From Escherichia phage vB_EcoM_3HA11: a DNA stretch of 64,000 bases. Positions 1 to 64,000 of the stretch are shown here, one piece after another. Below the pieces are notes generated by a model. The model saw only the letters and a list, made by a program, of their open reading frames with translations, had not been told where the DNA came from and searched no databases. Position 1 is the stretch's first letter, and each line of letters begins with the position of its first letter. The position numbers were made by a program, and so were the translations under genes. Where the stretch lies: sequence record MN342150. One strand, given 5' to 3'.

Positions 1-248
1 CGCGCATGCTGGGGTATGTGGATTTGGTGAGTGGTTCTTGGTATCAACGTACTGCCAAAGGCGGGTTTGATCCAGAAAAAGAAAAGAAATATCGTAAGGC
101 AGAGCTGGGGGATGACTTCTGGTATCCGTTGCTGGAAAACCCAGACTTTGTTGACGATGTGAACAACATGTTCGGTATCTCTCAGAGTTCGGTTATGCCT
201 GCAGATATGCTGGAGCGCCTCGATAATGTCATCAAAACAACCGAGTAA
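1..248 (+). CDS. 3' end of an upstream gene truncated by the window edge (product unknown)
   Basis: Open frame running to the window start, stop at 246-248; lies just upstream of the helicase, where T4 has uvsX/40, but no motif recognised. Confidence 0.3.
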   Translation, partial: RMLGYVDLVSGSWYQRTAKGGFDPEKEKKYRKAELGDDFWYPLLENPDFVDDVNNMFGISQSSVMPADMLERLDNVIKTTE

Positions 249-555
249 TATTGCAGGGGGAGGAGACTCCCCCGTTAATTACAAAATCATCGACCCTGGT
301 TCTGATCAGTTAGCTATTATCGAAATAACGGAAGGCAAGTTCCGCGGTGTTCAATTTCGTATAGGAAAAGTGGGTGTCCATGTAGACAATGGAGAACCTC
401 GGTTATCCTTTACGACGGATATATTGAAGAAACCATGGCGTTTGTTATTTGTTAATTTGAAAGAAAATGACTTGTTCACTGTGGTGTCTGGGGATATCTT
501 AGTTGATCTGATACAGCAAAATGCTCAGGATTACAACAAAATTTTGGTGGGGTAG
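226..555 (+). CDS. hypothetical protein (109 aa)
   Basis: ORF directly abutting the helicase start; no recognisable motif. Confidence 0.4.
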   Translation: MSSKQPSNIAGGGDSPVNYKIIDPGSDQLAIIEITEGKFRGVQFRIGKVGVHVDNGEPRLSFTTDILKKPWRLLFVNLKENDLFTVVSGDILVDLIQQNAQDYNKILVG

Positions 556-1986
556 TTGCCAATGTTACTCGAATCTGTCGTGCTTTCCCAATTAATCTAC
601 AATGAAGAATATCAAAGAAAGATCCAGCCGTATTTGAAAGCCGATTATTTCGATAACGAAGGCGAGAAGATTATATTTGGTCTTATAGACCATTACACTT
701 GCGAATATAATGCTCGTCCTTCGGTTGAAGCGCTGTCTATTATGCTGGAAAAGACTTCGCTCAATGAACACGTATTTGATCAGGCCATTTCTGCTCTTGA
801 AAATATTAATGACAATACTTTTCATCAGGACTGGTTAGTAAAAGAAACAGAAAGTTGGGCGCGTCAGAAAGCTGTTCATAACGCAATTAGACAAGCCGTT
901 AACATATACGGCGATGAGAAACGCAAAGATGAGATGAACAACATCCCTACTTTGCTGCAAGAAGCCCTGGCGATTCAGTTTGATTCATATCTCGGTCACA
1001 TCTATTGGGAAATGGCTGAGCAACAATACGACCACATGAACTCTAATGAAGCGAAGATCCCTTTCGCCGTAGAGATATTCAACAAAGCAACTCGTGGTGG
1101 TGTTGGCAAGAAGACATTGAACATCGTTACAGGCGCAATCAACGCAGGTAAGACAACAACTCTGATTGATTTGGCTGCTGGTTATGCCGAGCAGGGGTTG
1201 AATGTGTTCGTATTCACCCTCGAAGTGGCCGAGAACGTCTGGCGACACCGCCTTGATGCCCGTATGATGCGCAGGGACTTCGAGTCCTTAGAGAAGCTCT
1301 CACGGCACGAGTATATTGCCACCATACAAAAACTGAGAACCCGTCAAGACGGTTCCATGAAGGGTGATATTGTTATCAAGGAATATCCTTCGGGCGCGGG
1401 GCATACAGGTTTGTATCGTCGTGATATTCTTGATTATGCGACTGTAACAGGAATTACACCCGATGTCATCATTATTGACTACTTGGGGGAATCTGCGTCT
1501 TCTCGCCTTCCCGCTCACTTGATGCAAAACACCAACGTGTATTATACATCCGTGGCGCGAGAATTCCGTGCTCTTGGGTTTGAGTTTGATTGCCCTGTTT
1601 GGACAGGTATGCAGTTTAACCGTGAAACGCAATCAGCAACTGATGGTAATATCAGTGACTTGGCAGACGCTATCGGTATCCCGAAGGTCGCTGACTTTAT
1701 CATGGCGTTTTATGCCCCAGACGAACTGGCGGCTGTTAAGAAAGCCAGAGCATCAATCTTGAAAAATCGTTATGCCAACAAGCAGAAACTCAAATCATTC
1801 TTGTTTGGTATGGACCAAGATAAACAGATCTTGTTCGACTTGGACTGGAATGAAGTCAAACGAGACCTGACTGATGAAGAAGCCCGTTATGTTGAGAACG
1901 TGCATATCAAGCATGACTTGAATAAAACGGGGGACTCAAATGATGTTAAAAAAGCCGAGACCGTCAATAGTTGGAATTTCGGTTAA
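556..1986 (+). CDS. 41: replicative DNA helicase, DnaB-like (T4 gp41 homolog)
   Basis: 476 aa; Walker A GAINAGKTT; N-terminal and HQDWLVKETESWARQ segments collinear with remembered T4 gp41 (HSWLVKETEKY); size matches gp41. Confidence 0.85.
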   Translation: MPMLLESVVLSQLIYNEEYQRKIQPYLKADYFDNEGEKIIFGLIDHYTCEYNARPSVEALSIMLEKTSLNEHVFDQAISALENINDNTFHQDWLVKETESWARQKAVHNAIRQAVNIYGDEKRKDEMNNIPTLLQEALAIQFDSYLGHIYWEMAEQQYDHMNSNEAKIPFAVEIFNKATRGGVGKKTLNIVTGAINAGKTTTLIDLAAGYAEQGLNVFVFTLEVAENVWRHRLDARMMRRDFESLEKLSRHEYIATIQKLRTRQDGSMKGDIVIKEYPSGAGHTGLYRRDILDYATVTGITPDVIIIDYLGESASSRLPAHLMQNTNVYYTSVAREFRALGFEFDCPVWTGMQFNRETQSATDGNISDLADAIGIPKVADFIMAFYAPDELAAVKKARASILKNRYANKQKLKSFLFGMDQDKQILFDLDWNEVKRDLTDEEARYVENVHIKHDLNKTGDSNDVKKAETVNSWNFG

Positions 1987-1987
1987 C

Positions 1988-2015
1988 TTCAATAATGGTG
2001 GTCATAGGGTATAAT
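1988..2015 (+). promoter_or_regulatory. promoter-like motif TTCAATAA-N14-TATAAT
   Basis: Upstream of the gene at 2050. Confidence 0.35.
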
Positions 2016-2049
2016 CTCTATGATCTGAATATTAACCCAGGAGCACATC

Positions 2050-2382
2050 ATGTCGGATGTTGCATTTATAGCTGACCTGATTCGGGCGGCACAACAGGTG
2101 TGCCAGTCTGGAGAAACCAGTCTCAAACTCACTACAGAGCAGACTCTAGAATTTTATAAGAATCGTCGGCATTGGGGTAAGAATGTCAAGATACATTGCG
2201 AACCAGGTGAATTGGTTCAGCTTGATCTTCCGTCTTTTCCATTGCCGGTACAGACCAACACTCAGGAATATTACAATGTTGAAGGCGTTGATATTATTCC
2301 TAAGTTTGGTTTTCACAGTATCGTTTACTTCTTCCTACGCCGTTTGGGAACCAGTATCGGCCCACTCGGTTCTCGTCATTAA
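2050..2382 (+). CDS. hypothetical protein (110 aa)
   Basis: ATG preceded by AGGAG RBS and a TATAAT box; no motif. Confidence 0.4.
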   Translation: MSDVAFIADLIRAAQQVCQSGETSLKLTTEQTLEFYKNRRHWGKNVKIHCEPGELVQLDLPSFPLPVQTNTQEYYNVEGVDIIPKFGFHSIVYFFLRRLGTSIGPLGSRH

Positions 2383-2394
2383 TGAGGATATATT

Positions 2395-2706
2395 ATGTCA
2401 GTTGAACAAATTGGTTTTTATCAACTCCCTTCTGATCCGAAACTGCGTCAAAAGATGATGCAGACATTGGAAAATTGCCGCGCCGCCCAGATCCGTATCA
2501 AGTCTGAACAGACATTTGTTACCGAAGCTCTGGCCGAATTGGCAAAAGAAACAGGCATCAAAGCCGTTGATCTGCGCAAAGTCGTTACTGACCGCGCTGG
2601 CGGAACTTACACCAAGACCATCGAGACCAGCGCCAAATACCAAGATCTCTATGAGTCTCTGTATCCTAATGCAGCGCCTGATCGCGCAGCCGATCCTCAG
2701 CCATAA
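2395..2706 (+). CDS. hypothetical protein (103 aa)
   Basis: ORF followed by a hairpin/T-run terminator at about 2716-2747. Confidence 0.45.
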   Translation: MSVEQIGFYQLPSDPKLRQKMMQTLENCRAAQIRIKSEQTFVTEALAELAKETGIKAVDLRKVVTDRAGGTYTKTIETSAKYQDLYESLYPNAAPDRAADPQP

Positions 2707-2715
2707 ATCCCCCAG

Positions 2716-2747
2716 AAAGCCCAACAAATTGTTGGGCTTTTTATTTG
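2716..2747 (+). terminator. rho-independent terminator
   Basis: Hairpin AAAGCCCAAC-aaatt-GTTGGGCTTT followed by TTATTTG. Confidence 0.5.
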
Positions 2748-2757
2748 AAACCTTTAC

Positions 2758-2781
2758 TTCAATAAAACATACGGCTATCAT
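2758..2781 (+). promoter_or_regulatory. promoter-like motif TTCAATAA-N10-TATCAT
   Basis: Upstream of the gene at 2825. Confidence 0.3.
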
Positions 2782-2824
2782 TTAACCTACTTTGAAAAGT
2801 TTCACTATATCATGAGAGGCAGAT

Positions 2825-4018
2825 ATGAAAGCCAAGACCTTCAGTATTCCTATCGACAACATTGGTCGTGTCAAGGAACGTCTGGCCAAACTTGAAAGAA
2901 CGGCCAAGCGCCTGAATCTCGAGTTCCCTCTTGTCGAATACAGCGAACCATACAAAACCCAGCATCGCGATTCTATCACTGGTGAAAAATTCTATCGGTG
3001 GTGGCAGGATTGTACACTCACTGGTGAAGGCATCGACCGCCCCGTTTCCTACGGCGGGTGGAGCATTATTGGACAATTCAATCACCAATATCCAAAAGTC
3101 ATCTTGAATAAATTAGCAGATGACATCCACCCTAATTTCATTCAAAGATTCGAAGCCGAAAACGTGTCTTGGTGTGAGCATTGTAATAAATCTGTGCGTC
3201 GTCATAACACATATGTTGTTCGTAACGAACAATCCGGCGCTCAAATGTTGGTCGGCAGTAGCTGTATGCACCATTACGTTCCTCATCAGAAATCGCTTGA
3301 TGCCGTGATGTCTTATTATATGTCGATACATGAAATGTTCTCACCTGATGAAGATGACCCTGAAGGCATCTATCGAGTGAACGAACCTGATTACGTTGAC
3401 ACTGAAGGTTATTTGCGGAATTGCTTTCAGGTTCTGCTGTCTGGTATGAGTATGAAGAGCGATGATTTTGGTCGAGTTCTTGGTCATATTTCTAGCGGGA
3501 CTCGTCCGGAGAAAGGTTCTGACATTGAGATATTCTATAACAAGGCTGTTAAAGCCCGTGAAGATGCTCAATCAGAAATGTACCATATGATGCTTTTCAT
3601 CGCCGCGTTGTCTGAGAACAATGATTTCAACGTTCGCCTGAAACGTATGTGTGAACCTGGATATCACCTCGTTAAGGACTCCACGACAGTTCGTTGGGGA
3701 GCAGCAAAGTATTATGATTATATCCACACCCCCCGCCAAATGCGTTCTGTATCAAATTGGGTGGGGGAAGTCGGTGAAATGTTAGAAGTGCAAGTCAAAT
3801 TCGAAGCAAGGATTTTCCTGCATTCATCTGATTATGGTGACACGTATCTGTATACTTTCAAAACCAAAGAAGGCAATACCATTACATGGAAGACTTCTTA
3901 TATGGAAACCGAATTCCTGGAAGGTGATATGATCATTCGTGGTCGCGTCAAAGAATTGACCGAATTCAAAGATGTTAAACAAACTCAGGTAACAAGGGCA
4001 AAACTGAGGAAATTATGA
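2825..4018 (+). CDS. hypothetical protein with Cys/His cluster (397 aa)
   Basis: Long ORF with CEHCNKS...SSCMHHY putative metal-binding cluster; occupies the position where T4 has primase gp61 but no TOPRIM or gp61-like N-terminal zinc ribbon recognised. Confidence 0.5.
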   Translation: MKAKTFSIPIDNIGRVKERLAKLERTAKRLNLEFPLVEYSEPYKTQHRDSITGEKFYRWWQDCTLTGEGIDRPVSYGGWSIIGQFNHQYPKVILNKLADDIHPNFIQRFEAENVSWCEHCNKSVRRHNTYVVRNEQSGAQMLVGSSCMHHYVPHQKSLDAVMSYYMSIHEMFSPDEDDPEGIYRVNEPDYVDTEGYLRNCFQVLLSGMSMKSDDFGRVLGHISSGTRPEKGSDIEIFYNKAVKAREDAQSEMYHMMLFIAALSENNDFNVRLKRMCEPGYHLVKDSTTVRWGAAKYYDYIHTPRQMRSVSNWVGEVGEMLEVQVKFEARIFLHSSDYGDTYLYTFKTKEGNTITWKTSYMETEFLEGDMIIRGRVKELTEFKDVKQTQVTRAKLRKL

Positions 4019-4130
4019 TTCTTTTACAATTTGTTTTGAAAGCATTTGCATTCGGTCTTATCGCATGCGGAGTGATCACAGCTATGCTGTTAATCATAGC
4101 CCTGATCATCCCCTTTAAGAGGAAACGCTG

Positions 4131-4340
4131 ATGGAATGTTCATGCGGAGGGCAAGGCACAAGTGCATACTTGCCATTTAACACCGTCAAGGAAGCCGAAG
4201 ACGCTGGATATGCCGTGGATAAGGCTCCCTGTGTAATTGCCACCAAGGATTGTCCGTGCTGTAAGAGGCACTCTCAGAACGTTTGGTATGCCCCAGAAGC
4301 AAAGGGCAAAATTAATTTATTGAATATGATGAGGAAGTAA
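4131..4340 (+). CDS. small Cys-rich protein (69 aa)
   Basis: AGAGGA RBS; CSCGG...CPCC cysteine pattern. Confidence 0.4.
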   Translation: MECSCGGQGTSAYLPFNTVKEAEDAGYAVDKAPCVIATKDCPCCKRHSQNVWYAPEAKGKINLLNMMRK

Positions 4341-4341
4341 T

Positions 4342-4683
4342 ATGACCACACTCGTAGAAACATTATTCCCAGGATGCACCCTTGGGCGCGGTGGTAGCGA
4401 AGCCAACGGGCTGGCAATTGACGCCGAACCCCAGAACTGCGTTGTTATCGACAAATTCCATGACAATCATTATGCTCTGAATGATCGTCGCGATCATTAT
4501 TTGGTTTCTGTGGGAGAATCTTTGGTTCACCTTCGAATCTGTTCTGCTTTACCAGGATATGGGTATGACGCATTTGCTTATATCCATGATGTTTCCAACG
4601 GCGCGTTGGGGAAAGAATCCCTGATTGAAAAATTCAAGAGTTGGAAGGAGTCCTTCACCTCTGTCACACCACCTAAGAAATAA
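4342..4683 (+). CDS. hypothetical protein (113 aa)
   Basis: ATG 1 nt after previous stop, GAGGAAG RBS. Confidence 0.45.
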   Translation: MTTLVETLFPGCTLGRGGSEANGLAIDAEPQNCVVIDKFHDNHYALNDRRDHYLVSVGESLVHLRICSALPGYGYDAFAYIHDVSNGALGKESLIEKFKSWKESFTSVTPPKK

Positions 4684-4698
4684 TTGAGGAATATATTA

Positions 4699-5307
4699 AT
4701 GTCACTGAAAACATTTTTAAACCGCCTGTTCAGCACTGTCGAGGCCAATTTAACTGCAGGTTTGGATAAACTCACAGATACCGAGAAGCGTTTGAATCTG
4801 GCTGCACGGAAACTATCTGATGAAATCCGGCGTTTAGAAGAAGCCCGTGTAACCAATGTCCACCATGGCGTTAAGATGAAGAAGACCGCTGATGAAAATC
4901 TGGCTGAAGCCATCAAGCGAGAAACCATTTTGAAAGATGCGATCGCTCGTGGAGTAACTCCTACCCGCGCCGAAGCTTTAATCATACTCCACCGCCGTCG
5001 TATTGGTGAAGCCTTGCTGGATAAAGTCAAAGAGATCGAATCTGGCAGCGTGAAATTGAATTCGGCGATTGTTGAATTGGGTGACAAACTGGACGCTGTT
5101 AAGTCTAATCTCGAATTGGTCCGAATTCAGAAAGAATCGAATGATCTTGGGTTAACTTTACCGGAAGACATCGATTACGCGGCTGGAATGATTAATGTCG
5201 ATGTTGATGCTATCCTTCGGGAAGCTGAAATCGCAGATTCCAATTATTCTACCAATAGCCCTTCAGCAACAGAAGCGGACAATTATCTGGCAAATTTATC
5301 AAAATAA
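4699..5307 (+). CDS. coiled-coil protein (about 203 aa)
   Basis: ORF-track frame from 4684 (TTG); first ATG at 4699 with GAGGA RBS; heptad-rich, charged sequence. Confidence 0.45.
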   Translation: MSLKTFLNRLFSTVEANLTAGLDKLTDTEKRLNLAARKLSDEIRRLEEARVTNVHHGVKMKKTADENLAEAIKRETILKDAIARGVTPTRAEALIILHRRRIGEALLDKVKEIESGSVKLNSAIVELGDKLDAVKSNLELVRIQKESNDLGLTLPEDIDYAAGMINVDVDAILREAEIADSNYSTNSPSATEADNYLANLSK

Positions 5308-5344
5308 TATAGAAGGGGCATGTGCCCCTTCATTTGGGGGATTT

Positions 5345-5917
5345 ATGGTCATTATTGACTCAACAGATATTTTGATTGCTGTTCTTAGTATGGTTGGGGT
5401 CTGTATTCTCGTTATGGGAATCAAAAAATCTTTGGGAAAACAAGTTGTTGAGGCCGTCTCCTCAGATTTACAACCAGAAAATACCACGAAAAATGTTAAA
5501 GACATAAAACTTATTCTGAGTAGCCGTGTGTCCAAAAGTTTGGTTCCGAGCATAGATGATTTCAACTTACACTACAAAGACCCAGACACTACTCCTGAAG
5601 AATATTTTCAATATTTCATGAAAGGTTTGGGTTGGCCGTTCATAGAATCGTGTGTATCAAAATCAAATTGTTTCTATTTGAAAATAGCATGTAAAGGTGA
5701 ATATCAGGCTGTATGGTTTTGGAATTACGACGACACTTACGATAAACAATTTTTGATATATCTTCACAGGTTGTTTAAAGAGTATATGAACAACGGCAAT
5801 GTCCCTGTTCACAAGGTAGAAACTGTAGAATCTATCGTGGATCGTGCTCGAACTCGTAATGGAACGAAACCAGATTATCTTTCCAAGTATGGATTTGTTT
5901 GGAAGGAGGACATATGA
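5345..5917 (+). CDS. membrane-anchored protein (about 190 aa)
   Basis: Internal ATG of ORF 5195..5917 located just after the terminator-like hairpin; N-terminal hydrophobic helix ILIAVLSMVGVCILVMGI. Confidence 0.45.
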   Translation: MVIIDSTDILIAVLSMVGVCILVMGIKKSLGKQVVEAVSSDLQPENTTKNVKDIKLILSSRVSKSLVPSIDDFNLHYKDPDTTPEEYFQYFMKGLGWPFIESCVSKSNCFYLKIACKGEYQAVWFWNYDDTYDKQFLIYLHRLFKEYMNNGNVPVHKVETVESIVDRARTRNGTKPDYLSKYGFVWKEDI

Positions 5918-6081
5918 AAGACATTTCATTTTATATTTGGTCTGCAATATTATTTTTCGGGATCTTGATTATTCTTTTTCAACCGTTTTGGGCCGAATGG
6001 ATCAATAATAGAAGAATGCGCAAATATGGAGTGGATGTTCTTCAGATTGTAGATAAGGCTAGAAAAAGACGCAGCAAATAA
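5914..6081 (+). CDS. small membrane protein (about 55 aa)
   Basis: ATGA start/stop overlap with preceding gene, AAGGAGGA RBS; one hydrophobic helix then basic tail. Confidence 0.35.
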   Translation: MKDISFYIWSAILFFGILIILFQPFWAEWINNRRMRKYGVDVLQIVDKARKRRSK

Positions 6082-6134
6082 ATCTATTGAAGTCTCTGGG
6101 GTTATAATAACAAGACGAATAACCCTGGAGACAC

Positions 6135-7562
6135 ATGATGCTTCCTCTCTTAGAAATAATCCAAAATCTTCGTGATACCAAAGGCACTAATGCTAAGAAA
6201 GCCGTGTTGACCGAAGCGTTCAGAACCAATCCGGAACTGGTTGATTTCCTTCAATACGTTTATGATCCAATGCGTTCTTATTATCGCACCCAATTCAATC
6301 TGAATGCATTCCCTCGTATGCTTTCGCGCGGCGTTGTCGGTAGCTGGGATCAGGTTTATGACGTTCTTGATATGATGTCAGAACGTCGTATTGGCGGGAT
6401 GAAGGCCGACCAAGAACTGGCAAAAGCCGCAACGAATATTCACTCTGATTATCACACCCTCATCCAGATCATTCTCGACCGAGACATTAAAGCGGGGATT
6501 GCTGAGAAAGGTATCAACGCAGCATTCAACGCAGCCGGAGGCACAGGTCGCCTGATTAACATCCTCCCATATCATCGTTATGGCAACATGACGATTGATT
6601 TGTTGAAGACGATGGACTTTAAGCGTGGCGTCTTCAGCCAGCTGAAGTCAGATGGCATGTTCGCCAACATCATCTGTCGTTATGGAAGAGACCCAGAGAT
6701 TCGTTCTCGTTCCGGTTCTCTTATTGCAGGAGGTTCTGTTGATAACCTGTCATTAGTTTTCAAAGACCTGATCTACGATGCGGGGATTGGTGAAAGTGTA
6801 TTCCATGGTGAACTCCTCGTCATTGATCTGAAAACGAATACAGTGTTGCCTCGGGCTATCGGCAATGGTAAGCTCAACAGTGTCATCCAAACGGGTGAAC
6901 CCCTGGAAGATCGTTACAAGGTGATCTACCGAGTGTGGGATGTTGTGCCGTATGACAAGTGGTTCGCCGCCGAGCGCGTGGACACGCCTTACGAGCAGCG
7001 CTTCGATATCATACAGCAACTGTTTGATGAAGGCGATGGTCTGGTTCAGGTTCAGGAGACCCGTGTCGTTCATTCGTTCGAAGAGGCGGTTGATCATTTC
7101 AAGGACGCACTGGCCCGTGGTGAAGAAGGAACGATCTGCAAAGCGGCTGATATGCCATGGGAAGACGGCACGTCCTCTGAAGGTCTGAAGCTGAAGATGG
7201 AAGTAGAATGTGACCTTGAAATCGTTGGCTTCAATGAGGCCGACAAGAAAGGGAAACACGCCAAGACATTTGGTTCCCTCCTCTGCAAGACATCCGACGG
7301 CCTATTAGTCGTTGGTGTCTCTGGGATCTCAGATGAGCTGAGACTCCGGATGTGGGAAAACCAGGGCGACTACATTGGCATGATAGCTGCAGTGCTCTCT
7401 AACGGTGTCCAGGATAAAACAGATGACGCCATGAAGTCCTTGTTCCTCCCGCGACTTGTCGAAGTGCGCACAGACAAGAAAGTTGCCAACACGCTGGCTG
7501 AAGTCTATGCTATCCAGAAAGCGTACATTGAAAACATTCTGGTGTTGTTAGAGGCAGCATAG
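6135..7562 (+). CDS. 30: ATP-dependent DNA ligase (T4 gp30 homolog)
   Basis: 475 aa; adenylation motif KSDG (LKSDGMF); N-terminus LLEIIQNL...KKAVLTEAF parallels remembered T4 ligase ILKILNEIASIGSTKQKQAIL. Confidence 0.85.
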   Translation: MMLPLLEIIQNLRDTKGTNAKKAVLTEAFRTNPELVDFLQYVYDPMRSYYRTQFNLNAFPRMLSRGVVGSWDQVYDVLDMMSERRIGGMKADQELAKAATNIHSDYHTLIQIILDRDIKAGIAEKGINAAFNAAGGTGRLINILPYHRYGNMTIDLLKTMDFKRGVFSQLKSDGMFANIICRYGRDPEIRSRSGSLIAGGSVDNLSLVFKDLIYDAGIGESVFHGELLVIDLKTNTVLPRAIGNGKLNSVIQTGEPLEDRYKVIYRVWDVVPYDKWFAAERVDTPYEQRFDIIQQLFDEGDGLVQVQETRVVHSFEEAVDHFKDALARGEEGTICKAADMPWEDGTSSEGLKLKMEVECDLEIVGFNEADKKGKHAKTFGSLLCKTSDGLLVVGVSGISDELRLRMWENQGDYIGMIAAVLSNGVQDKTDDAMKSLFLPRLVEVRTDKKVANTLAEVYAIQKAYIENILVLLEAA

Positions 7563-7575
7563 TCACGATTGAATT

Positions 7576-7596
7576 AAGGGGGGTATAACCCCCTTT
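7576..7596 (+). terminator. rho-independent terminator after the ligase gene
   Basis: Hairpin AAGGGGGG-tata-ACCCCCTT followed by T-rich TCAATAAAT. Confidence 0.45.
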
Positions 7597-7619
7597 CAAT
7601 AAATCTATGGCAGTATAAT
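7595..7619 (+). promoter_or_regulatory. promoter-like motif TTCAATAA-N11-TATAAT
   Basis: Upstream of the gene at 7648, just after the ligase terminator. Confidence 0.35.
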
Positions 7620-7647
7620 TCCAACAAATCATCACAACGGTATTGTT

Positions 7648-7911
7648 ATGAAACTTGTTGACAAACAACCAAGAAAGAATAATGACTCATTACATCTCTT
7701 AACCATTATGCGGGAGTTGGGAGTTTCTGAATTGCAAATGATGAAGATGATGAATTGTTCTGACGTTGTCTATAATTGGACAAACGGTTATCGTCTTATC
7801 CCAAAATCATTCCGTCGTTTTATTTTGGCATTGGTGTTTATTCATCGCCAAGGAAAAACAGAAGAGTTTCAACGTTTCGTTAAATCAGAGGAGAGATCAC
7901 GTGGTTGGTAA
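7648..7911 (+). CDS. small putative DNA-binding protein (87 aa)
   Basis: Helix-turn-helix-like segment LLTIMRELGVSELQMMK; preceded by TTCAATAA-N11-TATAAT promoter-like motif; position matches dsbA/33 in T4 (synteny only). Confidence 0.35.
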   Translation: MKLVDKQPRKNNDSLHLLTIMRELGVSELQMMKMMNCSDVVYNWTNGYRLIPKSFRRFILALVFIHRQGKTEEFQRFVKSEERSRGW

Positions 7912-8054
7912 AAATCCGCCGTCATATGTCAAAATCGGGATCGCTTTCCGGAACGCCATGCTTTTCATTAAAGAGAAAGGCTTGATGTCGGAGTTCAATC
8001 AGTTCTGTTCTGAACGCCGCAGATTACAGAAACAGAAAAGCAGGGAGAAACGCC

Positions 8055-8717
8055 ATGATAACTGAGTGGGAGAAAATGCAATATGAACGTGCATTTAACG
8101 TTTATTGCATATATATGGCGATCAAGTTGCATTTCACCACCAAAGATTTTGATTATGGTCTGTATGGGCCGATGAACAATTACAAGTTTGAAACATTCTA
8201 TTCTAAACAGGGTGTGGCCAAACAATTTGCCAAACTTGCTCGTCGGTTTGAATCTTCCCAGGGTGAAGTGGTGGAAAATTATATCATCGCCAACTTTGTT
8301 AAATCACCAAAAACATGGGTGACAACATTACTCACCCGTCAGGCTCAAGAAAATTATAATGAATATCGCCGCCTGTACGATAACTTTTCATATAATTTTC
8401 TTGACCATTTTGAACGTTATATGATTCCGGAAATAAAAGAAAGAGGTGTGAACTTTATCCAGTACATCAAAGGAAATGGGAATGGTCACCCACCGTTGCT
8501 GACAGACATTATCATCAAACGTTATCCGATTTGGTTTTTGGTTGGATTGAATAAAGTGGTGGGATTTATTCATTTGTATGATACAATACTCAAGGAAGAT
8601 ATTTATTGGAATTCTGAGTCGTTCTTATTGAAAAAGACTAATTCTGTGGTTCCGGATGAAAATACAGAATACACGAAAGGAAAACTCCGTGAGCTAATCC
8701 TTGCCCACGGAATTTGA
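8055..8717 (+). CDS. 59: helicase loader / helicase assembly protein (T4 gp59-like)
   Basis: 220 aa; N-terminal YCIYMAIKLH and IIANFVKSPKTWV resemble remembered gp59 YKLYLMIKQH / ISNLVANQDAWIG; size matches gp59 (217 aa). Confidence 0.5.
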   Translation: MITEWEKMQYERAFNVYCIYMAIKLHFTTKDFDYGLYGPMNNYKFETFYSKQGVAKQFAKLARRFESSQGEVVENYIIANFVKSPKTWVTTLLTRQAQENYNEYRRLYDNFSYNFLDHFERYMIPEIKERGVNFIQYIKGNGNGHPPLLTDIIIKRYPIWFLVGLNKVVGFIHLYDTILKEDIYWNSESFLLKKTNSVVPDENTEYTKGKLRELILAHGI

Positions 8718-10658
8718 TTACCAATCCCAAAGAATACGACCTGCGTCAGTACGGTTGGACGGCTCCAGTTGTGAACTGTTGAAGTTGTTTGTCGTACTGA
8801 CTTTCTTCGAGTTATCAACATTTTGTTGTACAGGCATTACCACACTGGCTGGCGGGTTGGCGTAGGAAGATTTAACTTCCTCAATGTTGTTAGCCGCTCT
8901 CCCCTGAACCGGATATGCCCCACCCAGAGTACCTCCCCCGATCCCAGCATATGCATCTTTCAATTGAGAAGTGCGATCTGTTACGTTCACAGCATCCGAA
9001 GAAACCCCAGAAGGCATTGGAGTCAGCGTGCTGATATCTGCATTAGGTTGTGCTGGCGATTGACTGTTCGGTGGTGCAGAGGCATTCTCAGGAGCCTTAT
9101 CGTCTTGGCTTATCAGCATAGACTGTCTTGCTTCCGCCATCTTATTCCTGGCTGCTTCACCACCCAACGCATCGGGGATAATGCTGACAAACTTATCCAC
9201 GATATCAAACATCGCATTGGTGATAGCATTCAACATGTTGAAGAAAGGTTTCTTCACATTTTCAGCAAATCCTTTCTTCATGTCTTCAACGACTTTGTTT
9301 GCAGCCGCCATGCCGTCATCTATCAGGCCAGTTATTCCACCCGTTACCCAATCAACCAATTTTATCAATTGGCCTTGCAAGTTATCTGCAAGTTTACCAG
9401 GTATTTCGGTCAGTGATGTACTCTTCCCGATACCCGCAAACAAATCGTTGGTGACCCAATCAACAATCGAGTTCAACCAACGCACGGGCGCTTCGGTCAT
9501 TTTCAGCACTTGTTCACGGAACGCCTTTCCAAACCCAGCATTGTTCCATCCGAATATTTCAGCAACCCAATCGGCGAGATCCCCGAAACTACCGACCAGC
9601 TCTGTTATCCCTGCCTGAACCCGATCAACGATCGATACTTGCGCTTTACCAAGGATTTCTTTAGCATTAAAGAACCCTTTACCGAATTCAAATACAGATG
9701 TTATTAACGCCAGAGGTCCAACTCGAAGCATCTTGGTTGCTGCTTTCAGAGGCGCAAGCAACCCGCCGATCCCAGCACCAAACCCCATGAATAATTTAAT
9801 GAAGCCACCAACAAGTTTTAATGGGGACATCAGGAGTTTTAACGCGCCCAGTCCAAGGAGTGCCCCCAGCGCCGCGCCTAACCCAGAAGATTGACCATCT
9901 TGTTTAGGCTCAGACGGAGGGATAGAACCAGCCTCTGGATTGTTCTTGTTTTCCTTACCTTCTTCGCCACGACGGAATTTCTCTTCTTCTCTATATTTTT
10001 GATCACTTTCATAGATACGTGTCAGAGTATCATTAAGATCTTCGTTCATGTATCCCAATTTGTCATCAATGCTGTCGAGGCGGGTAACAGTTTCGTTACT
10101 GGCATCTTTATTGAAATCTAGCGTGTCCTTATGCGTTTGAAGCATTATGTCAGTCAGGTTTACGATCTTCCCTCCGACCAACGCCAGCTTATCCTTTAAT
10201 CCATCAAGGCGTTCAAGACTATCTTCGTTGGCCGCGCCCAATTGATCTGATATCATGTCAAGATATTCAACTGACATGTCGTCAACCGGACCATTCGCTG
10301 CTTCACCAAATTTTTCGATCTTGGTGGCGATACGCATCAGTTCTTCATTGCCATCCTTTGTTAGACTGACGGTGTCTTTCATCCAAGTGCTGTAATCCCT
10401 TGTGAAAATAGGACTGACGCGGACAAACCCACCAACAATATCATTCACCGATGGGAATTTAATTGGCGGGACTTTCTGCTCCTGATTAGACGCCTGGCGT
10501 GTCTTCAGAGATTGCAGTTGTTTGTTGACATCGGCGAGCTGTTTATTCGTCTCGGATTGGGCGCGCAATTGCTTGCGCTCCATCATTTCTTTTTTGATTT
10601 TATCCAAAACCTTGACGATGTCTTGCTGCCCTGGTGTCGGTTGATTGTTATCTGCCAT
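8718..10658 (-). CDS. tail tape-measure / baseplate hub-like structural protein
   Basis: 646 aa; N-terminal coiled coil, central Gly-rich hydrophobic block (GLGAALGALLGLGALKLL...GFGAGIGGLLAPL); last gene of a four-gene minus-strand structural operon. Confidence 0.4.
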   Translation of the reverse strand: MADNNQPTPGQQDIVKVLDKIKKEMMERKQLRAQSETNKQLADVNKQLQSLKTRQASNQEQKVPPIKFPSVNDIVGGFVRVSPIFTRDYSTWMKDTVSLTKDGNEELMRIATKIEKFGEAANGPVDDMSVEYLDMISDQLGAANEDSLERLDGLKDKLALVGGKIVNLTDIMLQTHKDTLDFNKDASNETVTRLDSIDDKLGYMNEDLNDTLTRIYESDQKYREEEKFRRGEEGKENKNNPEAGSIPPSEPKQDGQSSGLGAALGALLGLGALKLLMSPLKLVGGFIKLFMGFGAGIGGLLAPLKAATKMLRVGPLALITSVFEFGKGFFNAKEILGKAQVSIVDRVQAGITELVGSFGDLADWVAEIFGWNNAGFGKAFREQVLKMTEAPVRWLNSIVDWVTNDLFAGIGKSTSLTEIPGKLADNLQGQLIKLVDWVTGGITGLIDDGMAAANKVVEDMKKGFAENVKKPFFNMLNAITNAMFDIVDKFVSIIPDALGGEAARNKMAEARQSMLISQDDKAPENASAPPNSQSPAQPNADISTLTPMPSGVSSDAVNVTDRTSQLKDAYAGIGGGTLGGAYPVQGRAANNIEEVKSSYANPPASVVMPVQQNVDNSKKVSTTNNFNSSQLEPSNRTDAGRILWDW

Positions 10659-10668
10659 TTGTCACCTC

Positions 10669-12057
10669 TCAGACCTTCTGGGCTTGTCCTTTCTCTATTG
10701 GCGTCGGAGTTGGTGTAGAAGCCACAGTTTGACCAGTCTGAGGCGGTAAGACCTTCTGGATCATACTATCTTTGGCAATCTCAGCGACGCATTGATAATC
10801 ATTTGTCAGGCGTGAAATCTTGTGGCGTATCTTTGTGACGATATAATGGCCTGTTGATAACTTACTTAACTCGGCAATGTTTTCATTAGATTTCGGGCGG
10901 TTCGACAAATCTTCAATATAATAAACCTGCCCAACATTCAGACGGTTATCCCCCACGACCAGCAAACGCATAACCGTTGACGCGAGGCTGAATTCTATAA
11001 CGCGTCGTGCGTAATCTATTTGTTCGGCACCATCCGGTTGCGCTTCAATGTACCTAACGTTCTCACGGTCGAATTGATCAGAGAACAAAGGGAACGGATC
11101 AAGGTGAGCAGTGCTGTCAAACCATTCTGAATAAATGCGTTGGGTCGCTGTCGTGGATTTTGTACTAAAGTCATACACGCGCTCGTTCACTGCCAAGATA
11201 TCCCGATAATTCGCCATGTACTGATCACGCGCCAGTTTCTTTTCAGCCTTGATGATCGTCCGCATAAAACGTTCGGAGTTGAAGTTATTGTCTTGCATCA
11301 ACGGGGCATCTTGAGGATCACGGAAGAATTTCTTTTCCGCGCTTGCCTCTTGTTTCTCTTCGGCAGTCATGGACTGATTGCCCTGGTTGAACAATGTCGT
11401 CATGCTCTTGAAGTGATAGCCTGTGAAGTCTTCATAGAAAACAAATGGCATAAACAATTCGTCGTATGCGCGGCTGGCCATATAATCGATGGAACGAAGT
11501 ACAGGCCAAAGAGGAGTTGCGAATCGTTCTTGCACGCCATACGACGGATCTATGTCTTCAAATTTGGTTCGAGAATTTAACTGCTCAAAAATCTTGGCCG
11601 CCATTTCTGAATAAGAACCGTTCAGACCGATAGACTTACGCAGCATGCTGTCACGGTACGCATCTGTTGTCACCAAGTGCAGCCAAAATGCTTTTTTAGA
11701 TGATGAATTGGATTCATCCGCAACTCTACCCACCCGACTCACGCGCAATGAGAGAGTAGTGTAATCAGAAGCCGCTGGTGATTTGAATGACACCACTACT
11801 TCTTCACCGCCAAGTATCGGCATTGTGTCCAATATATCCCAACCTTCTTTTATCAAGATATTGGCTGTCAGTGAAGGAGAAGCATTACCTTCCAAACCAA
11901 GATCTTGGTAGACGTTGAATTCTTGAAATAAAGAAGACAGGTCATATGGTCTTGGCGTACCACCTTCTGGAGTATGTGGTAGGATCGCCATATACTTCAA
12001 ATCAAATGTGGTGGACGGTGTTAAAATACCGTCTTGAGATTCTTTATTTTCGATCAT
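10669..12057 (-). CDS. putative baseplate/tail structural protein (462 aa)
   Basis: Operon context with neighbouring structural genes; 4-nt overlap with upstream gene; no specific motif. Confidence 0.35.
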   Translation of the reverse strand: MIENKESQDGILTPSTTFDLKYMAILPHTPEGGTPRPYDLSSLFQEFNVYQDLGLEGNASPSLTANILIKEGWDILDTMPILGGEEVVVSFKSPAASDYTTLSLRVSRVGRVADESNSSSKKAFWLHLVTTDAYRDSMLRKSIGLNGSYSEMAAKIFEQLNSRTKFEDIDPSYGVQERFATPLWPVLRSIDYMASRAYDELFMPFVFYEDFTGYHFKSMTTLFNQGNQSMTAEEKQEASAEKKFFRDPQDAPLMQDNNFNSERFMRTIIKAEKKLARDQYMANYRDILAVNERVYDFSTKSTTATQRIYSEWFDSTAHLDPFPLFSDQFDRENVRYIEAQPDGAEQIDYARRVIEFSLASTVMRLLVVGDNRLNVGQVYYIEDLSNRPKSNENIAELSKLSTGHYIVTKIRHKISRLTNDYQCVAEIAKDSMIQKVLPPQTGQTVASTPTPTPIEKGQAQKV

Positions 12058-12611
12058 TTGGTCAGCTCCTGTTCCAGCTGATTAACAAAGGAAGAAACAT
12101 AATCTGGATCGAGCACTTGGATGTTACGTTTGGCTTCGTTTTTGTTTATTGCATCATCGTGATATGTAATGCCAGTCAGCCCGTAATTCGCGATGATTGT
12201 CGCGTCGTCCATAGCGCCAAGGCCATATGCCAAACGGATAGCGCGGGGATCTGTTTCATTCCCAAATTCGTCAACGTAGTATTTTACGTCCCACATCCCA
12301 TCGAGTCCATAACGAGCAGTTAGCTCTTCAATGATTCTGCGTTCTGGTTTTGGCCAGTCTTCTGTGATATCCATGATACCATTGATAAGACATGGTATCC
12401 AGAACAACTCGAAGGAACCATAGACCCGTTCCGCAAAAGACCTTGGGGTTTCCCCATCAAAAACAGTATAAGGCAGGAGAAGCCCTTCTATGTCCCGAAT
12501 TTTCTTAACAACCATAACCCGTCGTGTCAAGTTTTGCAACAGGACTTGGTCATTTTCTTTGACACCAATTAGTTGATGCCATACGAGTGGAAATTTCTCA
12601 AAATATTTCAT
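12054..12611 (-). CDS. putative baseplate structural protein (185 aa)
   Basis: Translationally coupled within the structural operon; size similar to T4 gp28 (not verified). Confidence 0.35.
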   Translation of the reverse strand: MKYFEKFPLVWHQLIGVKENDQVLLQNLTRRVMVVKKIRDIEGLLLPYTVFDGETPRSFAERVYGSFELFWIPCLINGIMDITEDWPKPERRIIEELTARYGLDGMWDVKYYVDEFGNETDPRAIRLAYGLGAMDDATIIANYGLTGITYHDDAINKNEAKRNIQVLDPDYVSSFVNQLEQELTK

Positions 12612-12623
12612 GGCATCTTCCCC

Positions 12624-13592
12624 TTAGAAGCTGTCGCCTTCGGTATCAAAGCGGCCTTTGTGCAACGGTTCCAGTTCGATAAATGTCATATCAATCTGGG
12701 TTGACACGATGCTGTCATCTTTGTGGACAGCATATGAAGAATCCGGCGTCTCGTTGACAAACATGTTTGACAAAACACAAGTCGATATCCGATGCAACCA
12801 TTTGTTGCGTTCCCCCTGCACCATGAACGTGATGTCAAATGTGGAAGGGTGTAGATAGAATGCACTGGAATTCTTGTTGTATTTGTATTCGGGGTACATA
12901 TGCATCTTGAACAGACGAATGATTTCCCTCACCATTTTCGCCTCTTTTTGCGATCTTGGAGTGAATTTGAATGTGAACGGGATTTCTCGGTTGCGCACCC
13001 CTTGGAAAATCATTTCCACATACGGGTTGGTCATCGTACCTGTAAACAATTCTAATGTATCATGAGCATTAATTGTCGGCAAGAAAGGAATTGCTTCCGA
13101 AGCAGATTGGATGGCCTTTGTCGCCGCAAATCTCCCCATTTCTTTCCCAACATTCAAAGCATCCCCAAGTTTGAATTGACTCATATCTTGGGCGGCGCGT
13201 GATAAGAATTGGGCACCCATACCTGCTAATCCCAACTCGGAGCCGTTCCAGCCAACGCCATAGTTGGTTGTAATGGATTCGGGCATACACAACACGATTG
13301 ATTCGTTAGAGCGGACGTGACGCGCCCAAGCATATTTGCTAATAGAACCCGATTTAGAACCATAAACCACAGGAGTCTTACCCAATGGATTTTGTATCGG
13401 ATTTTCGACGGTTTGGGTTGTGGTGTCCCCATATGAAGAACCGGATATTCGGTTGATGTTGAATAGAACATAATGGCCGAGGGTTTTACCCCCTGTTATG
13501 TCTAATGGATAGACCAATTGCTTCTGAGACTTGGCCAAGCCTTTTGTGTTCAGAACTTTGATCTTATCGATGGTCGACTTGAAATTCGCCAT
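12624..13592 (-). CDS. putative baseplate/tail-tube-like structural protein (322 aa)
   Basis: First gene of the minus-strand structural operon; beta-rich sequence; CTAAATAG late-promoter-like motif upstream. Confidence 0.35.
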   Translation of the reverse strand: MANFKSTIDKIKVLNTKGLAKSQKQLVYPLDITGGKTLGHYVLFNINRISGSSYGDTTTQTVENPIQNPLGKTPVVYGSKSGSISKYAWARHVRSNESIVLCMPESITTNYGVGWNGSELGLAGMGAQFLSRAAQDMSQFKLGDALNVGKEMGRFAATKAIQSASEAIPFLPTINAHDTLELFTGTMTNPYVEMIFQGVRNREIPFTFKFTPRSQKEAKMVREIIRLFKMHMYPEYKYNKNSSAFYLHPSTFDITFMVQGERNKWLHRISTCVLSNMFVNETPDSSYAVHKDDSIVSTQIDMTFIELEPLHKGRFDTEGDSF

Positions 13593-13628
13593 GGTCTGAA
13601 GCCCTTTAATTAGAATAGAGTGATGACA

Positions 13629-13636
13629 CTATTTAG
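13629..13636 (-). promoter_or_regulatory. late-promoter-like motif CTAAATAG
   Basis: About 40 nt upstream of structural gene start 13592; resembles the T4 late consensus TATAAATA. Confidence 0.25.
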
Positions 13637-13645
13637 GACTAGAAT

Positions 13646-14266
13646 ATGGCTATGTATTTGCAGGGGAAGTATGTTCCCGTAAATCCCAAGAAATATAAAG
13701 GCGACGTGAACAAAATAGTATTTCGTTCTTCGCTAGAACTTGTCGCCTTTAAATTTTGTGATATGAATCCTGCTATCGTCTATTGGTCTTCAGAAGAAAC
13801 TGTAATCCCTTACATATCTCCGGTTGATGGTCGCGCCCATCGTTATTTCATGGATTTGAAGGTTTGGACTCGTCGGCAGGATTCCGATGAATTACAAATT
13901 ACTCTTATTGAAATAAAACCCAAAGACCAGATTAAAGAACCTCGCAAAACTAAAACGATGAAGGAATCAACATTCAATAATTCAATGCGCACTTGGTTGG
14001 TAAATCAGGCAAAGTGGACAGCAACTAAAGAACATTGCGCGAAGGTAGGTTGGAAATTCATTATCTGGACAGAAGAACATTTGGTGCCAGGTGAAGACCC
14101 AGAAGTTAAAAAACAATTTGCTCTTCGTTCTAAGAAAAAGCGCGAAGTCGAAATGGAAGATCGACGCCGCGCTCAAAGGATTAATGCGTTGAAAGAGCAA
14201 ATGAAGAAGGAAACTGCTAATAAACAACCAACGCAATTGAAAGATGATGGTTTGTTATTACCCTGA
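13646..14266 (+). CDS. 4: head completion protein (T4 gp4-like)
   Basis: 206 aa; N-terminal LQGKYVPVNPKKYKGD...IVFRSSLELVAFKFCDMNPAIVYWSSEETVIPY matches remembered gp4/gp2-family signature (RSSWE...W..E.VVIPY). Confidence 0.5.
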   Translation: MAMYLQGKYVPVNPKKYKGDVNKIVFRSSLELVAFKFCDMNPAIVYWSSEETVIPYISPVDGRAHRYFMDLKVWTRRQDSDELQITLIEIKPKDQIKEPRKTKTMKESTFNNSMRTWLVNQAKWTATKEHCAKVGWKFIIWTEEHLVPGEDPEVKKQFALRSKKKREVEMEDRRRAQRINALKEQMKKETANKQPTQLKDDGLLLP

Positions 14267-14476
14267 TTTCCTTGGATGTCCAGGGGCAAAGCAAGTTTGT
14301 TTGTCCCTGCATATCATCCACCCATCAGCACGGGCTTGTCTAGCACAGTCTCCCCAAGATTCACCAGCATAAGACTTCATCCCACATCTGGGGTGATGCT
14401 CTTGCCAAGCCCAATCACAAGATTTGCATTCCACACATTCACAATACAAATCTATCGTGTATCCTGCGGTAATCAT
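14258..14476 (-). CDS. small Cys-rich protein (72 aa)
   Basis: Abuts upstream minus-strand gene (start 14476, previous stop 14477); CxCxxC...C pattern; 3' end overlaps the convergent gp4-like gene by 9 nt. Confidence 0.3.
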   Translation of the reverse strand: MITAGYTIDLYCECVECKSCDWAWQEHHPRCGMKSYAGESWGDCARQARADGWMICRDKQTCFAPGHPRKSG

Positions 14477-14884
14477 TTAATCCGCCAGGCGTTCGTAAAT
14501 TTTTTGACGGAACTCATTCCCTTTTGCACAACCTGTGGCCAGCAAACGAGTACCGCCTGTCCCGATGACACTGATAGTTGAAAATCTTAAAATACGGCCT
14601 GTAATGGACTGATCCACTTTGATGGTCTCAACTTTACCCAGGCGAAGTTCATCAGCATCACGGCGGATAAATCCTCGTTTTACGATAACCCGTTTGTTGG
14701 TGACTGCGAATTCCGTGGTCATCACATTCAAGATAGTTGGGATCAGGAATAACAAACTGAAACCAAATGTTGGAATAATCGTTAAAGCGACGAGAACATA
14801 AATCCAGAATCCACTCCACCAAGTCGGACGAGTGAATGCAACCACATATTCATTTTCGCTCAGCATACGATCGACGTAACGCAT
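14477..14884 (-). CDS. membrane protein, bacterial PH-domain-like (135 aa)
   Basis: Two N-terminal hydrophobic helices then a soluble domain (TEFAVTNKRVIVKRGF...), an arrangement typical of bPH/DUF304 proteins. Confidence 0.35.
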   Translation of the reverse strand: MRYVDRMLSENEYVVAFTRPTWWSGFWIYVLVALTIIPTFGFSLLFLIPTILNVMTTEFAVTNKRVIVKRGFIRRDADELRLGKVETIKVDQSITGRILRFSTISVIGTGGTRLLATGCAKGNEFRQKIYERLAD

Positions 14885-14885
14885 T

Positions 14886-15407
14886 TTAATTCCTTACTTT
14901 GTCAGGATTAGATAATATTTGTTCGTATCCGACTTCTCCTTGATAGTCGAAAACATGCTGAAGAATCGCCATATCGTCTACCATCCGATAAACTTCAATT
15001 CCAGCGTTCATCAATTTTTTGATTCCATCCATAATACGATATGGCTCACGATAATATACTTTATCGATTTTACCGCTATCTATTATCTTTTGAGTGCAAT
15101 TAGGGCAAGGACTATGTGTCACAAACATAACCAACCCTGTGAAATCATCTGCATTTTCGGGGATACGCATTAGAGCATTTTCCTCCGCATGAACAACACA
15201 CGGGTTTGTAACAATTTGCCCGTGTTGCTCCATCTCACAAACATTCGGCATGCCAGGAGGCGTTCCGTTCCATCCGATAGCCACAGGCTGATCAGTTTCA
15301 GGGTTTACGATAACACAACCGACTTGCAGACGCCGAGCATAACTGGTTACACCATATGCTGCAGCTGATCGCATATGAGCAAACATCATACGTGGTTTGA
15401 TAGCCAT
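14886..15407 (-). CDS. cd: dCMP deaminase
   Basis: 173 aa; zinc-binding cytidine/dCMP deaminase motifs HAEENAL and PCPNC. Confidence 0.85.
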   Translation of the reverse strand: MAIKPRMMFAHMRSAAAYGVTSYARRLQVGCVIVNPETDQPVAIGWNGTPPGMPNVCEMEQHGQIVTNPCVVHAEENALMRIPENADDFTGLVMFVTHSPCPNCTQKIIDSGKIDKVYYREPYRIMDGIKKLMNAGIEVYRMVDDMAILQHVFDYQGEVGYEQILSNPDKVRN

Positions 15408-15739
15408 TATTTTATCAGAGCCTTTTCAAGTAAAAAGATCATGTCATCCTGGTCGGCGCGGCCAAAGATCTGACCGAGGGACACCATGGAATGAACCTCT
15501 TTGACAATCAGGTCTTTGCCTGTTACACCGCTGTTGTCCAATTCGAGAATTGTAGACATGCGCTCAACCATATGAGGTGGATGATTGATATAACGTTGAA
15601 GATACTTTTCACGCAACGCAATTTTTTCGATAAGATCTGACATTTCTGCATTCTCTTCTGAATACAGACGTTCTTTAGATTTCAGTTCTTCGAGGCGTTC
15701 GTACATTTCTTTTAATGAAATCATGTTTATCTCTCCCAA
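15407..15739 (-). CDS. hypothetical protein (110 aa)
   Basis: ATGA-type overlap with downstream gene; GGGAGAG RBS. Confidence 0.4.
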   Translation of the reverse strand: MGEINMISLKEMYERLEELKSKERLYSEENAEMSDLIEKIALREKYLQRYINHPPHMVERMSTILELDNSGVTGKDLIVKEVHSMVSLGQIFGRADQDDMIFLLEKALIK

Positions 15740-15786
15740 TAAATTAAGGGGAAGTATACCTTCCCCTTCTTCAATAAAATAAATTA

Positions 15787-16137
15787 TTATTCAGTACAAG
15801 CTCGACCAAGTTCAGTCAGGCGGTAGAATGTTACTTCTGATTTCGGCCAATGCTTATACTCTTCAGAGTCATCATGAACCATTGTAAACGCAGGTTCGAT
15901 CAGACCTTTAGATAATAATGATTGCCCTGAACGTGTATCCCACGGATCACCTTTTACAGAACGAAACCCACCAGCAATCGGAGGGGTATGGAATGTCCAT
16001 ACTGTCTTGCCCTTTTCATTCGTCCAAGACTTCGGATTGAAATACCAATGACAAAGGCGTCTGGCTTCACCCTTTTCAAAATTTAACATTCCTAAAAGGA
16101 CGCAGAGTTGATGTCCTGTGATTCTTGGCTTTTTCAT
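15787..16137 (-). CDS. hypothetical protein (116 aa)
   Basis: ORF in operon; no motif. Confidence 0.4.
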   Translation of the reverse strand: MKKPRITGHQLCVLLGMLNFEKGEARRLCHWYFNPKSWTNEKGKTVWTFHTPPIAGGFRSVKGDPWDTRSGQSLLSKGLIEPAFTMVHDDSEEYKHWPKSEVTFYRLTELGRACTE

Positions 16138-16466
16138 AAGATCCCCAAGTCAGTAAGGTAACGATAAGACAGGACTACAGATAGAAATCCAATTAACGCC
16201 CAAGACGACAGAATAGGCTTGCAATTTAGCGTAGTCTTTCCATTGGGTATGTTGGGACTTCCAGTAATAACAACCGAATCCGTTTCAGCTCTCAGTGTCA
16301 TGACAGAACCCATGAGAATGATTGGGCGCACATAATATCCTTCATTATTGCGCTTTACGATACATGGTGAAGAAAATCGCAGGAACGGATCACCGCTTTT
16401 ATAACCGAATAACTCGACCTTTTCTATTTCTTCGGGTACTTTCTGACCAGGAAAGAATATTTTCAT
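16134..16466 (-). CDS. hypothetical protein (110 aa)
   Basis: 4-nt overlaps with both neighbours. Confidence 0.4.
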
Positions 16467-17041
16467 AATGCAATTCCTAAATTTGTGTATAACAACTCAG
16501 CCAGGGTGACAGGACGCTTGAATTGTTCCCAACTGCAGTTCAGGTATTCGCGCTCTTCGCGAATATTTTCGTGAAGATGGCCATGGATATTATACGCCCA
16601 ACGGTCTAATTGATAAGGAACATGTGTTGTCAACACACGGCCAACAGGCGTGTCACGTTCGTACATAGCGCCGAAGGAGCTAATCCAGCCGTCCATATAC
16701 AAAGACAACAGCATCTTAAAGCTGTCGTGGTTGCCCTGTGCCACCCTGATGATAAAGTTCGGACGCCAGTCATCGGGGACGGGGCGTCGCTTAAACTCAT
16801 CAATGTTTCGCTTGGCACCCTCCCGCATCAGGCGAATGAACCCTTCAGCCCCGATGAAGCATATATCACCAGCCAGTTCAAGGACGTCCCGAGACTTCAG
16901 CCCCTGGAAGATCGTGTCGATAACCGCAGCGTCATGCGCTTCCTGTGTATCAAATCCACGCGGTTTAAAGACCTTCTTATGCCCAAGGTGAGTGTCACCA
17001 AGGTACTTTACGATTCCCGCCATTATGGTTTCCTCAGCCAT
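16463..17041 (-). CDS. calcineurin-like metallophosphoesterase
   Basis: 192 aa; phosphoesterase motifs GDTHLG, GDICF, GNHD, GHLH in canonical order. Confidence 0.7.
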
Positions 17042-17364
17042 TCTAAAATTGGTACGTTCACAAACCCTTTGTGCCAGCGGTGTGGGTTGTGGCCTCTGTT
17101 ATGATCTAGTAAGCACGTATCGGGAGGAACACTGAAGTGAATGCCTTCGATGTCATAATAATTCCCATCAATCAGGGTGTATACATGACCTTCAATCTGG
17201 CTATAATGGATCTCTGCTTGGGGATACACATGCTTCAGAACCAGAGCAACCTGATAGCACTTTCCGTTCTTCCCGATATACTCGACATCGACCTGTTGTG
17301 GGAACACGTCTTTGATAAGATTTATCAATCTCGTGATATCATTTACAACAACCGAACGTTTCAT
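17023..17364 (-). CDS. hypothetical protein (113 aa)
   Basis: ORF in operon; His-rich C-terminus. Confidence 0.4.
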
Positions 17365-17366
17365 CT

Positions 17367-18029
17367 CTATGATAACTCATGGCGGTGTCGAACACACGCA
17401 GGGCAATTACAATTCTTTTTCAAAATTGGCATTTCACACCATGTCATTAAGTCATGTATTGGGGACATGTGATGATAGAACCAAGATTTCTTGAGACTAA
17501 TCAATGGATATAAAATTTCAATAGGTCTTTCCCCGTCTCTGGTCATCATGTTGTACCCTTCAATGACTTTATTAAAAGCGGGTATCCAGTGTATTGCGTC
17601 ATCGCCGTTAACATATGCCAATATATACGTGGACGGCAAGCCCCTGCCTTTAAATTGCGTGTTTAATAACCATATCGGGGCTTGTGCTAAACAAGCGCGA
17701 AAACCACCGTCAGGGACGTTGATGCCACTGATAGGTTCTTGATGATGTGTCCAACGATACATAAGAAGTGGGGCATTTTTATTAATCCAGTTGTGAATTT
17801 TATTCCTCGCCCAATTTTCGCGTTTAGATTTGCATTTATTATTTTCGAGGTGGCAATACACAGTATGAACTGAATATCCTTTCGATAACAACCAAATCAA
17901 CATGTATGTGCTATCCACCCCACCAGACCAGAACAACGTCACTTCTTGATTATTCTCCGGCAATGGAGCATCCCCTTGAAGAACACGGTATACAAAATCA
18001 CAATCAGATATTGAGACAACAATTTCCAT
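17367..18029 (-). CDS. PP-loop ATP pyrophosphatase, QueC-like (7-cyano-7-deazaguanine synthase-like)
   Basis: 220 aa; N-terminal PP-loop LFWSGGVDST; C-terminal cysteine cluster CNCPAC resembling QueC zinc site; size matches QueC. Confidence 0.5.
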   Translation of the reverse strand: MEIVVSISDCDFVYRVLQGDAPLPENNQEVTLFWSGGVDSTYMLIWLLSKGYSVHTVYCHLENNKCKSKRENWARNKIHNWINKNAPLLMYRWTHHQEPISGINVPDGGFRACLAQAPIWLLNTQFKGRGLPSTYILAYVNGDDAIHWIPAFNKVIEGYNMMTRDGERPIEILYPLISLKKSWFYHHMSPIHDLMTWCEMPILKKNCNCPACVRHRHELS

Positions 18030-18110
18030 TAAAATATTCCTCTTAAAGAATCATTTGTTGTGCGCCATAAAGATATGATGGTGCAATGATAATACATTAT
18101 ACAAATAGAA

Positions 18111-18129
18111 AAGCCCCTTTCGGGGCTTA
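18111..18129 (-). terminator. rho-independent terminator
   Basis: Hairpin AAGCCCC-tttc-GGGGCTT; on the minus strand followed by TTCTATTTG. Confidence 0.4.
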
Positions 18130-18417
18130 TTTGTCTTCAGATTCATACAAACGCCAATTGCCGATGCTAAACCATTCCCCTACATTATTTGAATATCTGG
18201 TTGTTCGGACTCCTCCGACTTCATACGCCCATTTGAAGAATTTCCATTTGGACGATAAAGAAGGACATTCGCTTCCGGATTTCAGAGAACACGCTGTGAG
18301 CCAACGCGTAATACTGAGAGCCTGAAAAATCGGATGGATAAATGAAGAATACAATATCCAAAGCGTTATGACAACAAAAATAATGGTCGTGATCACCCCG
18401 ACAATTTGAAAGAACAT
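18127..18417 (-). CDS. small membrane protein (96 aa)
   Basis: GGAGG RBS; N-terminal transmembrane helix; hairpin terminator just downstream. Confidence 0.35.
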   Translation of the reverse strand: MFFQIVGVITTIIFVVITLWILYSSFIHPIFQALSITRWLTACSLKSGSECPSLSSKWKFFKWAYEVGGVRTTRYSNNVGEWFSIGNWRLYESEDK

Positions 18418-18493
18418 TTAAGAACCTCCAAAATATTGAACACTGACTATGAAGAAAACCATGATTGTAAACAACCATGAAACAAGGAAAGAT

Positions 18494-19126
18494 TCATCCT
18501 TCCACCTTCAGTCCCATCAGGTCTTCCATGGTTTTCTGAATGCGTAACCAATCAAGCGCCGCATCATAACGAGGATCATGATAGACCATACCTTCCAGTT
18601 CCCACGCCTTGATACCAGCATATCGATCTTGCTGCCCAACACCCTTCAGCCAGCTTACGATGTCAAATGTGTGGTGATAGTCCCAAGGTTCGTTGGAATC
18701 TTGCTTACACGTCACCTCAATGATGTGCTGAGCCTTGCGTAGGTCAAACAGATTCCTATCACACCAGTCAACCGAGCGTGGGTCGATCCCAAGGCGATGG
18801 CACCCCTTGCGAATTTCATCGGCCAATTCGAAAATAGAAATATCCTTGTCGGTCGGATATAGACTGATAGCTCGGGCGGCGTCGCACGGGTTGCGTTTAC
18901 CTGTACCCAGCCACCATTCCACAGTACCCTGGTCTTTCACACGGCCAAGTTCAATCTGTTCTTTGACATTCAGTTTGATAAATGTCGTGCGCTCTTCAAC
19001 AAGCTGCTGAAGAGTATAACGCTTTGTCAGGTCGGCGATAGTCTGTGCCCAAGACAACATGACAGCATCATCCCAACGACCGAGAGTTTCGCTATCAGCG
19101 ACGGCCAAGAAATTAGATTTATACAT
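18494..19126 (-). CDS. DEDD-type 3'-5' exonuclease-like protein (possible DexA analogue)
   Basis: 210 aa; Exo I-like FLAVADSETLG, Exo II-like RNLFDL, Exo III-like YHHTFD; motif-level only. Confidence 0.4.
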   Translation of the reverse strand: MYKSNFLAVADSETLGRWDDAVMLSWAQTIADLTKRYTLQQLVEERTTFIKLNVKEQIELGRVKDQGTVEWWLGTGKRNPCDAARAISLYPTDKDISIFELADEIRKGCHRLGIDPRSVDWCDRNLFDLRKAQHIIEVTCKQDSNEPWDYHHTFDIVSWLKGVGQQDRYAGIKAWELEGMVYHDPRYDAALDWLRIQKTMEDLMGLKVEG

Positions 19127-19463
19127 CAGTTTCCCCTGCTTTCTCTAAAAGGAGTTTCAAAGGATATGTCCCACAAGCGGTGGCATACTCGACTTTGAAA
19201 TATGAATTATCGTTCATGGCGAAATTTCGATGTGGGAAATATTCCCCGTCATCCAACCCGCCTAATCCCCCGCCGACGCGATATTGTTTCAACTCAACTT
19301 CGCCGCCATAACGGAGTTGGGCATATAGGCCGATAGGAGCGCGAACGTAATTCTCCAGCCATACCCAATTTCCATCGTGTAAACGTGTAGGGATAAATGC
19401 AAAACGCACCTTGGGATGAAGAACGGCTTTGGCGAGCATCTCTTCTGTTATTTCACGTTTCAT
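19119..19463 (-). CDS. hypothetical protein (114 aa)
   Basis: ORF overlapping neighbours by 4-8 nt. Confidence 0.4.
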   Translation of the reverse strand: MKREITEEMLAKAVLHPKVRFAFIPTRLHDGNWVWLENYVRAPIGLYAQLRYGGEVELKQYRVGGGLGGLDDGEYFPHRNFAMNDNSYFKVEYATACGTYPLKLLLEKAGETDV

Positions 19464-20080
19464 CCAATACCTTCCTCTTCGATAATATCTTCTTCACTAG
19501 CGACGACAGAGATTCCGTAGTCTACCATCTGGGAAAGTTCTTGTAAATCTTGTTCAAACCCGTCACCCTGTCGGATATAAAAGACGGGTACGACACGACG
19601 CCTGGTATCTTCGAAGATAGTCTCCGCGATTTTATTAATCTGGCTCACTACATGAAACAGTTTCAAACCACCGATACCACAGCCGATGGCGGGTAAACCG
19701 ACATAGACTGTTTCGTCGGTTTTTGCCTCAATGATATCGTGAACTTGTTCAAACATAATCTGAACTGAACTGATAATGGAAGGCATGCGTGCGTTAGGAC
19801 CAGGATAGAACTGAGTGTACAAATTGAATCCCCAGACACCCGTGTCATGATCAAACGCATAGGACATGTTCCCCAAACGTTGTTCCGGACCACGTTCATC
19901 TAATTGGTCGGCTCGGTAAATTTCTGGGAAATCCAATCGAACATGGTTGGCGATACCTGCGCCCATCACAGACCAACAATTTGCGCCATGAGCAAAGGCA
20001 TTGATGAGATTGAAACTCGTGGCAGCTTTCAGTAAATCGCCGTTTGTGATAACATATGTGGTCATGCGTAACGTCTCCAT
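19460..20080 (-). CDS. macro domain protein (ADP-ribose binding/hydrolase-like)
   Basis: 206 aa; LINAFAHGANCWSVMGAGIANHV and VGLPAIGCGIGGL match the macro-domain NAAN...GGG and distal glycine-rich motifs. Confidence 0.6.
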   Translation of the reverse strand: METLRMTTYVITNGDLLKAATSFNLINAFAHGANCWSVMGAGIANHVRLDFPEIYRADQLDERGPEQRLGNMSYAFDHDTGVWGFNLYTQFYPGPNARMPSIISSVQIMFEQVHDIIEAKTDETVYVGLPAIGCGIGGLKLFHVVSQINKIAETIFEDTRRRVVPVFYIRQGDGFEQDLQELSQMVDYGISVVASEEDIIEEEGIG

Positions 20081-20298
20081 TGTATAATTTCGTTGTTGAC
20101 ACAGCTAACCTGGATGATACACATATTCTGGCGATGGTCAGTGAGTGTCATAATAAAACTGTCTGGTTGTGACATGACACGATTAACAGATATCCCGCGC
20201 GACATCAAACGAACACAGATTTCTTGATACAAACGTTGCATGTATCCTGAAACAGAAGCCGATTCATACACACGTTCAAATTCATATAAGTCGTTCAT
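20062..20298 (-). CDS. hypothetical protein (78 aa)
   Basis: ORF in operon. Confidence 0.35.
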   Translation of the reverse strand: MNDLYEFERVYESASVSGYMQRLYQEICVRLMSRGISVNRVMSQPDSFIMTLTDHRQNMCIIQVSCVNNEIIQWRRYA

Positions 20299-20519
20299 TT
20301 GTTCAGACCATTAATAGCATTTTCAGAGATGTATTCGACAAATTGATTGTCAGCCGCCATTTTTAAAAGTTCAAATAATTCCGTTCCGACGGTACTCCCG
20401 AACATTCCTTCCAATACGCCTTGGACATCTTCATCTATTTCTTCGATGATGAGTCCATAAGATTTCAGGCGGCGCGAAATAGCACGGAACTGGGCGATAT
20501 CACCAATTTCATTTGCCAT
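20295..20519 (-). CDS. hypothetical acidic protein (74 aa)
   Basis: ORF in operon. Confidence 0.35.
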   Translation of the reverse strand: MANEIGDIAQFRAISRRLKSYGLIIEEIDEDVQGVLEGMFGSTVGTELFELLKMAADNQFVEYISENAINGLNK

Positions 20520-20567
20520 GTTATTGTCTCATTATGGGATTAGGCGGCAATTATACCGCCAATTTAT

Positions 20568-20981
20568 TCAATAGAGGTCTTCGGAAAAGAGTTCACGGAA
20601 AGGAGTGTTCTTCAAACGAACTTGATTAGTTTGTCCGGCTTCACGGGCGACCACAGCGGCCTCTTCACGGGACATCCATTGCCCATAGTTATCAATAAAA
20701 CCTTGTTCACGAGTGTGAGTGGTTTCGATAATACCTGCTTCTTTCAATCGTTTGAGTTGCGCGTTCATCAATTTGTCGTGATGTCGAGCGCTTACAACGA
20801 TCACATCACCATATTTGTTGGCAGCAGCCACAACACGCCGATCAAACTTGGTTGGGTCAGGTATATCACGAGCATACAAGGCGATGTGAGTGTCGTCCAC
20901 GTCCCCTTTCACTTCAGAGTATAACTGACACCCATTAGGAGATCCAGTAGGTAAAGAACGAAAATATCCAAGTAATTTCAT
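20568..20981 (-). CDS. hypothetical protein (137 aa)
   Basis: ORF; no motif. Confidence 0.4.
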   Translation of the reverse strand: MKLLGYFRSLPTGSPNGCQLYSEVKGDVDDTHIALYARDIPDPTKFDRRVVAAANKYGDVIVVSARHHDKLMNAQLKRLKEAGIIETTHTREQGFIDNYGQWMSREEAAVVAREAGQTNQVRLKNTPFRELFSEDLY

Positions 20982-20984
20982 AAT

Positions 20985-21296
20985 CTAATCTATCCATATT
21001 TCAGGTTCAGGAATATCGACCATCTCCACGGTTTGATTCTTTAATTCGTGGAAACAATCTCCAAGGAATTGTAATTTACCATCTGTCAAAAATAAATGGC
21101 AACGGCTATTTGGATCAGAATGATTCACCAACAGACTAGGAGTGAAAGTCGGTGATTCGAGATCGTGATTCCATTGCCATATTGGGCCAGGCATTTGCCC
21201 TGAAATGCGATAAGGATGAAGCATATTACAACCAGGACAATGAAAATATATGGAACCACCCATTGACAATAATTTTGAAGTCAGCAACTTTGACAT
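20985..21296 (-). CDS. small zinc-finger-like protein (about 103 aa)
   Basis: Start moved to Met 1 nt after the upstream stop; HCPGC...CH...C..H pattern. Confidence 0.4.
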   Translation of the reverse strand: MSKLLTSKLLSMGGSIYFHCPGCNMLHPYRISGQMPGPIWQWNHDLESPTFTPSLLVNHSDPNSRCHLFLTDGKLQFLGDCFHELKNQTVEMVDIPEPEIWID

Positions 21297-21297
21297 A

Positions 21298-21609
21298 TTA
21301 CGCCTCCACTTCTTCATCAGGAAAATAAGGGCGTAAATCCCCAATTAATTTAGGGAAGAGGGCAAACCCGAACAGATTAAAAGAACGCATGGTCCCAACC
21401 ATACCAACATCATCCAATTCGGTAACGTCAGAAAGGGCACACAACGGTATCCACACGTCTTCTTGTCCTTCGTAATTTACGAAGGCAACTTCCTCTTTGA
21501 TGAATCGAGGACACAGAATATCAAACAGCCAATAGACGTATGCCAGCAATGAGAGACTGCGGAAATATACAAACATGGTGAACCCCTCACAGGTTTGGAG
21601 GGAATTCAC
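21298..21609 (-). CDS. hypothetical protein (103 aa)
   Basis: ORF following the topoisomerase genes. Confidence 0.4.
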   Translation of the reverse strand: MNSLQTCEGFTMFVYFRSLSLLAYVYWLFDILCPRFIKEEVAFVNYEGQEDVWIPLCALSDVTELDDVGMVGTMRSFNLFGFALFPKLIGDLRPYFPDEEVEA

Positions 21610-21618
21610 CCTCCAGAT

Positions 21619-22950
21619 TTATAGGCTTAATACCTTTTCAAGATCATCTAAATCATCATTGTAGAGATCAATGTCTTGTTTGTTATTTAATTCTTCTCTT
21701 TGTTCTTCCAGATTCTTTATCTGATTCAACAATCGTTCACGTGCGTCTAACGTGATTGATGATAAAGACATCTTGAATAATTCATCAAGATCACCATCAA
21801 AATCCGGATAATCCGTTTGAAACAACGCTTTCAGTTCTGTAATGCTGCGACGCATATCCGTAACCACAGCCCAACTGATGAATAATGCACGGTTGTTCAG
21901 GCGATGAATTTTATCAGTCATCTCCTTTAACAGGTATTGACGACGGTCTTCATAACGGATCAAACGATAGTTGAAGAAGGAAAGCAGCATCTCCTTCCAC
22001 CCAGAATAACGTCGGATGACACCATCTTCATCCCATGCCGTCCAGACGGGTTTGTTCGCAGAGTACAGTTTGAACATCTGCTCGATTTGTGCATCATCCA
22101 GCTTAGACAATTCACCACGTTTGAACACGACAGTAATGTCCCAGCCGTCTTCGGTCGTGTCATTGGCGTATTCAGTGAGCAAACCCGCCTTATACAACGG
22201 CAACAGAACTTTGGTCTCATACGATTTAGCGAACCAACCAATTGGGACCTCGGTGATGTGAAGGGTTGTAGCATTGATGCGTTTGAAGATGCCGCGACTG
22301 TATGCTCTTCCTTCCTCAGTATAGCCTGTCTCTCCTTTATATCCATTCCAGTACGGTTTTAAGTCCGTAGGGTCTTCGCCACGGAGAAGTGCTCTCAGAG
22401 CGCCGAGGACTGATTTAACGCAATGGCATGGGGTGTCCGTTGAGTACCCAGATCCGATACCATTAATTCCGTTCACCAAGAACATGGGAATAACAGGCAA
22501 AAAGAACTTTGGTTCCAATTGTTCTTCACCCAAGTAGTTGTAATCCAAAATCCCCTCATCTTCCTTACGGAATATTTTACGGATAACATCGGATACAGAA
22601 ACAGAGATGTAACGAGCAGACGATGCATCACGTCCCATGATAGAACCAAATTGACCATCACGGTCAAAGTATGGAATATTGTTCGTACCAGGAAACGCCT
22701 GAGCCATGTTCACAATCGTATTGCCCATGTTCTCACCACCGGACTTGTAGTTGGTACGAGCGGCGGCGAACATACCCAGACGATCAACAATCTCTTCCTT
22801 GCCATATTCTAATGCAGTGAAAAGAATTTTGCGCTGACTTGGTTTCAAACTGTCAATCAACTGAGGTATTTGACGGATGCTGTTGAACACAGAAAATGCC
22901 TTGTGATCATTATTGACATAATCCGTGACATTGATACTTTGAGCGACCAT
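21619..22950 (-). CDS. 52: DNA topoisomerase II medium subunit (T4 gp52 homolog, GyrA-like)
   Basis: Start moved to Met 1 nt downstream of the large-subunit stop; KPSQRKILF...GNFGS segments collinear with remembered gp52 (KPVQRFVI...GNFGSR). Confidence 0.8.
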   Translation of the reverse strand: MVAQSINVTDYVNNDHKAFSVFNSIRQIPQLIDSLKPSQRKILFTALEYGKEEIVDRLGMFAAARTNYKSGGENMGNTIVNMAQAFPGTNNIPYFDRDGQFGSIMGRDASSARYISVSVSDVIRKIFRKEDEGILDYNYLGEEQLEPKFFLPVIPMFLVNGINGIGSGYSTDTPCHCVKSVLGALRALLRGEDPTDLKPYWNGYKGETGYTEEGRAYSRGIFKRINATTLHITEVPIGWFAKSYETKVLLPLYKAGLLTEYANDTTEDGWDITVVFKRGELSKLDDAQIEQMFKLYSANKPVWTAWDEDGVIRRYSGWKEMLLSFFNYRLIRYEDRRQYLLKEMTDKIHRLNNRALFISWAVVTDMRRSITELKALFQTDYPDFDGDLDELFKMSLSSITLDARERLLNQIKNLEEQREELNNKQDIDLYNDDLDDLEKVLSL

Positions 22951-22951
22951 C

Positions 22952-24862
22952 TTATTCTCCCTCTGTTTCAAACAAACAAACATCACTAAACCAGGTTTTG
23001 CGGTAATCGGAGGCCTCATCACCGAAGCCGTTCTTCAGTGATTCTTTGTAGTTGTCATCCAACGTGACCGTCGTAGTATACGCATCCAGATTGTTTAGAA
23101 TACGTTTGAAGTCTTCAGTGCTGTTACCACCAAGACCTTTCAGATATTTCTTCTTCGTAATCTTCTTGGCGTCAGGGGTTTTTAAAAATTCTTCATATTC
23201 CGTATTGCTCATAAACTCATACATCGTTTTACCACACCAAATACGCATGTATGGTGTGCGCAGGAGTTTCAGCCTACCCTGACGGACGTACTCCGGCCAA
23301 TATGTGCAATACAGGGTAATCAACAAACCACGGATGTGAATGCCATCATCGTCCGCATCGGTGGCTACAACAGTCTGTGGATAGCGGGTGATATCAATCG
23401 GCTGACCTGGGACTGCGCCTCCATGAATCGTGCAAAGATTCTTGAACTCCTCATTATTCATTACCTTTGATCGCGGATTGTTTAAACAATTGATGAATTT
23501 ACCACGCAAAGGGAATAATCCGATCTTTTTAGTATCACGGGCGTTCAGGATAGGATTGGACGCGCTGTCACCTTCAGTCAATAACAGAGAGCACCCACTG
23601 CGATCACCACGGGCGGTCGCCGGATAATACTTCTCTATCTCACGATAATCCCGTTTGCTAATATCCTTCTTGGCCTTTTCAAATTCAGCATCATCTTGGT
23701 CGTTACGCAAGGCGGCCAATTCTTTGCTCAGGCCAGCTGTGACAAACTCCAGAGCCTTCCGGATTAGTTTATCGCTGGGTTTATAGGTCGTACCAAACTG
23801 ACTAACAGGAGTCGTCATGCGCTCCTTGGTTTGGCTATCAAAGCGTGGATTGTTGATATCCGCCGAGATGAAAAGCATCATATGGTTTTTAATCATAGAA
23901 GGCTTCAGATCAGTCTTAAACTTTTTCACCAATTGTGGGCGAATCGCATTCACGATCTGGTCAGCAACGTAATCCACATGAGGACCACCGATATGGGTGG
24001 CAATGCTGTTCACATATGATGCATGAATAAACGCCCCCTGCGAAGGAGCAACAGCGACAGACCACTCCTCTGTTTCATCAACAGAAGAACCTTGGCAAAA
24101 GTAATCCACAAAATGGCCAAAGCGGTCGATACGGATTTGTTTCCCGTTCAGAATGACTTTCAGGCGCGGGTTACAAGCAGCCACTTCAAATGCTCGGCGA
24201 TAGATCATCAACAAGTTATTTTGATCAAGACCTTTGACACCCAGACGCGCATAATCAGGTATCCATGCGATAGACGTCCCAGGGGCATTCAAATTACTGA
24301 TCACCGGATTAGAACGTTTGCTCAAATTGTCTTCAAATGTTTGAGTGTAAGACTTCTTCCCGTCATTTGTCGTGACACGGAACCATTTTGAAAATACGTT
24401 GACCAGTGAAGCCCCTTCACCGTTCTGACCACCTGATTTTTTGTTATTGTATTCTTCATCGTCGTCGTTGAAGTTGCTACCCGCATAGAGGGAGCCAAAT
24501 AACATTTCAGGGAGCCATTCTTTGGTCTCCCCGTGTTTAACAACCGGAATACCCCCATTGTCAGCCACGATGATCTGACCATTCATAGGAGAAACGGTAA
24601 TGGTGATTTCTGTGAGGCTTTTACCTTCTGGCGTTTTGCTATGATCTACAGAGTTGGTGATAATTTCATCAAACTGTTTAATCAATGCAGGAGAATATTC
24701 AAAATTATCCTTGAATATAACTTGATCTTTTATTGGATCATATATCCAAGTTGTTCCAACGGATGAACGGATACTGCCCAGATGACGCTCTGGGCGAAGA
24801 AGGATATGCTCTATGTGAGTGAGCTTTTTGTATTTTCGTTCAATATCAATCATATTAGACAT
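22952..24862 (-). CDS. 39: DNA topoisomerase II large subunit (gp39 plus gp60 equivalent in one ORF, GyrB-like)
   Basis: 636 aa; GHKL ATPase N-terminus, RFDSQTKER, TOPRIM LLLTEGDSA; continuous ORF covering the region split into genes 39 and 60 in T4. Confidence 0.85.
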   Translation of the reverse strand: MSNMIDIERKYKKLTHIEHILLRPERHLGSIRSSVGTTWIYDPIKDQVIFKDNFEYSPALIKQFDEIITNSVDHSKTPEGKSLTEITITVSPMNGQIIVADNGGIPVVKHGETKEWLPEMLFGSLYAGSNFNDDDEEYNNKKSGGQNGEGASLVNVFSKWFRVTTNDGKKSYTQTFEDNLSKRSNPVISNLNAPGTSIAWIPDYARLGVKGLDQNNLLMIYRRAFEVAACNPRLKVILNGKQIRIDRFGHFVDYFCQGSSVDETEEWSVAVAPSQGAFIHASYVNSIATHIGGPHVDYVADQIVNAIRPQLVKKFKTDLKPSMIKNHMMLFISADINNPRFDSQTKERMTTPVSQFGTTYKPSDKLIRKALEFVTAGLSKELAALRNDQDDAEFEKAKKDISKRDYREIEKYYPATARGDRSGCSLLLTEGDSASNPILNARDTKKIGLFPLRGKFINCLNNPRSKVMNNEEFKNLCTIHGGAVPGQPIDITRYPQTVVATDADDDGIHIRGLLITLYCTYWPEYVRQGRLKLLRTPYMRIWCGKTMYEFMSNTEYEEFLKTPDAKKITKKKYLKGLGGNSTEDFKRILNNLDAYTTTVTLDDNYKESLKNGFGDEASDYRKTWFSDVCLFETEGE

Positions 24863-24909
24863 CGGCCTATCCCGTCAATGGTAAACACAAGATTATGTAT
24901 GGGGTCGGC

Positions 24910-25488
24910 TTATAGACCAAATTTACCGCGCCATTTCTGTACTTTGTGTTCAATGGCATGCTCAACTTTGACTATGGTGCTTTTTAGATTATGGTTGTGA
25001 TCACAAGCCAGTTTGGCAGTGTGTCGGATGACACCATTTACCAAATCGGCCAGATTATCATCTGTTCTTTGTGGTTGGTTGAGTAATCTGGTAATGCGAC
25101 CTTTGTAGTGGTTGATCATCGCTAGTTGCTCGTCCAAACTATCAACCCCACCACAGAACCAATAATCTTCTAAGGTGTGTTGTGTGAGGTCACTTGTACA
25201 GTTGGCCCGAGACAGAGAGAACACGATCGAATCAAATATCTCGTCTTTGTTCATAGAGCCGTATTGTTGAATATGCTGATATTCACAAACATACAACAAG
25301 TCCAGTGCTGAAATAATAACGTCTGCCACTTCACCATTCAGAGGTTCTGAAGCAGAAATCTCATATAACACGTCAGACAATTCGCAAGTTTCTTCAACAA
25401 GTTTACAGAACACAAATACAGATGGGCGATTCGGTTCTTTCTGGCTGAGTTCATAAGATGTTTCTAAGATGCGACGAATAAATTTCAT
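24910..25488 (-). CDS. MazG-like all-alpha NTP pyrophosphohydrolase (putative)
   Basis: 192 aa; paired acidic helices CKLVEETCELSDVLYEI ... EVADVIISALDLLY consistent with the MazG/dUTPase-like EExxE motif. Confidence 0.4.
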   Translation of the reverse strand: MKFIRRILETSYELSQKEPNRPSVFVFCKLVEETCELSDVLYEISASEPLNGEVADVIISALDLLYVCEYQHIQQYGSMNKDEIFDSIVFSLSRANCTSDLTQHTLEDYWFCGGVDSLDEQLAMINHYKGRITRLLNQPQRTDDNLADLVNGVIRHTAKLACDHNHNLKSTIVKVEHAIEHKVQKWRGKFGL

Positions 25489-25985
25489 TTCAAATATCCT
25501 TCTAAGCGAAAGCGGTTGATATGTTGTATGATAAAGTCCATAGAGTTTTGAAAACTATATTTCCCCTGATGCTCATATGCATGAATAAGGGGAAGTCGGC
25601 TGTGAGCCAATTGGAATCGCAGTCTTGGTGGCATAGACAACAACTTGGCTGATGTCGCCGCGATAATACGAGAACGCAATATGGGGGAATCCGAATCAAC
25701 GAGAGGGATTTGCGTTTTACCCAAATCCAATCCATACTTCTTGGCTTCATAACCACTCAGATGCCGAAGAGCATCATCGCGATATTTTATCCAGTACCAA
25801 TAACCCTCGATAGAATCGAAGTGTCCGTCCAGGGTTTCAATCGGATGATGGGTAAAATGCGATAGGAATTTTCCCAGATCAGTCCGGCTTTGGCTGTATA
25901 TGTTGTAATGATTGACACCCTCAGTTATAGGCGTCATCGCTTTCTTTGAAACATTCAGTAATATAAGCATGATATAGAGTCTCAA
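25485..25985 (-). CDS. hypothetical protein (166 aa)
   Basis: 4-nt overlap with downstream gene. Confidence 0.4.
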   Translation of the reverse strand: MRLYIMLILLNVSKKAMTPITEGVNHYNIYSQSRTDLGKFLSHFTHHPIETLDGHFDSIEGYWYWIKYRDDALRHLSGYEAKKYGLDLGKTQIPLVDSDSPILRSRIIAATSAKLLSMPPRLRFQLAHSRLPLIHAYEHQGKYSFQNSMDFIIQHINRFRLEGYLK

Positions 25986-26249
25986 ATCAAAATTGCTGTG
26001 TGTAATCAGGTCAAATCTTTTTATATGCTTTCAGGGTACAGATAATAGAGACGCCGCCAAACAGAACGAGCAATATGAATCGTTCCATCCTGAAATCAGG
26101 AAGGGAAAGCAGTCCCACAAGGCTGTCTAAAGCAATCATGAACGTTACTCCAGTCAGCATGCCTAACTTAAAGGAGTTGGAACCTCTTTTGCAACGTAGC
26201 ATAAATCACCTCCGATTCAAATGGGGAGTTTCCTCCCCATACAAATTAT

Positions 26250-26753
26250 CTAGCCCAGAAACACTACTAAAGTCAAATTTGTAAAGCAGCTGCGATTATC
26301 TTTTAACATTTGATGGGCAGCGGAAAGGCGCTTAGCATCATGCAGAGTATCTGAAAACACGATGATATTGGCCTTGTCGATTTTGGTTCCCATAAAATTG
26401 GCCATGGTCGACGTTTTCTCTTTTCGATCAAATTTTTCATACTGCTCCCCTGTGGTTACATTTTTCGATTGAGTGAAAAACGTATCACGTTCACGAGCAG
26501 TGTGAAATACACCGAATACGTCGATTTCATTTTCAATTTGGAATTTTTCAGAAAGGAGTTTCTTTAACGCCGCAGTGTGACCAGTCTGGCGAAGCATTCG
26601 ATAGTAGAGCATGCTCCCACTGTCTGCGGGATCAAGGTCGTGACGAATCCGACGATCTTTTTGAATTTCATACACATCTAGAACCAATTGTTGTAGCATT
26701 TCAATATGCGCATTAAGGGATACTTCTACTTTTCGTTTAACTAAAGATTTCAT
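26250..26753 (-). CDS. hypothetical protein (167 aa)
   Basis: ORF; no motif. Confidence 0.4.
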   Translation of the reverse strand: MKSLVKRKVEVSLNAHIEMLQQLVLDVYEIQKDRRIRHDLDPADSGSMLYYRMLRQTGHTAALKKLLSEKFQIENEIDVFGVFHTARERDTFFTQSKNVTTGEQYEKFDRKEKTSTMANFMGTKIDKANIIVFSDTLHDAKRLSAAHQMLKDNRSCFTNLTLVVFLG

Positions 26754-26825
26754 TGTTGTAGCCTCGAATTTACGTTCCGCTCATGGGGAACATAAAAATT
26801 ATACCCTTAGACACAACAATGAAAA

Positions 26826-26841
26826 AGAGGCCGAAGCCTCT
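26826..26841 (-). terminator. rho-independent terminator
   Basis: Hairpin AGAGGC-cgaa-GCCTCT with T-run on the minus strand. Confidence 0.45.
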
Positions 26842-27063
26842 TTAATCGTCATATTTGCCTGTCCTGAAATTCCATTTCCTGGCCTTGGATAGGTCAAGAT
26901 CTTTGAATATATTACCGAAGATCTTTTTAAACCCTGACTCTTCTTCAAGATCTTTCGGTCTCTTGACAGGTTCTTGAACCATACCGCCTTCGGGTTTCCC
27001 CACATCAGCGGTAGTGGTGGCCGGAGCAGAAGAGTCTTCGAGGTAATCCTGGAAGCTCTTCAT
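26842..27063 (-). CDS. hypothetical small protein (73 aa)
   Basis: ORF followed by hairpin terminator at 26826-26841. Confidence 0.35.
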   Translation of the reverse strand: MKSFQDYLEDSSAPATTTADVGKPEGGMVQEPVKRPKDLEEESGFKKIFGNIFKDLDLSKARKWNFRTGKYDD

Positions 27064-27066
27064 AAA

Positions 27067-27888
27067 TTACACCACAGCCAGTTCACAACGGGCGGAAGTT
27101 ACAGAATGGCCGTCCGCGTCTTCTACAACACACCAGTACTCACCCTCAGAAGCAGCGGTGACAGCGTGGTTGACCAGAGACGCAGTCGCTGCTGTTGGGT
27201 TAACACCAGCATCAATCACCACACCTTCGCCGCCAGGGGTGTCAGAGTAATACCACACATAAGAGTACGGCGCGGTGCCGCCAGCAGCAACGATAGTGAA
27301 TGTCGCATCAGCGCCGTCGGCCACGTCCTGAGAAGCAGCCAGATCGGTTGTCAACGACAACAGTCCTGCGATGGTAATGACGGTAGAATCGGTGTGATTT
27401 CCTTCTACAGTAACACCATAAACTGTAACAGAACCAGACTGAAGCAGTTTGAATTTACCACCGCCGATATGGATCGCCTTCGCCAGGTCGCCAGAATACC
27501 AGTTCACTCCTTGATATGTTGCGTTCACAGGAGCAACAGTGGCCAGCAATTCAACGATTTGGCCTATTTCCCCGCTGGCAGTAGCCGGAGTAATGGTCAG
27601 ACCCGTGGTCAGAACAGCAGTCGGATCATGGATTTCATAAGAAACCTGGAAACCTACTGGCTTGGTCGGATCAACTTTGGTGACACCGTCCGCTTGCAGA
27701 TTGCTTTTGGTCAGCAATGCATCAAGACCTTTACATTCGGTCAGGATCTCATCAGGATCTTGATTTAGGCTGGTTTTTTGCCAACCCTTTGCAACACCCG
27801 TCACGACATGATTGCGTTCGGTTTCCGGTTTGTTGCGGACAACTTCCGGCGCGACTAATACTGTGATTGTTGGCATGGTTTCCTCCAC
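27067..27888 (-). CDS. Ig-like (Big_2-type) domain protein
   Basis: 273 aa; ATVAPVNATYQGVNWYSGDLAKA resembles Big_2 signature; C-terminal Y.C...G Ig-like motif; Thr/Ala/Val-rich beta sequence. Confidence 0.45.
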   Translation of the reverse strand: MEETMPTITVLVAPEVVRNKPETERNHVVTGVAKGWQKTSLNQDPDEILTECKGLDALLTKSNLQADGVTKVDPTKPVGFQVSYEIHDPTAVLTTGLTITPATASGEIGQIVELLATVAPVNATYQGVNWYSGDLAKAIHIGGGKFKLLQSGSVTVYGVTVEGNHTDSTVITIAGLLSLTTDLAASQDVADGADATFTIVAAGGTAPYSYVWYYSDTPGGEGVVIDAGVNPTAATASLVNHAVTAASEGEYWCVVEDADGHSVTSARCELAVV

Positions 27889-28247
27889 TCATCCAAATCG
27901 TTGTTCAGAGCCATCATCAGCTCGTTATCTGGTTCGTATGAACCGGAACATAAATCATCTCTCCAAACTCCTAACGTCAACAGTGCTGCCTTTAGACGAG
28001 GATGTTGGTTCTTATCCGTTTTCAACACCAGCATTCGACACACAGCTTCAGTTTCGAAAGTATTGAAAAGAATAATCAATTGATTGATAAGCACACGAGG
28101 ACTTTTCCCTGGCACAAATCTCTTCAATGATTGATTAATTAGCGAAATTCGCTGAATGTCTACCATCAAATCATCCCGTGAGACACCAGCAGTGATATAG
28201 TGTCTCAGGGCATATTCCATCAAATTGCTTTCGTCAACGATAGCCAT
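27855..28247 (-). CDS. hypothetical protein (130 aa)
   Basis: ORF overlapping downstream gene start. Confidence 0.4.
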   Translation of the reverse strand: MAIVDESNLMEYALRHYITAGVSRDDLMVDIQRISLINQSLKRFVPGKSPRVLINQLIILFNTFETEAVCRMLVLKTDKNQHPRLKAALLTLGVWRDDLCSGSYEPDNELMMALNNDLDEWRKPCQQSQY

Positions 28248-28279
28248 ATTGAATTATAATCAGCAGTTATACACTGGGA

Positions 28280-28693
28280 TTATTTAATCTGGAGTTTTTC
28301 AGTCAATTGAGCAATAATTTCATTCCGGTCGGTAGAAACAATTCCCAAAGGTTCGGCCAATGTTTTAAGATCATTGATGTCAAGCAAGAGAAGGACTTCA
28401 ACCGTAATATCGGTGGATACCACAGTGCCTGGTTTCATAGGCTTACCGAACTTGTCTAACCCATATCGACGTAAAGTACCCGCCAGCCCCGTAAGTTCCT
28501 CCAGAAGCTCCTTCGTGCCGTCTTTGTATTCACAGACCCAACCGTAGTCACCAGCATAAACTACGCCACCGTCGCCCCCCTGAGGGATGTTATCCACCAC
28601 ACGCTGGAGATAACTTGGAAGTTTGTTTTCTTCCTGGGCGGTGATTTCCTGGGAAGTTTGGGTATTTTCAATTTTCTTTGGTGTCTTCGCCAT
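28280..28693 (-). CDS. hypothetical protein (about 137 aa)
   Basis: Start moved to Met with AGGAGA RBS (track ORF begins at 28789). Confidence 0.4.
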   Translation of the reverse strand: MAKTPKKIENTQTSQEITAQEENKLPSYLQRVVDNIPQGGDGGVVYAGDYGWVCEYKDGTKELLEELTGLAGTLRRYGLDKFGKPMKPGTVVSTDITVEVLLLLDINDLKTLAEPLGIVSTDRNEIIAQLTEKLQIK

Positions 28694-28967
28694 GATCAGT
28701 TCTCCTATAGACTGTAATGTATTTACCACAGCAATTGCAGCAATAAACGTGCATGGAATATCCGTCGTCATTGAAATCACACCCACCACAACGACAGAAC
28801 AATTTCACAAACTGGTCACCACTGACTTCTCTTGGAGGAAAATTCTTAAACGAGTATTCTCTGAGTTCACCCTCAAATTGGAATGAATCAACAAGGAACT
28901 TTGTTTTTCGGCGCAGTGATCCAAATGCCTGTTGCTCATACACGAAGTAAACATCTCTGGTTTCCAT
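28668..28967 (-). CDS. Cys-rich small protein (99 aa)
   Basis: CRCGGC...CCNCCGK cysteine cluster; first gene after the rIIB terminator. Confidence 0.35.
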   Translation of the reverse strand: METRDVYFVYEQQAFGSLRRKTKFLVDSFQFEGELREYSFKNFPPREVSGDQFVKLFCRCGGCDFNDDGYSMHVYCCNCCGKYITVYRRTDHGEDTKEN

Positions 28968-28984
28968 ATTAACCTCAAAGAAAA

Positions 28985-29000
28985 GGAGGCCGAAGCCTCC
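28985..29000 (-). terminator. rho-independent terminator after rIIB
   Basis: Hairpin GGAGGC-cgaa-GCCTCC, T-rich on both sides (bidirectional). Confidence 0.5.
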
Positions 29001-29020
29001 TCTTTTATGTCAGTTCGCGG

Positions 29021-30604
29021 TTACTTGTACAGACCGTCAACGTCAATAGATTTATGTTGGCGGTTGTATTCCGTGGTATAGTCATCCATCACGAGATATT
29101 CACAGCAACGGATTTTACTAGAACCGTAATCATCAGTGATAGACACGATGTCTTTCGGGTTCAGTTTACAACGCACAACCCGCTGGCCCAGGCTACCGAA
29201 ACATTGTTTCAGATACGCCAGAGAACAAACGTGAAGACCATAGGAGCACAGGTCTTTGTTGTTATCGTTCACGAATGAGCGAGCCATCCGGACGATAGTG
29301 CCAGGTGCGTTGCTGACTTTACCTGTGCGCTTATCCATATAATTTCCGCGAACGGATTTGTATAGAATAATGTCGCCGTCTTCATGAATCTCAATGTCTG
29401 AGTATGCCATGAATTCATAGATCCGACCAGACTGAACCAGCGCGGCGCTCGGGTTTTGGAACATCTTGTCAAGGAAACGGCCCAAGCGTTCCAAGTTCGG
29501 ATAATCGCCTTTTAATGCCAAAGCCAAAATGCGTTTGGCAACGGAAGTTCCGGTGATATCATAGCCACCCCAGCGAACACGGTTGTCTGAAAGATCAACC
29601 ATGCCTGTAGTGAATTGTTTGATGGCTTCACGCGGTTTCATCAGAGTGTAAGCTGTTTTGACGTCACGATTTTTAATCGCTTCAACAATACGGTCATACG
29701 CCTGGTGGCTCGTTGTGATCGTTTCCGGTTTACCATCGACCACAATCACGATACTTTCCGGCAAAATCATGATCTGGTGTTCGTTCAGGAACACAGACAG
29801 TTCTTTTTCATTAAATGAATTCTGAGTTTGCTTGTCGCCTGTTTCTTCAACAACTGCAACCGTCTTGACCACGAATAATACGGATGACAATGCCAGACGA
29901 AGTGTACGGCCTAAAATTGCATCAAAGTAACCCACGCGCCGACGGGCATCAAGGGAACCGCGCATCGGATATGTTTCACCGTCATGCTGTACGCTGATTT
30001 CCACACCATCATTGACTTTAACCACGCCATCAACCAATGCAGTAGCCAGTTCTGCTAACGGCGAAATATTTTCTTCATTGAAGCGGCTTGACCGAGTTTC
30101 TAACGGTTTCAGTTCTTCGCTTCTGAAAAGTTTGGCCTGAATAGCAGCAGAGCTATCATAACGCATACAGATAAACACTGTTTGGTTTTCCAGGAAACGG
30201 CCAACATACCATTCTTCGCCTTCAGAATCGACAGACACCGAACCTTCCAGAACTTCATAGGTGTCGGGGATTTTGCCTTCTTCAGTCAATTCTTTAATTG
30301 GCGAAATCACGACCACGTTATTAGATTCTTTGATGATACGAACCATCAGGGCGCGGGCAATTGTTTTGGCACTGACACCATAAATTGATGCCAGAGAAGA
30401 ATTGCTTTCACCTTTGCTGCTCTTGGTTTGTATTTCTTGAATCTGTTCTGTGGTCAGAGACTTAATCGAAGCCGGATCCACTCCCAGTTCTTTATCCGAC
30501 ACGCGTTGTATCATTGAGCGCGGTACGCCCAATTCACTGGCTATTGAACTTTGACTTCTGTTCTCATTCAACAGCTTGAGAATACGTTTTTCTATAGCAT
30601 TCAT
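29021..30604 (-). CDS. rIIB: rIIB-like protein
   Basis: 527 aa; N-terminal HTH (SQSSIASELGVPRSMIQRV) and C-terminal CSYGLHVCSLAY...FGS...RVV...DY...RCCEY collinear with remembered T4 rIIB (CSRGLHVCSKSY...FGS...RVV...DY...RTCQY). Confidence 0.7.
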   Translation of the reverse strand: MNAIEKRILKLLNENRSQSSIASELGVPRSMIQRVSDKELGVDPASIKSLTTEQIQEIQTKSSKGESNSSLASIYGVSAKTIARALMVRIIKESNNVVVISPIKELTEEGKIPDTYEVLEGSVSVDSEGEEWYVGRFLENQTVFICMRYDSSAAIQAKLFRSEELKPLETRSSRFNEENISPLAELATALVDGVVKVNDGVEISVQHDGETYPMRGSLDARRRVGYFDAILGRTLRLALSSVLFVVKTVAVVEETGDKQTQNSFNEKELSVFLNEHQIMILPESIVIVVDGKPETITTSHQAYDRIVEAIKNRDVKTAYTLMKPREAIKQFTTGMVDLSDNRVRWGGYDITGTSVAKRILALALKGDYPNLERLGRFLDKMFQNPSAALVQSGRIYEFMAYSDIEIHEDGDIILYKSVRGNYMDKRTGKVSNAPGTIVRMARSFVNDNNKDLCSYGLHVCSLAYLKQCFGSLGQRVVRCKLNPKDIVSITDDYGSSKIRCCEYLVMDDYTTEYNRQHKSIDVDGLYK

Positions 30605-30636
30605 CTTGTAGTTCTCACTGTGGGGTAATGGGGCTA

Positions 30637-33378
30637 TTATGCCCCGAGAATACGTTTTGAAATAGCCTTCACAAATCTAGTGGCATCTTCAATCGCATTA
30701 TGCGCCGTTGGCTGATATTTTGACATCATGAATTTCACCAAACGATGACATTCAACTCGGTATCGGTTTTTGGCCTTTTGCTTTTGAGATATAGTGCTAG
30801 TGACCTTTATCTCATCAAATCCTTCAGTAGTTAATTTTTCATTCAATAAATCAACAACTTGAGTTAACTGGTTACAGGCGCGGAAAAATCTCGTAGTTGA
30901 GAAAGGCATTTCTATACGATAATGTAATTCCTCAACAGCCTTGCGGAAATAACCGTACCCCGATCCAGACGGGTTTCGTTTGGCCAGCATACGAACAACC
31001 TTCCATTCTTCTTCAGTGATTTGTTGTTTCGCATAACCGATGATTGCTTTTGCCCTGTGTTGATGATGAGCATAGCCATCCGTAACTTCTCCATGGGAAT
31101 CAATCAACAGCTTGGCACCATAATCAATGCGATGAGACATGATGTTTATGCCCTTGCGAAGTTTCAGGAGTTTCTTAGATTCAAGCGCCTGAAATTCATC
31201 TTTATAATGCTCAAGCAACATATCAAACACTGCGTCAATGGGGATGAATACTTCTGGGAATTTCTTCATCATCGGAACAGATTTACGACGCGCAAGAACG
31301 ATTGTTGGATGCGCTCCCAGCAAATCAAACATGTTTTCGTTTCCATTCTCGCCGAACTTCGTTCTTTCCATCGCTTCACGCAAATGTCCAGCCGTGGATT
31401 GTCGTAAGGTATTACCATGAATTTTATGGATACCTTCTCGGCCAGATACTTCGATGTATACGATCTTTTTGCCTGAATCAATAATATCTGAAACGGTTTT
31501 TCCATCCAATTCATAAACGCTGTCGAAGTTAAATGAATTGTAATGGAAACTAAACATCCCAGGATCTTTTTCAACGGTCGGGCGAACATATTCCATTTCA
31601 TGCATGAAATAAACTTCATCCGGATTGAATAAATCGCCAAAAACCTCGATCAGTTTATCGGCAAAGACCAGGTAGTCCGGTGTTGTTTCTTGTACACCGA
31701 TCCATGATTCAAAATAAGACTTCAATTCCTCATGGTTGGTGAATGATTCTTTATGTGCCGCCAGCTGATTCCGATTACTGAAATAATTTTCATTCGGTTT
31801 GACGACGATAACGACATTGAAGTTATTGCGTGCTGTTTGTATCTTCAGGTTTCGAGCACGATTCGAGTTATCAATAATAACAGCAATTTTTGATTTAGAT
31901 TTCAACCAATTTCCGACAGAGTTCACATAAATGCTGTCGTGTACTACACCGTCGTCGTGTACTTCAATTTCGTAAGGACTACCAATAGACCGGAAAGGTG
32001 CATCCACAGAGTAATCGCGCACGACGTCCGGCGCTCCGATATAACGGAACGTGCCTTTGTAGAAACGGTTATCTGCAGGAAATTCTCGCTCCACTAATTT
32101 ACGGAAACCACTACCGAACATATCGGTCAATTGAGCCTTCTTCATATAAAGCATAAGAGGACCCATAGATTCGGCCTGGCGAAGTTCATACATCTTCGCC
32201 TGCATAATATTGTCAGCCACATATTTGAACACTCGGTTCAGGCTTTCACGGGTGAACTCGTCATATGACAAGTCTTCACGTGATGGAGGAACATTCAATT
32301 CTCCAAGTTCAAAGAATGTATAGGAACTCGGGAATTTCTCCAGCACCGAACGTATTTCAGAATCCAATTGCTCAAGATCTATCGGATAAGAAACCCCGCC
32401 CATAACGGCATAGTGGGTATTATCAGAATCAGACTTCGGCTGAATATACGTGTTGCCCACACGGTTTTCAAAATTGATGTCCTGCCAGCGGAAAGAATAA
32501 CTGGCATTTTCAACCTTCGGGCGCATTGATGGGCGCATAACTCGACCCAGACGGACCAGTTCTTGTTCAAATGCGGTAAATCGCTGATTCTTTACAGGCA
32601 CTTTAACAGTCAGACCATTGAACTCATCAGTGTCTTCTGGTTTCGGATCACGGGTATCCAAATCCTTGGTGATCAGGTCCACAGTAGGAATCCTGTCCGC
32701 ATTCAGATACATAAGGAAGCGATACAGTTTACCTTCATAACGACTTTCTACAGTAAATGAGTCCGACACTGCAAATGGGGATTTAGAACCCAGACCAAAC
32801 GCGCCGATCTGCCCGTCGTCGTCCTCTTTGGTGCTATGGAAGAGTGTGGTGTACAAACCAGGTCCACGGATGATCTCGCCATCCTCAGCGCGGAATACCA
32901 ACACCCCATTGTAATAACCAGGCGTCCCAATAACAGCAGTGCTGTCAGGGATCTCATCTTCCTTTACAACAATGTTGCCTTCGACAAGCACTTCATCTTC
33001 CCGCGCTGCGATAGGTTCCCCGATAATCATTTCTAACGGAAGGCCAATCCCATAATCCTTGATTTCCAACCATGGTTCCATAACATCAGGTAAATGGACC
33101 ACAACGGGCGTCCCTTTGGGAGCAAGATGCTTGCTGTATCTTTGGGGCATAGGGGTAAGAGGGGCATAATGGGACGGCAACCAACGCTGTTGGCGATCGC
33201 GCATATTATGCGAGTCTATACCGTTACATAACGTCTCACGCAAAGATGCGGCCTCTTTATATTTGTAGAGACTTGAGAACAATGTTTCAAATAATTTATC
33301 CGTCATCTTGACATTAAATGTCTGTCCGACGATAGTGGAAGAAGAGCGCACGAAATGCTCAGACTTGCGCATTTTCAT
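30637..33378 (-). CDS. rIIA: rIIA-like protein with GHKL-type ATPase domain
   Basis: 913 aa; Bergerat-fold motifs ETLCNGIDS (ExxxNxxD), DYGIG, GAFGLGSKSPFAV; immediately upstream of rIIB. Confidence 0.7.
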   Translation of the reverse strand: MKMRKSEHFVRSSSTIVGQTFNVKMTDKLFETLFSSLYKYKEAASLRETLCNGIDSHNMRDRQQRWLPSHYAPLTPMPQRYSKHLAPKGTPVVVHLPDVMEPWLEIKDYGIGLPLEMIIGEPIAAREDEVLVEGNIVVKEDEIPDSTAVIGTPGYYNGVLVFRAEDGEIIRGPGLYTTLFHSTKEDDDGQIGAFGLGSKSPFAVSDSFTVESRYEGKLYRFLMYLNADRIPTVDLITKDLDTRDPKPEDTDEFNGLTVKVPVKNQRFTAFEQELVRLGRVMRPSMRPKVENASYSFRWQDINFENRVGNTYIQPKSDSDNTHYAVMGGVSYPIDLEQLDSEIRSVLEKFPSSYTFFELGELNVPPSREDLSYDEFTRESLNRVFKYVADNIMQAKMYELRQAESMGPLMLYMKKAQLTDMFGSGFRKLVEREFPADNRFYKGTFRYIGAPDVVRDYSVDAPFRSIGSPYEIEVHDDGVVHDSIYVNSVGNWLKSKSKIAVIIDNSNRARNLKIQTARNNFNVVIVVKPNENYFSNRNQLAAHKESFTNHEELKSYFESWIGVQETTPDYLVFADKLIEVFGDLFNPDEVYFMHEMEYVRPTVEKDPGMFSFHYNSFNFDSVYELDGKTVSDIIDSGKKIVYIEVSGREGIHKIHGNTLRQSTAGHLREAMERTKFGENGNENMFDLLGAHPTIVLARRKSVPMMKKFPEVFIPIDAVFDMLLEHYKDEFQALESKKLLKLRKGINIMSHRIDYGAKLLIDSHGEVTDGYAHHQHRAKAIIGYAKQQITEEEWKVVRMLAKRNPSGSGYGYFRKAVEELHYRIEMPFSTTRFFRACNQLTQVVDLLNEKLTTEGFDEIKVTSTISQKQKAKNRYRVECHRLVKFMMSKYQPTAHNAIEDATRFVKAISKRILGA

Positions 33379-33463
33379 AGTATAGAATTCCTATTCAGTT
33401 TCAAAGGGAAACACATTATTGGGTAATGGGTATGATACTGGTGGGAGACTCAATAGAAAAAGC

Positions 33464-33481
33464 CTCCAAAAGGAGGCTTAA
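33464..33481 (-). terminator. rho-independent terminator
   Basis: Hairpin AGCCTCC-aaaa-GGAGGCT followed by TTTTT on the minus strand. Confidence 0.45.
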
Positions 33482-33487
33482 TCAGGT

Positions 33488-33841
33488 TTAACTCTGGTCT
33501 ACATTTACAACGGCAGCGTTAAAGTTGAATGTCGGATGGGTAGCGCCTGGCTCTAACGTTTCTTCCAGATAACCCGCGATATTCCGCACCACGGTTTTAG
33601 GCTCAGAACGTGAAGGCTTCGTTGCTCCAAGTTCAATGATACTGGAAGTAACTTGTTCGACTTGGGTGTGGGCCACAACAAAATGGTAACGACTACCAAA
33701 CGCCGCCACTTCAACTTCTGTAATTTCCAAACCACTCAATTCAGAGCTGCTCAACTGCTTCACATTCAGTTGTGAACGAAGGTGTTCCACAATGTTGCTG
33801 TAAACATATTGTGGCGTGATCAGCTGTTCAATAGAACTCAT
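33488..33841 (-). CDS. hypothetical protein (117 aa)
   Basis: ORF followed by hairpin terminator at about 33464-33481. Confidence 0.4.
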   Translation of the reverse strand: MSSIEQLITPQYVYSNIVEHLRSQLNVKQLSSSELSGLEITEVEVAAFGSRYHFVVAHTQVEQVTSSIIELGATKPSRSEPKTVVRNIAGYLEETLEPGATHPTFNFNAAVVNVDQS

Positions 33842-34041
33842 GACATATCCTCATTTCTTTGGGGGTTATTGTTACTTAACCGGACGACCTCTGCTCGAAG
33901 GAAAAGGATTTCATCGGCCATTATCTTTCCCTCTTCAAACATCACATGGCAACGTGATAATCTGGGTTCGCCTTCAGATAATGCGTGAAGACGATATTCA
34001 GGGATGACATCATTTACGGCGTTTCTTTTTGTTCTTTCCAT
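33838..34041 (-). CDS. hypothetical small basic protein (about 67 aa)
   Basis: Shortened from track ORF 33838..34128 to an internal Met; ATGA overlap with downstream gene; overlaps the next small gene, so uncertain. Confidence 0.25.
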   Translation of the reverse strand: MERTKRNAVNDVIPEYRLHALSEGEPRLSRCHVMFEEGKIMADEILFLRAEVVRLSNNNPQRNEDMS

Positions 34042-34216
34042 GCGTCTTGGCCTTTTTAGGACGACTAACGGAAGGACGGGCATGCCCAGGCTCCCCAGGG
34101 GTACAACCTTGGGCATAACGTTGGTCATCCCAGAGGCGTCCTTTGTGAGACATATCTTCAGCCATCGCGGACAAGGCGAGGGTTGCTACAGCCGCAGCAG
34201 ATAATGGTTTAGACAT
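34010..34216 (-). CDS. small secreted basic protein (about 68 aa)
   Basis: Internal Met of ORF 34010..34237 preceded by AAGGAG RBS; signal-peptide-like MSKPLSAAAVATLALSAMA then Lys/Arg-rich tail. Confidence 0.3.
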   Translation of the reverse strand: MSKPLSAAAVATLALSAMAEDMSHKGRLWDDQRYAQGCTPGEPGHARPSVSRPKKAKTHGKNKKKRRK

Positions 34217-34655
34217 CTGTTTCTCCTTTTGCTGCATATGCCAGTGCTTTTACAATCATCACGGCCAATCCGATTGGGTCGCACGTACCTTCGAATTCTT
34301 GTTCTAAAATCTCACGTATTTCATCAGAAGATTGTACTTCGGAGCAGTTCTTGCTCTGTCGACGTTGTTCTTGCTCAACGAGGTCTTTGAACAGAAGGTC
34401 TTTGAAAGAATACTCATCGAAGTTTTCCAGATACTGCTGGATACTTGGTTGTTTCGCATCCATCGTTCTACGCAGATTGCTGATAGTTGAACTCGCCTGT
34501 TCGCGGTGTTTGTTCATAACGGAAAAGTTCACGGGTTTCCCCCAAGCGTTCGTCACTGTGTTGGAACACACTTGTCCGAAGAGATCTTGGAAGGCGTCAT
34601 CCAGATGAATCAGCGCGGCGGCCAGTTCATCATAAGTTGGTTTTTGAGCAGTCAT
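34209..34655 (-). CDS. hypothetical protein (148 aa)
   Basis: ORF in operon. Confidence 0.4.
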   Translation of the reverse strand: MTAQKPTYDELAAALIHLDDAFQDLFGQVCSNTVTNAWGKPVNFSVMNKHREQASSTISNLRRTMDAKQPSIQQYLENFDEYSFKDLLFKDLVEQEQRRQSKNCSEVQSSDEIREILEQEFEGTCDPIGLAVMIVKALAYAAKGETDV

Positions 34656-35035
34656 TTTCGTTTATTCCTATTTTTAGATTTCTTGGCTTGACGTTTATGC
34701 TGAGCGGCTCCATACAAGCGCGGAGGCTTTTGATAACGCTGTGAGGCAATTATATCCCTGTAGTCGGCTTCGGCTTCACAGCAAGAAACATCCGTTCTTC
34801 GTAATTGTGCGACCGCTTGAGATACCAATGTTTTGCGTTCACTTTCTACCAGATCATCACAAATTATCATGCGTTCACCTGGTTCACAACGACGTTTAGG
34901 AATATCGTCTACACTGATACATTCTACTTCAACGCCTTTCAACTTTTCTTGAAGGATAATGGCCATAGTACGAGCGCCCACCCCTCCTCCAATAATTGCA
35001 ATCTTTCTTGGCTTGTCAGACATATTACATTCCAT
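34652..35035 (-). CDS. small Rossmann-like nucleotide-binding protein with basic C-terminal tail
   Basis: 127 aa; N-terminal IAIIGGGVGA dinucleotide-binding signature; C-terminal KRQAKKSKNRNKRK; promoter-like motif upstream. Confidence 0.4.
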   Translation of the reverse strand: MECNMSDKPRKIAIIGGGVGARTMAIILQEKLKGVEVECISVDDIPKRRCEPGERMIICDDLVESERKTLVSQAVAQLRRTDVSCCEAEADYRDIIASQRYQKPPRLYGAAQHKRQAKKSKNRNKRK

Positions 35036-35053
35036 AAAAAAGAGGATAGAGCA

Positions 35054-35079
35054 ATAATACCCTATCCCCCTTTATTGAA
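35054..35079 (-). promoter_or_regulatory. promoter-like motif TTCAATAA-N12-TATTAT (minus strand)
   Basis: Upstream of gene 34652..35035; part of an 18-nt block CGTTCTTCAATAAAGGGG repeated at 38021-38038. Confidence 0.35.
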
Positions 35080-35085
35080 GAACGA

Positions 35086-35529
35086 TTAGTCTTTGGATTC
35101 TACTTTATCACCGCGCAGATCCTGGACGAGTTTGCCATCCGGCGACATGATGTAGATGGTGTTAATTGTCTCAAACCAGGATAGTTCATCAACTCCTTCA
35201 GTGTATGGAGTTACCGGAACTGAAGTTTTGATATGATCACCATCGTTATTTGGGGTGCCATCAGACTTCAGCACTGGCTCCAGGAAGGCGAAACGACCAT
35301 TTGGATAAATCACCCCGCCTTTAAACATGCGGATCTTCTTGCGAGGGTTGTTGGCCTCGCCAAGGCACACGACCAGATGATGGATCATCTCCGGACGGGT
35401 AAGCAACGTGTCGTCACGGATGATACCCTGTTTAATAGCGGAGATCACCACTTCGTCCAACAGCGCCTGCTGCTGGTCCAGCGTCAGTGATTCAGTAAGT
35501 TTCAGAGCCATTATTCGTACCCCAAACAT
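35086..35529 (-). CDS. hypothetical protein (147 aa)
   Basis: ORF; no motif. Confidence 0.4.
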   Translation of the reverse strand: MFGVRIMALKLTESLTLDQQQALLDEVVISAIKQGIIRDDTLLTRPEMIHHLVVCLGEANNPRKKIRMFKGGVIYPNGRFAFLEPVLKSDGTPNNDGDHIKTSVPVTPYTEGVDELSWFETINTIYIMSPDGKLVQDLRGDKVESKD

Positions 35530-35643
35530 TTGTTTAAGAAAGTCAGGACATCGTCCATGGTCTTGACCTCAATTTCAATGCCGAGTTGTTCCGCCAACTT
35601 GTTGGTGTTCTCGACGATCTCTTTGTCTCGCGCTGACATGATG

Positions 35644-36213
35644 TCAGCCTTTGAAGTTGATCGGTTTCTGAACCCCAGCGTCAAACGCGGCCTGGGTACG
35701 GGTATCGCTCACCACCTGGCAGGTCTTGTCAAGATCGATGCGCGGGTAGCCAAACACACCAGCAATCAACGAACCAGGGAACTGAGCCAGCTTGGTTTCG
35801 TACATCGCGCAGATGTCAAGCTTCTTGGTCTGACTGATACGGAACTCATCGCGGCCTGAGCTGATGACAACCTGGATCTCTTTGTACAGACTGGAATCAA
35901 ACTGAATGTTCTGTTCCTGGATCCACTGCATCACAGCCTTGGAACCATCAGCACCATAACGCCCTTCGAACGTACCTTTGATAACTTCCTTCAGGCCGTC
36001 TTTGTACATGTCAGGAATCTGCGCCGTCTCCTGAACTTTGAGCGTGTAGTTGCTCAGGTAGTTCTCAGAGTCTTTGTTGAACTTCTTGACCTGTTGCTCA
36101 GTGCGGTTGAAGTCGTTGAAATAACTGACGAAACTACCAACACCGATTACAACAAAAGCCAGAATCGCCAAACCGATGATCCAACCAATTGAAATACCTT
36201 TACGCTGCGACAT
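35644..36213 (-). CDS. LemA-family membrane protein
   Basis: 189 aa; N-terminal TM helix; C-terminal KLAQFPGSLIAGVFGYP matches the conserved LemA FP..IIAG.FGF segment. Confidence 0.55.
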   Translation of the reverse strand: MSQRKGISIGWIIGLAILAFVVIGVGSFVSYFNDFNRTEQQVKKFNKDSENYLSNYTLKVQETAQIPDMYKDGLKEVIKGTFEGRYGADGSKAVMQWIQEQNIQFDSSLYKEIQVVISSGRDEFRISQTKKLDICAMYETKLAQFPGSLIAGVFGYPRIDLDKTCQVVSDTRTQAAFDAGVQKPINFKG

Positions 36214-36228
36214 CTTTACTTCCTCTTG

Positions 36229-37338
36229 TTAAAACAAACGTTTGTAAGTGCGACCATTGTAGTGCATATGGCCTAATATGAAAATTGCGGTAAACGGAAC
36301 ACAACCTAATAAAACGACGATAATCACTTCCCATGTCTTGAGGTCACGCCATTTCAGATACTCCATTTCCTTCATTTCAACGCGGTTATAGCCTTTGCTT
36401 ATATTGACTGCAACTTCTTGGAATACTGATATCCCCATGGGTTTGCCAGTCAATGAAAGACCGTTTCGGGAATGAAGTTCCATGTTATTCATCCCATCAG
36501 CAAATGACGTGGATTTACCCCAATTGATTTTCATATCCTTCGATATGTCAGTAACCACAATGACATCGTTCTTTTTACCACCGGGCCATGCATATAGCAG
36601 CCCCTGAAAATATTCCACAGGCTGGCCAGAAGTCACTACCCACACGATATTGACCTGACGTGATGCCCCCAATGTTTTCAAAGTGTTGTTCAGATAATCA
36701 TTCCAATAATCAACGGGAATATCCATCCCCGACATATTCAGAACACGAGTCACCCGATAATAATCATACACCCTTGGATATGACGGGATATGGTCTTTGA
36801 ACTTCTCAGCGAATTGTTGGTCAGATTTGGAGAATAAAGAATCCTTGTTCCCCAGAACATAGTTCATATATGCATGTTCACGCGCTGCAGGTTCTCCGAT
36901 TTTAACTTGTGCCCAACGTGGAGGCTCTGTAGTACCCTGACGATCAATACGGTCAATGCTCAGATCACCGACGGTTGTTAATACGTCCCAATCAACGTCA
37001 TAAGAGTGCTCATAGCACGTGCTGCAATGACGCGTTTGTGTACAAGATCGGTTATTTCCTGAACCAGAGCAAGAAGTTGTGTAATAGCACATACATTCAT
37101 AAGAATGGCTACAACCCACCTTATTTCGTTGCTTGTCAGTAACGTACCCATTCAAAATTTCAACATCTCCCGAACTACCCAGGGAAAATGCAGCGTATGC
37201 TCCCGCCTGGATAAGACAGGATAATACAACCACTATCGCAGTAGCAATTAGCGTTTCTTTTGGTTCATGGGTTTTGCGATGGTAAACCACGAACAATATG
37301 GCTAAAATAATAGGGACCACAAACAGAAGGTAAATCAT
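36229..37338 (-). CDS. polytopic membrane protein with Cys-rich extracytoplasmic domain
   Basis: 369 aa; two N-terminal and one C-terminal hydrophobic helices; CSHSYECMCYY...CSGSG...CTQTRHCSTC cysteine cluster; immediately upstream of the LemA-like gene. Confidence 0.45.
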   Translation of the reverse strand: MIYLLFVVPIILAILFVVYHRKTHEPKETLIATAIVVVLSCLIQAGAYAAFSLGSSGDVEILNGYVTDKQRNKVGCSHSYECMCYYTTSCSGSGNNRSCTQTRHCSTCYEHSYDVDWDVLTTVGDLSIDRIDRQGTTEPPRWAQVKIGEPAAREHAYMNYVLGNKDSLFSKSDQQFAEKFKDHIPSYPRVYDYYRVTRVLNMSGMDIPVDYWNDYLNNTLKTLGASRQVNIVWVVTSGQPVEYFQGLLYAWPGGKKNDVIVVTDISKDMKINWGKSTSFADGMNNMELHSRNGLSLTGKPMGISVFQEVAVNISKGYNRVEMKEMEYLKWRDLKTWEVIIVVLLGCVPFTAIFILGHMHYNGRTYKRLF

Positions 37339-37721
37339 AACACACCATCCACGAGTTGTTCCTTCGTCATACCAAGAAGTTGATTTTTATGATCTGATTC
37401 AGCTCCATTTTTCAACAACAGATCCCAACGTTCTTCATGATACTGTGGAGCCATCGCATCGTCAAAAGAAACATGGTGGCGATGCATAATTGTTGCAACG
37501 GTATGAAGAACGATTGCTGTCGCTCTTTTTAAAGCACGTGTATCAGTGATATGGTCTTCATATTCGATACCCATCAAATCGAGTTCTTTCCGAATATATG
37601 CAATAGACAAATCACCTTCAGAATGCAATTTAACAATAGTCGCTTTCTTAGGATGTAACACGCCGTCTGTTTCTTTCATGAACAGATCGTACAAATATTG
37701 TTTGTATTCGGGGCGCATCAT
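37335..37721 (-). CDS. hypothetical protein (128 aa)
   Basis: 4-nt overlap with neighbours. Confidence 0.4.
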   Translation of the reverse strand: MMRPEYKQYLYDLFMKETDGVLHPKKATIVKLHSEGDLSIAYIRKELDLMGIEYEDHITDTRALKRATAIVLHTVATIMHRHHVSFDDAMAPQYHEERWDLLLKNGAESDHKNQLLGMTKEQLVDGVL

Positions 37722-37972
37722 CTCGTAATCCCTCCGGCACAGATAATATTCAGTTCACCGCGACGGAAACCGCCTTGCCCCTCGCCATGTAGTAGACCAA
37801 ACGCACTCTTGCCGGAATTTTTGTTGCCGTTCAGTATATTCCAAAGAGCATCAGCATCGCCTAACTCAGTCATCTGGTATTTTGTTGGATTTTTATGATC
37901 TTCTTCCAGAATCACCGATACCATAGATTCAATATCGAGGGAGTCCATATCTTCAATTCGTTGCATTGCCAT
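37718..37972 (-). CDS. hypothetical protein (84 aa)
   Basis: Preceded by TTCAATAA-N12-TATTAT promoter-like motif. Confidence 0.35.
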   Translation of the reverse strand: MAMQRIEDMDSLDIESMVSVILEEDHKNPTKYQMTELGDADALWNILNGNKNSGKSAFGLLHGEGQGGFRRGELNIICAGGITR

Positions 37973-38007
37973 GATGTATTTCCTTGTAAAAGAAAGGGGA
38001 ACGGGCT

Positions 38008-38033
38008 AATAATAACCCATTCCCCTTTATTGA
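38008..38033 (-). promoter_or_regulatory. promoter-like motif TTCAATAA-N12-TATTAT (minus strand)
   Basis: Upstream of gene 37718..37972; same 18-nt block as at 35067-35084. Confidence 0.35.
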
Positions 38034-38053
38034 AGAACGCAATCGCAGTCAGA

Positions 38054-38221
38054 TTACTTTTTCTTCAGCTCTTCCAGCTTGGCTTCAATTTGGTCCAGAA
38101 TCTCTTTACCTTTCTGGACGATGGCTTCACCGTCTTGCGCGTGTTTACGAAAAACCAGAGCGCCAGCAATGAAACCAACAACCACGCCTGGGAGCGCATA
38201 CACCAACAGATCTTGTAACAT
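38054..38221 (-). CDS. small membrane protein (about 55 aa; below ORF-track cutoff)
   Basis: ATG with GTGAGGA RBS; sequence MLQDLLVYALPGVVVGFIAGALVF then charged tail; coordinates hand-counted. Confidence 0.35.
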   Translation of the reverse strand: MLQDLLVYALPGVVVGFIAGALVFRKHAQDGEAIVQKGKEILDQIEAKLEELKKK

Positions 38222-38259
38222 GATTTATATCCTCACTTTTATAAGCAAGGATATTTATA

Positions 38260-39495
38260 TCATCGTTTCAACAAAGACATGAGGTTTACACTGGTCGACT
38301 TCGGATTGTCCTCTATCTTCCGGACGGGCATTTTCAGATTAGTGTAAACCTCAGATGGTTCCCAACGCGTACCCTGCTGCAGGTGCCATATATGTAGAGG
38401 AACACCCGTCTCAAAGAACACAGACATCTTCCACTTCTGGACGCCAGGAACGTGCCCTGCAGGAGCTTTTTCGCATAACAGGGTATCTGGTAGCCAGAGG
38501 GAACGGGCTTCCCATAATGCCTTACAGGAGTACTCAGGCCAGATGCGTTCCATGTAGTCGATCTCATCCCAAGTACGCTCGGCATCCCACCCGATGTAAC
38601 GAGTGTTTTTCAGACGGAAGAATTTCTTAAGCCAACAAGCACCGGAAGTCTCAAAGTTCAAACGATTGATGAACGTGATGTGACCAAACTCGGCGACACA
38701 ATCTTTGAATGCCTGTTCAAGATCAGCCTCAAGGATGTCGCATTCTTCATCGGTGATAGGACAGCCGTTGATCTTTTTCTTTCCGTGCTTGGTCACCCAG
38801 TCGTCACGGTTTGACAAGAATGCCGCGCCGTTACGGTTGGACTCACTACCATCACGGTCACGCAACATGAACCCAGGGACGTCGATCTGATACATGTTGC
38901 CGAATACCATGTTCAGGGCTTCCAGGAAGTTCCAGGCGCTCAGGCGACCGAAGTATTTCCACCCCATAGCCGTGTCCCATAGCTTAACGAATTGATCACT
39001 TTGCAGTTTAGTCTCCAACAACGGACGGAAAGCATCCATCTGAGTACGACCAGCCAGCCAATCAATGTAGGACTGAACACACGGGATCATCTTCGATTTG
39101 CGATAGCGGCAATCAGTATCGAATCGCATACGCTCGAAGTTCAGGTTATACCAATCACAGAATCGCTTGAACTCTTGTGGTGACTGAGGCGGTACAGGAA
39201 ACTCACTATAAATCGTCCATGGGCCAACCCCATTATAACAACAGCCCCAAAGGAACGCCATCCAGATCTTGCGCTCGATCTTCTCAAGCTGCGTAATGCC
39301 TTCAGTGACTTCAATCGCATAATCCATCAGACGAACTTGTTGGTTGTGTTCTTCCGTATACGACAGCGCCTCCACCCATGCTTTGAGCAGATACATCCGA
39401 TTCTCTGGCTTACGATAATCGATTGACAAATCAATTGGGTACTTCCATTCAGCCGGAGGCGTATAACCTGTCGGCATTTTAGATAGATGCGTCAT
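38260..39495 (-). CDS. hypothetical protein (411 aa); candidate DNA-modification enzyme by context
   Basis: Large Trp/Cys-rich ORF with no motif I can name; upstream in the same operon as the P-loop kinase. Confidence 0.4.
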   Translation of the reverse strand: MTHLSKMPTGYTPPAEWKYPIDLSIDYRKPENRMYLLKAWVEALSYTEEHNQQVRLMDYAIEVTEGITQLEKIERKIWMAFLWGCCYNGVGPWTIYSEFPVPPQSPQEFKRFCDWYNLNFERMRFDTDCRYRKSKMIPCVQSYIDWLAGRTQMDAFRPLLETKLQSDQFVKLWDTAMGWKYFGRLSAWNFLEALNMVFGNMYQIDVPGFMLRDRDGSESNRNGAAFLSNRDDWVTKHGKKKINGCPITDEECDILEADLEQAFKDCVAEFGHITFINRLNFETSGACWLKKFFRLKNTRYIGWDAERTWDEIDYMERIWPEYSCKALWEARSLWLPDTLLCEKAPAGHVPGVQKWKMSVFFETGVPLHIWHLQQGTRWEPSEVYTNLKMPVRKIEDNPKSTSVNLMSLLKR

Positions 39496-39853
39496 CCTTC
39501 ACCTCGGCTTCGAGTTGGATATCTTCAGGGTTTAAAACGGGCTGGCCCAAAGACCAAATTGGAAGGAACCGACGGTCATTGGATACTACCCAGATTTGCT
39601 TGGCGGTTTTCGTTTTTTCAGAAATATAATGCTGGGCATTAACCTGAGTCCGTGCCAGCCCAATTTGCCGCCATGCACCGAAATCTTTAGAAGATGGATT
39701 GGTGTTCAGCTGAAATTGTGGGACGATTTTATTCTGTTCCGGATAGTAACGGACAGCGTTAATCATCTTCGCATCACCACGGTAATCAATAGCAACAGCG
39801 ACAACGTTGCGTGGAATGAGGATTTTCATTTTAATTCCTTTTGAAACTTTCAA
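39479..39853 (-). CDS. hypothetical protein (124 aa)
   Basis: ORF in operon. Confidence 0.35.
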   Translation of the reverse strand: MKVSKGIKMKILIPRNVVAVAIDYRGDAKMINAVRYYPEQNKIVPQFQLNTNPSSKDFGAWRQIGLARTQVNAQHYISEKTKTAKQIWVVSNDRRFLPIWSLGQPVLNPEDIQLEAEVKDDASI

Positions 39854-40034
39854 TTATGTTGTAAACGAACGGCGTTAATAAAGCAACACCGCCCGAATAA
39901 TATAACGCGTAAACATTCAATATTTCGGTTGAGTCTAATTCAACGATGCCCAAATATTTCATAACACCGACAAGCATAGCTGAAAAGCACATCACCAGAC
40001 CGACGAACACAAAATATTTAGACATCTGTTTCAT
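39831..40034 (-). CDS. small membrane protein (67 aa)
   Basis: Two hydrophobic helices. Confidence 0.35.
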   Translation of the reverse strand: MKQMSKYFVFVGLVMCFSAMLVGVMKYLGIVELDSTEILNVYALYYSGGVALLTPFVYNIIESFKRN

Positions 40035-40036
40035 TT

Positions 40037-40951
40037 CTAACCCTTGCTCAACAGGCCGAGAAGGGACACGGATGAGGTCTTTGGTTCTTCCTTGGCGACG
40101 GCCTTGTTTTTAGTTTTGGATGCCTTCTGCGGCTTCTCAGGCACTCTGTGAGCCAAAGGATCCTGACCGCCGACTTCACGCGTCATCGGATTGGTTTCGC
40201 AATAGCCGTAGAAGTCTTTCGACATCAGATTGTTAGCGCGGCAAACTGTGCCAAGCTGATGATAGATAGCATTACCCACCACCCACAACGGGGCGTCGAA
40301 CGGCAACATAGCCAATTCGCTATCATTCCCAGTCTTGAATTCTTGGGTGTTCGTAGCCGTTTGGTGGTACAAAACGTCTTGCCCACTGTAATCATCCACG
40401 GCAACATTCCAGCCAAGCGCCAGCATTTCAGCCTTGGACTTCTCGAACTCCTTGGAGTAAGATTCGTTGCGCGACCAGCCGGAATCCCCCGCTTCTTTAC
40501 CAGAGCGTCCACGGATGCGGGCATCGTACTGATAGCGGTCTGGATATGCAAAGTACAGCAGCGCCAAAGAATCAATCGGATAGTTATTGAACATCCATTC
40601 AGGACGCCACTTGTCCGACAGCATCAGAGGTTCGCCCTCACACACCAGGGTATATCCCTGAGCCAGCCAACCCTTGACGAGGTCGCGAGCAATATCCCCA
40701 GAGCCTGTGGCCGCATGAATGGCGTCCATAGAGGTCCAAGACGCCAGGCCGGATTTATTGGACACTGTGTATTGGCCGACGAAGATTAACTTCAGCTCTT
40801 CAAATTTCAGGCCGAAGGGGCGCGTCTTATCCCCAACAGTGTACGACAATTCAGTCGGCTTCAGCTTAGTGCGGAGCCACTCGATGAACTGTACGACACG
40901 AGTGCCTTTACCCGTGCCGCTGGTTCCTTTGATTACAATGATCTTTGCCAT
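40037..40951 (-). CDS. P-loop kinase (candidate nucleotide/DNA-base kinase)
   Basis: 304 aa; N-terminal Walker A IVIKGTSGTGKGT; no match to T4 dNMP kinase gp1 as remembered. Confidence 0.45.
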   Translation of the reverse strand: MAKIIVIKGTSGTGKGTRVVQFIEWLRTKLKPTELSYTVGDKTRPFGLKFEELKLIFVGQYTVSNKSGLASWTSMDAIHAATGSGDIARDLVKGWLAQGYTLVCEGEPLMLSDKWRPEWMFNNYPIDSLALLYFAYPDRYQYDARIRGRSGKEAGDSGWSRNESYSKEFEKSKAEMLALGWNVAVDDYSGQDVLYHQTATNTQEFKTGNDSELAMLPFDAPLWVVGNAIYHQLGTVCRANNLMSKDFYGYCETNPMTREVGGQDPLAHRVPEKPQKASKTKNKAVAKEEPKTSSVSLLGLLSKG

Positions 40952-41256
40952 TATGCAGCATCCTCAATGCGCCAACTCACTCCACCCAACCAAGGTGCCC
41001 AAAACACGGCAACTTGCGGATGACCATTCTCAACAAACTTCACTTTATACTGGTCATCAAAGTTATAGAAAATTTCGTCGTCATCAGGTGCCATACCGTT
41101 TTCAATCAGAACTCGTTTTAATTCCAACGCTGCGCCAACGGAAGTTGGTGGATTCTGATTACGGATGAAGTTGTTTACATGGATAATGATACCATCCATA
41201 TCACTGTCACCGGAACGCTTGTCAGGGCTTTCTACAACTTTATTTTGTTCTTGCAC
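40951..41256 (-). CDS. hypothetical protein (101 aa)
   Basis: ORF in operon. Confidence 0.35.
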   Translation of the reverse strand: MQEQNKVVESPDKRSGDSDMDGIIIHVNNFIRNQNPPTSVGAALELKRVLIENGMAPDDDEIFYNFDDQYKVKFVENGHPQVAVFWAPWLGGVSWRIEDAA

Positions 41257-41265
41257 GATGTGCTC

Positions 41266-42048
41266 CTATCGGACATATTGATAATGAGAAACCAGGCGAT
41301 TCACCACTTCATCGAGGTTACGATTTAAGAAGTCAAAGTGGTTTTGGCCTTCTACATGCTTAATATAAAGCATATCCTCGCAATTCGAAAGATCCAGTTT
41401 TTCATAATTGCCCTGAGGGACGAAGATGACGAAGATGTTATTCAGGGCACACGGCTCAACATACTTCGGATTGTCGTCGATCAGGACATCGCCAGCAAGC
41501 AGATGCTTTTCATCCGTGCTCACGAACCCATTAATCAACGATTCAAAGTGATGGTATGTGAACTGACGCTTGCTGCGTTCGTGTTCCGGTTCGCATTTTG
41601 TAACTGCCACCATTTCCACTTGCTCAAACTTCTGAAGGAGAGCGGCCTTTAAATTCGTAAGGAATTCAACAGCCCCTGGCAGTGGTGACATTCTGGAATA
41701 CAGATCAGGCATACGCCACCAATCCATCGGATCACGTCCTGTTGGCGAATCCATCCACTGACCAGCAACGAATACACGGCGCGTTAACCAGGCCGGATGC
41801 GCGCGTTCACGCATGAGGATCGCCAGATCACCAGCGTGTGACATATAGCACTCTTTGGTGATTGGTTGAAATTCAGATGGGTAGTCGTGACATCCCATAT
41901 TTTCCGCAGCGGCTTTAGAATTAGAGATATTGAACCATTCAACCCACGGCGAAAGGGAATCAACCAGAGTCAAATCCACATCCACCAGAACGCGATATAA
42001 CCCGCCAATTTTAGAACATGCGTCATACAGACCAACGTGATTATTCAT
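41266..42048 (-). CDS. HAD-superfamily hydrolase/phosphatase-like protein
   Basis: Start moved to Met with GGAGA RBS (track ORF begins at 42108, which would overlap the upstream gene by 68 nt); HAD motif I VLVDVDLTL. Confidence 0.45.
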   Translation of the reverse strand: MNNHVGLYDACSKIGGLYRVLVDVDLTLVDSLSPWVEWFNISNSKAAAENMGCHDYPSEFQPITKECYMSHAGDLAILMRERAHPAWLTRRVFVAGQWMDSPTGRDPMDWWRMPDLYSRMSPLPGAVEFLTNLKAALLQKFEQVEMVAVTKCEPEHERSKRQFTYHHFESLINGFVSTDEKHLLAGDVLIDDNPKYVEPCALNNIFVIFVPQGNYEKLDLSNCEDMLYIKHVEGQNHFDFLNRNLDEVVNRLVSHYQYVR

Positions 42049-42385
42049 CAGATTTCTCCACTTGATCATAACCAGTTGCGGTGCATTGTTCTTCGGTGCA
42101 ATCAGCATACAGAACCACAGAAGATTCCTTCACGTAAGTGGTGCAGTGATAGGTTTCATCTTCCTGGATGGAATCATCATAATTGCAAACTGTTTGCAAC
42201 GGACCAGGAGTGGTGTTGTCCAAAGCTGCATGTGCCTTGATGGTGTCTTCCATCTTATTCACCGCTTGCTGATTGGTGAACGTCGGCGCATCGAGGTCAA
42301 CAGTAGACGCAACGTCCAGAAGGGTAGAGCATGCAGTGGTAGAGAAAGCCAGAGCACACACCAGAAGAATCTTATTGAGTTTCAT
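42041..42385 (-). CDS. secreted protein or lipoprotein (about 114 aa)
   Basis: Signal-peptide-like MKLNKILLVCALAFSTTAC with Cys after the hydrophobic core; TTCAATAA-N12-TATAAT motif upstream. Confidence 0.4.
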   Translation of the reverse strand: MKLNKILLVCALAFSTTACSTLLDVASTVDLDAPTFTNQQAVNKMEDTIKAHAALDNTTPGPLQTVCNYDDSIQEDETYHCTTYVKESSVVLYADCTEEQCTATGYDQVEKSDE

Positions 42386-42419
42386 AATAATACCTGTTGT
42401 CAAAGGGATAACAGGGGGA

Positions 42420-42445
42420 ATTATATCCCCCTTTGATTTATTGAA
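42420..42445 (-). promoter_or_regulatory. promoter-like motif TTCAATAA-N12-TATAAT (minus strand)
   Basis: Upstream of the secreted/lipoprotein gene. Confidence 0.35.
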
Positions 42446-45442
42446 TCAACCTTTCTTGCCCATCATGGACAACAGATTAACTCGACGTTTGTGAGACCAA
42501 CCAACCACATCCAAGATAGACTGAATTGGCTCTATGAAGGTCTTTTCAAACGTGGTGTGGTAATCTACCCACTTATCCAGCCCCAACTCCGGAGGGAGGA
42601 AGTCAGGGAAGGCTATGCGGTCGTTCCCCACAGGATTGCCAGGTTTCAGGTTGATGATTTTAACCTTATCACCGGATTCAATAGGCGGAAGACCGAGATC
42701 TTCGTGCTTATCGATCAGCTTGTTGTACATAATACAAGCCTTGGCAGCAAAGTGTGTACCGCTGATATAATTCCCGTTCGCGTCCAGCCACTTCTCAATA
42801 TCGCTTACACCAGATGCCTGAGCGATATCATCCACGGTGAGTTCCATATATTCCTTTTTGTATCCAGCGATTAATTCCTGAACTTCAGCCTCCGTCCCGA
42901 GCAGGACTTTCTCATAACATTTGACAAGACGCTCACGACACCATTCCGGCGTTGTAGACTTACGCGCTTCCAGACCTTTGAATTTTATCTTTGGCTTCTC
43001 ATACTTGATGCCTTCGCTATCGTATACTGCCATGCAATACATCTTCTTGGCTCGCCATACAGCAGACGATGCGATGACCTCACGTTCCCAGACCATGCGC
43101 TGCTCAAACCCGTTCATGGTATTACACAACAACTGCGCCCATTCACTGGTTTTTGGCTGGTAATTCTCTTTGATCCATTGGTCAATGTTATCAACGAGTT
43201 TGTGATGGTCCTTTTCTTCAGGCCACAATTGCTTGACCAGGCGTTCAATGCAAATGTAGTTGGAGTCAGTATCACCCGCGATAACAAAATCCTGACCAGT
43301 AGTGCCGCAAAGTTTGTTCAGATAATCATCGGTGTGGCGTTTGTTCCATTTGTTGATCAGCTGGCCGGAAGTGGTGATTGCTTCAGCGATGTTGATGTTG
43401 AAGTATTCTTTAAACCAGACGTTGGAGATTGCGCCATAACCTGCGTTCATCAAGATCTTCAGACCTTGTTGTAACGTATCTTGAGCAACCCCCAGATCTT
43501 CCCATTTGTGCATGACTTCAGTCAGGTGATCAAGATCGATATGCTTGTGTTCTTCATACCATTCAGGATCGTAGAAACGAGATTTCATGGCGGACTCAAG
43601 GTGGAAATCACCTTTAGACATTTCCTTACACCAACCAGCCCATTGCTCATACTTCAGGCCAGTTGCTTTCTCTCCTTTACGGTCAGCGTATATGCCTCGC
43701 ATAATTTCGGAAAGGAAGGACATCTTCTCATTACTGAAGAACTGAACGTTCGGGGTAAACGAAACGTTATATCGGCGTAATGTTTCAAAATGGAATTCGC
43801 CCAGCGCGACCAATTCATCAACAACTTGTATGCGTTCATCAATAGCACGCTGCAACTTGTCGTGAAGATTTTTGAGATGACGACGTTTATTCATCGGCGT
43901 TGTCATATCATTCATCGCTTTGGTCAATTCCTCACACATGGCCTCAATAATATCACGGCGTGTGTGCTTATCAGAAACGATAGTCTCTGGACCAAGGTTG
44001 TATTGCTGTATGATGTGGGGATACAGGGAGTTTAAGTCCTCAGAGAAGACCCAGAAATATATCCCTGGGGCAACCTCCATGACATATGCGCCTTCAAAAT
44101 CTGTTGGCCCATCATAGACGCGCTGGATTTTCGGGACAATCCCCTTCTCATAAAGACGATAATAACACATCGCCAGCCACGGCGCTACAGTGCCGAGACC
44201 GTCTTCATAGTTGGATTTAGTGCGATAAGCCAATACAAACATCAGCTGTATCAAACGCAGTTTTTGTTCTAAGCGCCACACCAGCTTGACGTCTTTGATA
44301 CCATATCGCGTATGCTTGCAATAATCATTGAAATAAAGGTCATACAATGATTTGCTTTCACTATAATCCAACTTCTTCTCACCGAGTTCACAATAAGCGA
44401 TCCAGTCCAGTGAGTATTTTTCGCGGGTGGTGTAAGTGTGTTTCTTGTACACTTGCATGTAGTCCATCATTGGACAACCCACAAACTGATAAGACGTGAC
44501 GTCGCCTTTACGGTCTTTGATGAAACGTTTCTTCAGTTTACCCCAAGGACTGAGACGTTGGGCTTCAGATTCACCAAGAACCTGCGTAATTCGTTCAACC
44601 AAATAGGGGCTATCGAACGTTTCAATGTTCCAACCAGTCCAACCGTCAAATTGACGTTCCGACCAGTAATCCAAGAAGGCGCGAAGCAGATCTTGTTCCG
44701 TCGTATATTCTTTATATTCAACCTCAAGACCGCCGACTTCTTCATCATTGGGGTCATATTTGAATTTATGGCGATCCTTGGAACACGGCATGCCCCAGAC
44801 ATAGAATTTATTGGTATTCATATCTTGGAGCTGTATCAGCGTAATAGGGAACGCCGCATTCATGTTCTGTGTGATTTTACCGTTACTGTCAATTATAGGG
44901 AATTGGTCAGTCACGTTGTTGGAAATAAAGGAACCAGGGAAATGCTCCCGAACGAAATCATGGTTGGCCAGTACTTGCTTATGGAAACGACGAACCCGCG
45001 CCTCGCTGCCTTTAAACGTGTGAGATTCAATCGTTGCGTGTGGGAATGGACCTTTAGTCATTTCTCCGTCACGCCAACCAGCCGAGAACACTTCGATATC
45101 CACGTTGGCGATGTGGATATTTGAATAATCAGGTGTGATCATCCCAGGAAAACTATGGGCGATGAATTGATATGCATAATCCGTTTGTCCATACACCGCA
45201 GCCCCTTCGACCTCCTTGTACTCCTCAAGATAGTTGTCAGCGTCGCGCATTGATGCAAACTTTTTAGACACCAACGGTTCGTTGAGGAGGCCAATCTTTT
45301 CAACTTTGGAATAATCAGCTGTGGGTAAATACAAGGTGGGTTCGAATTTCTTACGCAACATGCGGCGATTGCCGTTGTCGTCTGCGATACGAATCAGAAG
45401 GTCGTTACCCTGTCGGGCAACGTTCGTATAGAAAACAGTCAT
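42446..45442 (-). CDS. 43: family B DNA polymerase (T4 gp43 homolog)
   Basis: Exo I DIE, Pol motif A DLNSLYP, motif C YGDTDS; start moved to Met 35 of the track ORF (GGAGA RBS; MTVFYTNVARQGNDLLIRIADDNGN parallels gp43 N-terminus), giving about 998 aa. Confidence 0.9.
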   Translation of the reverse strand: MTVFYTNVARQGNDLLIRIADDNGNRRMLRKKFEPTLYLPTADYSKVEKIGLLNEPLVSKKFASMRDADNYLEEYKEVEGAAVYGQTDYAYQFIAHSFPGMITPDYSNIHIANVDIEVFSAGWRDGEMTKGPFPHATIESHTFKGSEARVRRFHKQVLANHDFVREHFPGSFISNNVTDQFPIIDSNGKITQNMNAAFPITLIQLQDMNTNKFYVWGMPCSKDRHKFKYDPNDEEVGGLEVEYKEYTTEQDLLRAFLDYWSERQFDGWTGWNIETFDSPYLVERITQVLGESEAQRLSPWGKLKKRFIKDRKGDVTSYQFVGCPMMDYMQVYKKHTYTTREKYSLDWIAYCELGEKKLDYSESKSLYDLYFNDYCKHTRYGIKDVKLVWRLEQKLRLIQLMFVLAYRTKSNYEDGLGTVAPWLAMCYYRLYEKGIVPKIQRVYDGPTDFEGAYVMEVAPGIYFWVFSEDLNSLYPHIIQQYNLGPETIVSDKHTRRDIIEAMCEELTKAMNDMTTPMNKRRHLKNLHDKLQRAIDERIQVVDELVALGEFHFETLRRYNVSFTPNVQFFSNEKMSFLSEIMRGIYADRKGEKATGLKYEQWAGWCKEMSKGDFHLESAMKSRFYDPEWYEEHKHIDLDHLTEVMHKWEDLGVAQDTLQQGLKILMNAGYGAISNVWFKEYFNINIAEAITTSGQLINKWNKRHTDDYLNKLCGTTGQDFVIAGDTDSNYICIERLVKQLWPEEKDHHKLVDNIDQWIKENYQPKTSEWAQLLCNTMNGFEQRMVWEREVIASSAVWRAKKMYCMAVYDSEGIKYEKPKIKFKGLEARKSTTPEWCRERLVKCYEKVLLGTEAEVQELIAGYKKEYMELTVDDIAQASGVSDIEKWLDANGNYISGTHFAAKACIMYNKLIDKHEDLGLPPIESGDKVKIINLKPGNPVGNDRIAFPDFLPPELGLDKWVDYHTTFEKTFIEPIQSILDVVGWSHKRRVNLLSMMGKKG

Positions 45443-45503
45443 TGTTTGTCTCCGGTTAACCGTGCCGTCAGCACGTCCCCGTAATTTAACCGAGGAACGT
45501 TCA

Positions 45504-46094
45504 ATGACCAAGGAGTTTAAAATGGCAATCCCCTTTGTGAGCATGATTCCAGGGGCGCTAAAGCAACTCTGGAATCTTGGGACTGATTTGGTGCAATATA
45601 AGCGGGAAATTGTTCAGGCTAAACACGATGTTAAACTGGAGGCAATAAAGTCTTCTTCAGAATGGGAACTTTCTAAGATTACCGAAGTCGGCGGATCTTG
45701 GAAAGATGAATTCTGGACAATCGTTTTGGCTGTTCCCGCTATCCTTGTTATGATCGCTCCGGTTGTGGAACTTCTAATGTTCCCCACCGAGTATCATAAA
45801 GGGGATTTCATCAAAGCAGTAATTGATGGTATGCAAGCCCTTGAAACAGCGCCTGATTGGTATACTGCTTCGCTATTGACAGCAATTAGTGCATCATTCG
45901 GTATCAAGGGGTACAACCATTACAAAAGCAATAGCCGGAAGGCGCAAGCTGTGGATGCTCTCAAACAGTTTGGGGTCAAAGTGGTTAACAAAGATCCCAC
46001 TGTTGTTACTCAGTCGGGTTCTCCCGATCTTGAGTCTGCTCCCCCAGCTGGGTCTACTGCGACCTCTGGTGCGTGGCCTGATCTGAAGAAATAA
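45504..46094 (+). CDS. membrane protein (about 196 aa)
   Basis: Divergent from DNA polymerase; GAGGA RBS (alternative ATG at 45522 with AAGGAG); central hydrophobic helix FWTIVLAVPAILVMIAPVV. Confidence 0.4.
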   Translation: MTKEFKMAIPFVSMIPGALKQLWNLGTDLVQYKREIVQAKHDVKLEAIKSSSEWELSKITEVGGSWKDEFWTIVLAVPAILVMIAPVVELLMFPTEYHKGDFIKAVIDGMQALETAPDWYTASLLTAISASFGIKGYNHYKSNSRKAQAVDALKQFGVKVVNKDPTVVTQSGSPDLESAPPAGSTATSGAWPDLKK

Positions 46095-46100
46095 GTTCAA

Positions 46101-46126
46101 GGGGAGGAAACTCCCCTTTCTTTTGG
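46101..46126 (+). terminator. rho-independent terminator
   Basis: Hairpin GGGGAG-gaaa-CTCCCC followed by TTTCTTTTGG. Confidence 0.5.
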
Positions 46127-46135
46127 TGTTAGGGA

Positions 46136-46348
46136 ATGAAAGTGGTAAACAAGAGATTGCTCGTCACCCAAGGCGGGGCGACGATAGTACGCGGACGGAT
46201 ATATGAACAAACCAAGCTGGGTGATCATAAGACTCGTCTGACGGTTAAAGCCCCCGACGGCGGTTGGCCAACAAAGGTGATTGTCCCAGACGGCCTCATA
46301 GAACGAGGGACGGCGACGTATAAGGGTGCAGAGTTCAAAATTTATTAA
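46136..46348 (+). CDS. hypothetical small protein (70 aa)
   Basis: ORF after a hairpin terminator. Confidence 0.35.
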   Translation: MKVVNKRLLVTQGGATIVRGRIYEQTKLGDHKTRLTVKAPDGGWPTKVIVPDGLIERGTATYKGAEFKIY

Positions 46349-46443
46349 AATATTTATTGAATAAAGTTTACTTCTTCAATAACTGGCGTATACTTCTAAT
46401 TGTAGTACGAACAAACAACAATCTGAAGAGAAGGAAATACATC

Positions 46444-47001
46444 ATGGCAATCGAAATTATCGCTCAATCAAAATCAGGCAAGACTGTAATGTACGGCACT
46501 GAAGAAGGCCGCTGCATCATCAACTACGGCACTATCACTGGCGAGTCTCCAGAGAAAGGTGGTCGCTATCTGGTTGAGTACGGATCACGCCTCCTGATGG
46601 TAAGCAAAGTCGATGGTCGTGAAATCATGATTCCTCGTAAAGAATACTTTGACTCACGCTCTGCCGCGATGACTTTCTTCCTCTTCCAGAAACGCCACGA
46701 ACTCTTCGTTGAAGCGAAAGACGCAGGTCTGGACGACGCGACGGCTGAGCTGATTGCCGAAGGTAAAATGACTCTCGAAGCTGCTCTGGGGGACATGGAT
46801 TGCGAAGCCGAAGCACATTATATTGAATATTCCGCATATCAGAACGAATGTGAAGATGATCCGGAAGACGACGGATTCGACCCTGACCTCCACGGCGGCG
46901 AAGACGATAACACCCCTTCCTTAGAAGTTCTGATGGCTGGCGGCCAGGCCGCTTGGGAATGGCAGAACGAGAAGAACGCCTGGCTGGATTCCCGTATCTA
47001 A
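46444..47001 (+). CDS. hypothetical protein with strongly acidic C-terminus (about 185 aa)
   Basis: ATG with AAGGAA RBS inside track ORF 46357..47001; C-terminal ECEDDPEDDGFDPDLHGGEDD. Confidence 0.45.
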   Translation: MAIEIIAQSKSGKTVMYGTEEGRCIINYGTITGESPEKGGRYLVEYGSRLLMVSKVDGREIMIPRKEYFDSRSAAMTFFLFQKRHELFVEAKDAGLDDATAELIAEGKMTLEAALGDMDCEAEAHYIEYSAYQNECEDDPEDDGFDPDLHGGEDDNTPSLEVLMAGGQAAWEWQNEKNAWLDSRI

Positions 47002-47008
47002 TTGACTG

Positions 47009-47030
47009 AAGCCCCTTCGGGGGCTTACTT
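47009..47030 (+). terminator. terminator-like hairpin
   Basis: AAGCCCC-ttcg-GGGGCTT followed by ACTTTG (weak T-run). Confidence 0.35.
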
Positions 47031-47049
47031 TGAACTGAAGGACTATATC

Positions 47050-47202
47050 ATGATTTTAATCTTATGGTTTGTATTCACATTTCTGGCCATGGCCGACATC
47101 GGCAAGTATCACGTTCTCCCAAGCGACCTGACCGTCCTGCTATACGGCATAGTTTCGTTTGTGCTGGGTTCCTTGCGCGCCCATATGAGGACTATATCAT
47201 GA
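47050..47202 (+). CDS. small membrane protein (about 50 aa)
   Basis: ATG with GAAGGA RBS inside ORF 47002..47202; hydrophobic MILILWFVFTFLAMA. Confidence 0.35.
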   Translation: MILILWFVFTFLAMADIGKYHVLPSDLTVLLYGIVSFVLGSLRAHMRTIS

Positions 47203-47396
47203 GCACCCCAAAAACTCCTGTCCGTATCGCTGTTGAGCCTCTGCTGGTTGATGCTGAGAATGCTGCTGAGCAGTACGCGAACAAAATCATCAAGAACATA
47301 ATGGACGATCTAGCATCCAACGGCTGGGACGTTGAGAAGTGCGCTCCGTGGCCATCTTCGGTTGGCGTCAAGTTTGGTGATCCAGTTTACAAATGA
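47199..47396 (+). CDS. hypothetical small protein (about 65 aa)
   Basis: ATGA overlap with previous gene; GAGGA RBS; leader sequence duplicated from the preceding gene. Confidence 0.4.
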   Translation: MSTPKTPVRIAVEPLLVDAENAAEQYANKIIKNIMDDLASNGWDVEKCAPWPSSVGVKFGDPVYK

Positions 47397-47489
47397 AAGA
47401 CTCATACTGCATCGCGGCGTTTCGACGTGCTTCCTTGACAAACAGAGCATGGCGTTCAGGATCAGCTTTGACAATATCCGGCTTCCCAG

Positions 47490-47744
47490 GTGTGTAAGAA
47501 GGATTCACTGCCTGGGTCAAAGAACGGTAGAGTGCGTGTTTTGATTTCATTCGTTGGTAATCTGGAAAACAAAATTGGTGGTCACAGCGCGGCTGTACTG
47601 AATGGTTCCCATGTATGGGGGTATTCAATCCTGACCGTGACTACACCAGAGGGGATCGAGCGCTGGAAGACTCAGACGATTATCAATGTGTCCAAGCTGG
47701 GCAAACTCTTTAACCAATATCCAACCAGGAAGGTGAAGGAGTAA
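47490..47744 (+). CDS. hypothetical small protein (84 aa)
   Basis: Plus-strand ORF ending before the hairpin at about 47757-47777; preferred over the overlapping minus ORF 47368..47628. Confidence 0.3.
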   Translation: MCKKDSLPGSKNGRVRVLISFVGNLENKIGGHSAAVLNGSHVWGYSILTVTTPEGIERWKTQTIINVSKLGKLFNQYPTRKVKE

Positions 47745-47756
47745 AATTAGAACAAC

Positions 47757-47777
47757 AAAGGGGCATTAAGCCCCTTT
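47757..47777. terminator. bidirectional terminator between convergent genes
   Basis: Hairpin AAAGGGGC-attaa-GCCCCTTT with T-rich flanks on both strands. Confidence 0.45.
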
Positions 47778-47779
47778 GT

Positions 47780-48238
47780 TTATTTCCCATCCCAAAAGTC
47801 GTCTTCATCGTCTACTTCATCAAACGCAGAATCCAATTCTTCGTCAGAGTACTCTGGAAGGCGACCATTCTGTTTCAGATATTCAATCTCGTCATCTTCC
47901 AATTGAAGATCCGTTGCTATAAACAGTGCTCCGGTCTCTTCATCATGTTCAATGCTATAAGACGTATATTCAGAACCCTGAACTGTAATGATGATAGATG
48001 TTGGATCTTCTGGATCCACGTGAGCTTCAAACGGGATACCGTCAATTGGGGCGTCTTCTAAGAACGTTGCAAGGGCTACGGCAGCGCGGACAACATCCGT
48101 GCCCTGTACCGATGCATAAATTTCTTCTGCACCCGTTTCCCCGCGCTCAAAGAATTCAATCGTAGTTCCGTCTTGAACCCCAGTCCAGATAGGCATATCT
48201 GCTGGTGTATCGGCTTCAAATAATTTTGAAATTGGCAT
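47780..48238 (-). CDS. highly acidic protein (152 aa), candidate DNA mimic
   Basis: About a quarter of residues are Asp/Glu with few Lys/Arg; C-terminal DEVDDEDDFWDG; last gene of the operon before a terminator. Confidence 0.45.
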   Translation of the reverse strand: MPISKLFEADTPADMPIWTGVQDGTTIEFFERGETGAEEIYASVQGTDVVRAAVALATFLEDAPIDGIPFEAHVDPEDPTSIIITVQGSEYTSYSIEHDEETGALFIATDLQLEDDEIEYLKQNGRLPEYSDEELDSAFDEVDDEDDFWDGK

Positions 48239-48273
48239 GTTCGTTTCCTCTATGGATAAACCTTATGGGATAT

Positions 48274-48723
48274 TTAGGCTTCTCTCTTCGCCAGCCCTGG
48301 TTTAAACACGACCATTTCTTCAACGTTATTAGCGCTCATAGAGGCTATGGAATCGAATCCTTTATTGATAAGTTCCTTCACATTATCGTGAATCTTACCA
48401 GGTTCTATCCCCAACTCACGCATTTTGTTTTCCCAAACAGAAACGTTATTAGAATCTATCACCAGAGTCTTCTTGGCCTTAACACGAAATGCCATGACAA
48501 CAGGTTCACCAGATTGACGATAGCGAACGGCGTTTTCCGCGTAGATCTGCGCTTTTTCTGGATCCCCTGTCAGGTAAAATCCAGCACCCATCGTACCTGA
48601 GTCAGTCTGGCCAAATTTTTCAAAGTCAAAGACGTCGAATTCAACATTCGACCCATGATATAAAACAATATCCGTAAAATCGGGCAATGTTGATTCACGA
48701 TAGAATTCTAGGAAGGTTTTCAT
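48274..48723 (-). CDS. hypothetical protein (149 aa) with HGS motif (speculative ADP-ribosyltransferase-fold)
   Basis: LYHGSN near the N-terminus, then aromatic-rich GAGFYLTGD and a later Glu; pattern-level resemblance only. Confidence 0.4.
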   Translation of the reverse strand: MKTFLEFYRESTLPDFTDIVLYHGSNVEFDVFDFEKFGQTDSGTMGAGFYLTGDPEKAQIYAENAVRYRQSGEPVVMAFRVKAKKTLVIDSNNVSVWENKMRELGIEPGKIHDNVKELINKGFDSIASMSANNVEEMVVFKPGLAKREA

Positions 48724-48762
48724 AGATACCCCACACTTGCTGTATGGGGTATTTAGGAGGGA

Positions 48763-50037
48763 TCAATCAGGGGTAAACTCGTTCACAGGAACTTGTTCCG
48801 GCATAGACAATTCGGGGCATGCTGCCTTCATTGGCTCAATATACGGCTTGCTACCAACAATCCAGAACAGAGCGTTTTCGTTGAGCAGTTCTGGCTTATG
48901 CTGTTGGATCCAGGTCATGACCTTGCCTTCATAGCGAGGATGCAGCTCAATATCACCCCACTGATAATCCATCAGGTCATTATAGCGAACCCAATTCGTT
49001 GTATGCAAATCCCAATGGTGTACTGCAAAGCGTGGGAGCGTTATCTCCGACTCTCCCTTCTCGCGGATACCCATCAGGAGGCCAGCCAGCGAAACGCTCT
49101 TAGAGGCATGCTGAAGATCCTTCTTGCCGTACACATAATCTGGGTTGTCGTGATAGCAACGAGTGAAATCCGTTATGTGCGGAAGATTAGCTTGTTTTCC
49201 AATAATACGCAAACGGCTTTCAATAAAGTCCAGACGGTTGGGACCAATCCCGATCAGATATACATTTTTCAGATTCGGTTTCGGGTGCATTGCCAGCCCT
49301 GTCAAAATGCTGGTACAAGAATTACATGAACCAGCAGGAATGATCAGATCTGTGATATGGTCCGGAATGTTAGCAACCTGCTCGCCGCCCAGCATATGAA
49401 ATCCTGCAATCCTCTCCGGAGAATGCAACGTATGATCCAGAGTGATCCCATACTCTAGATAATATGCTTTTGGATTCTGCTGCTCAATCAATTTCTTGCA
49501 GCGCGGCTGGATAGTGCTGTTGTAACCCGAACCGACAAAGTTGAATTCGCTGCCGAACCAGGCGCTCATCTTCACCATGTCATGGTTCATACACGTGGTG
49601 GGTTTGGTAGCGCCCAGGACTGTAGTTGTCTTGCCGCCGAAATGCCGTGAGACTGCTGTCGCCATAGGGGACTGCGGACTACCAACGACAGTACCATGGA
49701 TAAGGTCTGGGGAGCCTCCGGCCTTTAAATGCTCAACCATCAGCCAGATGGCCTGACGCAATTTACTACCATTGATCCCCTGCTTACCATTCATATAACA
49801 AGACAGCGGCGCGAAGTAATCTTCACGTTTGAACCAGACCTGCTGATTAGTTTCAGGGTTGGCAACGAGTTCGCATGGGGTGTGCTTATAGAGATAGTCT
49901 TCCCAATGGATATGGTCTCTGTTAAGGGAAAGAACATTAAAGATAGTTTTGTATGGACCTTTCCCAATATGATGCATCGGGATATATGGGGAAAGCGGTT
50001 GGCTGGGAAAAGATTTTGGATCAATTGGTTCGTTCAT
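48763..50037 (-). CDS. PLP-dependent enzyme, fold type II (ACC deaminase / D-cysteine desulfhydrase-like)
   Basis: 424 aa; FKREDYF...NGSKLRQAIWL resembles the KRED...GGNKxRK PLP-lysine region of that family. Confidence 0.45.
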   Translation of the reverse strand: MNEPIDPKSFPSQPLSPYIPMHHIGKGPYKTIFNVLSLNRDHIHWEDYLYKHTPCELVANPETNQQVWFKREDYFAPLSCYMNGKQGINGSKLRQAIWLMVEHLKAGGSPDLIHGTVVGSPQSPMATAVSRHFGGKTTTVLGATKPTTCMNHDMVKMSAWFGSEFNFVGSGYNSTIQPRCKKLIEQQNPKAYYLEYGITLDHTLHSPERIAGFHMLGGEQVANIPDHITDLIIPAGSCNSCTSILTGLAMHPKPNLKNVYLIGIGPNRLDFIESRLRIIGKQANLPHITDFTRCYHDNPDYVYGKKDLQHASKSVSLAGLLMGIREKGESEITLPRFAVHHWDLHTTNWVRYNDLMDYQWGDIELHPRYEGKVMTWIQQHKPELLNENALFWIVGSKPYIEPMKAACPELSMPEQVPVNEFTPD

Positions 50038-50106
50038 TCTATTTCTCCTGTAGACATTGGCTTATCATAGCGTATCTACAGGAGTATAGAAAAGGAGAAT
50101 CTCGGG

Positions 50107-50790
50107 TTACTTGGTCAGAAAATCCATCAGGCGGCGGAAAAACGATTTGTGTGAGTCACTCACCTTCGGAGGATACTGAAGGATGGGTGGAAGTTCAGGA
50201 TCCACACCAACAGGCGCTCCCTGATCGTTCAGAACACGACTGGCTGGTGGAGTCGGTGGAGTCGGCTTCAAAGATTTGATCGCCTGATTCAGATCGGAAT
50301 TGTCCACAACACTCGCTTCTTCAGCCACAGAAACACACGGCTTGATTAAAACAGATTTCTTAGACTGCTCATACTGATGAGCGATATCTAGATATTTCTT
50401 GCGCTCAGCGTAGAAATCGACGTTCTTAACTTTACGGCGGCGAGCAGTAGAACTCTCTTCACCATAAAAGTCATATCCATTTTTGAACATCCAATTCACT
50501 GCTTGCTCAAATGAATTGAATACCATATACAGGCCGCGCCGCCCGTTGACCATATCGTCTTCGCTGGAATAACCGATGAACACCGCTTGGCCTTTCTTGT
50601 TCAGATCAAATGGGGTGCAGACGCCCGTATCATCTAGGGAACGCGGTGCGAGGTGCCCGTCTCTGTAAATGTAAGCCGGATACAAGAACTCATTCAGAGT
50701 GCGCTTGTTGCCTTTATATGTGTACAGACGAGCAAATGGAGGCAGATCACAAACAACATCATTGTAATCCCAAATTGTTACATTGCGCAT
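50107..50790 (-). CDS. hypothetical protein (227 aa)
   Basis: ORF; Pro-rich C-terminal segment TPPTPPAS. Confidence 0.4.
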   Translation of the reverse strand: MRNVTIWDYNDVVCDLPPFARLYTYKGNKRTLNEFLYPAYIYRDGHLAPRSLDDTGVCTPFDLNKKGQAVFIGYSSEDDMVNGRRGLYMVFNSFEQAVNWMFKNGYDFYGEESSTARRRKVKNVDFYAERKKYLDIAHQYEQSKKSVLIKPCVSVAEEASVVDNSDLNQAIKSLKPTPPTPPASRVLNDQGAPVGVDPELPPILQYPPKVSDSHKSFFRRLMDFLTK

Positions 50791-50861
50791 GGTGTTTCCT
50801 CAAATCAATGAAGGGGTTTATAAACGGTTAAATTTTAAACCCCTTATTGTCATTGAACAAA

Positions 50862-51380
50862 TCAAATGCTGGTCATATAGAGTGGGACAACCTGCTCGGC
50901 AATCAACACGACCTCAGTAATAGTGAAGTCACCGCCATAAGAGTACAGTTTGATTTGCGCCCCGTTTGTCGCCAGATTCCCATCCTTGTCAACACTGAAG
51001 AACGTAATGAAAGACAGGGTGTCCGGCGGCGGTACGCTAGCATCACGACTTCTTGATAACTGGTTCCCAAGAGAGCCAACAAAGTCAACAATCATGGTTC
51101 TGTTTGAAGTGGATCCAGACCATGAACCGACGATATTGACCTTCACCGGAAGAATAGAATCATAAGGAAACGCGTGAAATTTGTGATCTGATAATTTAAA
51201 GAACGGAGCCAAACCAGTAGGAGAAGAAGGGTTCGGAGTCTTCCCATCCAACACAGTTAACAAATCTATTCCAGTTGCCCCAGAAGTTAGAAGTTGTGAC
51301 AAACCGGAAAATCTGACTTCTGTTTTGATGCGATGGGTCTGAAGCATATTCCCCAAATAGGGAGATGTCAAAATGGCCAT
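50862..51380 (-). CDS. hypothetical beta-rich protein (172 aa), possibly structural
   Basis: Ser/Thr/Gly-rich beta-type composition. Confidence 0.4.
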   Translation of the reverse strand: MAILTSPYLGNMLQTHRIKTEVRFSGLSQLLTSGATGIDLLTVLDGKTPNPSSPTGLAPFFKLSDHKFHAFPYDSILPVKVNIVGSWSGSTSNRTMIVDFVGSLGNQLSRSRDASVPPPDTLSFITFFSVDKDGNLATNGAQIKLYSYGGDFTITEVVLIAEQVVPLYMTSI

Positions 51381-51389
51381 ACCCCCTCC

Positions 51390-51623
51390 TTAAGAAACGA
51401 TAACCGTCGCATCAGAATTAATTGCCTTAACCCATCCCACCGTCGGCGGGGTTAAAACGACCATATTTCCTTGATATATGATATGCGCGTTGTTACCCGT
51501 TGGAGTGCTGGGGTTATCACACAGATACACAGAACCGTGAGTCACTTGAAGAGTTTTCAAAGATGTGCCGTCTGAGACTTGCGTCCATGTACTTGCGTTT
51601 GGTGTGATCTTAGCAGTTGCCAT
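51390..51623 (-). CDS. hypothetical beta-rich protein (77 aa), possibly structural
   Basis: TAAATAG late-promoter-like motif upstream; beta-type composition. Confidence 0.4.
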   Translation of the reverse strand: MATAKITPNASTWTQVSDGTSLKTLQVTHGSVYLCDNPSTPTGNNAHIIYQGNMVVLTPPTVGWVKAINSDATVIVS

Positions 51624-51648
51624 AATAGACCTCCTTTACAAGTCAGAT

Positions 51649-51658
51649 CTATTTATTA
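51649..51658 (-). promoter_or_regulatory. late-promoter-like motif TAATAAATAG
   Basis: Upstream of gene 51390..51623. Confidence 0.25.
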
Positions 51659-51660
51659 CA

Positions 51661-51691
51661 GACAAAAAGAAACCCGATCATCCTGATCGGG
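51661..51691 (-). terminator. terminator downstream of the tRNA array
   Basis: Hairpin CCCGATCA-tcc-TGATCGGG followed on the minus strand by TTTCTTTTTGTC. Confidence 0.4.
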
Positions 51692-51744
51692 CTATGTTAA
51701 ACCATCGTGGGGATGGAAAGACTACTCACAGCAATTTCTGATAA

Positions 51745-51835
51745 TGGGCGTTGGGAGAGTGCGTCGGGAATCGAACCCGAAACCGTCAGGACAATGAAAA
51801 GCTATTGCATTTCACCTTGCATATCCTCCGGCTTT
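51745..51835 (-). tRNA. tRNA-like element (T-arm present, cloverleaf not resolved; possible pseudo-tRNA)
   Basis: GGGTTCGATTCCC T-arm signature on the minus strand, but no complementary 5' acceptor strand found by eye. Confidence 0.2.
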
Positions 51836-51917
51836 CTTAACTTCCTTAACCCCAGATTGTTATGAAGTCGGCATGCACACCTTCTTCATCTTCAGGAAGT
51901 CACACTCATTATTCTGA

Positions 51918-52003
51918 TTGCTTCAACTGGATTCGAACCAGTGACCTCAGGCACCTTGTTCTCTCGAAACTTTCCTGCGCTCTACCACTCGAGCTATGAA
52001 GCA
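51918..52003 (-). tRNA. tRNA-like element, 86 nt, anticodon arm non-canonical
   Basis: Perfect acceptor stem (TGCTTCA/TGAAGCA), canonical D-arm and T-arm (ACTGG-TTCGAAT-CCAGT), but 35 nt between D- and T-arms with no standard 5-bp/7-nt anticodon stem-loop. Confidence 0.35.
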
Positions 52004-52006
52004 ATT

Positions 52007-52095
52007 TGGCGGAAGGTGAAGGATTCGAACCTTCGGGGGCTAAAAGCCCCACTCGATTAGCAGTCGAGTCCCTTAAACCTCTCGGGCAACCTTCC
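52007..52095 (-). tRNA. tRNA-Ser (anticodon GCU)
   Basis: Hand-folded cloverleaf: acceptor GGAAGGT/ACCTTCC, anticodon stem CTCGA/TCGAG with loop CTGCTAA, long variable arm, T-loop TTCGAAT, encoded CCA. Confidence 0.7.
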
Positions 52096-52099
52096 AATT

Positions 52100-52183
52100 T
52101 GGAGCGGGAGAACAGGATTCGAACCTGTCCAGTGATCGTCGCCGATGATCAGTCGGCTACTGGCCAACCCCTATGGCTCCCGC
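52100..52183 (-). tRNA. tRNA-like element (anticodon loop CTGATCA, possible GAU), non-canonical junctions
   Basis: Acceptor GCGGGAG/CTCCCGC and T-arm present, but one extra nucleotide between T-stem and acceptor, no clean D-stem, pyrimidine at position 37. Confidence 0.3.
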
Positions 52184-52544
52184 GAAATTAGGACGGGCTT
52201 CACACCCGATTGAGCATTTCATCTGCCCGTTTGAAGGGCGACCAGTGCCTTCTGGTCTGTACACAGCTGGCTGCAACGCTTACCGTGTTTGGTCTACCGC
52301 TACGTGCTGGGCCACGCTCGAGGACATCGGCCATCCTTCCTCAGCTAATCCACGCAGCGGCAGATTTGTATCAGAGTGTCCGGTGTAGCTTTCCGTGAGG
52401 TGCGCACTACTGTAGCCTCTACACTCTGAATTTGGTGGGCGTTACTATCGTCGTCTTCGGATTCCGTTCTGCTATTGGACAGAGGCTTGGAGCTTGTCGG
52501 TCGCATACTTCGTGCCTATTCACTTTCGTTCACACCCGTAATTC

Positions 52545-52619
52545 TGGCGGTGCCTCAAGGACTCGAACCTTGCTATCACGGATTAACAGTCCGCCGCTTC
52601 ACCATTTAGCTAAAGCACC
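52545..52619 (-). tRNA. tRNA-Asn (anticodon GUU)
   Basis: 75 nt; acceptor GGTGCTT/AGGCACC, anticodon stem GCGGA/TCCGT with loop CTGTTAA, T-arm CAAGG-TTCGAGT-CCTTG, encoded CCA. Confidence 0.65.
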
Positions 52620-52627
52620 TGAATATT

Positions 52628-52703
52628 TGGCATGCCCTCCAGGACTCGAACCTGGGTTGTACGGTTTTGGAGACCGACCTCATAGCCGCTAGATCAAGGG
52701 CAC
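52628..52703 (-). tRNA. tRNA-Trp (anticodon CCA), weak D-stem
   Basis: 76 nt; acceptor GTGCCCT/AGGGCAT, anticodon loop CTCCAAA, T-arm CCAGG-TTCGAGT-CCTGG, encoded CCA. Confidence 0.5.
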
Positions 52704-52717
52704 ACACCTTACAACGA

Positions 52718-52742
52718 ACTATACTGTATAAAGGTTATTGAA
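52718..52742 (-). promoter_or_regulatory. promoter-like motif TTCAATAA-N11-TATAGT (minus strand) upstream of tRNA-Trp
   Basis: The -10-like hexamer ends about 15 nt before the mature tRNA-Trp 5' end. Confidence 0.35.
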
Positions 52743-52771
52743 ACAAACCTTTATTTTATTCAACCATAATA

Positions 52772-52848
52772 TGGTGATCCTGGTTGGGTTTGAACCAACG
52801 ACCAATGAATTATGAGTTCACTGCTCTAACCGACTGAGCTACAGGACC
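52772..52848 (-). tRNA. tRNA-Met (anticodon CAU; initiator/elongator/Ile-lysidine not distinguished)
   Basis: 77 nt canonical cloverleaf: acceptor GGTCCTG/CAGGATC, D-arm GCTC-AGTCGGTTA-GAGC, anticodon stem GTGAA/TTCAT with loop CTCATAA, T-loop TTCAAAC, CCA. Confidence 0.75.
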
Positions 52849-53252
52849 TTTTGATTCTTCAAATTTCTCAACACGTGTGGGTTGGATTCTAACATCTTCT
52901 TCATGTTGTCCTCCTTACTTAACAATTGTAAATTCCACAGTGCGCAATTATATTTGTTCTCATCAATATGGTCTATTTCAAACCCTTCTGGAACTGGGCC
53001 ATTAAACGCCACCCAGACAAACCAGTGTAGATATTTCCTGAGATATACACCCAGATATTCCACTTTTATTTGCAAATAGCCAGTCCCGTTGTCCACTGCA
53101 GTCAAATACTTCTCTGGCAGTTTCTGTTCATATTCCCTAAACTGGTTCTTACGGAGTATAGTCAATTCAGGCTTCTTGACCTTTCCGTAGTTGCTGACAA
53201 ATACGCAGATTCCGAGTTTATCCAAACACAACTCTTTCCAAATCTCTTCCAT
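52839..53252 (-). CDS. HNH homing endonuclease
   Basis: 137 aa; HNH motif EIDHIDENKYNCALWNLQLL; adjacent to the tRNA array; 3' end overlaps tRNA-Met by about 10 nt. Confidence 0.6.
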   Translation of the reverse strand: MEEIWKELCLDKLGICVFVSNYGKVKKPELTILRKNQFREYEQKLPEKYLTAVDNGTGYLQIKVEYLGVYLRKYLHWFVWVAFNGPVPEGFEIDHIDENKYNCALWNLQLLSKEDNMKKMLESNPHVLRNLKNQKVL

Positions 53253-53259
53253 GCCAACT

Positions 53260-55600
53260 ATTCCCCGTTATTTGTGATGTGTCCAACCAAGGTCTCTCAA
53301 CCCTTTATCCCGTTTGTGCATGATCAGTTCATGCATGCCTGTTTGTGCGCCTCACGGCAACGCGCTTCTGTGGGTCTTTGGCTTGCACCGTAGCCTCACC
53401 ACAGGCGTTTATTTTTCCAGGGCTTTCCACTTGCAAGTCTTGACCATATAGGGATACGGGCTTGCAAGATCGGGTTGGACACAACTTTGATGGCTCTAGG
53501 ACTAAAGATCCCGCGTCACCCATAGACTTGGTTTATAAAATCTAGAGCCATCAAAGTTGCAACCAATGTCGCAACTCGCACTTCAGCGTCTTCGTCTCGC
53601 TTCAGCACTTGTCCTCTACGCTCGGACCAAACGAGGCTGGCCGACAGAAACATGACACCACTCATCACTAGAGCGAGGATGTGGTTGATAGCCACGATGT
53701 TACATCTCTGTCGCAGAGTGATCACACTTGTCAGGATGATCACTGTTTTGCGAACTTGAAAATACTGCGCCTGTCTCGGGTTTCCCCTTAGTTCGGCCTC
53801 TCATTGTTCGTCTAGTCAGGGAGCTACCCTTGATGACCAGCTTATTTTGAGATCTTCGCCAGCACCCACTAGTGTCTAGAATATGTAGGTGTCGAGGTCC
53901 GCAAGGCATTGCCCTATTTCATACAACGCTCTCTCAAGTACGCAAATCGAAGTTCTCTGGGCTTAACAGGTTCGACCCAACATGTTGTATATCGCCTAAC
54001 TTACTCATGGGACGGCCACTTCTGTGTACAGACCTTGAGGGTTAAAAGATATACCCAAAGAACTTCGATTTGCGTTGTGGGGCAAACCCCCACACGGCTA
54101 CTTCTTTGACAGGGATTGCTAGCCCTGGGGATTCCACTGTTTAAGGCTTTATCCCATAACGCCCGAGGCGCGTTTTAACTTATTGAAGCTTGCATAACTG
54201 CAAACTGATGCGCTGTGAGACACATCTTTGAGGGCACTCAGTGTACAACAGGCTCCGATATTTCATAGGGCATTACTGCCTCGGATTTAAGTTGCCTTTC
54301 TCCTGAAACTCCATACAGTCTCGCGTCTGACGCGGAATGCCCTCAAAGATATGGAGCCGTTTTAGGGAGTCGAACCCAAATGCTTGGCCAGCGCTGACCT
54401 TACATCCCATCTGACTTAGGCAACCCACCTCTGCTTACTCAGGAGCTTATCCCCTTTGGACAGTCAGATATAACGGCTTTGGGATTGGAGGAAGGACTCG
54501 AACCTTCTCATGTACGCTCCTGATTTCTCAGAAGTAGTCTGCTCCCATCGACCTATTAAGTACACGCTCCGCTCATTGTTCGGCGGGAGCTTATTAATCA
54601 CACCCTCCCGCCTATTGTTAGTGCGCCGAATTTTGTTATGAGGAATCGGAAGACCTCACTGGTGTATGGCTATTAAGCTACTGCCAGGAACGTGTTATCA
54701 TTAGCGATTATTTTTGTGGTCAGTTTCTAAAAACCCGCAAAGTCACGCACAACGAAAACGAAAACCTGTTTGAGTCCTAAACCTACCTGTCTTGGTCTCA
54801 CATCGCTATGAGTGGCCAGGACTCAAACAGCTTGCCGTTCAGTGAGTTAACTATACTTTGTAACCCGTTATTGATAAAACCTTTTATTTTTGTTGACGAG
54901 GGTGTGGAATCGAACCACACTTCTGAGCGCTGCCCCGTGTCACCAATGCACCACCTCACCATCGATTTGCCGGAACTTACGCATCCGGCCTCGTCCTGTC
55001 GGTGTTCTTCTGAATCCGGGAAGATCAGCAGGAACTATGAATCAAGTTAATTCAACCAACAGGAATCCTCGTGTTGCCCTTTGACGCAACATTATGAACC
55101 CTCTATGAAGACTCATAATGTTGTCGGCGTGATGGAGATTAGCGCCCCCGACCTCCCCTTATATGTTGGTGTCGACTTGCCAACAGGGTGCTCTCTGATT
55201 CTGAGCTAATCACGCTACAACAGGGAGTTTCGTTCTCCGACGGTCAAGTGCGTCCACTGACACCAGCGAGGTGGATATTATGCCTCTATTCACACAAGCC
55301 CCAGAGACTAGGGGTTCACTGTTTTCGGTTTCAAGCCTACTCACACTGTGCTGTTTCCCTCATGTTTGATACTTTACTGCAAGCCAGCCAATTTGAAAAA
55401 TCCTCTCCCCTTTGAATTACACTGCCCACAGCAGTGCGGACGAACCTTCATTCAAAACCGGATGCGCCGAAATGGGCGACTGTGTACCGGACTGATCAGG
55501 TCGACCCAGGAGAGAGCAGGTAATCCCGATCAGGAGGATGAGGAGTAACATCATGTAAAACATAGTGTTCCCTCCCTTCCATGCAACTAACTTTACCGCA
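53260..55600. other. ORF-poor structured region with tRNA-like fragments and long-range inverted repeats (candidate ncRNA, intron or pseudo-tRNA remnants)
   Basis: No credible ORF of 60 aa or more; T-arm-like motifs at about 54366, 54496 and 54910 with acceptor-like pairings at non-tRNA spacing; inverted repeats such as 53483-53500/53551-53568, 53943-53957/54060-54074 and 54225-54234/54341-54350. Confidence 0.4.
55414..55560 (-). CDS. small hydrophobic peptide (about 48 aa; below ORF-track cutoff)
   Basis: ATG preceded by strong GGAAGGGAGGGA RBS; MFYMMLLLILLIGITC signal-like N-terminus; coordinates hand-counted. Confidence 0.3.
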
Positions 55601-55613
55601 TTTATTTATTGAA
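55590..55613 (-). promoter_or_regulatory. promoter-like motif TTCAATAA-N10-TAAAGT (minus strand, weak -10)
   Basis: Upstream of the small peptide gene 55414..55560. Confidence 0.25.
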
Positions 55614-55620
55614 TAAAGCG

Positions 55621-56190
55621 TTATTTTATCAATTCTAACTTCACAACGCGGCGCAGAAGATAAACATATTCACCAGACGCTTCATGCGACATATAATGTG
55701 TAGAAGGGGTGGAATGGTTGTTCTGGGTTTCTTTTAACCCAACGCGTTCAGCCCAACCATTAATGGAGTTCCCGTAAAACCCGATAATCGCGCCGAAATA
55801 AATGCGCTGGCTCTCTGGTTCTAAAATATAGTTGACAGTGAAGCAGATGTCAGAACGAATAGATTCTAATTTTATACCAACCCGACCTTCAGAGAATTCG
55901 TTGCGAACATACAAATGACGAAAACGATCGCGTCGCGCTTGTGATGACTCTTCCAATTCTTGGCGAAGTGAGGATGTTGCATCGATATTAAATGAAAATG
56001 TCGGGTTTTGCAAATCGGTACGGGCTAACTCTAATGCTGATTCAACAACACGGCGGAAATTAATATTTTTGCCAGTCAGACGTTTCACTTCTTCTGTAAT
56101 TGTTCCGAAAGGAATTTTTGTAGCACGTTCCCCTTCGTATTTTGCTAACAAAGGGATGATGTGTTTCATTATTGCTGTATTAATGTGCAT
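55621..56190 (-). CDS. hypothetical protein (189 aa)
   Basis: Isolated minus-strand ORF between the ncRNA-like region and the plus-strand structural operon. Confidence 0.4.
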   Translation of the reverse strand: MHINTAIMKHIIPLLAKYEGERATKIPFGTITEEVKRLTGKNINFRRVVESALELARTDLQNPTFSFNIDATSSLRQELEESSQARRDRFRHLYVRNEFSEGRVGIKLESIRSDICFTVNYILEPESQRIYFGAIIGFYGNSINGWAERVGLKETQNNHSTPSTHYMSHEASGEYVYLLRRVVKLELIK

Positions 56191-56506
56191 TTCCTGAGCC
56201 TCGTCAAATTAATTAAATGTCCCCACTATTATATTGGGAATATGTTTATTGAATATAACCCCAAGAAAGGCCAATAAAATAATGACAGCGATTATTAATA
56301 GGTAAAAACTACTTTTCTACAACATCAAGAAACTGTATCTTAACGCGGTGCCCTTCGAGTTGTGAGTGTTAACGAACAACGAGAAGCAGCCTCCATGGCT
56401 GCGGAATGGGACTGCCTGTCAAGGCGGTGTTACGAGCGAGGGCGTCAGCCCCCTCGCGAGTATATTCGAATAAATTAACGCGCGAGAGCGTTTTGATTCC
56501 CTTTGG

Positions 56507-56513
56507 CTAAATA
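56507..56513 (+). promoter_or_regulatory. late-promoter-like motif CTAAATA
   Basis: About 40 nt upstream of the baseplate gene ATG at 56554. Confidence 0.25.
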
Positions 56514-56553
56514 TCTTCAACACCATATTCAAACTCAGGTGATGGAGATTATC

Positions 56554-58335
56554 ATGGCCACGCAAACAGTTCCTTCACTCGACGTCAGAGCCTTTGAGTA
56601 CATTATCAAACAGCGAATGAAAGCTGATCCCACCTTTAAAGATTATGACTTTGAAGGTTCCGGTCTTAGTGCTATTATTCGTTTGTTGGCATCTGATGCG
56701 AACGCCATAGCCTTTATGCAGAACATGCTTAATGGTGAAGGCCATTTAAAAACAGCAAATCAACGTTCTAATGTTGGTTTGTCTGCTGCTTTTCTTTCTT
56801 ATACCCCCGACAACTATCGGGCGGCATACATGTATGCCAACATCAAAGTAACGCCGTATGACGCCAGTACAGCTCCTAATGAGATCATTATGGACCGCCG
56901 TGTGATGTTCGTTGGGGCGAAGGATGGGAGTTCCTACAACTTTACTGTTGAAAAACCCGTGTCCGCCACGTTGACAACAGACGGTTATTACATGTTCAAC
57001 AACGTGAAACTGATTCAGGGTAACTGGTTGTACAAGACATATGATGTTGAAGGAAGCGCGATTTCGACTTATACGATACCTTCGGAAAATGTTGATATCA
57101 ATCATCTGGTCGTACAGGTACAGGAATCAGAGTCCTCTGATGTTTCAACGACATACCAGAGATACAACAGTCCGTTCGACCTGAATCAATATGCATATCT
57201 CTATTTTGTGGAATTAGGGATAGATGGCCTGTATGTGTTTGAGTTCGGAGATGGTTATCTGTCTCGCCGAGTAGAAGATGGCAACGTTATTTTCCTCCAG
57301 TATTTAGAAACTTCTGGCGCTGAAGGTAATGACATCACTAGTTTATCTTCCGCATCTTCGATAGGCGGGTTTAACCAGGTTGATATAGAATTGGTTTCCG
57401 AACGCAGTGCGGGTGGGGGAGATCCGGAATCTATTGAAGATACGAAGCGTCTGGCACCTTTGGCTTATCAGGCTGATGGCGCTGCCGTTACGGAAACCGA
57501 TTACGGTGTTTTAACTGAACGCTTGTTTTCTAACGTTGCCCGTGCTAAATCATATGGGGGTGATACGCTTTCCCCTCCGGATTCTGGTTACGTTTATATC
57601 GCTGTGATACCATCTGTTGGGGAGACTCTTTCAGACGCAGAGAAGGCTGATATCGTTGCCGCGTTGGACAAATACAACGTTGGGTCCATCACCCCCAAAG
57701 TGGTAGATTCTGAGATCACATATATCCAAGTCGCCACGACTATATTTTGGGATCCGACTTCAACGGTTTATGTTGAAGAACAAATGAAAGTGGTGGTGGG
57801 TAATAGTATCACCAAATGGGGTGAAAACAATCTCGGTGGTTTTGATCAATTGTTCGATAAAGAGATATTGCAGGAAGCAATTACTAAAATGGAACGATCC
57901 ATCAATTCGAATATTACAGCTGTTGGGTATAAACGCCATTTCAAACCAGAATACGGGATTTTGGACAGCTTTACGTTTAATTATGGAAGAAGTATCAAAT
58001 CTGGTTCTGTGAAAATAACAGGGTTCAAACCGCTTCCAGCAGAAGTTGATTTCACTTATTATATGCGCGATGACAATGGCGATTTGAACATGTATAAAGT
58101 GAACAACAACGACACCACTAAAGAATTTTTGGTTCAAAAGACTGGTGTTGTGGATTACGCCAACGGCGTCGTAGATCTTCAGCAGATTACGGTTTCAAAC
58201 TATAATACTGAAGGAGTAACGATCGTTGTGCTACCAGATGGCCTGAACCAGAACATACAGGCTACGCAAAACCAGGTATTCAAGATTGGTGATGTGGTTG
58301 TTACGCCAGAGGTGCGCTATGTCCAAAGATCTTAA
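56554..58335 (+). CDS. baseplate wedge protein (gp6 / Baseplate-J-like, putative)
   Basis: About 593 aa from an ATG with GGAG RBS (track ORF begins at 56503); first gene of a coupled baseplate/fibre operon; CTAAATA late-promoter-like motif upstream. Confidence 0.4.
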   Translation: MATQTVPSLDVRAFEYIIKQRMKADPTFKDYDFEGSGLSAIIRLLASDANAIAFMQNMLNGEGHLKTANQRSNVGLSAAFLSYTPDNYRAAYMYANIKVTPYDASTAPNEIIMDRRVMFVGAKDGSSYNFTVEKPVSATLTTDGYYMFNNVKLIQGNWLYKTYDVEGSAISTYTIPSENVDINHLVVQVQESESSDVSTTYQRYNSPFDLNQYAYLYFVELGIDGLYVFEFGDGYLSRRVEDGNVIFLQYLETSGAEGNDITSLSSASSIGGFNQVDIELVSERSAGGGDPESIEDTKRLAPLAYQADGAAVTETDYGVLTERLFSNVARAKSYGGDTLSPPDSGYVYIAVIPSVGETLSDAEKADIVAALDKYNVGSITPKVVDSEITYIQVATTIFWDPTSTVYVEEQMKVVVGNSITKWGENNLGGFDQLFDKEILQEAITKMERSINSNITAVGYKRHFKPEYGILDSFTFNYGRSIKSGSVKITGFKPLPAEVDFTYYMRDDNGDLNMYKVNNNDTTKEFLVQKTGVVDYANGVVDLQQITVSNYNTEGVTIVVLPDGLNQNIQATQNQVFKIGDVVVTPEVRYVQRS

Positions 58336-59173
58336 TAATGGGCACAACGGGGTTAAGTATGAAACTCCGTTGTTCTACCAGAATGATTTCCCTCTGTTCA
58401 TAGAATTTATGGACACGTTCTTCAATTGGTTGTATAGGCAGCAGGGGTTCACTCAAGAAGAGATATTGGCATATTTGGCAGATACGTCTAGTTGGATGAA
58501 TCCCGAGAGTGAAGATTCTCCTGTTAAACAACTCATAGATTTAAAGGCCGACAAAACGCCAGGCTCTGAAGCCAAAGATTATTTGTCAGATAAATTTTTG
58601 GTCAGAACATTTGAGAACATGATGGCTCTTGATGCCGAGACGCTGCTAGACGCTGATGGAAGGCCGTTGCTTTCTATTGAAGACAAGAACAAGCAGATAG
58701 ACGACTGGTATAATGATTTTGGGTTTCAACGAACTGTCGATAAATCATTTCAAGAATTTGGACATTTTATCCCAGTCGGTTCGGATTCTTTATTGACGGC
58801 CACGGGCGATACGTTCTCTGTTTATATTGAAGGAACTAAACGAAGAACTCTGGATCATCCGCGTTGGCTGAAATTGTTGAAACACATTTATAAAATACGT
58901 GGAACAAAGAAAGCGATTGAATTGTTCTTTTGGATATATTTCGGTTGTCCAGTCAGCGTCTATTTTACGAAAGAAGACATAGGCGGTCTGGACGGAAATT
59001 TTGAATGTGACGGCACGACAGGGATGCGTGATGATTACTATTATGATGAATACACTTATGTTATAGGAGTCCCAGGCGACGTATCTGATTTTGAAGGTGT
59101 GTTTGAGCGCGTCTTCCGTCAGCATTTCCATCCTGCTGGATTTACTGTATTCCTAGAAAGCACAAGGAGCTAA
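58319..59173 (+). CDS. baseplate/tail-fibre-associated protein (putative)
   Basis: About 284 aa; ATG inside track ORF 58286..59173, 17-nt overlap with the preceding gene. Confidence 0.4.
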   Translation: MSKDLNNGHNGVKYETPLFYQNDFPLFIEFMDTFFNWLYRQQGFTQEEILAYLADTSSWMNPESEDSPVKQLIDLKADKTPGSEAKDYLSDKFLVRTFENMMALDAETLLDADGRPLLSIEDKNKQIDDWYNDFGFQRTVDKSFQEFGHFIPVGSDSLLTATGDTFSVYIEGTKRRTLDHPRWLKLLKHIYKIRGTKKAIELFFWIYFGCPVSVYFTKEDIGGLDGNFECDGTTGMRDDYYYDEYTYVIGVPGDVSDFEGVFERVFRQHFHPAGFTVFLESTRS

Positions 59174-59175
59174 AA

Positions 59176-60366
59176 ATGGCCGATTTCCTGAGTCAATATA
59201 CAGGTCAGCAGATAGATCAGATATTGGGTTCTGTTGACGACAAAGTAAGTAAAAACGACGTCATTGATGATTTTGAAGTCAGTGACCCATTGTTTCCGCC
59301 TTCTGCTCGCCTGACTTATGAGTTGAAAAGGTCTGTGGATACGATTAATGATACCCTGACCAACAAAGTTATAAGAACGGATAGTGGCGAACAGACAATC
59401 AATGGCAAAAAGACTTTCAATGCTTTGTTGGTGACCAATGGGGGCATACAAGTCCCCGCTGGAAAATCCGTTTCAATCACAGATGAACCAACGAACTCGA
59501 CAGATGGTGTTAACCTGAGCATGTTGAGAAAGCATGGCGTCAGTGAAGACACTACCCCGCCTGGTTCTGGTTTGGCTGGGGAGTTGTTGACATCCGGATA
59601 TTACAAATTCAATTTGGATTTCACCAGATTGTCTGCGTATACCGGACCAACGTTGCCGACTTCAGTTCCTGTACAGACAGATTCTGGAGCGCGTTATTGG
59701 ACAATGACTGCATTTTTTGATGCGTTGTTTGCAGACAACCGATTTAATGGATATGTGACAACGACAGCGTATGACGCAGATATGCTGAGTCTAGAGTCTC
59801 AGATTAATAACATCAACACGTCGTTGAACGGGAAAGTCAACACCTCAACTTACAACACTAAGATGGCGTCGTTGGATTTGAGTATCTCCAATATCAACAC
59901 GTCTCTGGGTAATAAAGTCGAGGTCAGCACATATAATACGAAGATGACTTCCTTGGACGGCAGTATCAGTTCTCTCACGACTGGTAAGGTCGATGTATCA
60001 ACGTATAATGCCAAAATGACCACAATTGATAACAGTTTAGGGAACGCAGTTTATCGTACCAAAACGAATTTGTCGTCATACACGGTTTCGGCTTCGGGAA
60101 CGACGGCTCTTCCAGATTTTGATTTGGTAAACCTTTGTCAAATACTGGTAACTGCGCAATGGGGGACAGGTAACGTTGTTGACACATATCGAGTAACCAT
60201 AACTCGTGACGGAACGATCAAATCAGAGTTGTTGGTTCAGAAAAGTACGAGCGGTACAGTGACGTTCACAGGGGCTGTGGTGGGTGGCAAATTGAGAATT
60301 TCCGTTGTTAATGCAAATACAACAACCGCTTGTTCTGTCGATTATTCTATTGCAGCTTATTTCTAA
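59176..60366 (+). CDS. tail fibre protein with tandem repeats
   Basis: 396 aa; SGEQTINGKKTFNALLVTNGGIQVPAG fibre-like motif; three tandem repeats of about 20 aa (KVNTSTYNTKMASLD / KVEVSTYNTKMTSLD / KVDVSTYNAKMTTID). Confidence 0.5.
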   Translation: MADFLSQYTGQQIDQILGSVDDKVSKNDVIDDFEVSDPLFPPSARLTYELKRSVDTINDTLTNKVIRTDSGEQTINGKKTFNALLVTNGGIQVPAGKSVSITDEPTNSTDGVNLSMLRKHGVSEDTTPPGSGLAGELLTSGYYKFNLDFTRLSAYTGPTLPTSVPVQTDSGARYWTMTAFFDALFADNRFNGYVTTTAYDADMLSLESQINNINTSLNGKVNTSTYNTKMASLDLSISNINTSLGNKVEVSTYNTKMTSLDGSISSLTTGKVDVSTYNAKMTTIDNSLGNAVYRTKTNLSSYTVSASGTTALPDFDLVNLCQILVTAQWGTGNVVDTYRVTITRDGTIKSELLVQKSTSGTVTFTGAVVGGKLRISVVNANTTTACSVDYSIAAYF

Positions 60367-60368
60367 AA

Positions 60369-60375
60369 CTAAATA
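60369..60375 (+). promoter_or_regulatory. late-promoter-like motif CTAAATA followed by a 9-bp 5'-UTR hairpin
   Basis: Upstream of the tailspike ATG at 60413; inverted repeat AATACCCCT/AGGGGTATT between motif and start. Confidence 0.25.
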
Positions 60376-60412
60376 CCCCTAGATGACATGAATACATTTA
60401 GGGGTATTACAA

Positions 60413-63400
60413 ATGGCCAACAAACCAACACAGCCTCTTTTCCCTTTGGGTTTAGAAACTTCTGAGTCTTCGAACATAAAAGGCTTCAACAACTCCGGCA
60501 CTATTGAGCATTCCCCTGGTGCCGTAATGACATTCCCTGAAGATACTGAAGTTGCAGGTCTTCCATCTTCTGTACGTTACAATCCTGATAGCGATGAATT
60601 TGAAGGTTATTACGAAAACGGTGGTTGGTTGTCTTTGGGGGGCGGTGGAATACGCTGGGAAACGCTCCCTCACGCTCCCTCTAGCAATTTGTTAGAAGGT
60701 CGCGGCTATCTCATTAATAACACCACAGGGGCATCTACAGTGGTTCTCCCTCCCCCTACACGTGTTGGGGATTCCGTTACTATTTGTGATGCTTATGGAA
60801 AATTCGCCACTTACCCATTGACTGTATCTCCAGCGGGAAATAACCTTTACGGCTCCACCGAAGATATGACGATATCCACCGATAACGTGTCGGCGACTTT
60901 CACTTGGTCTGGGCCTGAACAAGGTTGGGTTGTCACATCCGGCGTCGGCCTTGGCCAAGGCCGTGTCTACAGTCGTGAGATTTTTACACAAATTTTGGCG
61001 TCTGAAACAAGCGCTGTCACTCTCAATACTCCACCAACAATCGTGGACGTGTATGCTGACGGAAAACGTCTTGCGGAATCCAAATATTCACTAGATGGGA
61101 ATGTGATCACTTTCAGTCCTTCTTTGCCAGCCAGCACAGAACTTCAGGTGATTGAATATACTCCTATTCAATTGGGTAATGGCGGTGGTTCTAGTTCTTC
61201 TACGATTACCTGGGTCTATAATGGGGGTTCTGCGATTGGTGGTGAAACCGAAATCACGTTAGACATCGTTGTCGATGATGTTCCGGCCATTGATATAAAC
61301 GGAAGTCGCCAGTATAAAAATCTGGGGTTCACATTTGATCCATTAACCAGTAAAATCACTCTTGCGCAAGAACTGGATGCAGAGGATGAAGTTGTTGTAA
61401 TTATCAATGGAACGCCAAACATCTATAATCAAATTGATTATACTTTGCGGGAAGTGGCTCGTGTAACCAATGTTAAAGATACAGAGGTTGTTTATTTTAG
61501 TGTTGGTGCGGTGTTAAGCGGGTATAAAGTTATCTATGATAAAGTAACACAGAGATCATATTTTATTCCAGAGCTACCGACTGGAACCACGGCAGTCAGC
61601 CTTAGTTCTTCGGCTGTACTTGTGCATTCTGCTGGTAGTGTTGATCTGGGCGCATTAGCTGTATCTCGTGAAGAATATGTTACCTTGTCTGGGACATTTG
61701 ATTCTGGTGCTGTTATCAATGTTAAAAATGAATTACTCACCCATACGAACGGTAAGTATCGTTGGGATGGTGCACTTCCTAAAACTGTCGATGCTGGCTC
61801 AACACCTGAGACAACTGGCGGCGTTGATTTAGGTGCATGGGTTAGTGTTGGTGATGCTTCTCTACGTAATGATTTAAAATCTGATGATGTACAGTTAGGT
61901 GATAACTTAATTACAGTAAAGCAACCATTCTCTTCAGCATCTACCAGAACCCAACACAATAAGAACTCAGAATTCGTCAGTCTGATGGATTTTGTCGACC
62001 CTAATACCGTCACTACGGATTACACGATTGCTATTTTTAATGCTATATCTGATGGTGTGACTGGTCTGATAATTCCTCCAGGAAAATATGTAGTCAGTAA
62101 TCTTGAGATTGGTATCCCATTACAATTTCTTCCAGGTAGTTCGTTGTCTGTCACAGCAGGGTCAACCTTAACAATCAGGGGACAAATTTTTGCTCCTGAT
62201 GTTAGAATTTTTTATGGTGATGGTACTGTTAATATTCAGGGGCCAGCCAGAAAAAATAAATCAGGTGCTTACTGGTTTGGGCTACATGGAAATGATGTAC
62301 GTGTAACTGCAACATGTGCAATTGGTAATCCGGTAATATCTGCCCCAGGTCATTTCTTCCAGGAAGGGGATGGTGTAGCTATAGAACATGTTGGGTCTGC
62401 TGCTGCATTACCCATCCCTACAAATGTCACTGTAGCGGCAACAGGACTTAATAGACAAGGGCCAACAGGAACCACAACATACAGCTATCGCGTTGCTACC
62501 GTTGATGAGAATGGTGCTGTAAGTGTAGCTAGTGCACCAATTACCATTACTAATGGTAATGACACTCTTGGTAAATTGACACCAAGCATACGTGGTTTAG
62601 CTTTTAACGTTATTCGTTGGGATAGTTCTATAGGAAGTGCTGCTGTATGGCGCAGTAAAGCTGGTGGTGCATATGAACTATTGGGTGTATTTGGTATGGG
62701 TCAATCTGACTCTATAGCTAATGGCCTAATGGATTCTGGATTGCCTGCTATCACTATACCGTGGATTCCACCACAACCTACGGAAGCGGCATTACCTCCA
62801 CGTATTATTACTAAAGTTGTTTCTGTAACTACTAATACGGTTACTGTGAAGAATGCACCACAAGTAACTGGTGCTGCATTGATACGTAATGATGCGTCAG
62901 TAGACTTGGTTAGTTACATGAATAATTGTGATGAGGCATTTATCCCCTCTGGTGTGCATAACGTAACAAGCTGCACTGTTCCTACCACAGTTAAACGAAT
63001 TTTTGGTAATGGATACCAGTCTCTTATATATGGTTGGGGTAACTTAAATAGCGTACTTAATTGTACTGGGATGGGGGCTGGATTCTCGATTGAAGGTATT
63101 CGTGTGCATAGTACAGCTTGGCATAACCAGATTGGCATTCAATTGAACCAGCTTACTAAGGCAAAGGTCAAAGATTGTTATACGTCTGGTAACTTGCCCA
63201 TATTCCTCAATGGTTGTACCCGCACAGTTGTATCCGATGTGCTTGTTGAAGAGTGGATTGATTCCGCAATTTTCGACTACATGGGTAACTGGAATACCAT
63301 CAAAGATATTGACGTGGAACAAGGCTGTGCAGCTATCCCACAAAACGCTGCTGCTATTCACTTGTATGGTACAAGTACTGGCATTGTTAGGGATATTCGC

Positions 63401-63994
63401 ACATCTGGTTTCCATGTGTATGGGGTTAAGATAGAAAGTGGTAATCAGAACTGGGCATATCAGAACTACATCAGTAACTCTTGGGTAGAATCTCTTCACA
63501 TTACTGGTAGTTCTTCTGGCAACAGGCTTACCAATAACTCAGTGTTCGGTGGCACTCATTGCATGGATTATGCTATTAGTATTAGCAACGATGACCGACC
63601 AAACTGCGTTATGCACGCGAATGAGGTTGCCTACAACTTCATTTATGAATGCGGTACTAGTGCAATAGCTGTTTGTGAATTTGGAGGTGCTAACCCAGAT
63701 ATAAATTACACGGTAGTTAAGGGTAATACCGTATTTGGTGCTAATAAGAATGGTATTGCAAATACACCAGAAATTTATATTGAAGGTTCCCACGTACATA
63801 ATACGTACGTAAGTGACCATCATTCGTTTTCTTCTGGTGCTGTGAATTATACGGTACAAGAAGTTAACGACCTCTACGGATTACCCAACAACACACAAGT
63901 TGGTACTCTTTTTGGCGATACACCAACAACAGGCCTCGTTATGTTGACTGGTACTGGCAGTGCTAAACTAGCAGGCGGAGGAACTGGCTTATAA
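60413..63994 (+). CDS. tailspike / large tail fibre protein (receptor-binding, possible beta-helix depolymerase)
   Basis: 1193 aa; Gly/Ser/Thr/Asn/Val-rich beta composition; CTAAATA motif and 5'-UTR hairpin upstream; GC content falls in the distal two-thirds. Confidence 0.5.
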   Translation: MANKPTQPLFPLGLETSESSNIKGFNNSGTIEHSPGAVMTFPEDTEVAGLPSSVRYNPDSDEFEGYYENGGWLSLGGGGIRWETLPHAPSSNLLEGRGYLINNTTGASTVVLPPPTRVGDSVTICDAYGKFATYPLTVSPAGNNLYGSTEDMTISTDNVSATFTWSGPEQGWVVTSGVGLGQGRVYSREIFTQILASETSAVTLNTPPTIVDVYADGKRLAESKYSLDGNVITFSPSLPASTELQVIEYTPIQLGNGGGSSSSTITWVYNGGSAIGGETEITLDIVVDDVPAIDINGSRQYKNLGFTFDPLTSKITLAQELDAEDEVVVIINGTPNIYNQIDYTLREVARVTNVKDTEVVYFSVGAVLSGYKVIYDKVTQRSYFIPELPTGTTAVSLSSSAVLVHSAGSVDLGALAVSREEYVTLSGTFDSGAVINVKNELLTHTNGKYRWDGALPKTVDAGSTPETTGGVDLGAWVSVGDASLRNDLKSDDVQLGDNLITVKQPFSSASTRTQHNKNSEFVSLMDFVDPNTVTTDYTIAIFNAISDGVTGLIIPPGKYVVSNLEIGIPLQFLPGSSLSVTAGSTLTIRGQIFAPDVRIFYGDGTVNIQGPARKNKSGAYWFGLHGNDVRVTATCAIGNPVISAPGHFFQEGDGVAIEHVGSAAALPIPTNVTVAATGLNRQGPTGTTTYSYRVATVDENGAVSVASAPITITNGNDTLGKLTPSIRGLAFNVIRWDSSIGSAAVWRSKAGGAYELLGVFGMGQSDSIANGLMDSGLPAITIPWIPPQPTEAALPPRIITKVVSVTTNTVTVKNAPQVTGAALIRNDASVDLVSYMNNCDEAFIPSGVHNVTSCTVPTTVKRIFGNGYQSLIYGWGNLNSVLNCTGMGAGFSIEGIRVHSTAWHNQIGIQLNQLTKAKVKDCYTSGNLPIFLNGCTRTVVSDVLVEEWIDSAIFDYMGNWNTIKDIDVEQGCAAIPQNAAAIHLYGTSTGIVRDIRTSGFHVYGVKIESGNQNWAYQNYISNSWVESLHITGSSSGNRLTNNSVFGGTHCMDYAISISNDDRPNCVMHANEVAYNFIYECGTSAIAVCEFGGANPDINYTVVKGNTVFGANKNGIANTPEIYIEGSHVHNTYVSDHHSFSSGAVNYTVQEVNDLYGLPNNTQVGTLFGDTPTTGLVMLTGTGSAKLAGGGTGL

Positions 63995-64000
63995 CAAAAA

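What the first reader, a model, noticed from the sequence alone, without database searches (positions are those of the whole stretch)
35644..37338. LemA-family protein paired with a Cys-rich polytopic membrane protein
Gene 35644..36213 has the LemA architecture (N-terminal TM helix and conserved C-terminal FP..IAG.FG segment). It is translationally adjacent to a 369-aa protein with two N-terminal and one C-terminal TM helices and a cysteine-dense central domain. LemA genes in bacteria are typically found in two-gene membrane modules of unknown function; an intact module inside a virulent phage early region is unexpected and could be involved in envelope remodelling, superinfection exclusion or lysis timing.
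Basis: partly seen in the sequence, partly recalled or inferred. Interest (0 to 1): 0.6.

Follow-up and report, generated by a model that had tools for sequence, protein, structure and literature searches.

The report
Phage TPM–LemA periplasmic membrane gene pair
Two adjacent genes of this Salmonella ViI-like phage encode a very divergent, phage-specific version of the bacterial LemA + TPM-domain membrane pair, which is kept as a fixed two-gene unit in many unrelated large lytic phages and whose function is unknown in both phages and bacteria.

Summary
On the minus strand, a 369-aa ORF (36229..37338) is followed after 15 nt by a 189-aa ORF (35644..36213). The window is a Kuttervirus (ViI-like Ackermannviridae).

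- **189-aa protein:** a remote LemA homologue. Pfam does not detect it directly. Profile-profile comparison with canonical LemA gives 95.7% probability, and HMM hits are reciprocal.
- **Bacterial counterpart:** in the two bacterial lineages checked, LemA genes are followed by a TPM gene, so this is a divergent phage form of that module with the gene order reversed.
- **Conservation:** the pair is invariant in 79 of 80 viral loci and 16 of 17 genome loci. It occurs in about 1% of phage records: Ackermannviridae, Aeromonas T4-likes, T5-like vibriophages, ICP1, several jumbo phages and PhiW-14. No third gene is conserved with it.
- **Location and timing:** covarying cysteines and charge bias place both soluble domains in the periplasm. 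In Aeromonas phages the pair has its own sigma70-like promoter and terminator.

Function is unknown. My best guess (about 0.35) is maintenance of the inner membrane and envelope during infection. The "virion structural protein" label is unsupported.

The parts
36229..37338 (-). Gene for the 369-aa TPM-domain, Cys-rich, 3-TM membrane protein (upstream gene of the pair)
37177..37335 (-). Two N-terminal transmembrane helices (residues 2-20 and 26-54) joined by a short basic loop (HRKTHEPKE)
   Evidence: AF2 helices H2-20 and H26-54. Sequence. Net loop charge is positive on average across the family.
36865..37170 (-). Beta-rich Cys/His domain (residues 57-158) carrying C76, H78, C82, C84, C90, C99, C105, C108, H111 and the motifs HSYxC and TCYEHSYDVDWDV. 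Predicted periplasmic. No known fold match.
   Evidence: AF2 strands E57-74, E80-91, E98-108, E114-121 and E150-158. Residue conservation and Cys covariation. No Pfam or PDB sequence match.
36379..36756 (-). TPM domain (about residues 195-320, beta-alpha-beta-alpha-beta-beta-alpha-alpha) with invariant D192, N257 and D258 and the block QVNIVxV...Y..AL...W.GGKKNDV
36259..36336 (-). C-terminal transmembrane helix (residues 335-360), followed by a short basic tail (GRTYKRLF)
   Evidence: AF2 H335-360. Mean net charge of the tail across the family is +1.8. The family tail ends in basic and aromatic residues, as in bacterial LemA-linked TPM proteins (...GRGW).
36214..36228 (-). 15-nt intergenic spacer with Shine-Dalgarno GAGGAAG (36219..36225) for the LemA-like gene
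   Evidence: Sequence read.
35644..36213 (-). Gene for the 189-aa divergent LemA-like protein (downstream gene of the pair). Type II membrane protein with a helical periplasmic domain.
   Evidence: ORF. phrog_1383 at 1.2e-86. hhalign versus canonical LemA 95.7%, E 8.8e-9. The best PDB profile hit is 2etd LemA at E 0.01. Reciprocal HMM hits. AF2 mean pLDDT 84.
36121..36189 (-). N-terminal transmembrane helix of the LemA-like protein (about residues 9-31), preceded by the basic N-terminus MSQRKG
   Evidence: AF2 helix starting at residue 9. Mean N-terminal net charge across the family is +1.5.
35908..35964 (-). Phage-specific, nearly invariant block GRYGADGSKAVMQWIQEQN (residues 84-102) that has no counterpart in canonical LemA
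   Evidence: Invariant R85, G87, Q96 and E100 in alignment A1. This region is poorly matched in the hhalign alignment to LemA.
35749..35781 (-). LemA signature segment FPGSLIAGVFG (residues 145-155)
   Evidence: Aligned to FPGVIFAKMFGF of Thermotoga LemA (2etd).
37437..37465 (-). Weak candidate sigma70-like promoter (TTGACG-17-TATCAT, 10/12) inside the preceding 128-aa ORF, about 100 nt upstream of the pair
   Evidence: Best-scoring site in the scan of 34500..39600, but the total number of sites is not above the shuffled expectation. Analogous, stronger sites lie upstream of the pair in phiAS5 and Ah1.

Best explanation
**Identity (confidence about 0.9).** The two genes encode a phage-specific, highly divergent version of the bacterial LemA + TPM-domain membrane module.

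- The 369-aa protein spans the inner membrane three times. Its roughly 280-residue middle part lies in the periplasm and consists of a disulfide-stabilised Cys/His-rich beta domain followed by a TPM domain.
- The 189-aa LemA-like protein is anchored by one N-terminal helix, and its helical domain also lies in the periplasm.
- The two are co-transcribed, early where signals can be read, and most likely form one complex on the periplasmic face of the inner membrane (inferred).

**Mechanism (inferred, confidence about 0.35).** The complex acts as an envelope and inner-membrane maintenance or chaperone-like factor. TPM domains elsewhere support the repair and assembly of membrane protein complexes, namely photosystem II and the mycobacterial respiratory supercomplex. 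They are also genomic partners of PspA. By analogy, the phage module would keep the infected cell's inner membrane and its energy-transducing complexes working through the long, high-burst infection cycle of large lytic phages.

The conserved Cys/His site of the beta domain and the TPM metal or phosphate site would provide binding or catalytic activity towards a host envelope component that is common to many proteobacteria.
For: **Shown**
- Real genes with a 15-nt gap and a ribosome-binding site.
- LemA homology: hhalign 95.7%, E 8.8e-9, spanning the TM helix to the FP..A..FG motif. A canonical LemA HMM hits only the ORF downstream of the TPM gene among all ORFs of at least 50 aa in the viral loci, in 40 of 80 loci. 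The phage-family HMM hits 119 of 120 canonical LemA proteins at about 40 bits.
- Bacterial LemA is followed by an overlapping TPM_phosphatase gene in Thermotoga and Neobacillus.
- The pair is invariant, on the same strand and in the same order, in 79 of 80 IMG/VR loci (the exception is cut by a contig end). No third gene is conserved. It is also present in 16 of 17 genome-collection loci.
- Genus counts from the two tblastn searches match almost exactly.

**Periplasmic placement**
- C135 and C165 of the LemA-like protein are present together in 22 sequences and absent together in 19.
- C84+C105 and C90+C99 of the partner are lost pairwise.
- The N-terminus of the LemA-like protein and the C-tail of the partner are basic.

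**Early, autonomous expression**
- In phiAS5 and Ah1 a sigma70-like promoter (11/12 and 10/12 matches) lies about 90 nt upstream, and a strong terminator lies 3-5 nt after the LemA stop.

**Functional analogy, from the literature**
- TPM domains are proposed to be chaperone-like partners of PspA and are implicated in PSII repair and respiratory complex assembly (PMC11237479).
- lemA and a TPM gene are both induced when membrane homeostasis is disturbed in Flavobacterium (PMC13236525).
Against: - No experiment on any phage homologue was found.
- The function of the bacterial module is itself unknown, so the analogy is weak.
- Formation of a complex by the two proteins was not tested, because no multimer prediction was available.
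- Topology rests on the charge rule and Cys covariation only.
- The window protein does not reach any Pfam threshold for LemA or TPM.
- Very high sequence conservation together with a Cys/His site could equally indicate an enzyme with a specific substrate and not a chaperone.
Confidence: 0.38

Rival explanations
1. Superinfection exclusion or protection from lysis-from-without. The early-made periplasmic complex alters or shields the envelope or inner membrane so that DNA ejection or the tail lysozyme of secondary phages fails, functionally like T4 Imm/Sp.
For: - Both domains face the periplasm, where incoming tails act.
- Early-type promoter in Aeromonas T4-like phages.
- The module is found only in virulent, large phages.
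- Kuttervirus relatives show T4-like responses to high MOI (PMC3184105).
Against: - Known exclusion proteins are small, poorly conserved and specific to the phage's own entry route.
- This pair keeps 35-45% identity across phage families with different tails, receptors and hosts, which fits a generic host target better.
- No homology to Imm, Sp or other exclusion families was found in PHROG or Pfam.
Confidence: 0.2
2. Periplasmic enzyme. The TPM domain, reported elsewhere as a weak phosphatase or ATPase/ADPase, works with the Cys/His site of the beta domain to hydrolyse or modify a periplasmic or membrane substrate (organophosphate, nucleotide, lipid-linked precursor). The LemA-like subunit acts as scaffold or regulator. 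The benefit would be phosphate or nucleotide supply, or envelope modification.
For: - Near-invariant polar residues suggest an active or metal-binding site. In the beta domain these are H78, S79, Y80, C108, Y109, H111 and D114. In the TPM domain they are D192, N257 and D258.
- H78, C108 and H111 are lost together in the one outlier sequence.
- TPM domains with ATPase/ADPase or phosphatase activity are cited in PMC11237479.
- Large phages have a high phosphate demand (general knowledge).
Against: - Reported TPM enzymatic activities are weak and disputed.
- There is no match of the beta domain to any known enzyme fold.
- The strict pairing with a LemA-like protein is not explained.
Confidence: 0.17
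3. Lysis timing or lysis accessory. The pair acts as an antiholin-like sensor for lysis inhibition, or as a spanin-like or holin-associated factor.
For: - In Vi01 the 369-aa gene carries the gene name 'host lysis protein'.
- CBA120 shows lysis inhibition, and no RI or holin had been identified for it in 2011.
- In PhiW-14 the pair lies 1.1 kb downstream of the endolysin gene.
- The LemA-like protein has i-spanin-like topology, and one homologue has a lipobox.
Against: - The basis for the Vi01 label could not be found.
- There is no outer-membrane lipoprotein partner and no conserved linkage to endolysin or holin genes across 80 loci.
- Sigma70-type, early-like promoters precede the pair in Aeromonas phages instead of late promoters, and no TATAAATA lies before the pair.
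- Lysis proteins are rarely conserved at this level across phage families.
Confidence: 0.1
4. Virion component. The 189-aa protein is packaged in the particle, as the label 'virion structural protein' implies, and inserts into the host membrane at infection.
For: - The PHROG 1383 and RefSeq annotations read 'virion structural protein'.
- ViI proteomics reported 18 uncharacterised particle-associated proteins. That paper could not be read.
Against: - The LIMEstone1 virion mass spectrometry (39 proteins) does not list the orthologue ORF195.
- The Agricanvirus mass-spectrometry passages retrieved from Table 3 do not mention gp45 or gp46, and that work used crude lysates.
- The protein is always paired with a 3-TM inner-membrane protein, lies outside structural gene clusters and has early-type promoters.
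- Disulfide covariation implies folding in the periplasm.
Confidence: 0.05

Closest known systems
Bacterial LemA (Pfam PF04011; structure 2ETD, Thermotoga maritima TM0961) with its adjacent TPM_phosphatase-domain membrane protein (YgcG-like, PF04536)
   Same: - Two adjacent, co-oriented genes.
- One protein of about 190 aa with an N-terminal TM helix, a helical domain and the C-terminal FP..A..FG motif.
- One protein with a TPM domain followed by a TM helix and a short tail ending in basic and aromatic residues.
- Sequence homology is detectable at profile level for LemA and at fold level for TPM.
   Different: - Gene order is reversed: TPM then LemA in phages, LemA then TPM in the bacteria examined.
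- The phage TPM protein has two N-terminal TM helices in place of a signal peptide, and an extra roughly 100-residue Cys/His-rich beta domain that is absent from the bacterial partners examined.
- It lacks the long Gly-rich tail.
- The phage LemA-like protein carries an invariant GRYGADGSKAVMQWIQEQN block and a covarying Cys pair.
- Neither phage protein reaches Pfam thresholds.
- A profile of the phage TPM-like family finds only 2176 representatives at E<=1e-3, and the listed best 150 are all full-length, same-architecture proteins.
TPM-domain proteins TLP18.3/Psb32 (photosystem II repair), the mycobacterial respiratory supercomplex subunit 6ADQ chain J, and B. subtilis YdjH (PspA partner)
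   Same: The TPM fold is tethered to a membrane on the extracytoplasmic or lumenal side. The suggested role is assembly or maintenance of membrane complexes.
   Different: These proteins have no LemA partner and no Cys-rich domain, and they occur in cellular, not viral, contexts. Their biochemical activity is itself unresolved.
T4 Imm/Sp and RI/RIII (phage periplasmic or membrane proteins for exclusion and lysis inhibition)
   Same: Phage-encoded proteins that act at the inner membrane or periplasm of the infected cell, in T4-related phages that also carry rIIA/rIIB nearby.
   Different: There is no sequence or fold relationship. Those proteins are small and lineage-restricted, whereas this pair is large and conserved across many phage families.

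Membership tests
LemA family (PF04011) | Match to the Pfam LemA model at its gathering threshold | tested here: not met
   No LemA hit at E<=0.1 for the window protein. Only 4 of 41 family members give weak hits, best E 0.0016.
LemA family (PF04011) | Homology to canonical LemA over the whole domain, by profile-level comparison | tested here: met
   - hhalign of A1 against 32 canonical LemA proteins: 95.7% probability, E 8.8e-9, 145 columns.
- Profile search against the PDB: top hit 2etd LemA, E 0.01, colinear over 32-160 versus 10-155.
- The A1 HMM hits 119 of 120 canonical LemA proteins at about 40 bits.
- The canonical LemA HMM hits 54 of 96 phage-family proteins at E<=1e-3, and hits only the correct ORF in 40 loci.
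LemA family (PF04011) | Architecture: one N-terminal TM helix, an all-helical domain of about 150 aa, and the C-terminal FP..(I/V).A..FG(F/Y) motif | tested here: met
   The AF2 model is all-helical with a helix from residue 9. FPGSLIAGVFGY at 145-156 aligns to FPGVIFAKMFGF.
LemA family (PF04011) | Three-dimensional fold equal to the solved LemA structure (2ETD) | tested here: inconclusive
LemA family (PF04011) | Adjacent, co-oriented gene for a TPM-domain membrane protein | tested here: met
   Bacterial examples are LemA followed by TPM_phosphatase. In the window the neighbour has a TPM fold. The order is inverted.
TPM domain (PF04536, TLP18.3/Psb32/MOLO-1) | TPM alpha/beta fold | tested here: met
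TPM domain (PF04536, TLP18.3/Psb32/MOLO-1) | Match to the Pfam TPM_phosphatase model at its gathering threshold | tested here: not met
   No hit for the window protein. 15 of 58 family members hit weakly, best E 1.8e-4. hhalign to three bacterial TPM partners gives E 0.0024 and probability 12%.
TPM domain (PF04536, TLP18.3/Psb32/MOLO-1) | Extracytoplasmic location, tethered by a TM helix after the domain | tested here: inconclusive
   This is a prediction only. The C-tail is basic (+1.8 mean), the loop between TM1 and TM2 is basic, and cysteines covary pairwise. There are no experimental topology data.
TPM domain (PF04536, TLP18.3/Psb32/MOLO-1) | Divalent-metal binding and phosphatase or nucleotidase activity | not testable with these tools
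   DUF2207 is absent from the Pfam hits of the window protein, and is not among the 25 listed families (of 58 matched) for the 58 family members.
Spanin or holin lysis proteins | Partner outer-membrane lipoprotein (o-spanin), or a small holin, linked to an endolysin gene | tested here: not met
   No third conserved gene occurs in the 80 loci. PHROG gives no lysis category for either protein. Holin Pfam hits appear in only 3 of 58 members at E>=0.027, attributable to TM-helix composition.
Virion structural protein (PHROG 1383 label) | Detection in purified virions by mass spectrometry | tested here: not met
   The LIMEstone1 virion proteome table does not contain ORF195, the orthologue. The ViI proteome paper is not held, so the label remains unverified.

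The most novel reading that the evidence does not exclude
The pair is a phage-specific periplasmic machine, formed by a Cys/His metal or catalytic beta domain, a TPM domain and a LemA-like scaffold. It acts on a universal component of the proteobacterial envelope, such as the inner-membrane lipid or protein-complex repair machinery or a lipid-linked precursor. This would make it a general host-envelope takeover or maintenance system of large lytic phages, from Ackermannviridae to jumbo phages. Studying it would also reveal what the enigmatic bacterial LemA-TPM module does.
Probability: 0.25. Interest if true: 0.7.

Novelty: new variant of a known kind. Interest (0 to 1): 0.5.

Why it matters
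LemA and TPM-domain proteins are very common in bacteria, yet no clear function has been established for the pair.

This work shows that a sharply diverged version is kept as an inseparable, self-contained two-gene unit in about 1% of sequenced phages. It occurs across many unrelated lineages of large virulent phages, including well-studied models such as ICP1, ViI/CBA120, RaK2-like jumbo phages and PhiW-14. That degree of conservation implies an important and general interaction with the host envelope.

Current annotations are either uninformative ("hypothetical protein") or probably wrong ("virion structural protein", "major capsid protein", "host lysis protein").

Phage genetics offers a tractable way to obtain a phenotype for the LemA-TPM module, for example by deletion in ICP1 or a Kuttervirus. 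The Cys/His-rich beta domain is also a new domain with a probable active or metal-binding site.

Tried and rejected
- **Direct Pfam, NCBIfam and PADLOC scans of both proteins.** No meaningful hit. The only items were a weak PADLOC LeoBC match at E 2.9e-4 and sub-threshold noise.
- **phmmer of the 189-aa protein against the PDB.** Only a spurious coiled-coil hit.
- **afdb50 Foldseek.** Not available.
- **Profile of the 369-aa family against PDB sequences.** Nothing found. TPM membership therefore rests on fold comparison.
- **hhalign to only three bacterial TPM partners.** Weak, 12% probability.
- **Search for a conserved third gene.** None found. The apparent extra clusters are antisense shadow ORFs or neighbours restricted to Ackermannviridae.
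- **Tracing the "virion structural protein" label.** It is not in the LIMEstone1 mass-spectrometry table or in the Agricanvirus table passages retrieved.
- **Literature searches.** Searches for LemA+TPM, LemA+phage, TPM+phage and Kuttervirus transcriptomes found no functional study of the phage pair.
- **Late promoter.** The single TATAAATA in the window precedes a different small gene, not the pair.
- **Prophage or cellular origin.** The 17 hits in the genome collection are mostly MAG contigs. In the one isolate contig whose neighbours gave Pfam hits (Achromobacter), they include a phage-type YqaJ recombinase and RecA. The Variovorax neighbours gave no hits. There is no evidence for a cellular version of this subfamily.
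Full report
**1. What the window is**

The region around the finding is 96-99% identical to Salmonella and Escherichia phages of the genus Kuttervirus (Ackermannviridae; ViI, maane, STML-13-1, GEC_vB_GOT). All neighbouring genes lie on the minus strand:
- rIIA at 30637..33378;
- several DUF proteins;
- the amino-acid:DNA transferase (ADDT) of the thymidine hypermodification pathway at 38260..39495.

**2. The observation**

Both ORFs exist as described. A 369-aa ORF (36229..37338, minus strand) is followed by a 189-aa ORF (35644..36213, minus strand). The 15-nt spacer contains a good Shine-Dalgarno sequence. Both match large phage protein families over their full length: phrog_2087 at 1.5e-165 and phrog_1383 at 1.2e-86. 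They are therefore genuine genes.

**3. Is the 189-aa protein a LemA?**

*Direct scans are negative.*
- Pfam, NCBIfam and PADLOC scans do not find LemA.
- None of the 96 homologues retrieved carries a precomputed Pfam domain.

*Profile-level evidence is positive.*
- A profile of 41 diverse homologues (A1) finds the solved LemA structure 2ETD as its best PDB hit. The E-value is 0.01, and the match is colinear over nearly the whole domain.
- Four of the 41 members give weak Pfam LemA hits.
- I built a canonical LemA alignment from relatives of the Thermotoga protein, all carrying PF04011. Profile-profile comparison gives 95.7% probability, E 8.8e-9 and 145 aligned columns, running from the TM helix to the FP..A..FG motif.
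- The phage-family HMM hits 119 of 120 canonical LemA proteins at about 40 bits.
- The canonical LemA HMM was searched against every ORF of at least 50 aa in 80 viral loci. It hits only the ORF immediately downstream of the TPM-like gene, in 40 loci.

*Conclusion.* The protein is a remote but real LemA homologue that falls outside the current Pfam model.

**4. What is the 369-aa protein?**

It has 490 or more homologues, none with a Pfam domain. An AF2 model built on a 58-sequence alignment is confident, with mean pLDDT 90.3. Its parts are:

| Residues | Feature |
|---|---|
| 2-20 and 26-54 | Two TM helices |
| 57-158 | Beta-rich domain |
| about 195-320 | Beta-alpha-beta-alpha-beta-beta-alpha-alpha domain |
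| 335-360 | TM helix |

- Fifteen of the 58 family members also give weak Pfam TPM_phosphatase hits.
- The block QVNIVWVV...VEYFQGLLYAWPGGKKNDVIVV aligns to the core of bacterial LemA-linked TPM proteins.

The beta domain matches nothing known. Its Cys/His pattern is nearly invariant: C76, H78, C82, C84, C90, C99, C105, C108 and H111. Covariation is clean:
- C84 and C105 are lost together.
- C90 and C99 are lost together.
- H78, C108 and H111 are lost together in the single outlier sequence.

This suggests two or three disulfides plus a Cys/His site that could bind metal or be catalytic.

**5. Relation to the bacterial module**

In Thermotoga and Neobacillus the lemA gene is followed by an overlapping TPM_phosphatase gene. 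Those TPM proteins have a signal peptide, the TPM domain, a TM helix and a Gly-rich tail ending in RGW.

The phage pair has the same two components, with these differences:
- The gene order is reversed.
- Two TM helices replace the signal peptide.
- There is an added Cys/His beta domain.
- There is a phage-specific invariant block in the LemA-like protein, GRYGADGSKAVMQWIQEQN.

An exhaustive profile search finds 2176 representatives at E<=1e-3, and 793 at E<=1e-30. The listed best 150 almost all have the same length and architecture.

**6. Conservation of the pair**

- tblastn finds the TPM-like protein in 486 phage records and the LemA-like protein in 501, out of 50,697. Genus counts are almost identical and the coordinates are adjacent.
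- The carriers include Ackermannviridae, T4-like Aeromonas phages (phiAS5, Aeh1, PX29), T5-like Vibrio and Pectobacterium phages, and ICP1.
- They also include RaK2/GAP32-like and Agricanvirus jumbo phages, Acinetobacter 100-kb phages, PhiW-14, Atu_ph07 and Sinorhizobium phages. Lak megaphages carry the LemA-like protein.
- In 80 IMG/VR loci found with the TPM-like profile, 79 have the LemA-like ORF downstream on the same strand. In 74 of them it lies within 100 nt, and the one exception is truncated by the contig end.
- Clustering of all flanking ORFs finds no third conserved gene.
- In the genome collection, 16 of 17 loci show the same pair. These are mostly MAG contigs. In the one isolate contig with informative neighbours (Achromobacter), these include a phage-type YqaJ recombinase and RecA.
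- ICP1, PhiW-14 and Erwinia phage Rebecca records confirm the arrangement in annotated genomes, where the genes are labelled hypothetical, membrane or structural.

**7. Location and expression**

*Location.* The evidence places both soluble domains in the periplasm:
- The LemA-like N-terminus is basic, with mean net charge +1.5.
- The C-tail of the partner is basic, at +1.8.
- C135 and C165 of the LemA-like protein are either both present (22 sequences) or both absent (19 sequences).
- These features, together with the paired Cys losses in the partner, indicate disulfides. This agrees with the known extracytoplasmic location of TPM domains.

*Expression.*
- In phiAS5 and Ah1 the pair is a self-contained unit. 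A sigma70-like promoter (TTGACA-17-TATAGT, 11/12; TTGACT-17-TATAGT, 10/12) lies about 90 nt upstream.
- A strong intrinsic terminator lies directly after the LemA-like stop codon.
- In T4-type phages such promoters drive early genes (established knowledge).
- In the window a weaker site (10/12) sits at the equivalent place.
- The only TATAAATA late-promoter motif in the window precedes another gene.

**8. Annotations in circulation**

- "LemA" is used in a few records, namely Guerrero, ph0011 and UniRef for Klebsiella phage May.
- "Virion structural protein" (PHROG 1383 and RefSeq) could not be traced to data. The LIMEstone1 virion proteome lacks the orthologue. The Agricanvirus mass-spectrometry passages retrieved do not mention it.
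- "Host lysis protein" (Vi01_203) and "major capsid protein" (DU_PP_V) have no support.

**9. Mechanism**

*Shown:* the identity of the domains, the fixed pairing, the wide distribution, and predicted periplasmic exposure.

*Inferred:* the two proteins form a complex on the periplasmic face of the inner membrane.

*Best functional guess (about 0.35):* a maintenance or chaperone-like role for the inner membrane and its protein complexes during infection. It rests on:
- the roles proposed for TPM domains in PSII repair and respiratory supercomplex assembly, and as PspA partners (PMC11237479);
- co-induction of lemA and a TPM gene when membrane homeostasis is perturbed (PMC13236525);
- restriction of the module to large virulent phages with long, productive cycles;
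- a level of cross-family conservation that points to a generic host target.

*Rivals:*

| Rival | Confidence |
|---|---|
| Superinfection exclusion | 0.2 |
| Periplasmic enzyme using the TPM and Cys/His sites | 0.17 |
| Lysis timing | 0.1 |
| Virion component | 0.05 |

**10. Verdict**

- The partner is a TPM-domain protein.
- The module is not an oddity of this phage. It is a widespread, uncharacterised, phage-specific variant of the bacterial LemA-TPM pair.
- It is a good experimental target of moderate interest.

Noticed in passing
window 38252-38259 (-) and ORF 38054..38221 (-): The only T4-type late-promoter motif (TATAAATA) in the 64-kb window lies directly after the ADDT gene and just upstream of a 55-aa single-TM ORF. 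The LIMEstone1 record annotates a 'putative late promoter' at the same relative position. This may be a small lysis or holin-like membrane protein.
   Followed up: partly
window 38260..39495 (-): This gene encodes an amino-acid:DNA transferase (Pfam ADDT, 3e-58), the thymidine hypermodification enzyme of ViI-like phages. It is annotated as alpha-glutamyl/putrescinyl thymine pyrophosphorylase in phage Guerrero.
   Followed up: no
window 35086..35529 (-) and 34652..35035 (-): In phage Guerrero the orthologues are annotated 'rIIB lysis inhibitor' and 'cytochrome c maturation protein'. Here they match nothing in Pfam (with a PHROG of unknown function) and DUF7231, respectively. The Guerrero labels are probably over-annotation.
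   Followed up: partly
phage records OR844942.1 and MN871475.1 (hits H29/H91, H47): Records named 'Enterococcus phage Efm 3-10' and 'Pseudomonas phage Pa-sanjiao' carry Kuttervirus sequence 96-100% identical to this window. They are likely mislabelled or contaminated entries.
   Followed up: no
L030 3883-3911 and 5690-5715; L033 3887-3915 and 5634-5653: In the Aeromonas T4-like phages phiAS5 and Ah1 the pair is bracketed by a near-consensus sigma70 promoter and a strong intrinsic terminator. It is therefore an autonomous bicistronic cassette.
   Followed up: yes
protein P0059 (Vibrio phage phi 3 LemA-like), alignment A1: Its N-terminus, MKTWQLVTLLIVLTLGGC, looks like a lipoprotein signal with a lipobox, and UniRef calls it 'Lipoprotein'. 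Other family members have a plain TM helix.
   Followed up: no
window 35644..36213 (-), residues 9-112: There is a weak PADLOC match to the defence-system model LeoBC (E 2.9e-4, model positions 480-567 of 601). It may reflect only the TM helix plus coiled-coil composition, or a LemA-like segment in that defence protein.
   Followed up: no
L107 (Delftia phage PhiW-14) 1-785 and 1935-3579: In PhiW-14 the pair (genes 86 and 87) lies about 1.1 kb downstream of the endolysin gene and of a gp25 baseplate gene. This context differs completely from that in Kuttervirus.
   Followed up: no

Follow-up and report, generated by a model that had tools for sequence, protein, structure and literature searches.

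Predicted genes for the post-replicative half of the ViI 5-NeOmdU pathway in Escherichia phage vB_EcoM_3HA11

Thymidine hypermodification in phage ViI and its relatives

In the DNA of Salmonella phage ViI, 5-NeOmdU replaces about 43% of T, while 5-hmdU makes up 7% and T itself 50%. This DNA is resistant to 71% of type II enzymes (Flodman 2019; PMC6449724). 5-NeOmdU has been reconstituted in vitro from five ViI lysates (Lee 2018 PNAS; PMC5889632), and the activities of gp243, gp247 and gp226 were established with purified ViI proteins, isotope labelling and Cys/Glu mutants (Lee 2021 NAR; PMC8989533). In an ATP-dependent reaction gp243 phosphorylates 5-hmdU in DNA; gp247, in which mutants show a cysteine and a glutamate to be essential, transfers isotope-labelled L-serine to DNA-borne 5-PmdU by way of the serine hydroxyl; and gp226 decarboxylates O-serinylthymidine to 5-NeOmdU (PMC8989533). 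For gp226 the lysine K92 has also been published, and Phyre2 matched the protein to 1j0a with 98.9% confidence (PMC8989533). The modification genes are conserved across the family Ackermannviridae, and 5-NeOmdU is found in CBA120 too (PMC11721090); a further MS confirmation of this base came from a Taipeivirus (bioRxiv 2026.05.19.726188). Through thymidine hypermodification, phages of the Ackermannviridae withstand most type II restriction enzymes. The modification matters for phage therapy, for biocontrol and for the sequencing and cloning of such genomes, and its pathway offers DNA-modifying enzymes.

The DNA that we analysed is a stretch of 64,000 nucleotides (the window). At the DNA level positions 38000–50100 are 98.5% identical to Salmonella phage Vi01 (ViI) and 99.2% identical to phage Guerrero, and nearly all of the 283 phage records that match this region belong to the Ackermannviridae. 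Judged by these matches, the window is assigned to the genome of a ViI-like Kuttervirus (Ackermannviridae). The phage is a mosaic relative and not ViI itself, with the best local matches to Guerrero, FrontPhageNews and vB_Sen_ST2.

Four genes flagged by a first-pass annotation made from the letters alone were confirmed as minus-strand open reading frames at the coordinates in Table 1. Between them lies a family-B DNA polymerase (DNA_pol_B_exo1 7e-17, DNA_pol_B 3e-14) whose mechanical open reading frame reaches 45544 and whose start is Met35 of that frame. Very probably, the window comes from a ViI-like Kuttervirus and encodes the post-replicative half of its 5-NeOmdU pathway; the hypermodification system itself is already known. 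Promoter-like sites between 37900 and 50300 number 20, with 19.5 expected from shuffled sequence; as there is no excess, we draw no operon claim from them.

Table 1. Predicted genes of the window that are discussed in the text
Predicted product	Coordinates	Strand	Details
Serine:DNA transferase (aGPT-Pplase clade 2 / ADDT)	38260..39495	(-)	411 aa; ViI gp247 ortholog (YP_004327568; Vi01_199/orf00247)
5-hmdU DNA kinase	40037..40951	(-)	304 aa; ViI gp243 ortholog (YP_004327565; Vi01_196/orf00243)
DUF7254 protein	40951..41256	(-)	101 aa; Pfam DUF7254 3e-47
NT5C-type HAD 5'(3')-deoxyribonucleotidase	41266..42048	(-)	260 aa; Vi01_194 ortholog
Family-B (T4 gp43-like) DNA polymerase	42446..45442	(-)	Pfam DNA_pol_B_exo1, DNA_pol_B; PHROG 262; Vi01_190 ortholog
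PLP-dependent O-serinylthymidine decarboxylase	48763..50037	(-)	424 aa; ViI gp226 ortholog (YP_004327553; Vi01_182/orf00226)
dCMP deaminase	14886..15407	(-)	Pfam dCMP_cyt_deam_1 1.4e-17

Kinase, transferase and decarboxylase

The first-pass annotation had proposed a post-replicative gene set for thymidine hypermodification, with a 5-hmdU DNA kinase, a transferase of the pyrophosphorylase type and a PLP-dependent enzyme. Matches to the families HMUD2 and ADDT, together with 98.7–99.8% identity to the ViI enzymes, bear this out, and the family assignments of all four flagged proteins lie well above chance level. The protein it had called a P-loop kinase matches Pfam HMUD2 ("5-hmdU DNA kinase 2") at 8e-168 (557.6 bits against a cut-off of 25) with residues 1–303 on positions 1–298 of the model. 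Its Walker A motif (P-loop, NTP-binding) is GTSGTGKG at residues 9–16, and it equals ViI gp243 in length with 98.7% protein identity. A single-sequence search of the PDB with this protein gave nothing useful. We assign it as the 5-hmdU DNA kinase, predicted to phosphorylate 5-hmdU in DNA at its hydroxymethyl group, which would yield 5-PmdU.

The 411-aa protein, which had been left without an assignable motif, turns out to be the transferase itself. Residues 49–292 match Pfam ADDT ("amino acid:DNA transferase") at 3e-58, with 197.7 bits against a cut-off of 26.2, and the protein is as long as ViI gp247 and 99.3% identical to it, differing at V90I, S358P and E395D. A phmmer search against the PDB returned nothing at E<=1. 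In an alignment of five sequences E282 is invariant, with C287 close behind. In the window protein the cysteine thus follows at E+5; in PaMx11 gp46 (E243/C247), as in three other homologs, it follows at E+4. The protein is assigned as an aGPT-Pplase2 transferase, which would form O-serinylthymidine by putting the side-chain oxygen of serine in the place of the phosphate of 5-PmdU.

The third enzyme had been described as a fold-type-II PLP-dependent protein, and a profile search supports this description. It matches Pfam PALP with an E-value of 2.5e-7, but its 30.7 bits lie below the gathering score of 35. A single-sequence search of the PDB gave nothing useful either, and only a small profile of five homologs reached solved structures: the ACC deaminases 1f2d, 1j0e and 1j0a, and D-cysteine desulfhydrase (fold type II), the best at 1.6e-5. 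The invariant K92 (G-S-K-L-R) aligns with the PLP lysine (G-N-K-L-R) of ACC deaminase and D-cysteine desulfhydrase. With 99.8% identity to ViI gp226 at equal length, the protein is assigned as the decarboxylase, predicted to turn O-serinylthymidine in DNA into 5-NeOmdU. The gene directly adjoining it is annotated as an acetyltransferase in Guerrero, and PaMx11 gp48 is such an enzyme; we rejected this label, as the product matches ART-PolyVal/DUF3990. It is 100% identical in ViI.

That the kinase, transferase and decarboxylase steps operate in this phage we infer from the 98.7–99.8% identity to the ViI proteins. The phage would first replicate its DNA with 5-hmdUTP in place of dTTP, drawing on dUMP hydroxymethylase, dNMP kinase and dUTPase-like genes expected just past the window's left edge. 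The family-B polymerase would be expected to incorporate 5-hmdUMP as the new DNA is made. The dCMP deaminase within the window is likely the supplier of dUMP for the hydroxymethylase and would belong to the pre-replicative half; such a role of phage dCMP deaminases in hmU phages has been stated (PMC8989533). After replication the gp243 ortholog, using ATP, would phosphorylate the hydroxymethyl group of 5-hmdU to yield 5-PmdU. A cysteine of the gp247 ortholog would then attack C6 and the phosphate would be expelled, leaving an exocyclic methylene to which the hydroxyl of free L-serine would add, forming O-serinylthymidine. Finally, the gp226 ortholog would bind the free alpha-amine as a Schiff base and remove CO2, producing 5-(2-aminoethoxy)methyl-dU. 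This product, 5-NeOmdU, would replace about 40% of T and block most type II restriction enzymes. We found nothing that contradicts the main assignment of the three enzymes.

The first-pass annotation had seen no hydroxymethylase in the window and had suggested looking for one elsewhere in the genome. By tblastn no thymidylate-synthase-like gene is found in the 64-kb window, and searches of it for the ThyA-like hydroxymethylase, the gp67 kinase, gp160, dNMP kinase, dUTPase and MazG gave only noise (E >= 0.2), which places these genes outside it. The reference genomes do have a ThyA-like gene: in Vi01 and Guerrero the dUMP hydroxymethylase lies 2.5–3.5 kb beyond the position that matches the window's left edge. 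There it adjoins the second kinase, gp67 (HMUD1); the helical paralog gp160 (HMUDK_hel) is also outside the window. Hence, the absence of the hydroxymethylase reflects where the window ends and not what the genome contains.

One could also argue that these genes encode ordinary enzymes of nucleotide and amino-acid metabolism with no role in DNA modification. GenBank names such as "guanylate kinase", "putative threonine ammonia lyase", "threonine dehydratase" and "putative homing endonuclease" would agree with this, as would the label guanylate kinase on PHROG 4409. However, these generic names are automated transfers, the HMUD2 and ADDT matches are specific, and the 99%-identical ViI proteins act on 5-hmdU, 5-PmdU and O-serinylthymidine carried in DNA, so that published biochemistry refutes the argument; we give it practically no chance. 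Such ordinary families with no hydroxymethylase in the genome, or virion DNA of canonical nucleosides only, had been named as findings that would refute hypermodification. Neither applies: the reference genomes have a dUMP hydroxymethylase, and ViI-type virion DNA has about 40–43% 5-NeOmdU. It is also highly improbable that the final base differs from that of ViI, be it through a change of donor caused by the substitutions relative to gp247 or through further decoration of 5-NeOmdU by the ART-like protein. A few pocket residues do set the donor choice of aGPT-Pplase2 enzymes (PMC13458397), there are three substitutions, and an ART-PolyVal/DUF3990-like gene does adjoin the PLP gene. Yet each substitution is either conservative or C-terminal, ViI has an identical ART-like protein and only 5-NeOmdU, 5-hmdU and T in its DNA, and CBA120 and a Taipeivirus, with more divergent enzymes, make 5-NeOmdU as well.

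The phosphatase between polymerase and kinase

The fourth flagged gene had been taken for a HAD-like phosphatase of the modification pathway. The family is right, as the protein scores 31.3 bits with Pfam NT5C, whose cut-off is 24.8; membership in the pathway is not borne out by the published scheme. Its mechanical open reading frame extends to 42108. We take the ATG at 42048 as the start: GGAG precedes it by about 7 nt, and the Vi01 gene is annotated from this codon. Invariant residues are D23, D25 and T27 of motif I (DxDxT, here D23-V-D25-L-T27), S159, K160, and D191 and D192 of motif IV. Against the PDB, a profile of five sequences matches nothing but mdN/cdN 5'(3')-deoxyribonucleotidases, the best at 2.1e-8, and we assign the protein, by its motifs and relatives, as a genuine NT5C-type 5'(3')-deoxyribonucleotidase. 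It is not among the five genes of the in vitro reconstitution (PMC5889632), was not needed there (also PMC8989533), and is not a documented member of the published pathway; position and family are what would place it there.

The HAD gene sits between polymerase and kinase in Kuttervirus, in Miltonvirus and in a Vibrio Ackermannviridae phage. In the Vibrio phage the protein is 27% identical, the order HAD, small ORF, kinase, transferase is kept, and the HAD gene lies inside a single cluster of about 19 kb with every pathway gene. Full-length homologs found by tblastn are confined to the Ackermannviridae, and M6, PhiW-14 and SP10 are not among the matches, so that co-distribution with hypermodification beyond the family was not borne out. 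HAD relatives occur in phages phiTE and pf16; the phiTE homolog is near replication and thymidylate-synthase genes, and phiTE is not known to hypermodify. The DUF7254 protein is always found between HAD and kinase and takes the same position in Serratia phage 3M. At this position Vibrio phage 1.255.O has a small ORF whose E-value of 0.007 in a single comparison is too weak for homology.

Most likely the HAD protein is a deoxynucleoside-monophosphate phosphatase that acts on the nucleotide pool. Possibly it is the dTMPase of hmU-type phages, which would clear dTMP before replication; the position conserved across the Ackermannviridae makes this role plausible. Against a role in the pathway, mdN-type enzymes hydrolyse dUMP too, and the protein would therefore compete with the hydroxymethylase. 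A dTMPase, an activity known from Bacillus hmU phages, is a recognised pre-replicative step in hmU phages (PMC8989533). Because the place between polymerase and kinase is kept down to 27% identity, and because of the single cluster in the Vibrio phage, one could go further and see in the HAD protein, perhaps together with the DUF7254 protein, an unrecognised working part of thymidine hypermodification in the Ackermannviridae. It would either clear thymidine nucleotides as a dTMPase so that 5-hmdUTP is used or, more radically, set the level of about 40% as a phosphatase of 5-PmdU in DNA. On the whole we think such a part unlikely.

The radical version, in which the protein is integral to the post-replicative half, would account for hypermodification stopping at about 40% of sites, and both the gene order conserved from Kuttervirus to the Vibrio phage and the place within that phage's cluster would fit. 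But all structural relatives are mononucleotide 5'(3')-deoxyribonucleotidases, reconstitution worked without the protein, and relatives occur in phages that lack hypermodification genes. The polymerase is embedded just as firmly, and the synteny may reflect a module of replication and nucleotide metabolism. Removal of phosphate from 5-PmdU by the HAD protein is thus very unlikely. No new biology follows from the window, barring this modest question of whether the NT5C-like phosphatase belongs to the pathway. Its value is correct annotation, as many public records say "guanylate kinase", "threonine ammonia lyase", "homing endonuclease" or "hypothetical protein".

Comparison with known systems

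The HAD protein has the DxDxT, S-K and DD motifs in common with mdN/cdN, the human mitochondrial and cytosolic 5'(3')-deoxyribonucleotidases (NT5C), but is longer, with 260 aa against about 200, from an insertion after motif I. The transferase shares an E-x3/4-C-x-[WFY]-x-K segment with gp46 of Pseudomonas phage PaMx11 (PUGT), for which structures have been solved. The two are only about 20% identical, the PaMx11 donor is glycine and not serine, and the cysteine is offset by one residue.

Pseudomonas phage M6 makes 5-NedU with the kinase gp54, the glycine transferase gp51, the radical-SAM isomerase gp53 and the PLP decarboxylase gp52. The logic is shared: phosphorylation of 5-hmdU in DNA, amino-acid transfer by an aGPT-Pplase2 enzyme and PLP-dependent decarboxylation. 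In M6, however, glycine is used, an N-C bond is formed first and a radical-SAM isomerase is needed, whereas in the window serine would be joined through its oxygen and no isomerase is needed. M6 is not among the tblastn matches for the transferase or the PLP enzyme of the window.

The closest system is the 5-NeOmdU pathway of ViI (Vi01), with its two 5-HMUDK kinases, gp243 and gp67, the aGPT-Pplase2 gp247 and the PLP decarboxylase gp226. Genes, order, orientation and catalytic residues are the same, and the window differs from ViI by a few conservative substitutions.

The ViI enzymes on either side of the polymerase

Our results place this locus within the thymidine-hypermodification system of Salmonella phage Vi01 (ViI) itself. 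It is not a variant of that system, and in this sense it is already known. The first-pass annotation had proposed a thymidine-hypermodification set of four genes, and all four lie at the coordinates it gave; they are encoded on the minus strand and flank the family-B DNA polymerase. Its reading is borne out by the identity of the transferase, kinase and PLP enzyme to the characterised gp247, gp243 and gp226 of ViI (99.3%, 98.7% and 99.8%, with equal lengths). In the Vi01 record the corresponding genes are labelled orf00247, orf00243 and orf00226; Lee et al. call their products gp247, gp243 and gp226.

The protein first described as a P-loop kinase is a 5-hmdU DNA kinase whose Walker A motif spans residues 9-16. 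The 411-aa protein had been left without an assignable motif; it does match a family, ADDT ("amino acid:DNA transferase"), which was earlier named alpha-glutamyl/putrescinyl thymine pyrophosphorylase clade 2. The assignment of the PLP enzyme to fold-type II is supported because a five-homolog profile, compared with PDB sequences, finds ACC deaminases and D-cysteine desulfhydrase and nothing else (best 1.6e-5), and because the invariant Lys92 aligns with the PLP lysine of these enzymes. K92 is the proposed Schiff-base lysine of gp226 (PMC8989533).

Misleading names are widespread in the public records that match 38260-50037, and for Vi01_061c. The kinase gp243 appears as "guanylate kinase" or "putative homing endonuclease", gp226 as "threonine ammonia lyase/dehydratase", the second ViI kinase gp67 as "terminase small subunit" or "thymidylate kinase", and gp247 mostly as "hypothetical protein".

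Features of the window, ordered by position
Feature	Coordinates	Strand	Length	Evidence
Segment without Guerrero counterpart	4124-6077		~2 kb	99.1% identity in GEC_vB_GOT, SeF3a, others
PspA/IM30-like ORF inside that segment	4684-5307			33.6 bits, slightly below cut-off
dCMP deaminase	14886-15407			match 1.4e-17
ORF with PP-loop ATPase signature	17367-18029	-	220 aa	weak QueC, ThiI, tRNA_Me_trans matches, residues 29-97
Locally divergent early-gene region	18105-21028			84.8% identity to Guerrero
Amino acid:DNA transferase	38260-39495	-	411 aa	Pfam ADDT, 3e-58
E-T-S-G-A-C motif of the transferase	38638-38652			residues 282-287
5-hmdU DNA kinase	40037-40951	-	304 aa	Pfam HMUD2 "5-hmdU DNA kinase 2", end to end, 8e-168
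HAD-like NT5C phosphatase	41266-42048	-	260 aa	NT5C, 31.3 bits (cut-off 24.8)
GC-rich hairpin	42413-42449			with 10/12 sigma-70-like promoter match
Strong bidirectional hairpin	47754-47780			
Gene downstream of PLP decarboxylase	48274-48723	-	149 aa	Pfam ART-PolyVal 9e-11, above cut-off; DUF3990
PLP decarboxylase	48763-50037	-	424 aa	PALP 2.5e-7, below gathering score
N-terminal residues of PLP protein	49951-50037		29 aa	
Five clustered tRNA genes	52007-52848	-		
tRNA-Ile (anticodon gat)	52100-52183		84 nt	ARAGORN

In PHROG 3650 and in most relatives, similarity to gp226 begins only at about residue 30. Either the N-terminal extension is confined to the ViI subgroup, or translation really starts further downstream, with Met21 a candidate. 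The gene immediately downstream of the decarboxylase matches a family of ADP-ribosyltransferases in polyvalent proteins, is 100% identical in ViI and is called "putative N-acetyltransferase" in the Guerrero annotation. One hairpin lies where the minus-strand PLP unit meets a converging plus-strand unit, the other in the 42-bp gap directly past the polymerase stop. The overall count of promoter-like sites around the locus is not above chance.

Reaction steps, precursor supply and genome setting

The chemistry has been worked out in ViI. Lysates containing gp67, gp160, gp226, gp243 and gp247 convert 5-hmdU DNA to the native 5-(2-aminoethoxy)methyl-dU (5-NeOmdU) (PMC5889632). Either gp243 or gp67 alone phosphorylates 5-hmdU in DNA; purified gp247, with an essential conserved Cys and Glu, transfers L-serine to give O-serinylthymidine (O-SerT), as confirmed by 13C/15N label; and purified PLP-containing gp226 decarboxylates O-SerT to a 301-u nucleoside (PMC8989533). 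The order demonstrated in ViI is kinase, serine transfer via a covalent Cys-C6/exocyclic-methylene intermediate, and PLP decarboxylation. About 43% of the thymine-type bases of ViI are 5-NeOmdU, 7% 5-hmdU and 50% T, and the DNA resists 71% of the type II enzymes tested (PMC6449724). How the remaining ~50% of sites end as plain T is an open question in the field (PMC5889632). According to a review, the modification genes are kept family-wide (PMC11721090), and 5-NeOmdU was reconfirmed by MS in a Taipeivirus in a 2026 preprint (bioRxiv 2026.05.19.726188).

Given the near-identity of the three proteins, we infer that the same steps operate in vB_EcoM_3HA11. The gp243 ortholog would phosphorylate 5-hmdU in DNA, the gp247 ortholog would transfer serine through the covalent intermediate, and the gp226 ortholog would decarboxylate O-SerT to 5-NeOmdU. 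From what is known of the family, 5-hmdUTP would be supplied by the dCMP deaminase together with an off-window hydroxymethylase, dNMP kinase and dUTPase, and incorporated by the family-B polymerase. A dCMP deaminase provides dUMP in hmU-type phages (PMC8989533).

As the first reading had remarked, no hydroxymethylase is visible in the window: the Vi01 ThyA-like protein has no tblastn match there, and neither do gp67, the helical paralog gp160, or the dNMP kinase, dUTPase-like and MazG-like proteins. The gap is explained by where the window was cut. In Vi01 and Guerrero a block of dUTPase_2, dNMP kinase, the ThyA-like gene (Thymidylat_synt 1.3e-14) and gp67 (HMUDK_HMUD1 2.6e-116) begins ~1.4 kb past the equivalent of window position 1, and its far end lies ~4-5 kb from that point. 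The gene for gp160 (Pfam HMUDK_hel 4e-83) lies at ~88 kb in Vi01, adjoining the MazG-like gene.

For the region 38000-50100 there are matches in 283 phage records, almost all of them from Ackermannviridae. Identity is 99.2% for both Guerrero and FrontPhageNews, two Salmonella phages, and 98.5% for Vi01, the type Kuttervirus. In orientation the window is the reverse of the Vi01 and Guerrero records. It starts within a uvsX/RecA-like gene (~Guerrero position 33585) and continues across the ends of these records as far as the tail-fibre and tail-spike region. G+C stays at ~44-48% along the whole window, and the composition does not shift at the modification locus. Since the segment missing in Guerrero is nearly identical in GEC_vB_GOT and SeF3a, the genome is a mosaic of Kuttervirus lineages. 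The divergent early-gene region compares with 95-99% identity to Guerrero elsewhere, and the PP-loop ORF is named "putative alpha hydrolase" in the Guerrero annotation. At the place matching the tRNA-Ile gene, Guerrero has an annotated tRNA-Leu; an Ile anticodon would be unusual in a long-arm tRNA.

The role of the phosphatase

The phosphatase is the sole part of the finding that is not settled already. Its description as HAD-like holds: it keeps the DxDxT, S-K and DD motifs, and its profile matches solely mitochondrial and cytosolic 5'(3')-deoxyribonucleotidases in the PDB (2.1e-8). Mechanical ORF calling carries the frame on to 42108, but the start annotated in Vi01 corresponds to 42048, which is preceded by the better ribosome-binding site.

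One could argue that this enzyme belongs specifically to the hypermodification pathway. Its full-length homologs are confined to Ackermannviridae (tblastn), which counts for such a link. The order polymerase, (small ORFs), phosphatase, small ORF, HMUD2 kinase, ADDT is the same in Serratia phage 3M and Vibrio phage 1.255.O, and in the latter a homolog of just 27% identity sits mid-cluster within ~19 kb holding all pathway genes. The polymerase sits inside that same cluster, however, which counts against a specific link. So do the absence of M6, PhiW-14 and SP10 from the tblastn matches, and a homolog in phage phiTE that lies near polymerase and thymidylate-synthase genes without hypermodification genes.

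Enzymes of the mdN type favour dUMP and dTMP. A phage dTMPase counts as one of the pre-replicative steps in hmU phages (PMC8989533). The phosphatase is absent from the genes used in the ViI reconstitution (PMC5889632, PMC8989533). Based on the enzyme preference and the dTMPase step, our leading but tentative suggestion is a dNMP phosphatase acting on the nucleotide pool, possibly a dTMPase.

Comparison with other hypermodifying phages

In the gp247 ortholog the cysteine lies at E+5 (E282/C287), whereas in PaMx11 gp46 it lies at E+4 (E243/C247). E+4 is also the position of the cysteine in homologs from Vibrio, Mycobacterium and Caulobacter phages, although the Vibrio protein carries one at both positions. 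E282 is invariant across the compared homologs. Because ViI gp247 is identical here, the E+5 cysteine is a property of the clade and not of this window.

In the distant Ackermannviridae phage 1.255.O (MG592621), every thymidine-hypermodification gene falls within 1264-20679, in the order PLP enzyme, split polymerase, HAD, HMUD2, ADDT, HMUDK_hel, HMUD1, ThyA-like, dNMP kinase and dUTPase; inserted genes divide its family-B polymerase into three ORFs. What forms one stretch there is spread across three loci in Kuttervirus. The set in the window differs from the M6 route (glycine and a radical-SAM isomerase) and from the PaMx11 route (glycine, a flavin lyase and an acetyltransferase) just as ViI does.

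Follow-up and report, generated by a model that had tools for sequence, protein, structure and literature searches.

Among the closest described counterparts of the system considered here is Alt of phage T4, an ADP-ribosyltransferase (ART) that is put into the prohead core, trimmed at ITE-6 by gp21, carried at low copy in the head and ejected with the DNA, and that is non-essential. Alt belongs to the R-S-E clade of ARTs. The internal proteins (IPs) of T4 have as their sole common part a 10-residue capsid-targeting sequence (CTS), MKTYQEFIAE, which docks them to the scaffolding core; once the prohead protease has removed the CTS, the cargo remains within the head until its ejection. These proteins are diverse, non-essential and variable between relatives, and they are anti-defence proteins; IPI*, for example, blocks GmrSD.

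ART domains of the families ART-PolyVal (PF18760) and DUF3990 (PF13151) are known from polyvalent and ejection proteins, in which they are embedded in a giant multidomain chain. Proteins that invite comparison are the ADP-ribosylating anti-CRISPR AcrIF11, which is made after infection and is not particle-borne, together with the ART toxins MbcT, ParT and RES, and, for acidic phage proteins, the DNA-mimic anti-restriction proteins Ocr, ArdA and Arn. The ViI-like phages (Kuttervirus and relatives) are widely applied to control and to detect Salmonella and E. coli O157. ADP-ribosylation, anti-defence and internal proteins are all unmentioned in a 2024 review of the Ackermannviridae, and among the papers listed in a literature search that mention a capsid-targeting sequence, none deals with these phages.

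The locus described below encodes, side by side, a small ART and a highly acidic protein. In the reading that we favour, and hold to be reasonably probable, the former is an Alt-like, virion-delivered transferase of the H-Y-E clade with an IP-type leader, and the latter is a conserved virion protein.

Gene order, promoter motifs and the ADP-ribosyltransferase

The window analysed is a 64,000-nucleotide stretch of the genome of Escherichia phage vB_EcoM_3HA11 (record MN342150). Its region 47000-51500 is 99.8% identical to the Salmonella phages vB_Sen_ST2, Sajous1 and Guerrero and 99.1% identical to Vi01, and the window is therefore a segment of a Kuttervirus (ViI-like Ackermannviridae) genome. 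Five genes follow one another on the minus strand, beginning with that of the tail needle knob (50862-51380) and a homologue of Vi01_181 (50107-50790). The third, considered here as context, encodes the PLP-dependent decarboxylase ViI gp226 (48763..50037; YP_004327553, Vi01_182). It is followed by the 149-aa ART (48274..48723; Vi01_183, Sajous1 gp116, LIMEstone1 ORF173) and the 152-aa acidic protein (47780..48238; Vi01_184, Sajous1 gp115, LIMEstone1 ORF174). The last two sequences are identical to their Sajous1 counterparts, and both ORFs were confirmed on the minus strand at the coordinates given by the first-pass annotation. The transcription unit ends 3' of the acidic gene in an intrinsic terminator with an 11-bp stem and a T-rich tail (47754..47780, minus strand), which is bidirectional and also serves the convergent gene at 47490-47744; a terminator is annotated at the equivalent place in the LIMEstone1 and AG3 records.

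Both small genes are preceded by a late-promoter-like motif on the minus strand. For the ART gene this is CTAAATACCC (48747..48756), 33 nt upstream of the start codon, and for the acidic gene CTAAATATCC (48268..48277), 39 nt upstream and overlapping the ART stop codon. The window has three copies of the sequence CTAAATA(C/T)CC where 0.29 would be expected, and two of the three are those upstream of the ART and acidic genes. In the Sajous1 genome, the genes for sheath, scaffold, neck, tailspike, VrlC and baseplate have CTAAATA 27-49 nt ahead of them. In the LIMEstone1 record the homologous sites before the ART and the acidic gene are each annotated as a putative late promoter. The ART motif is kept in LIMEstone1 and in a remnant of the gene in Shigella phage AG3, and the acidic-gene motif in Taipeivirus, Agtrevirus, Limestonevirus, Nezavisimistyvirus and Miltonvirus. 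A late-promoter consensus CTAAATAcCcc for ViI-like phages is not given in the AG3 and CBA120 papers, and the promoter assignment consequently draws on the genome motif scan and the LIMEstone1 record. A sigma-70-like promoter was found upstream of neither gene. An 11-bp stem-loop (48727..48752, minus strand; RNAfold -17.2 kcal/mol), lying directly after the PLP stop codon, spans the ART promoter motif and the 5' UTR, and this arrangement is kept in LIMEstone1 and AG3.

The two genes had been described as the end of an operon that begins with the PLP gene. They do lie in tandem downstream of the PLP gene, and the terminator follows the acidic gene, but each gene has its own CTAAATA motif of the late type 33-39 nt upstream, so that the description is at best incomplete. 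As judged from the sequence, the ART and acidic genes are most likely separately promoted late genes and not an early anti-defence operon.

The resemblance of the upstream protein to ADP-ribosyltransferases, which had been proposed only loosely, was borne out by profile searches and by the predicted structure. Residues 19-143 match Pfam ART-PolyVal (PF18760) over model positions 7-128 of 140 with 43.1 bits (cut-off 31.2), and DUF3990 (PF13151) is matched with 32.7 bits (cut-off 32.2). Both families lie within the ART clan, and according to precomputed annotation all 20 of the homologues carry both domains. The AlphaFold model is confident (pLDDT 81) and displays the split beta-sheet flanked by helices that typifies the ART fold. 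Its structural neighbours include toxins (the SAIP ADP-ribosylating toxin, score 9.3; diphtheria toxin, 8.2; MbcT, 7.4; ParT, 7.1) and PARP-type enzymes (PARP15, 8.9; tankyrase, 8.3; PARP4, 8.2), as well as AcrF11 (6.4). A sequence search of the ART alignment against PDB chains gave chance-level matches only, and the protein has no specific sequence relationship to AcrIF11, MbcT, ParT or RES.

The sequence features on which the proposal had been based, namely an LYHGS motif, an aromatic-rich segment and a later glutamate, are all present. LYHGS occupies residues 21-25, and its His23-Gly24-Ser25 (codons 48649..48657, minus strand), the NAD-binding HGS and first element of the H-Y-E triad, is invariant in the 20 homologues. 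Six aromatic residues fall within residues 26-52. The second triad element is Tyr50, in GFYLT (residues 47-51), which is followed by Tyr61 (codons 48541..48576 for the whole Y-X10-Y, minus strand); both tyrosines are invariant, and their spacing is that of diphtheria toxin and PARP1. The invariant Glu136, in NVEEMVVF (codon 48316..48318, minus strand), is the candidate catalytic glutamate and stands at the start of model strand 133-139. According to the alignment and the model, H23, Y50 and E136 are thus invariant in 20 sequences and situated within predicted strands. The motifs agree with the tabulated PARP pattern HGS / Y(F/L)(A/T/S) / xxE, in which HGS is listed for PARP1, 2 and 4 and the tankyrases and PARP16 is HGS/YLT (PMC7955679).

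These profile matches and the model support the identification of the 48274-48723 product as a minimal, active-looking H-Y-E mono-ADP-ribosyltransferase of the ART-PolyVal/DUF3990 family; on this basis its family, fold and motifs are established, and catalysis is predicted. The domain call itself is not new, since the UniRef cluster is labelled 'ART-PolyVal-like domain-containing protein' and two GenBank records name the gene product 'ADP-ribose transferase'. A macrodomain partner was also sought, and a single sub-threshold Macro match was obtained (19460-20080).

In contrast to domains embedded in a giant multidomain protein, the protein here is a stand-alone chain of 149 aa with a short targeting-type leader. 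Stand-alone homologues were found in the Ackermannviridae only, and a search for distant relatives in viral contigs returned the Ackermannviridae plus one weak match. The nearest relatives outside the family are domains in larger podovirus-type proteins: one is part of a 3209-aa protein, encoded by a 39.9-kb podovirus beside a 729-aa lysozyme protein, and another lies within a 709-aa ORF. The location of these relatives inside giant proteins is in line with the polyvalent or ejection proteins in which the Pfam family is found.

The acidic protein and its relation to the ART gene

The composition that had drawn attention to the neighbouring protein was confirmed: its 152 residues include 41 Asp+Glu (27%) and 6 Lys+Arg, giving a pI of 4.05 and a net charge of -35, and none of the window's other ORFs of 120 aa or more (63 in all) is as acidic. 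In the alignment, 35 columns are at least 80% acidic versus 2 that are basic, and homologues at 40-45% identity retain 36-43 Asp/Glu and 6 Lys/Arg. The extreme negative charge is under selection.

The protein occurs in 277 phage records across the Ackermannviridae, with a mean column identity of 81%. When 1.84 billion representatives were searched exhaustively with a profile, seven clusters were recovered, all of about 150 aa or fragments, and there was no sign of a larger family or of a wider domain setting. The protein has no match in Pfam, NCBIfam or PADLOC, the only strong PHROG was phrog_3852 (without known function), and a sequence search of the alignment against PDB chains gave only chance-level matches, none of them related. 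The acidic protein is, in short, a conserved and abundant virion component with no relatives known outside its family.

A compact alpha/beta core followed by a disordered tail is predicted by the structural model. The core motif G-A-E-E-[ILV]-Y is kept in distant members and has diverged in the most distant one. The acidic C-terminal tail (residues 126-152; 47783..47863, minus strand) has 13 Asp/Glu among 27 residues, and its residues 131-152 are modelled with a pLDDT below 50 and predicted to be disordered. It carries a conserved DDFW: D144, D147, F148 and W149 are invariant in the alignment, and among five distant full-length homologues D(D/E)DFW is present in four and DDLW in the fifth. At the other end, the protein has no T4-CTS-like leader. 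Leu6-Phe7-Glu8 (codons 48215..48223, minus strand) forms an L-x-E that is invariant in the alignment and is retained in three distant full-length homologues as well; the distant full-length homologues carry an N-terminal S-[K/T]-L-F, and the L-F-E is found in all except Serratia phage Kevin (L-K-E). LFE-8 could be a prohead-protease site, although as a sequence motif it is weak on its own, and the acidic protein could accordingly be an internal or ejected protein, perhaps trimmed at this point; the sequence from Ala9, after LFE-8, is ADTPADMPIWTGVQDGTTIEFFER.

The first-pass annotation had proposed that the acidic protein is a DNA mimic of the Ocr, ArdA or Arn type that would form an anti-defence pair with the ART from the PLP operon. 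Several observations are in keeping with this proposal: the negative charge is extreme and conserved, the adjoining gene does encode a genuine ART, virion delivery would place both proteins in the cell at DNA entry, and T4 internal proteins are themselves anti-defence proteins. The acidic protein nevertheless has no sequence or fold relation to known mimics. No family or fold match to them was obtained, and the predicted core is compact alpha/beta rather than evidently an elongated DNA-like surface. Known DNA mimics are structurally diverse, so that mimicry is still conceivable. Strong net negative charge and small size are all that the protein shares with Ocr, ArdA and Arn, and unlike these first-expressed proteins it is encoded by a late-motif, virion-associated, conserved core gene (81% identity across the family), whereas typical anti-defence genes are variable. 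The promoter motif is late, not early, and the acidic gene is uncoupled from the ART gene, as detailed below. DNA mimicry is thus unsupported, charge being its sole tie, and the proposed pair appears unlikely. Late-promoter-like motifs and virion detection mean that neither gene resembles an early anti-defence gene; an anti-defence role of the ART or the acidic protein through ejection is possible.

The distribution of the two genes bears directly on whether they function as a pair. The ART gene was found in 226 phage records and the acidic gene in 277, i.e., about 50 more. In Taipeivirus KpS110 the acidic gene directly follows the PLP gene and the ART gene is missing, and in Erwinia phage Bue1 and Serratia phage Kevin, in which no ART was detected, a Vi01_181-like gene is followed by the acidic gene. 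Shigella phage AG3 retains, between its PLP gene and its acidic gene, the ART promoter and the first ~20 nt and last ~40 nt of the ART gene, which by its sequence is an internal-deletion remnant. The AG3 acidic protein differs from that of LIMEstone1 at 3 of 152 residues. The remnant and the ART-less genera indicate that the ART is dispensable, accessory and repeatedly lost; the near-identity of the acidic protein in ART-deleted AG3 indicates that it is not a dedicated ART partner. Its function thus appears from these comparisons to be independent of the ART and strongly constrained, and the claim of a functional pair is weakened accordingly.

The same observations argue against a dedicated toxin-immunity or chaperone pair, in which the acidic protein would bind the ART and keep it silent, whether in the producer cell or inside the capsid, or would escort it into the particle. 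The position of the acidic gene directly downstream of the ART gene is the usual toxin-then-immunity order, both proteins are found in virions, and the structural neighbours MbcT, ParT and TreX have cognate antitoxin or immunity proteins. Against this, the genes do not strictly co-occur, as would be expected of such a pair: the acidic gene is present in genera without a detectable ART, and its product is virtually unchanged after the AG3 deletion. In addition, virions gave roughly three times as many spectra for this product as for the ART. We therefore consider an immunity or chaperone function quite improbable, and regard the acidic protein as an older, family-wide virion protein that acts independently of the ART.

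Virion detection, leader and proposed packaging

Mass-spectrometric data on virions were taken as given in the published papers. In LIMEstone1, ORF173 (ART) and ORF174 (acidic) were listed as 'confirmed structural proteins' on the strength of one peptide each, in a virion preparation that contained a few non-structural proteins too, including rIIB, ligase and PhoH (PMC3296691). CsCl-purified Sajous1 virions yielded 31 spectra of gp115 (acidic) and 10 of gp116 (ART), compared with 33 for a neck protein, 24 for the baseplate tube and 16 for the tail needle knob; the replication proteins listed mostly gave 1-5 spectra, yet the RegB endonuclease gave 31 and a ParB-domain protein 11, and the authors warned that proteins with low counts may be contaminants (PMC10892097). 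Both proteins were thus found in purified virions of two genera in two independent studies.

These detections might represent carry-over of abundant late cytoplasmic proteins, with the ART acting late in the producing cell. The single peptides in LIMEstone1, the company there of rIIB, ligase and PhoH, and the contaminant warning of the Sajous1 authors would all be explained in this way. Agreement between two independent studies of two genera would not, and the counts of 31 and 10 spectra are comparable to those of neck, tube and knob and above those of most replication proteins (RegB and the ParB-domain protein excepted). Moreover, the ART bears a CTS-like leader, and a host-modifying enzyme that is made late is most sensible if packaged, like T4 Alt. 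We attach only a small likelihood to carry-over, and return to delivery in the virion as the preferred reading.

The leader consists of the first ten residues, MKTFLEFYRE (codons 1-10; 48694..48723, minus strand), and resembles the CTS of the T4 internal proteins. It is identical to MKTYQEFIAE at 6 of 10 positions, the best match among 1975 Met-started ORFs of the whole genome, and like the leaders of T4-type internal proteins it comprises about ten residues ending in Glu. M1, K2, T3 and F4 are invariant in the ART alignment, and the linker after the leader is variable. The leader lies outside the ART domain, the Pfam match beginning at residue 19, and residues 1-11 are disordered in the model (pLDDT below 50). 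The ART sequence from Ser11, directly after Glu10, is STLPDFTDIVLYHGSNVEFDVFDFEK. In Kuttervirus ARTs, a Tyr is located three residues before Glu10, versus the Leu or Ile of the T4 Alt sites ITE and LTE; the ARTs of other genera have a canonical LxE.

Similar leaders are found on other proteins of the phage. The pattern MK.[FYW].[EDQ][FYWH][FLIYVM].[ED], which was derived from the ART leader and set after matches had been seen, occurs at four gene starts (ART, gp82, gp215 and gp216), versus none in 100 shuffles, and three of the four gene products have been detected in virions. A related leader (MAIPSFLNFLEE) is present on gp214, for which 196 spectra were recorded, and others on the MS-confirmed LIMEstone1 proteins ORF080 and ORF082. 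The leader-bearing gp214-216 could instead be tail proteins. The machinery that would read such a leader is recognisable in Sajous1, in which gp155 is a Peptidase_S77 prohead protease (97 bits) and gp156 a T4_CASP scaffold (153.5 bits).

The likeness to T4 Alt consists in a dispensable gene with a late-promoter-like motif, a product detected in virions, and a phage that has a T4-type protease and scaffold. The mature T4 enzyme, however, has a mass of 68 kDa and is of another clade, whereas the ART here is a 17-kDa protein of the H-Y-E clade; because of these differences in clade and size it is considered to be analogous rather than homologous to Alt. Trimming takes 6 N-terminal residues from Alt, while the ART has an IP-type leader of 10 residues, from which packaging and ejection are inferred. 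As with IPI, IPII and IPIII, the leader is shared by several unrelated proteins of the phage; unlike in the T4 internal proteins, the cargo is an enzyme and not a small inhibitor, and a Tyr stands three residues before the putative cleavage Glu.

On this analogy, the ART would be made late in infection and dock onto the T4-type scaffolding core, and the Peptidase_S77 prohead protease would trim it around Glu10. It would then be retained in the head with the DNA and be ejected into the next host, where, using NAD+, it would ADP-ribosylate a host target ahead of any phage gene expression. The modification might promote host takeover, as that by T4 Alt does, or inactivate a defence protein, as that by AcrIF11 does. 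The head location of the ART, its proteolytic trimming, its ejection and its target are all inferred by analogy in this scheme.

If the ART is indeed ejected with the DNA, these phages would bring a pre-made host-modifying enzyme that is active before transcription, in the manner of T4 Alt. The 17-kDa H-Y-E ART would then be a model of an ejected effector that is both compact and easy to work with, and it might help to determine host range where hosts have NAD-linked or other defences. With the shared leader, packaged cargo in the Ackermannviridae can be sought by a rule that is simple and testable, and foreign proteins could perhaps be loaded into the capsids.

A more far-reaching version of the preferred reading, which is speculative and rather unlikely, would have the Ackermannviridae load unrelated cargo (ART, gp82, gp214, gp215 and gp216) by means of the T4-like leader. 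The ejected ART would disarm a host immune protein by ADP-ribosylation as the DNA enters. The family-wide acidic protein, ejected along with it, would act as a decoy with a new fold and, by mimicking DNA or by binding basic proteins, would shield the amine-hypermodified genome.

The hypermodification itself is attributed to other genes of the phage. The purified decarboxylase gp226 converts O-serinyl-thymidine to 5-NeOmdU (PMC8989533), and 5-NeOmdU is made by five ViI genes, the ART and acidic genes not being among them (PMC5889632). It is highly improbable that the ART takes part in DNA chemistry with the PLP decarboxylase, by DNA ADP-ribosylation or thymidine hypermodification: its gene adjoins that of ViI gp226 and the DNA-modifying ARTs DarT and Scabin are among its weak structural neighbours, but the five genes suffice for 5-NeOmdU, the promoter class is unlike that expected of a replication-phase enzyme, and AG3 and many Taipeiviruses retain the PLP gene without an ART.

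Other proteins with an ART-type leader

The type of leader found at the N-terminus of the predicted ADP-ribosyltransferase (ART) is carried by several further proteins that are otherwise unrelated, namely gp82 (MKSFQDYLED), gp214 (MAIPSFLNFLEE), gp215 (MKPFIEYFKE) and gp216 (MKGFPDFLKE). The leader-bearing loci are located at 26842-27063 (-) in the window and, in the Sajous1 locus L009, at 15142-17529, 17580-18149 and 18159-18398. In the virion proteome of Sajous1, gp214, gp215 and gp216 were abundant, with 196, 32 and 20 spectra, respectively, and two LIMEstone1 proteins confirmed by MS, ORF080 and ORF082, both possess an ART-type leader. The Ackermannviridae thus appear to have a class of virion cargo tagged by a common leader.

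A late-promoter-like motif and its hairpins

In many structural genes, including those for the sheath, scaffold, neck, tailspikes, VrlC and baseplate, the motif CTAAATA occurs 27-49 nt upstream of the start codon. Sites were located in the window at 48750-48756, 48271-48277, 56507, 60369 and 13636 (-), with further sites in the Sajous1 loci L007-L009. The motif, a variant of the T4 TATAAATA, behaves like the late promoter of the Ackermannviridae. In the CBA120 paper, the late consensus is described as not identified.

For a subset of late genes, one arm of a strong hairpin (ATACCCC...GGGGTAT) is formed by the promoter motif itself, and the hairpin ends immediately 5' of the start codon. Such hairpins precede the ART gene (48727-48752 (-), -17.2 kcal/mol) and the gene for the 1193-aa tail protein (60371-60407 (+), -19.1 kcal/mol), and an equivalent layout of motif and hairpin precedes the gene for the acidic protein in Erwinia phage Bue1 and Serratia phage Kevin. 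The hairpin may serve as a 5' UTR element for stability or translation.

Weak domain matches in other ORFs

The 206-aa ORF at 19460-20080 (-) matched the Macro domain only below threshold (11.9 bits, E 0.23). Near this position, a "putative ADP-ribose binding protein" is entered in a published table of core genes. Should the domain be real, the phage would possess a reader or eraser of ADP-ribose in addition to a writer. The match of the Vi01_181 homologue (50107-50790 (-)) to NDUS4 was likewise weak and sub-threshold (21.4 vs 31.9 bits), and accounts for the doubtful label "ETC complex I subunit" that some records carry. The corresponding homologue in Bue1 and Kevin is positioned immediately upstream of the acidic gene.

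An ART gene remnant and doubtful records

In Shigella phage AG3, the 145-nt "intergenic" gap between the PLP-dependent decarboxylase gene and the acidic gene (L004, 3856-4000) is what remains of the ART gene: it retains the promoter, the last ~40 nt and the first ~20 nt, the latter lacking 1 nt, and ~400 nt have been deleted.

Residues 41-63 (MHRYRARMCPRCR...) of the database version of the acidic protein Vi01_184 (P0023), aligned to window 48040-48120, are unrelated in sequence and match what the same DNA encodes in a different reading frame. The segment looks like a double frameshift in the Vi01 record, probably reflecting sequencing error rather than true divergence.

The ART and acidic genes in the records of "Enterococcus phage Efm 3-10" and "Pseudomonas phage Pa-sanjiao" are 96-98% identical to those of Salmonella Kutterviruses; both records are probably mislabelled or contaminated.
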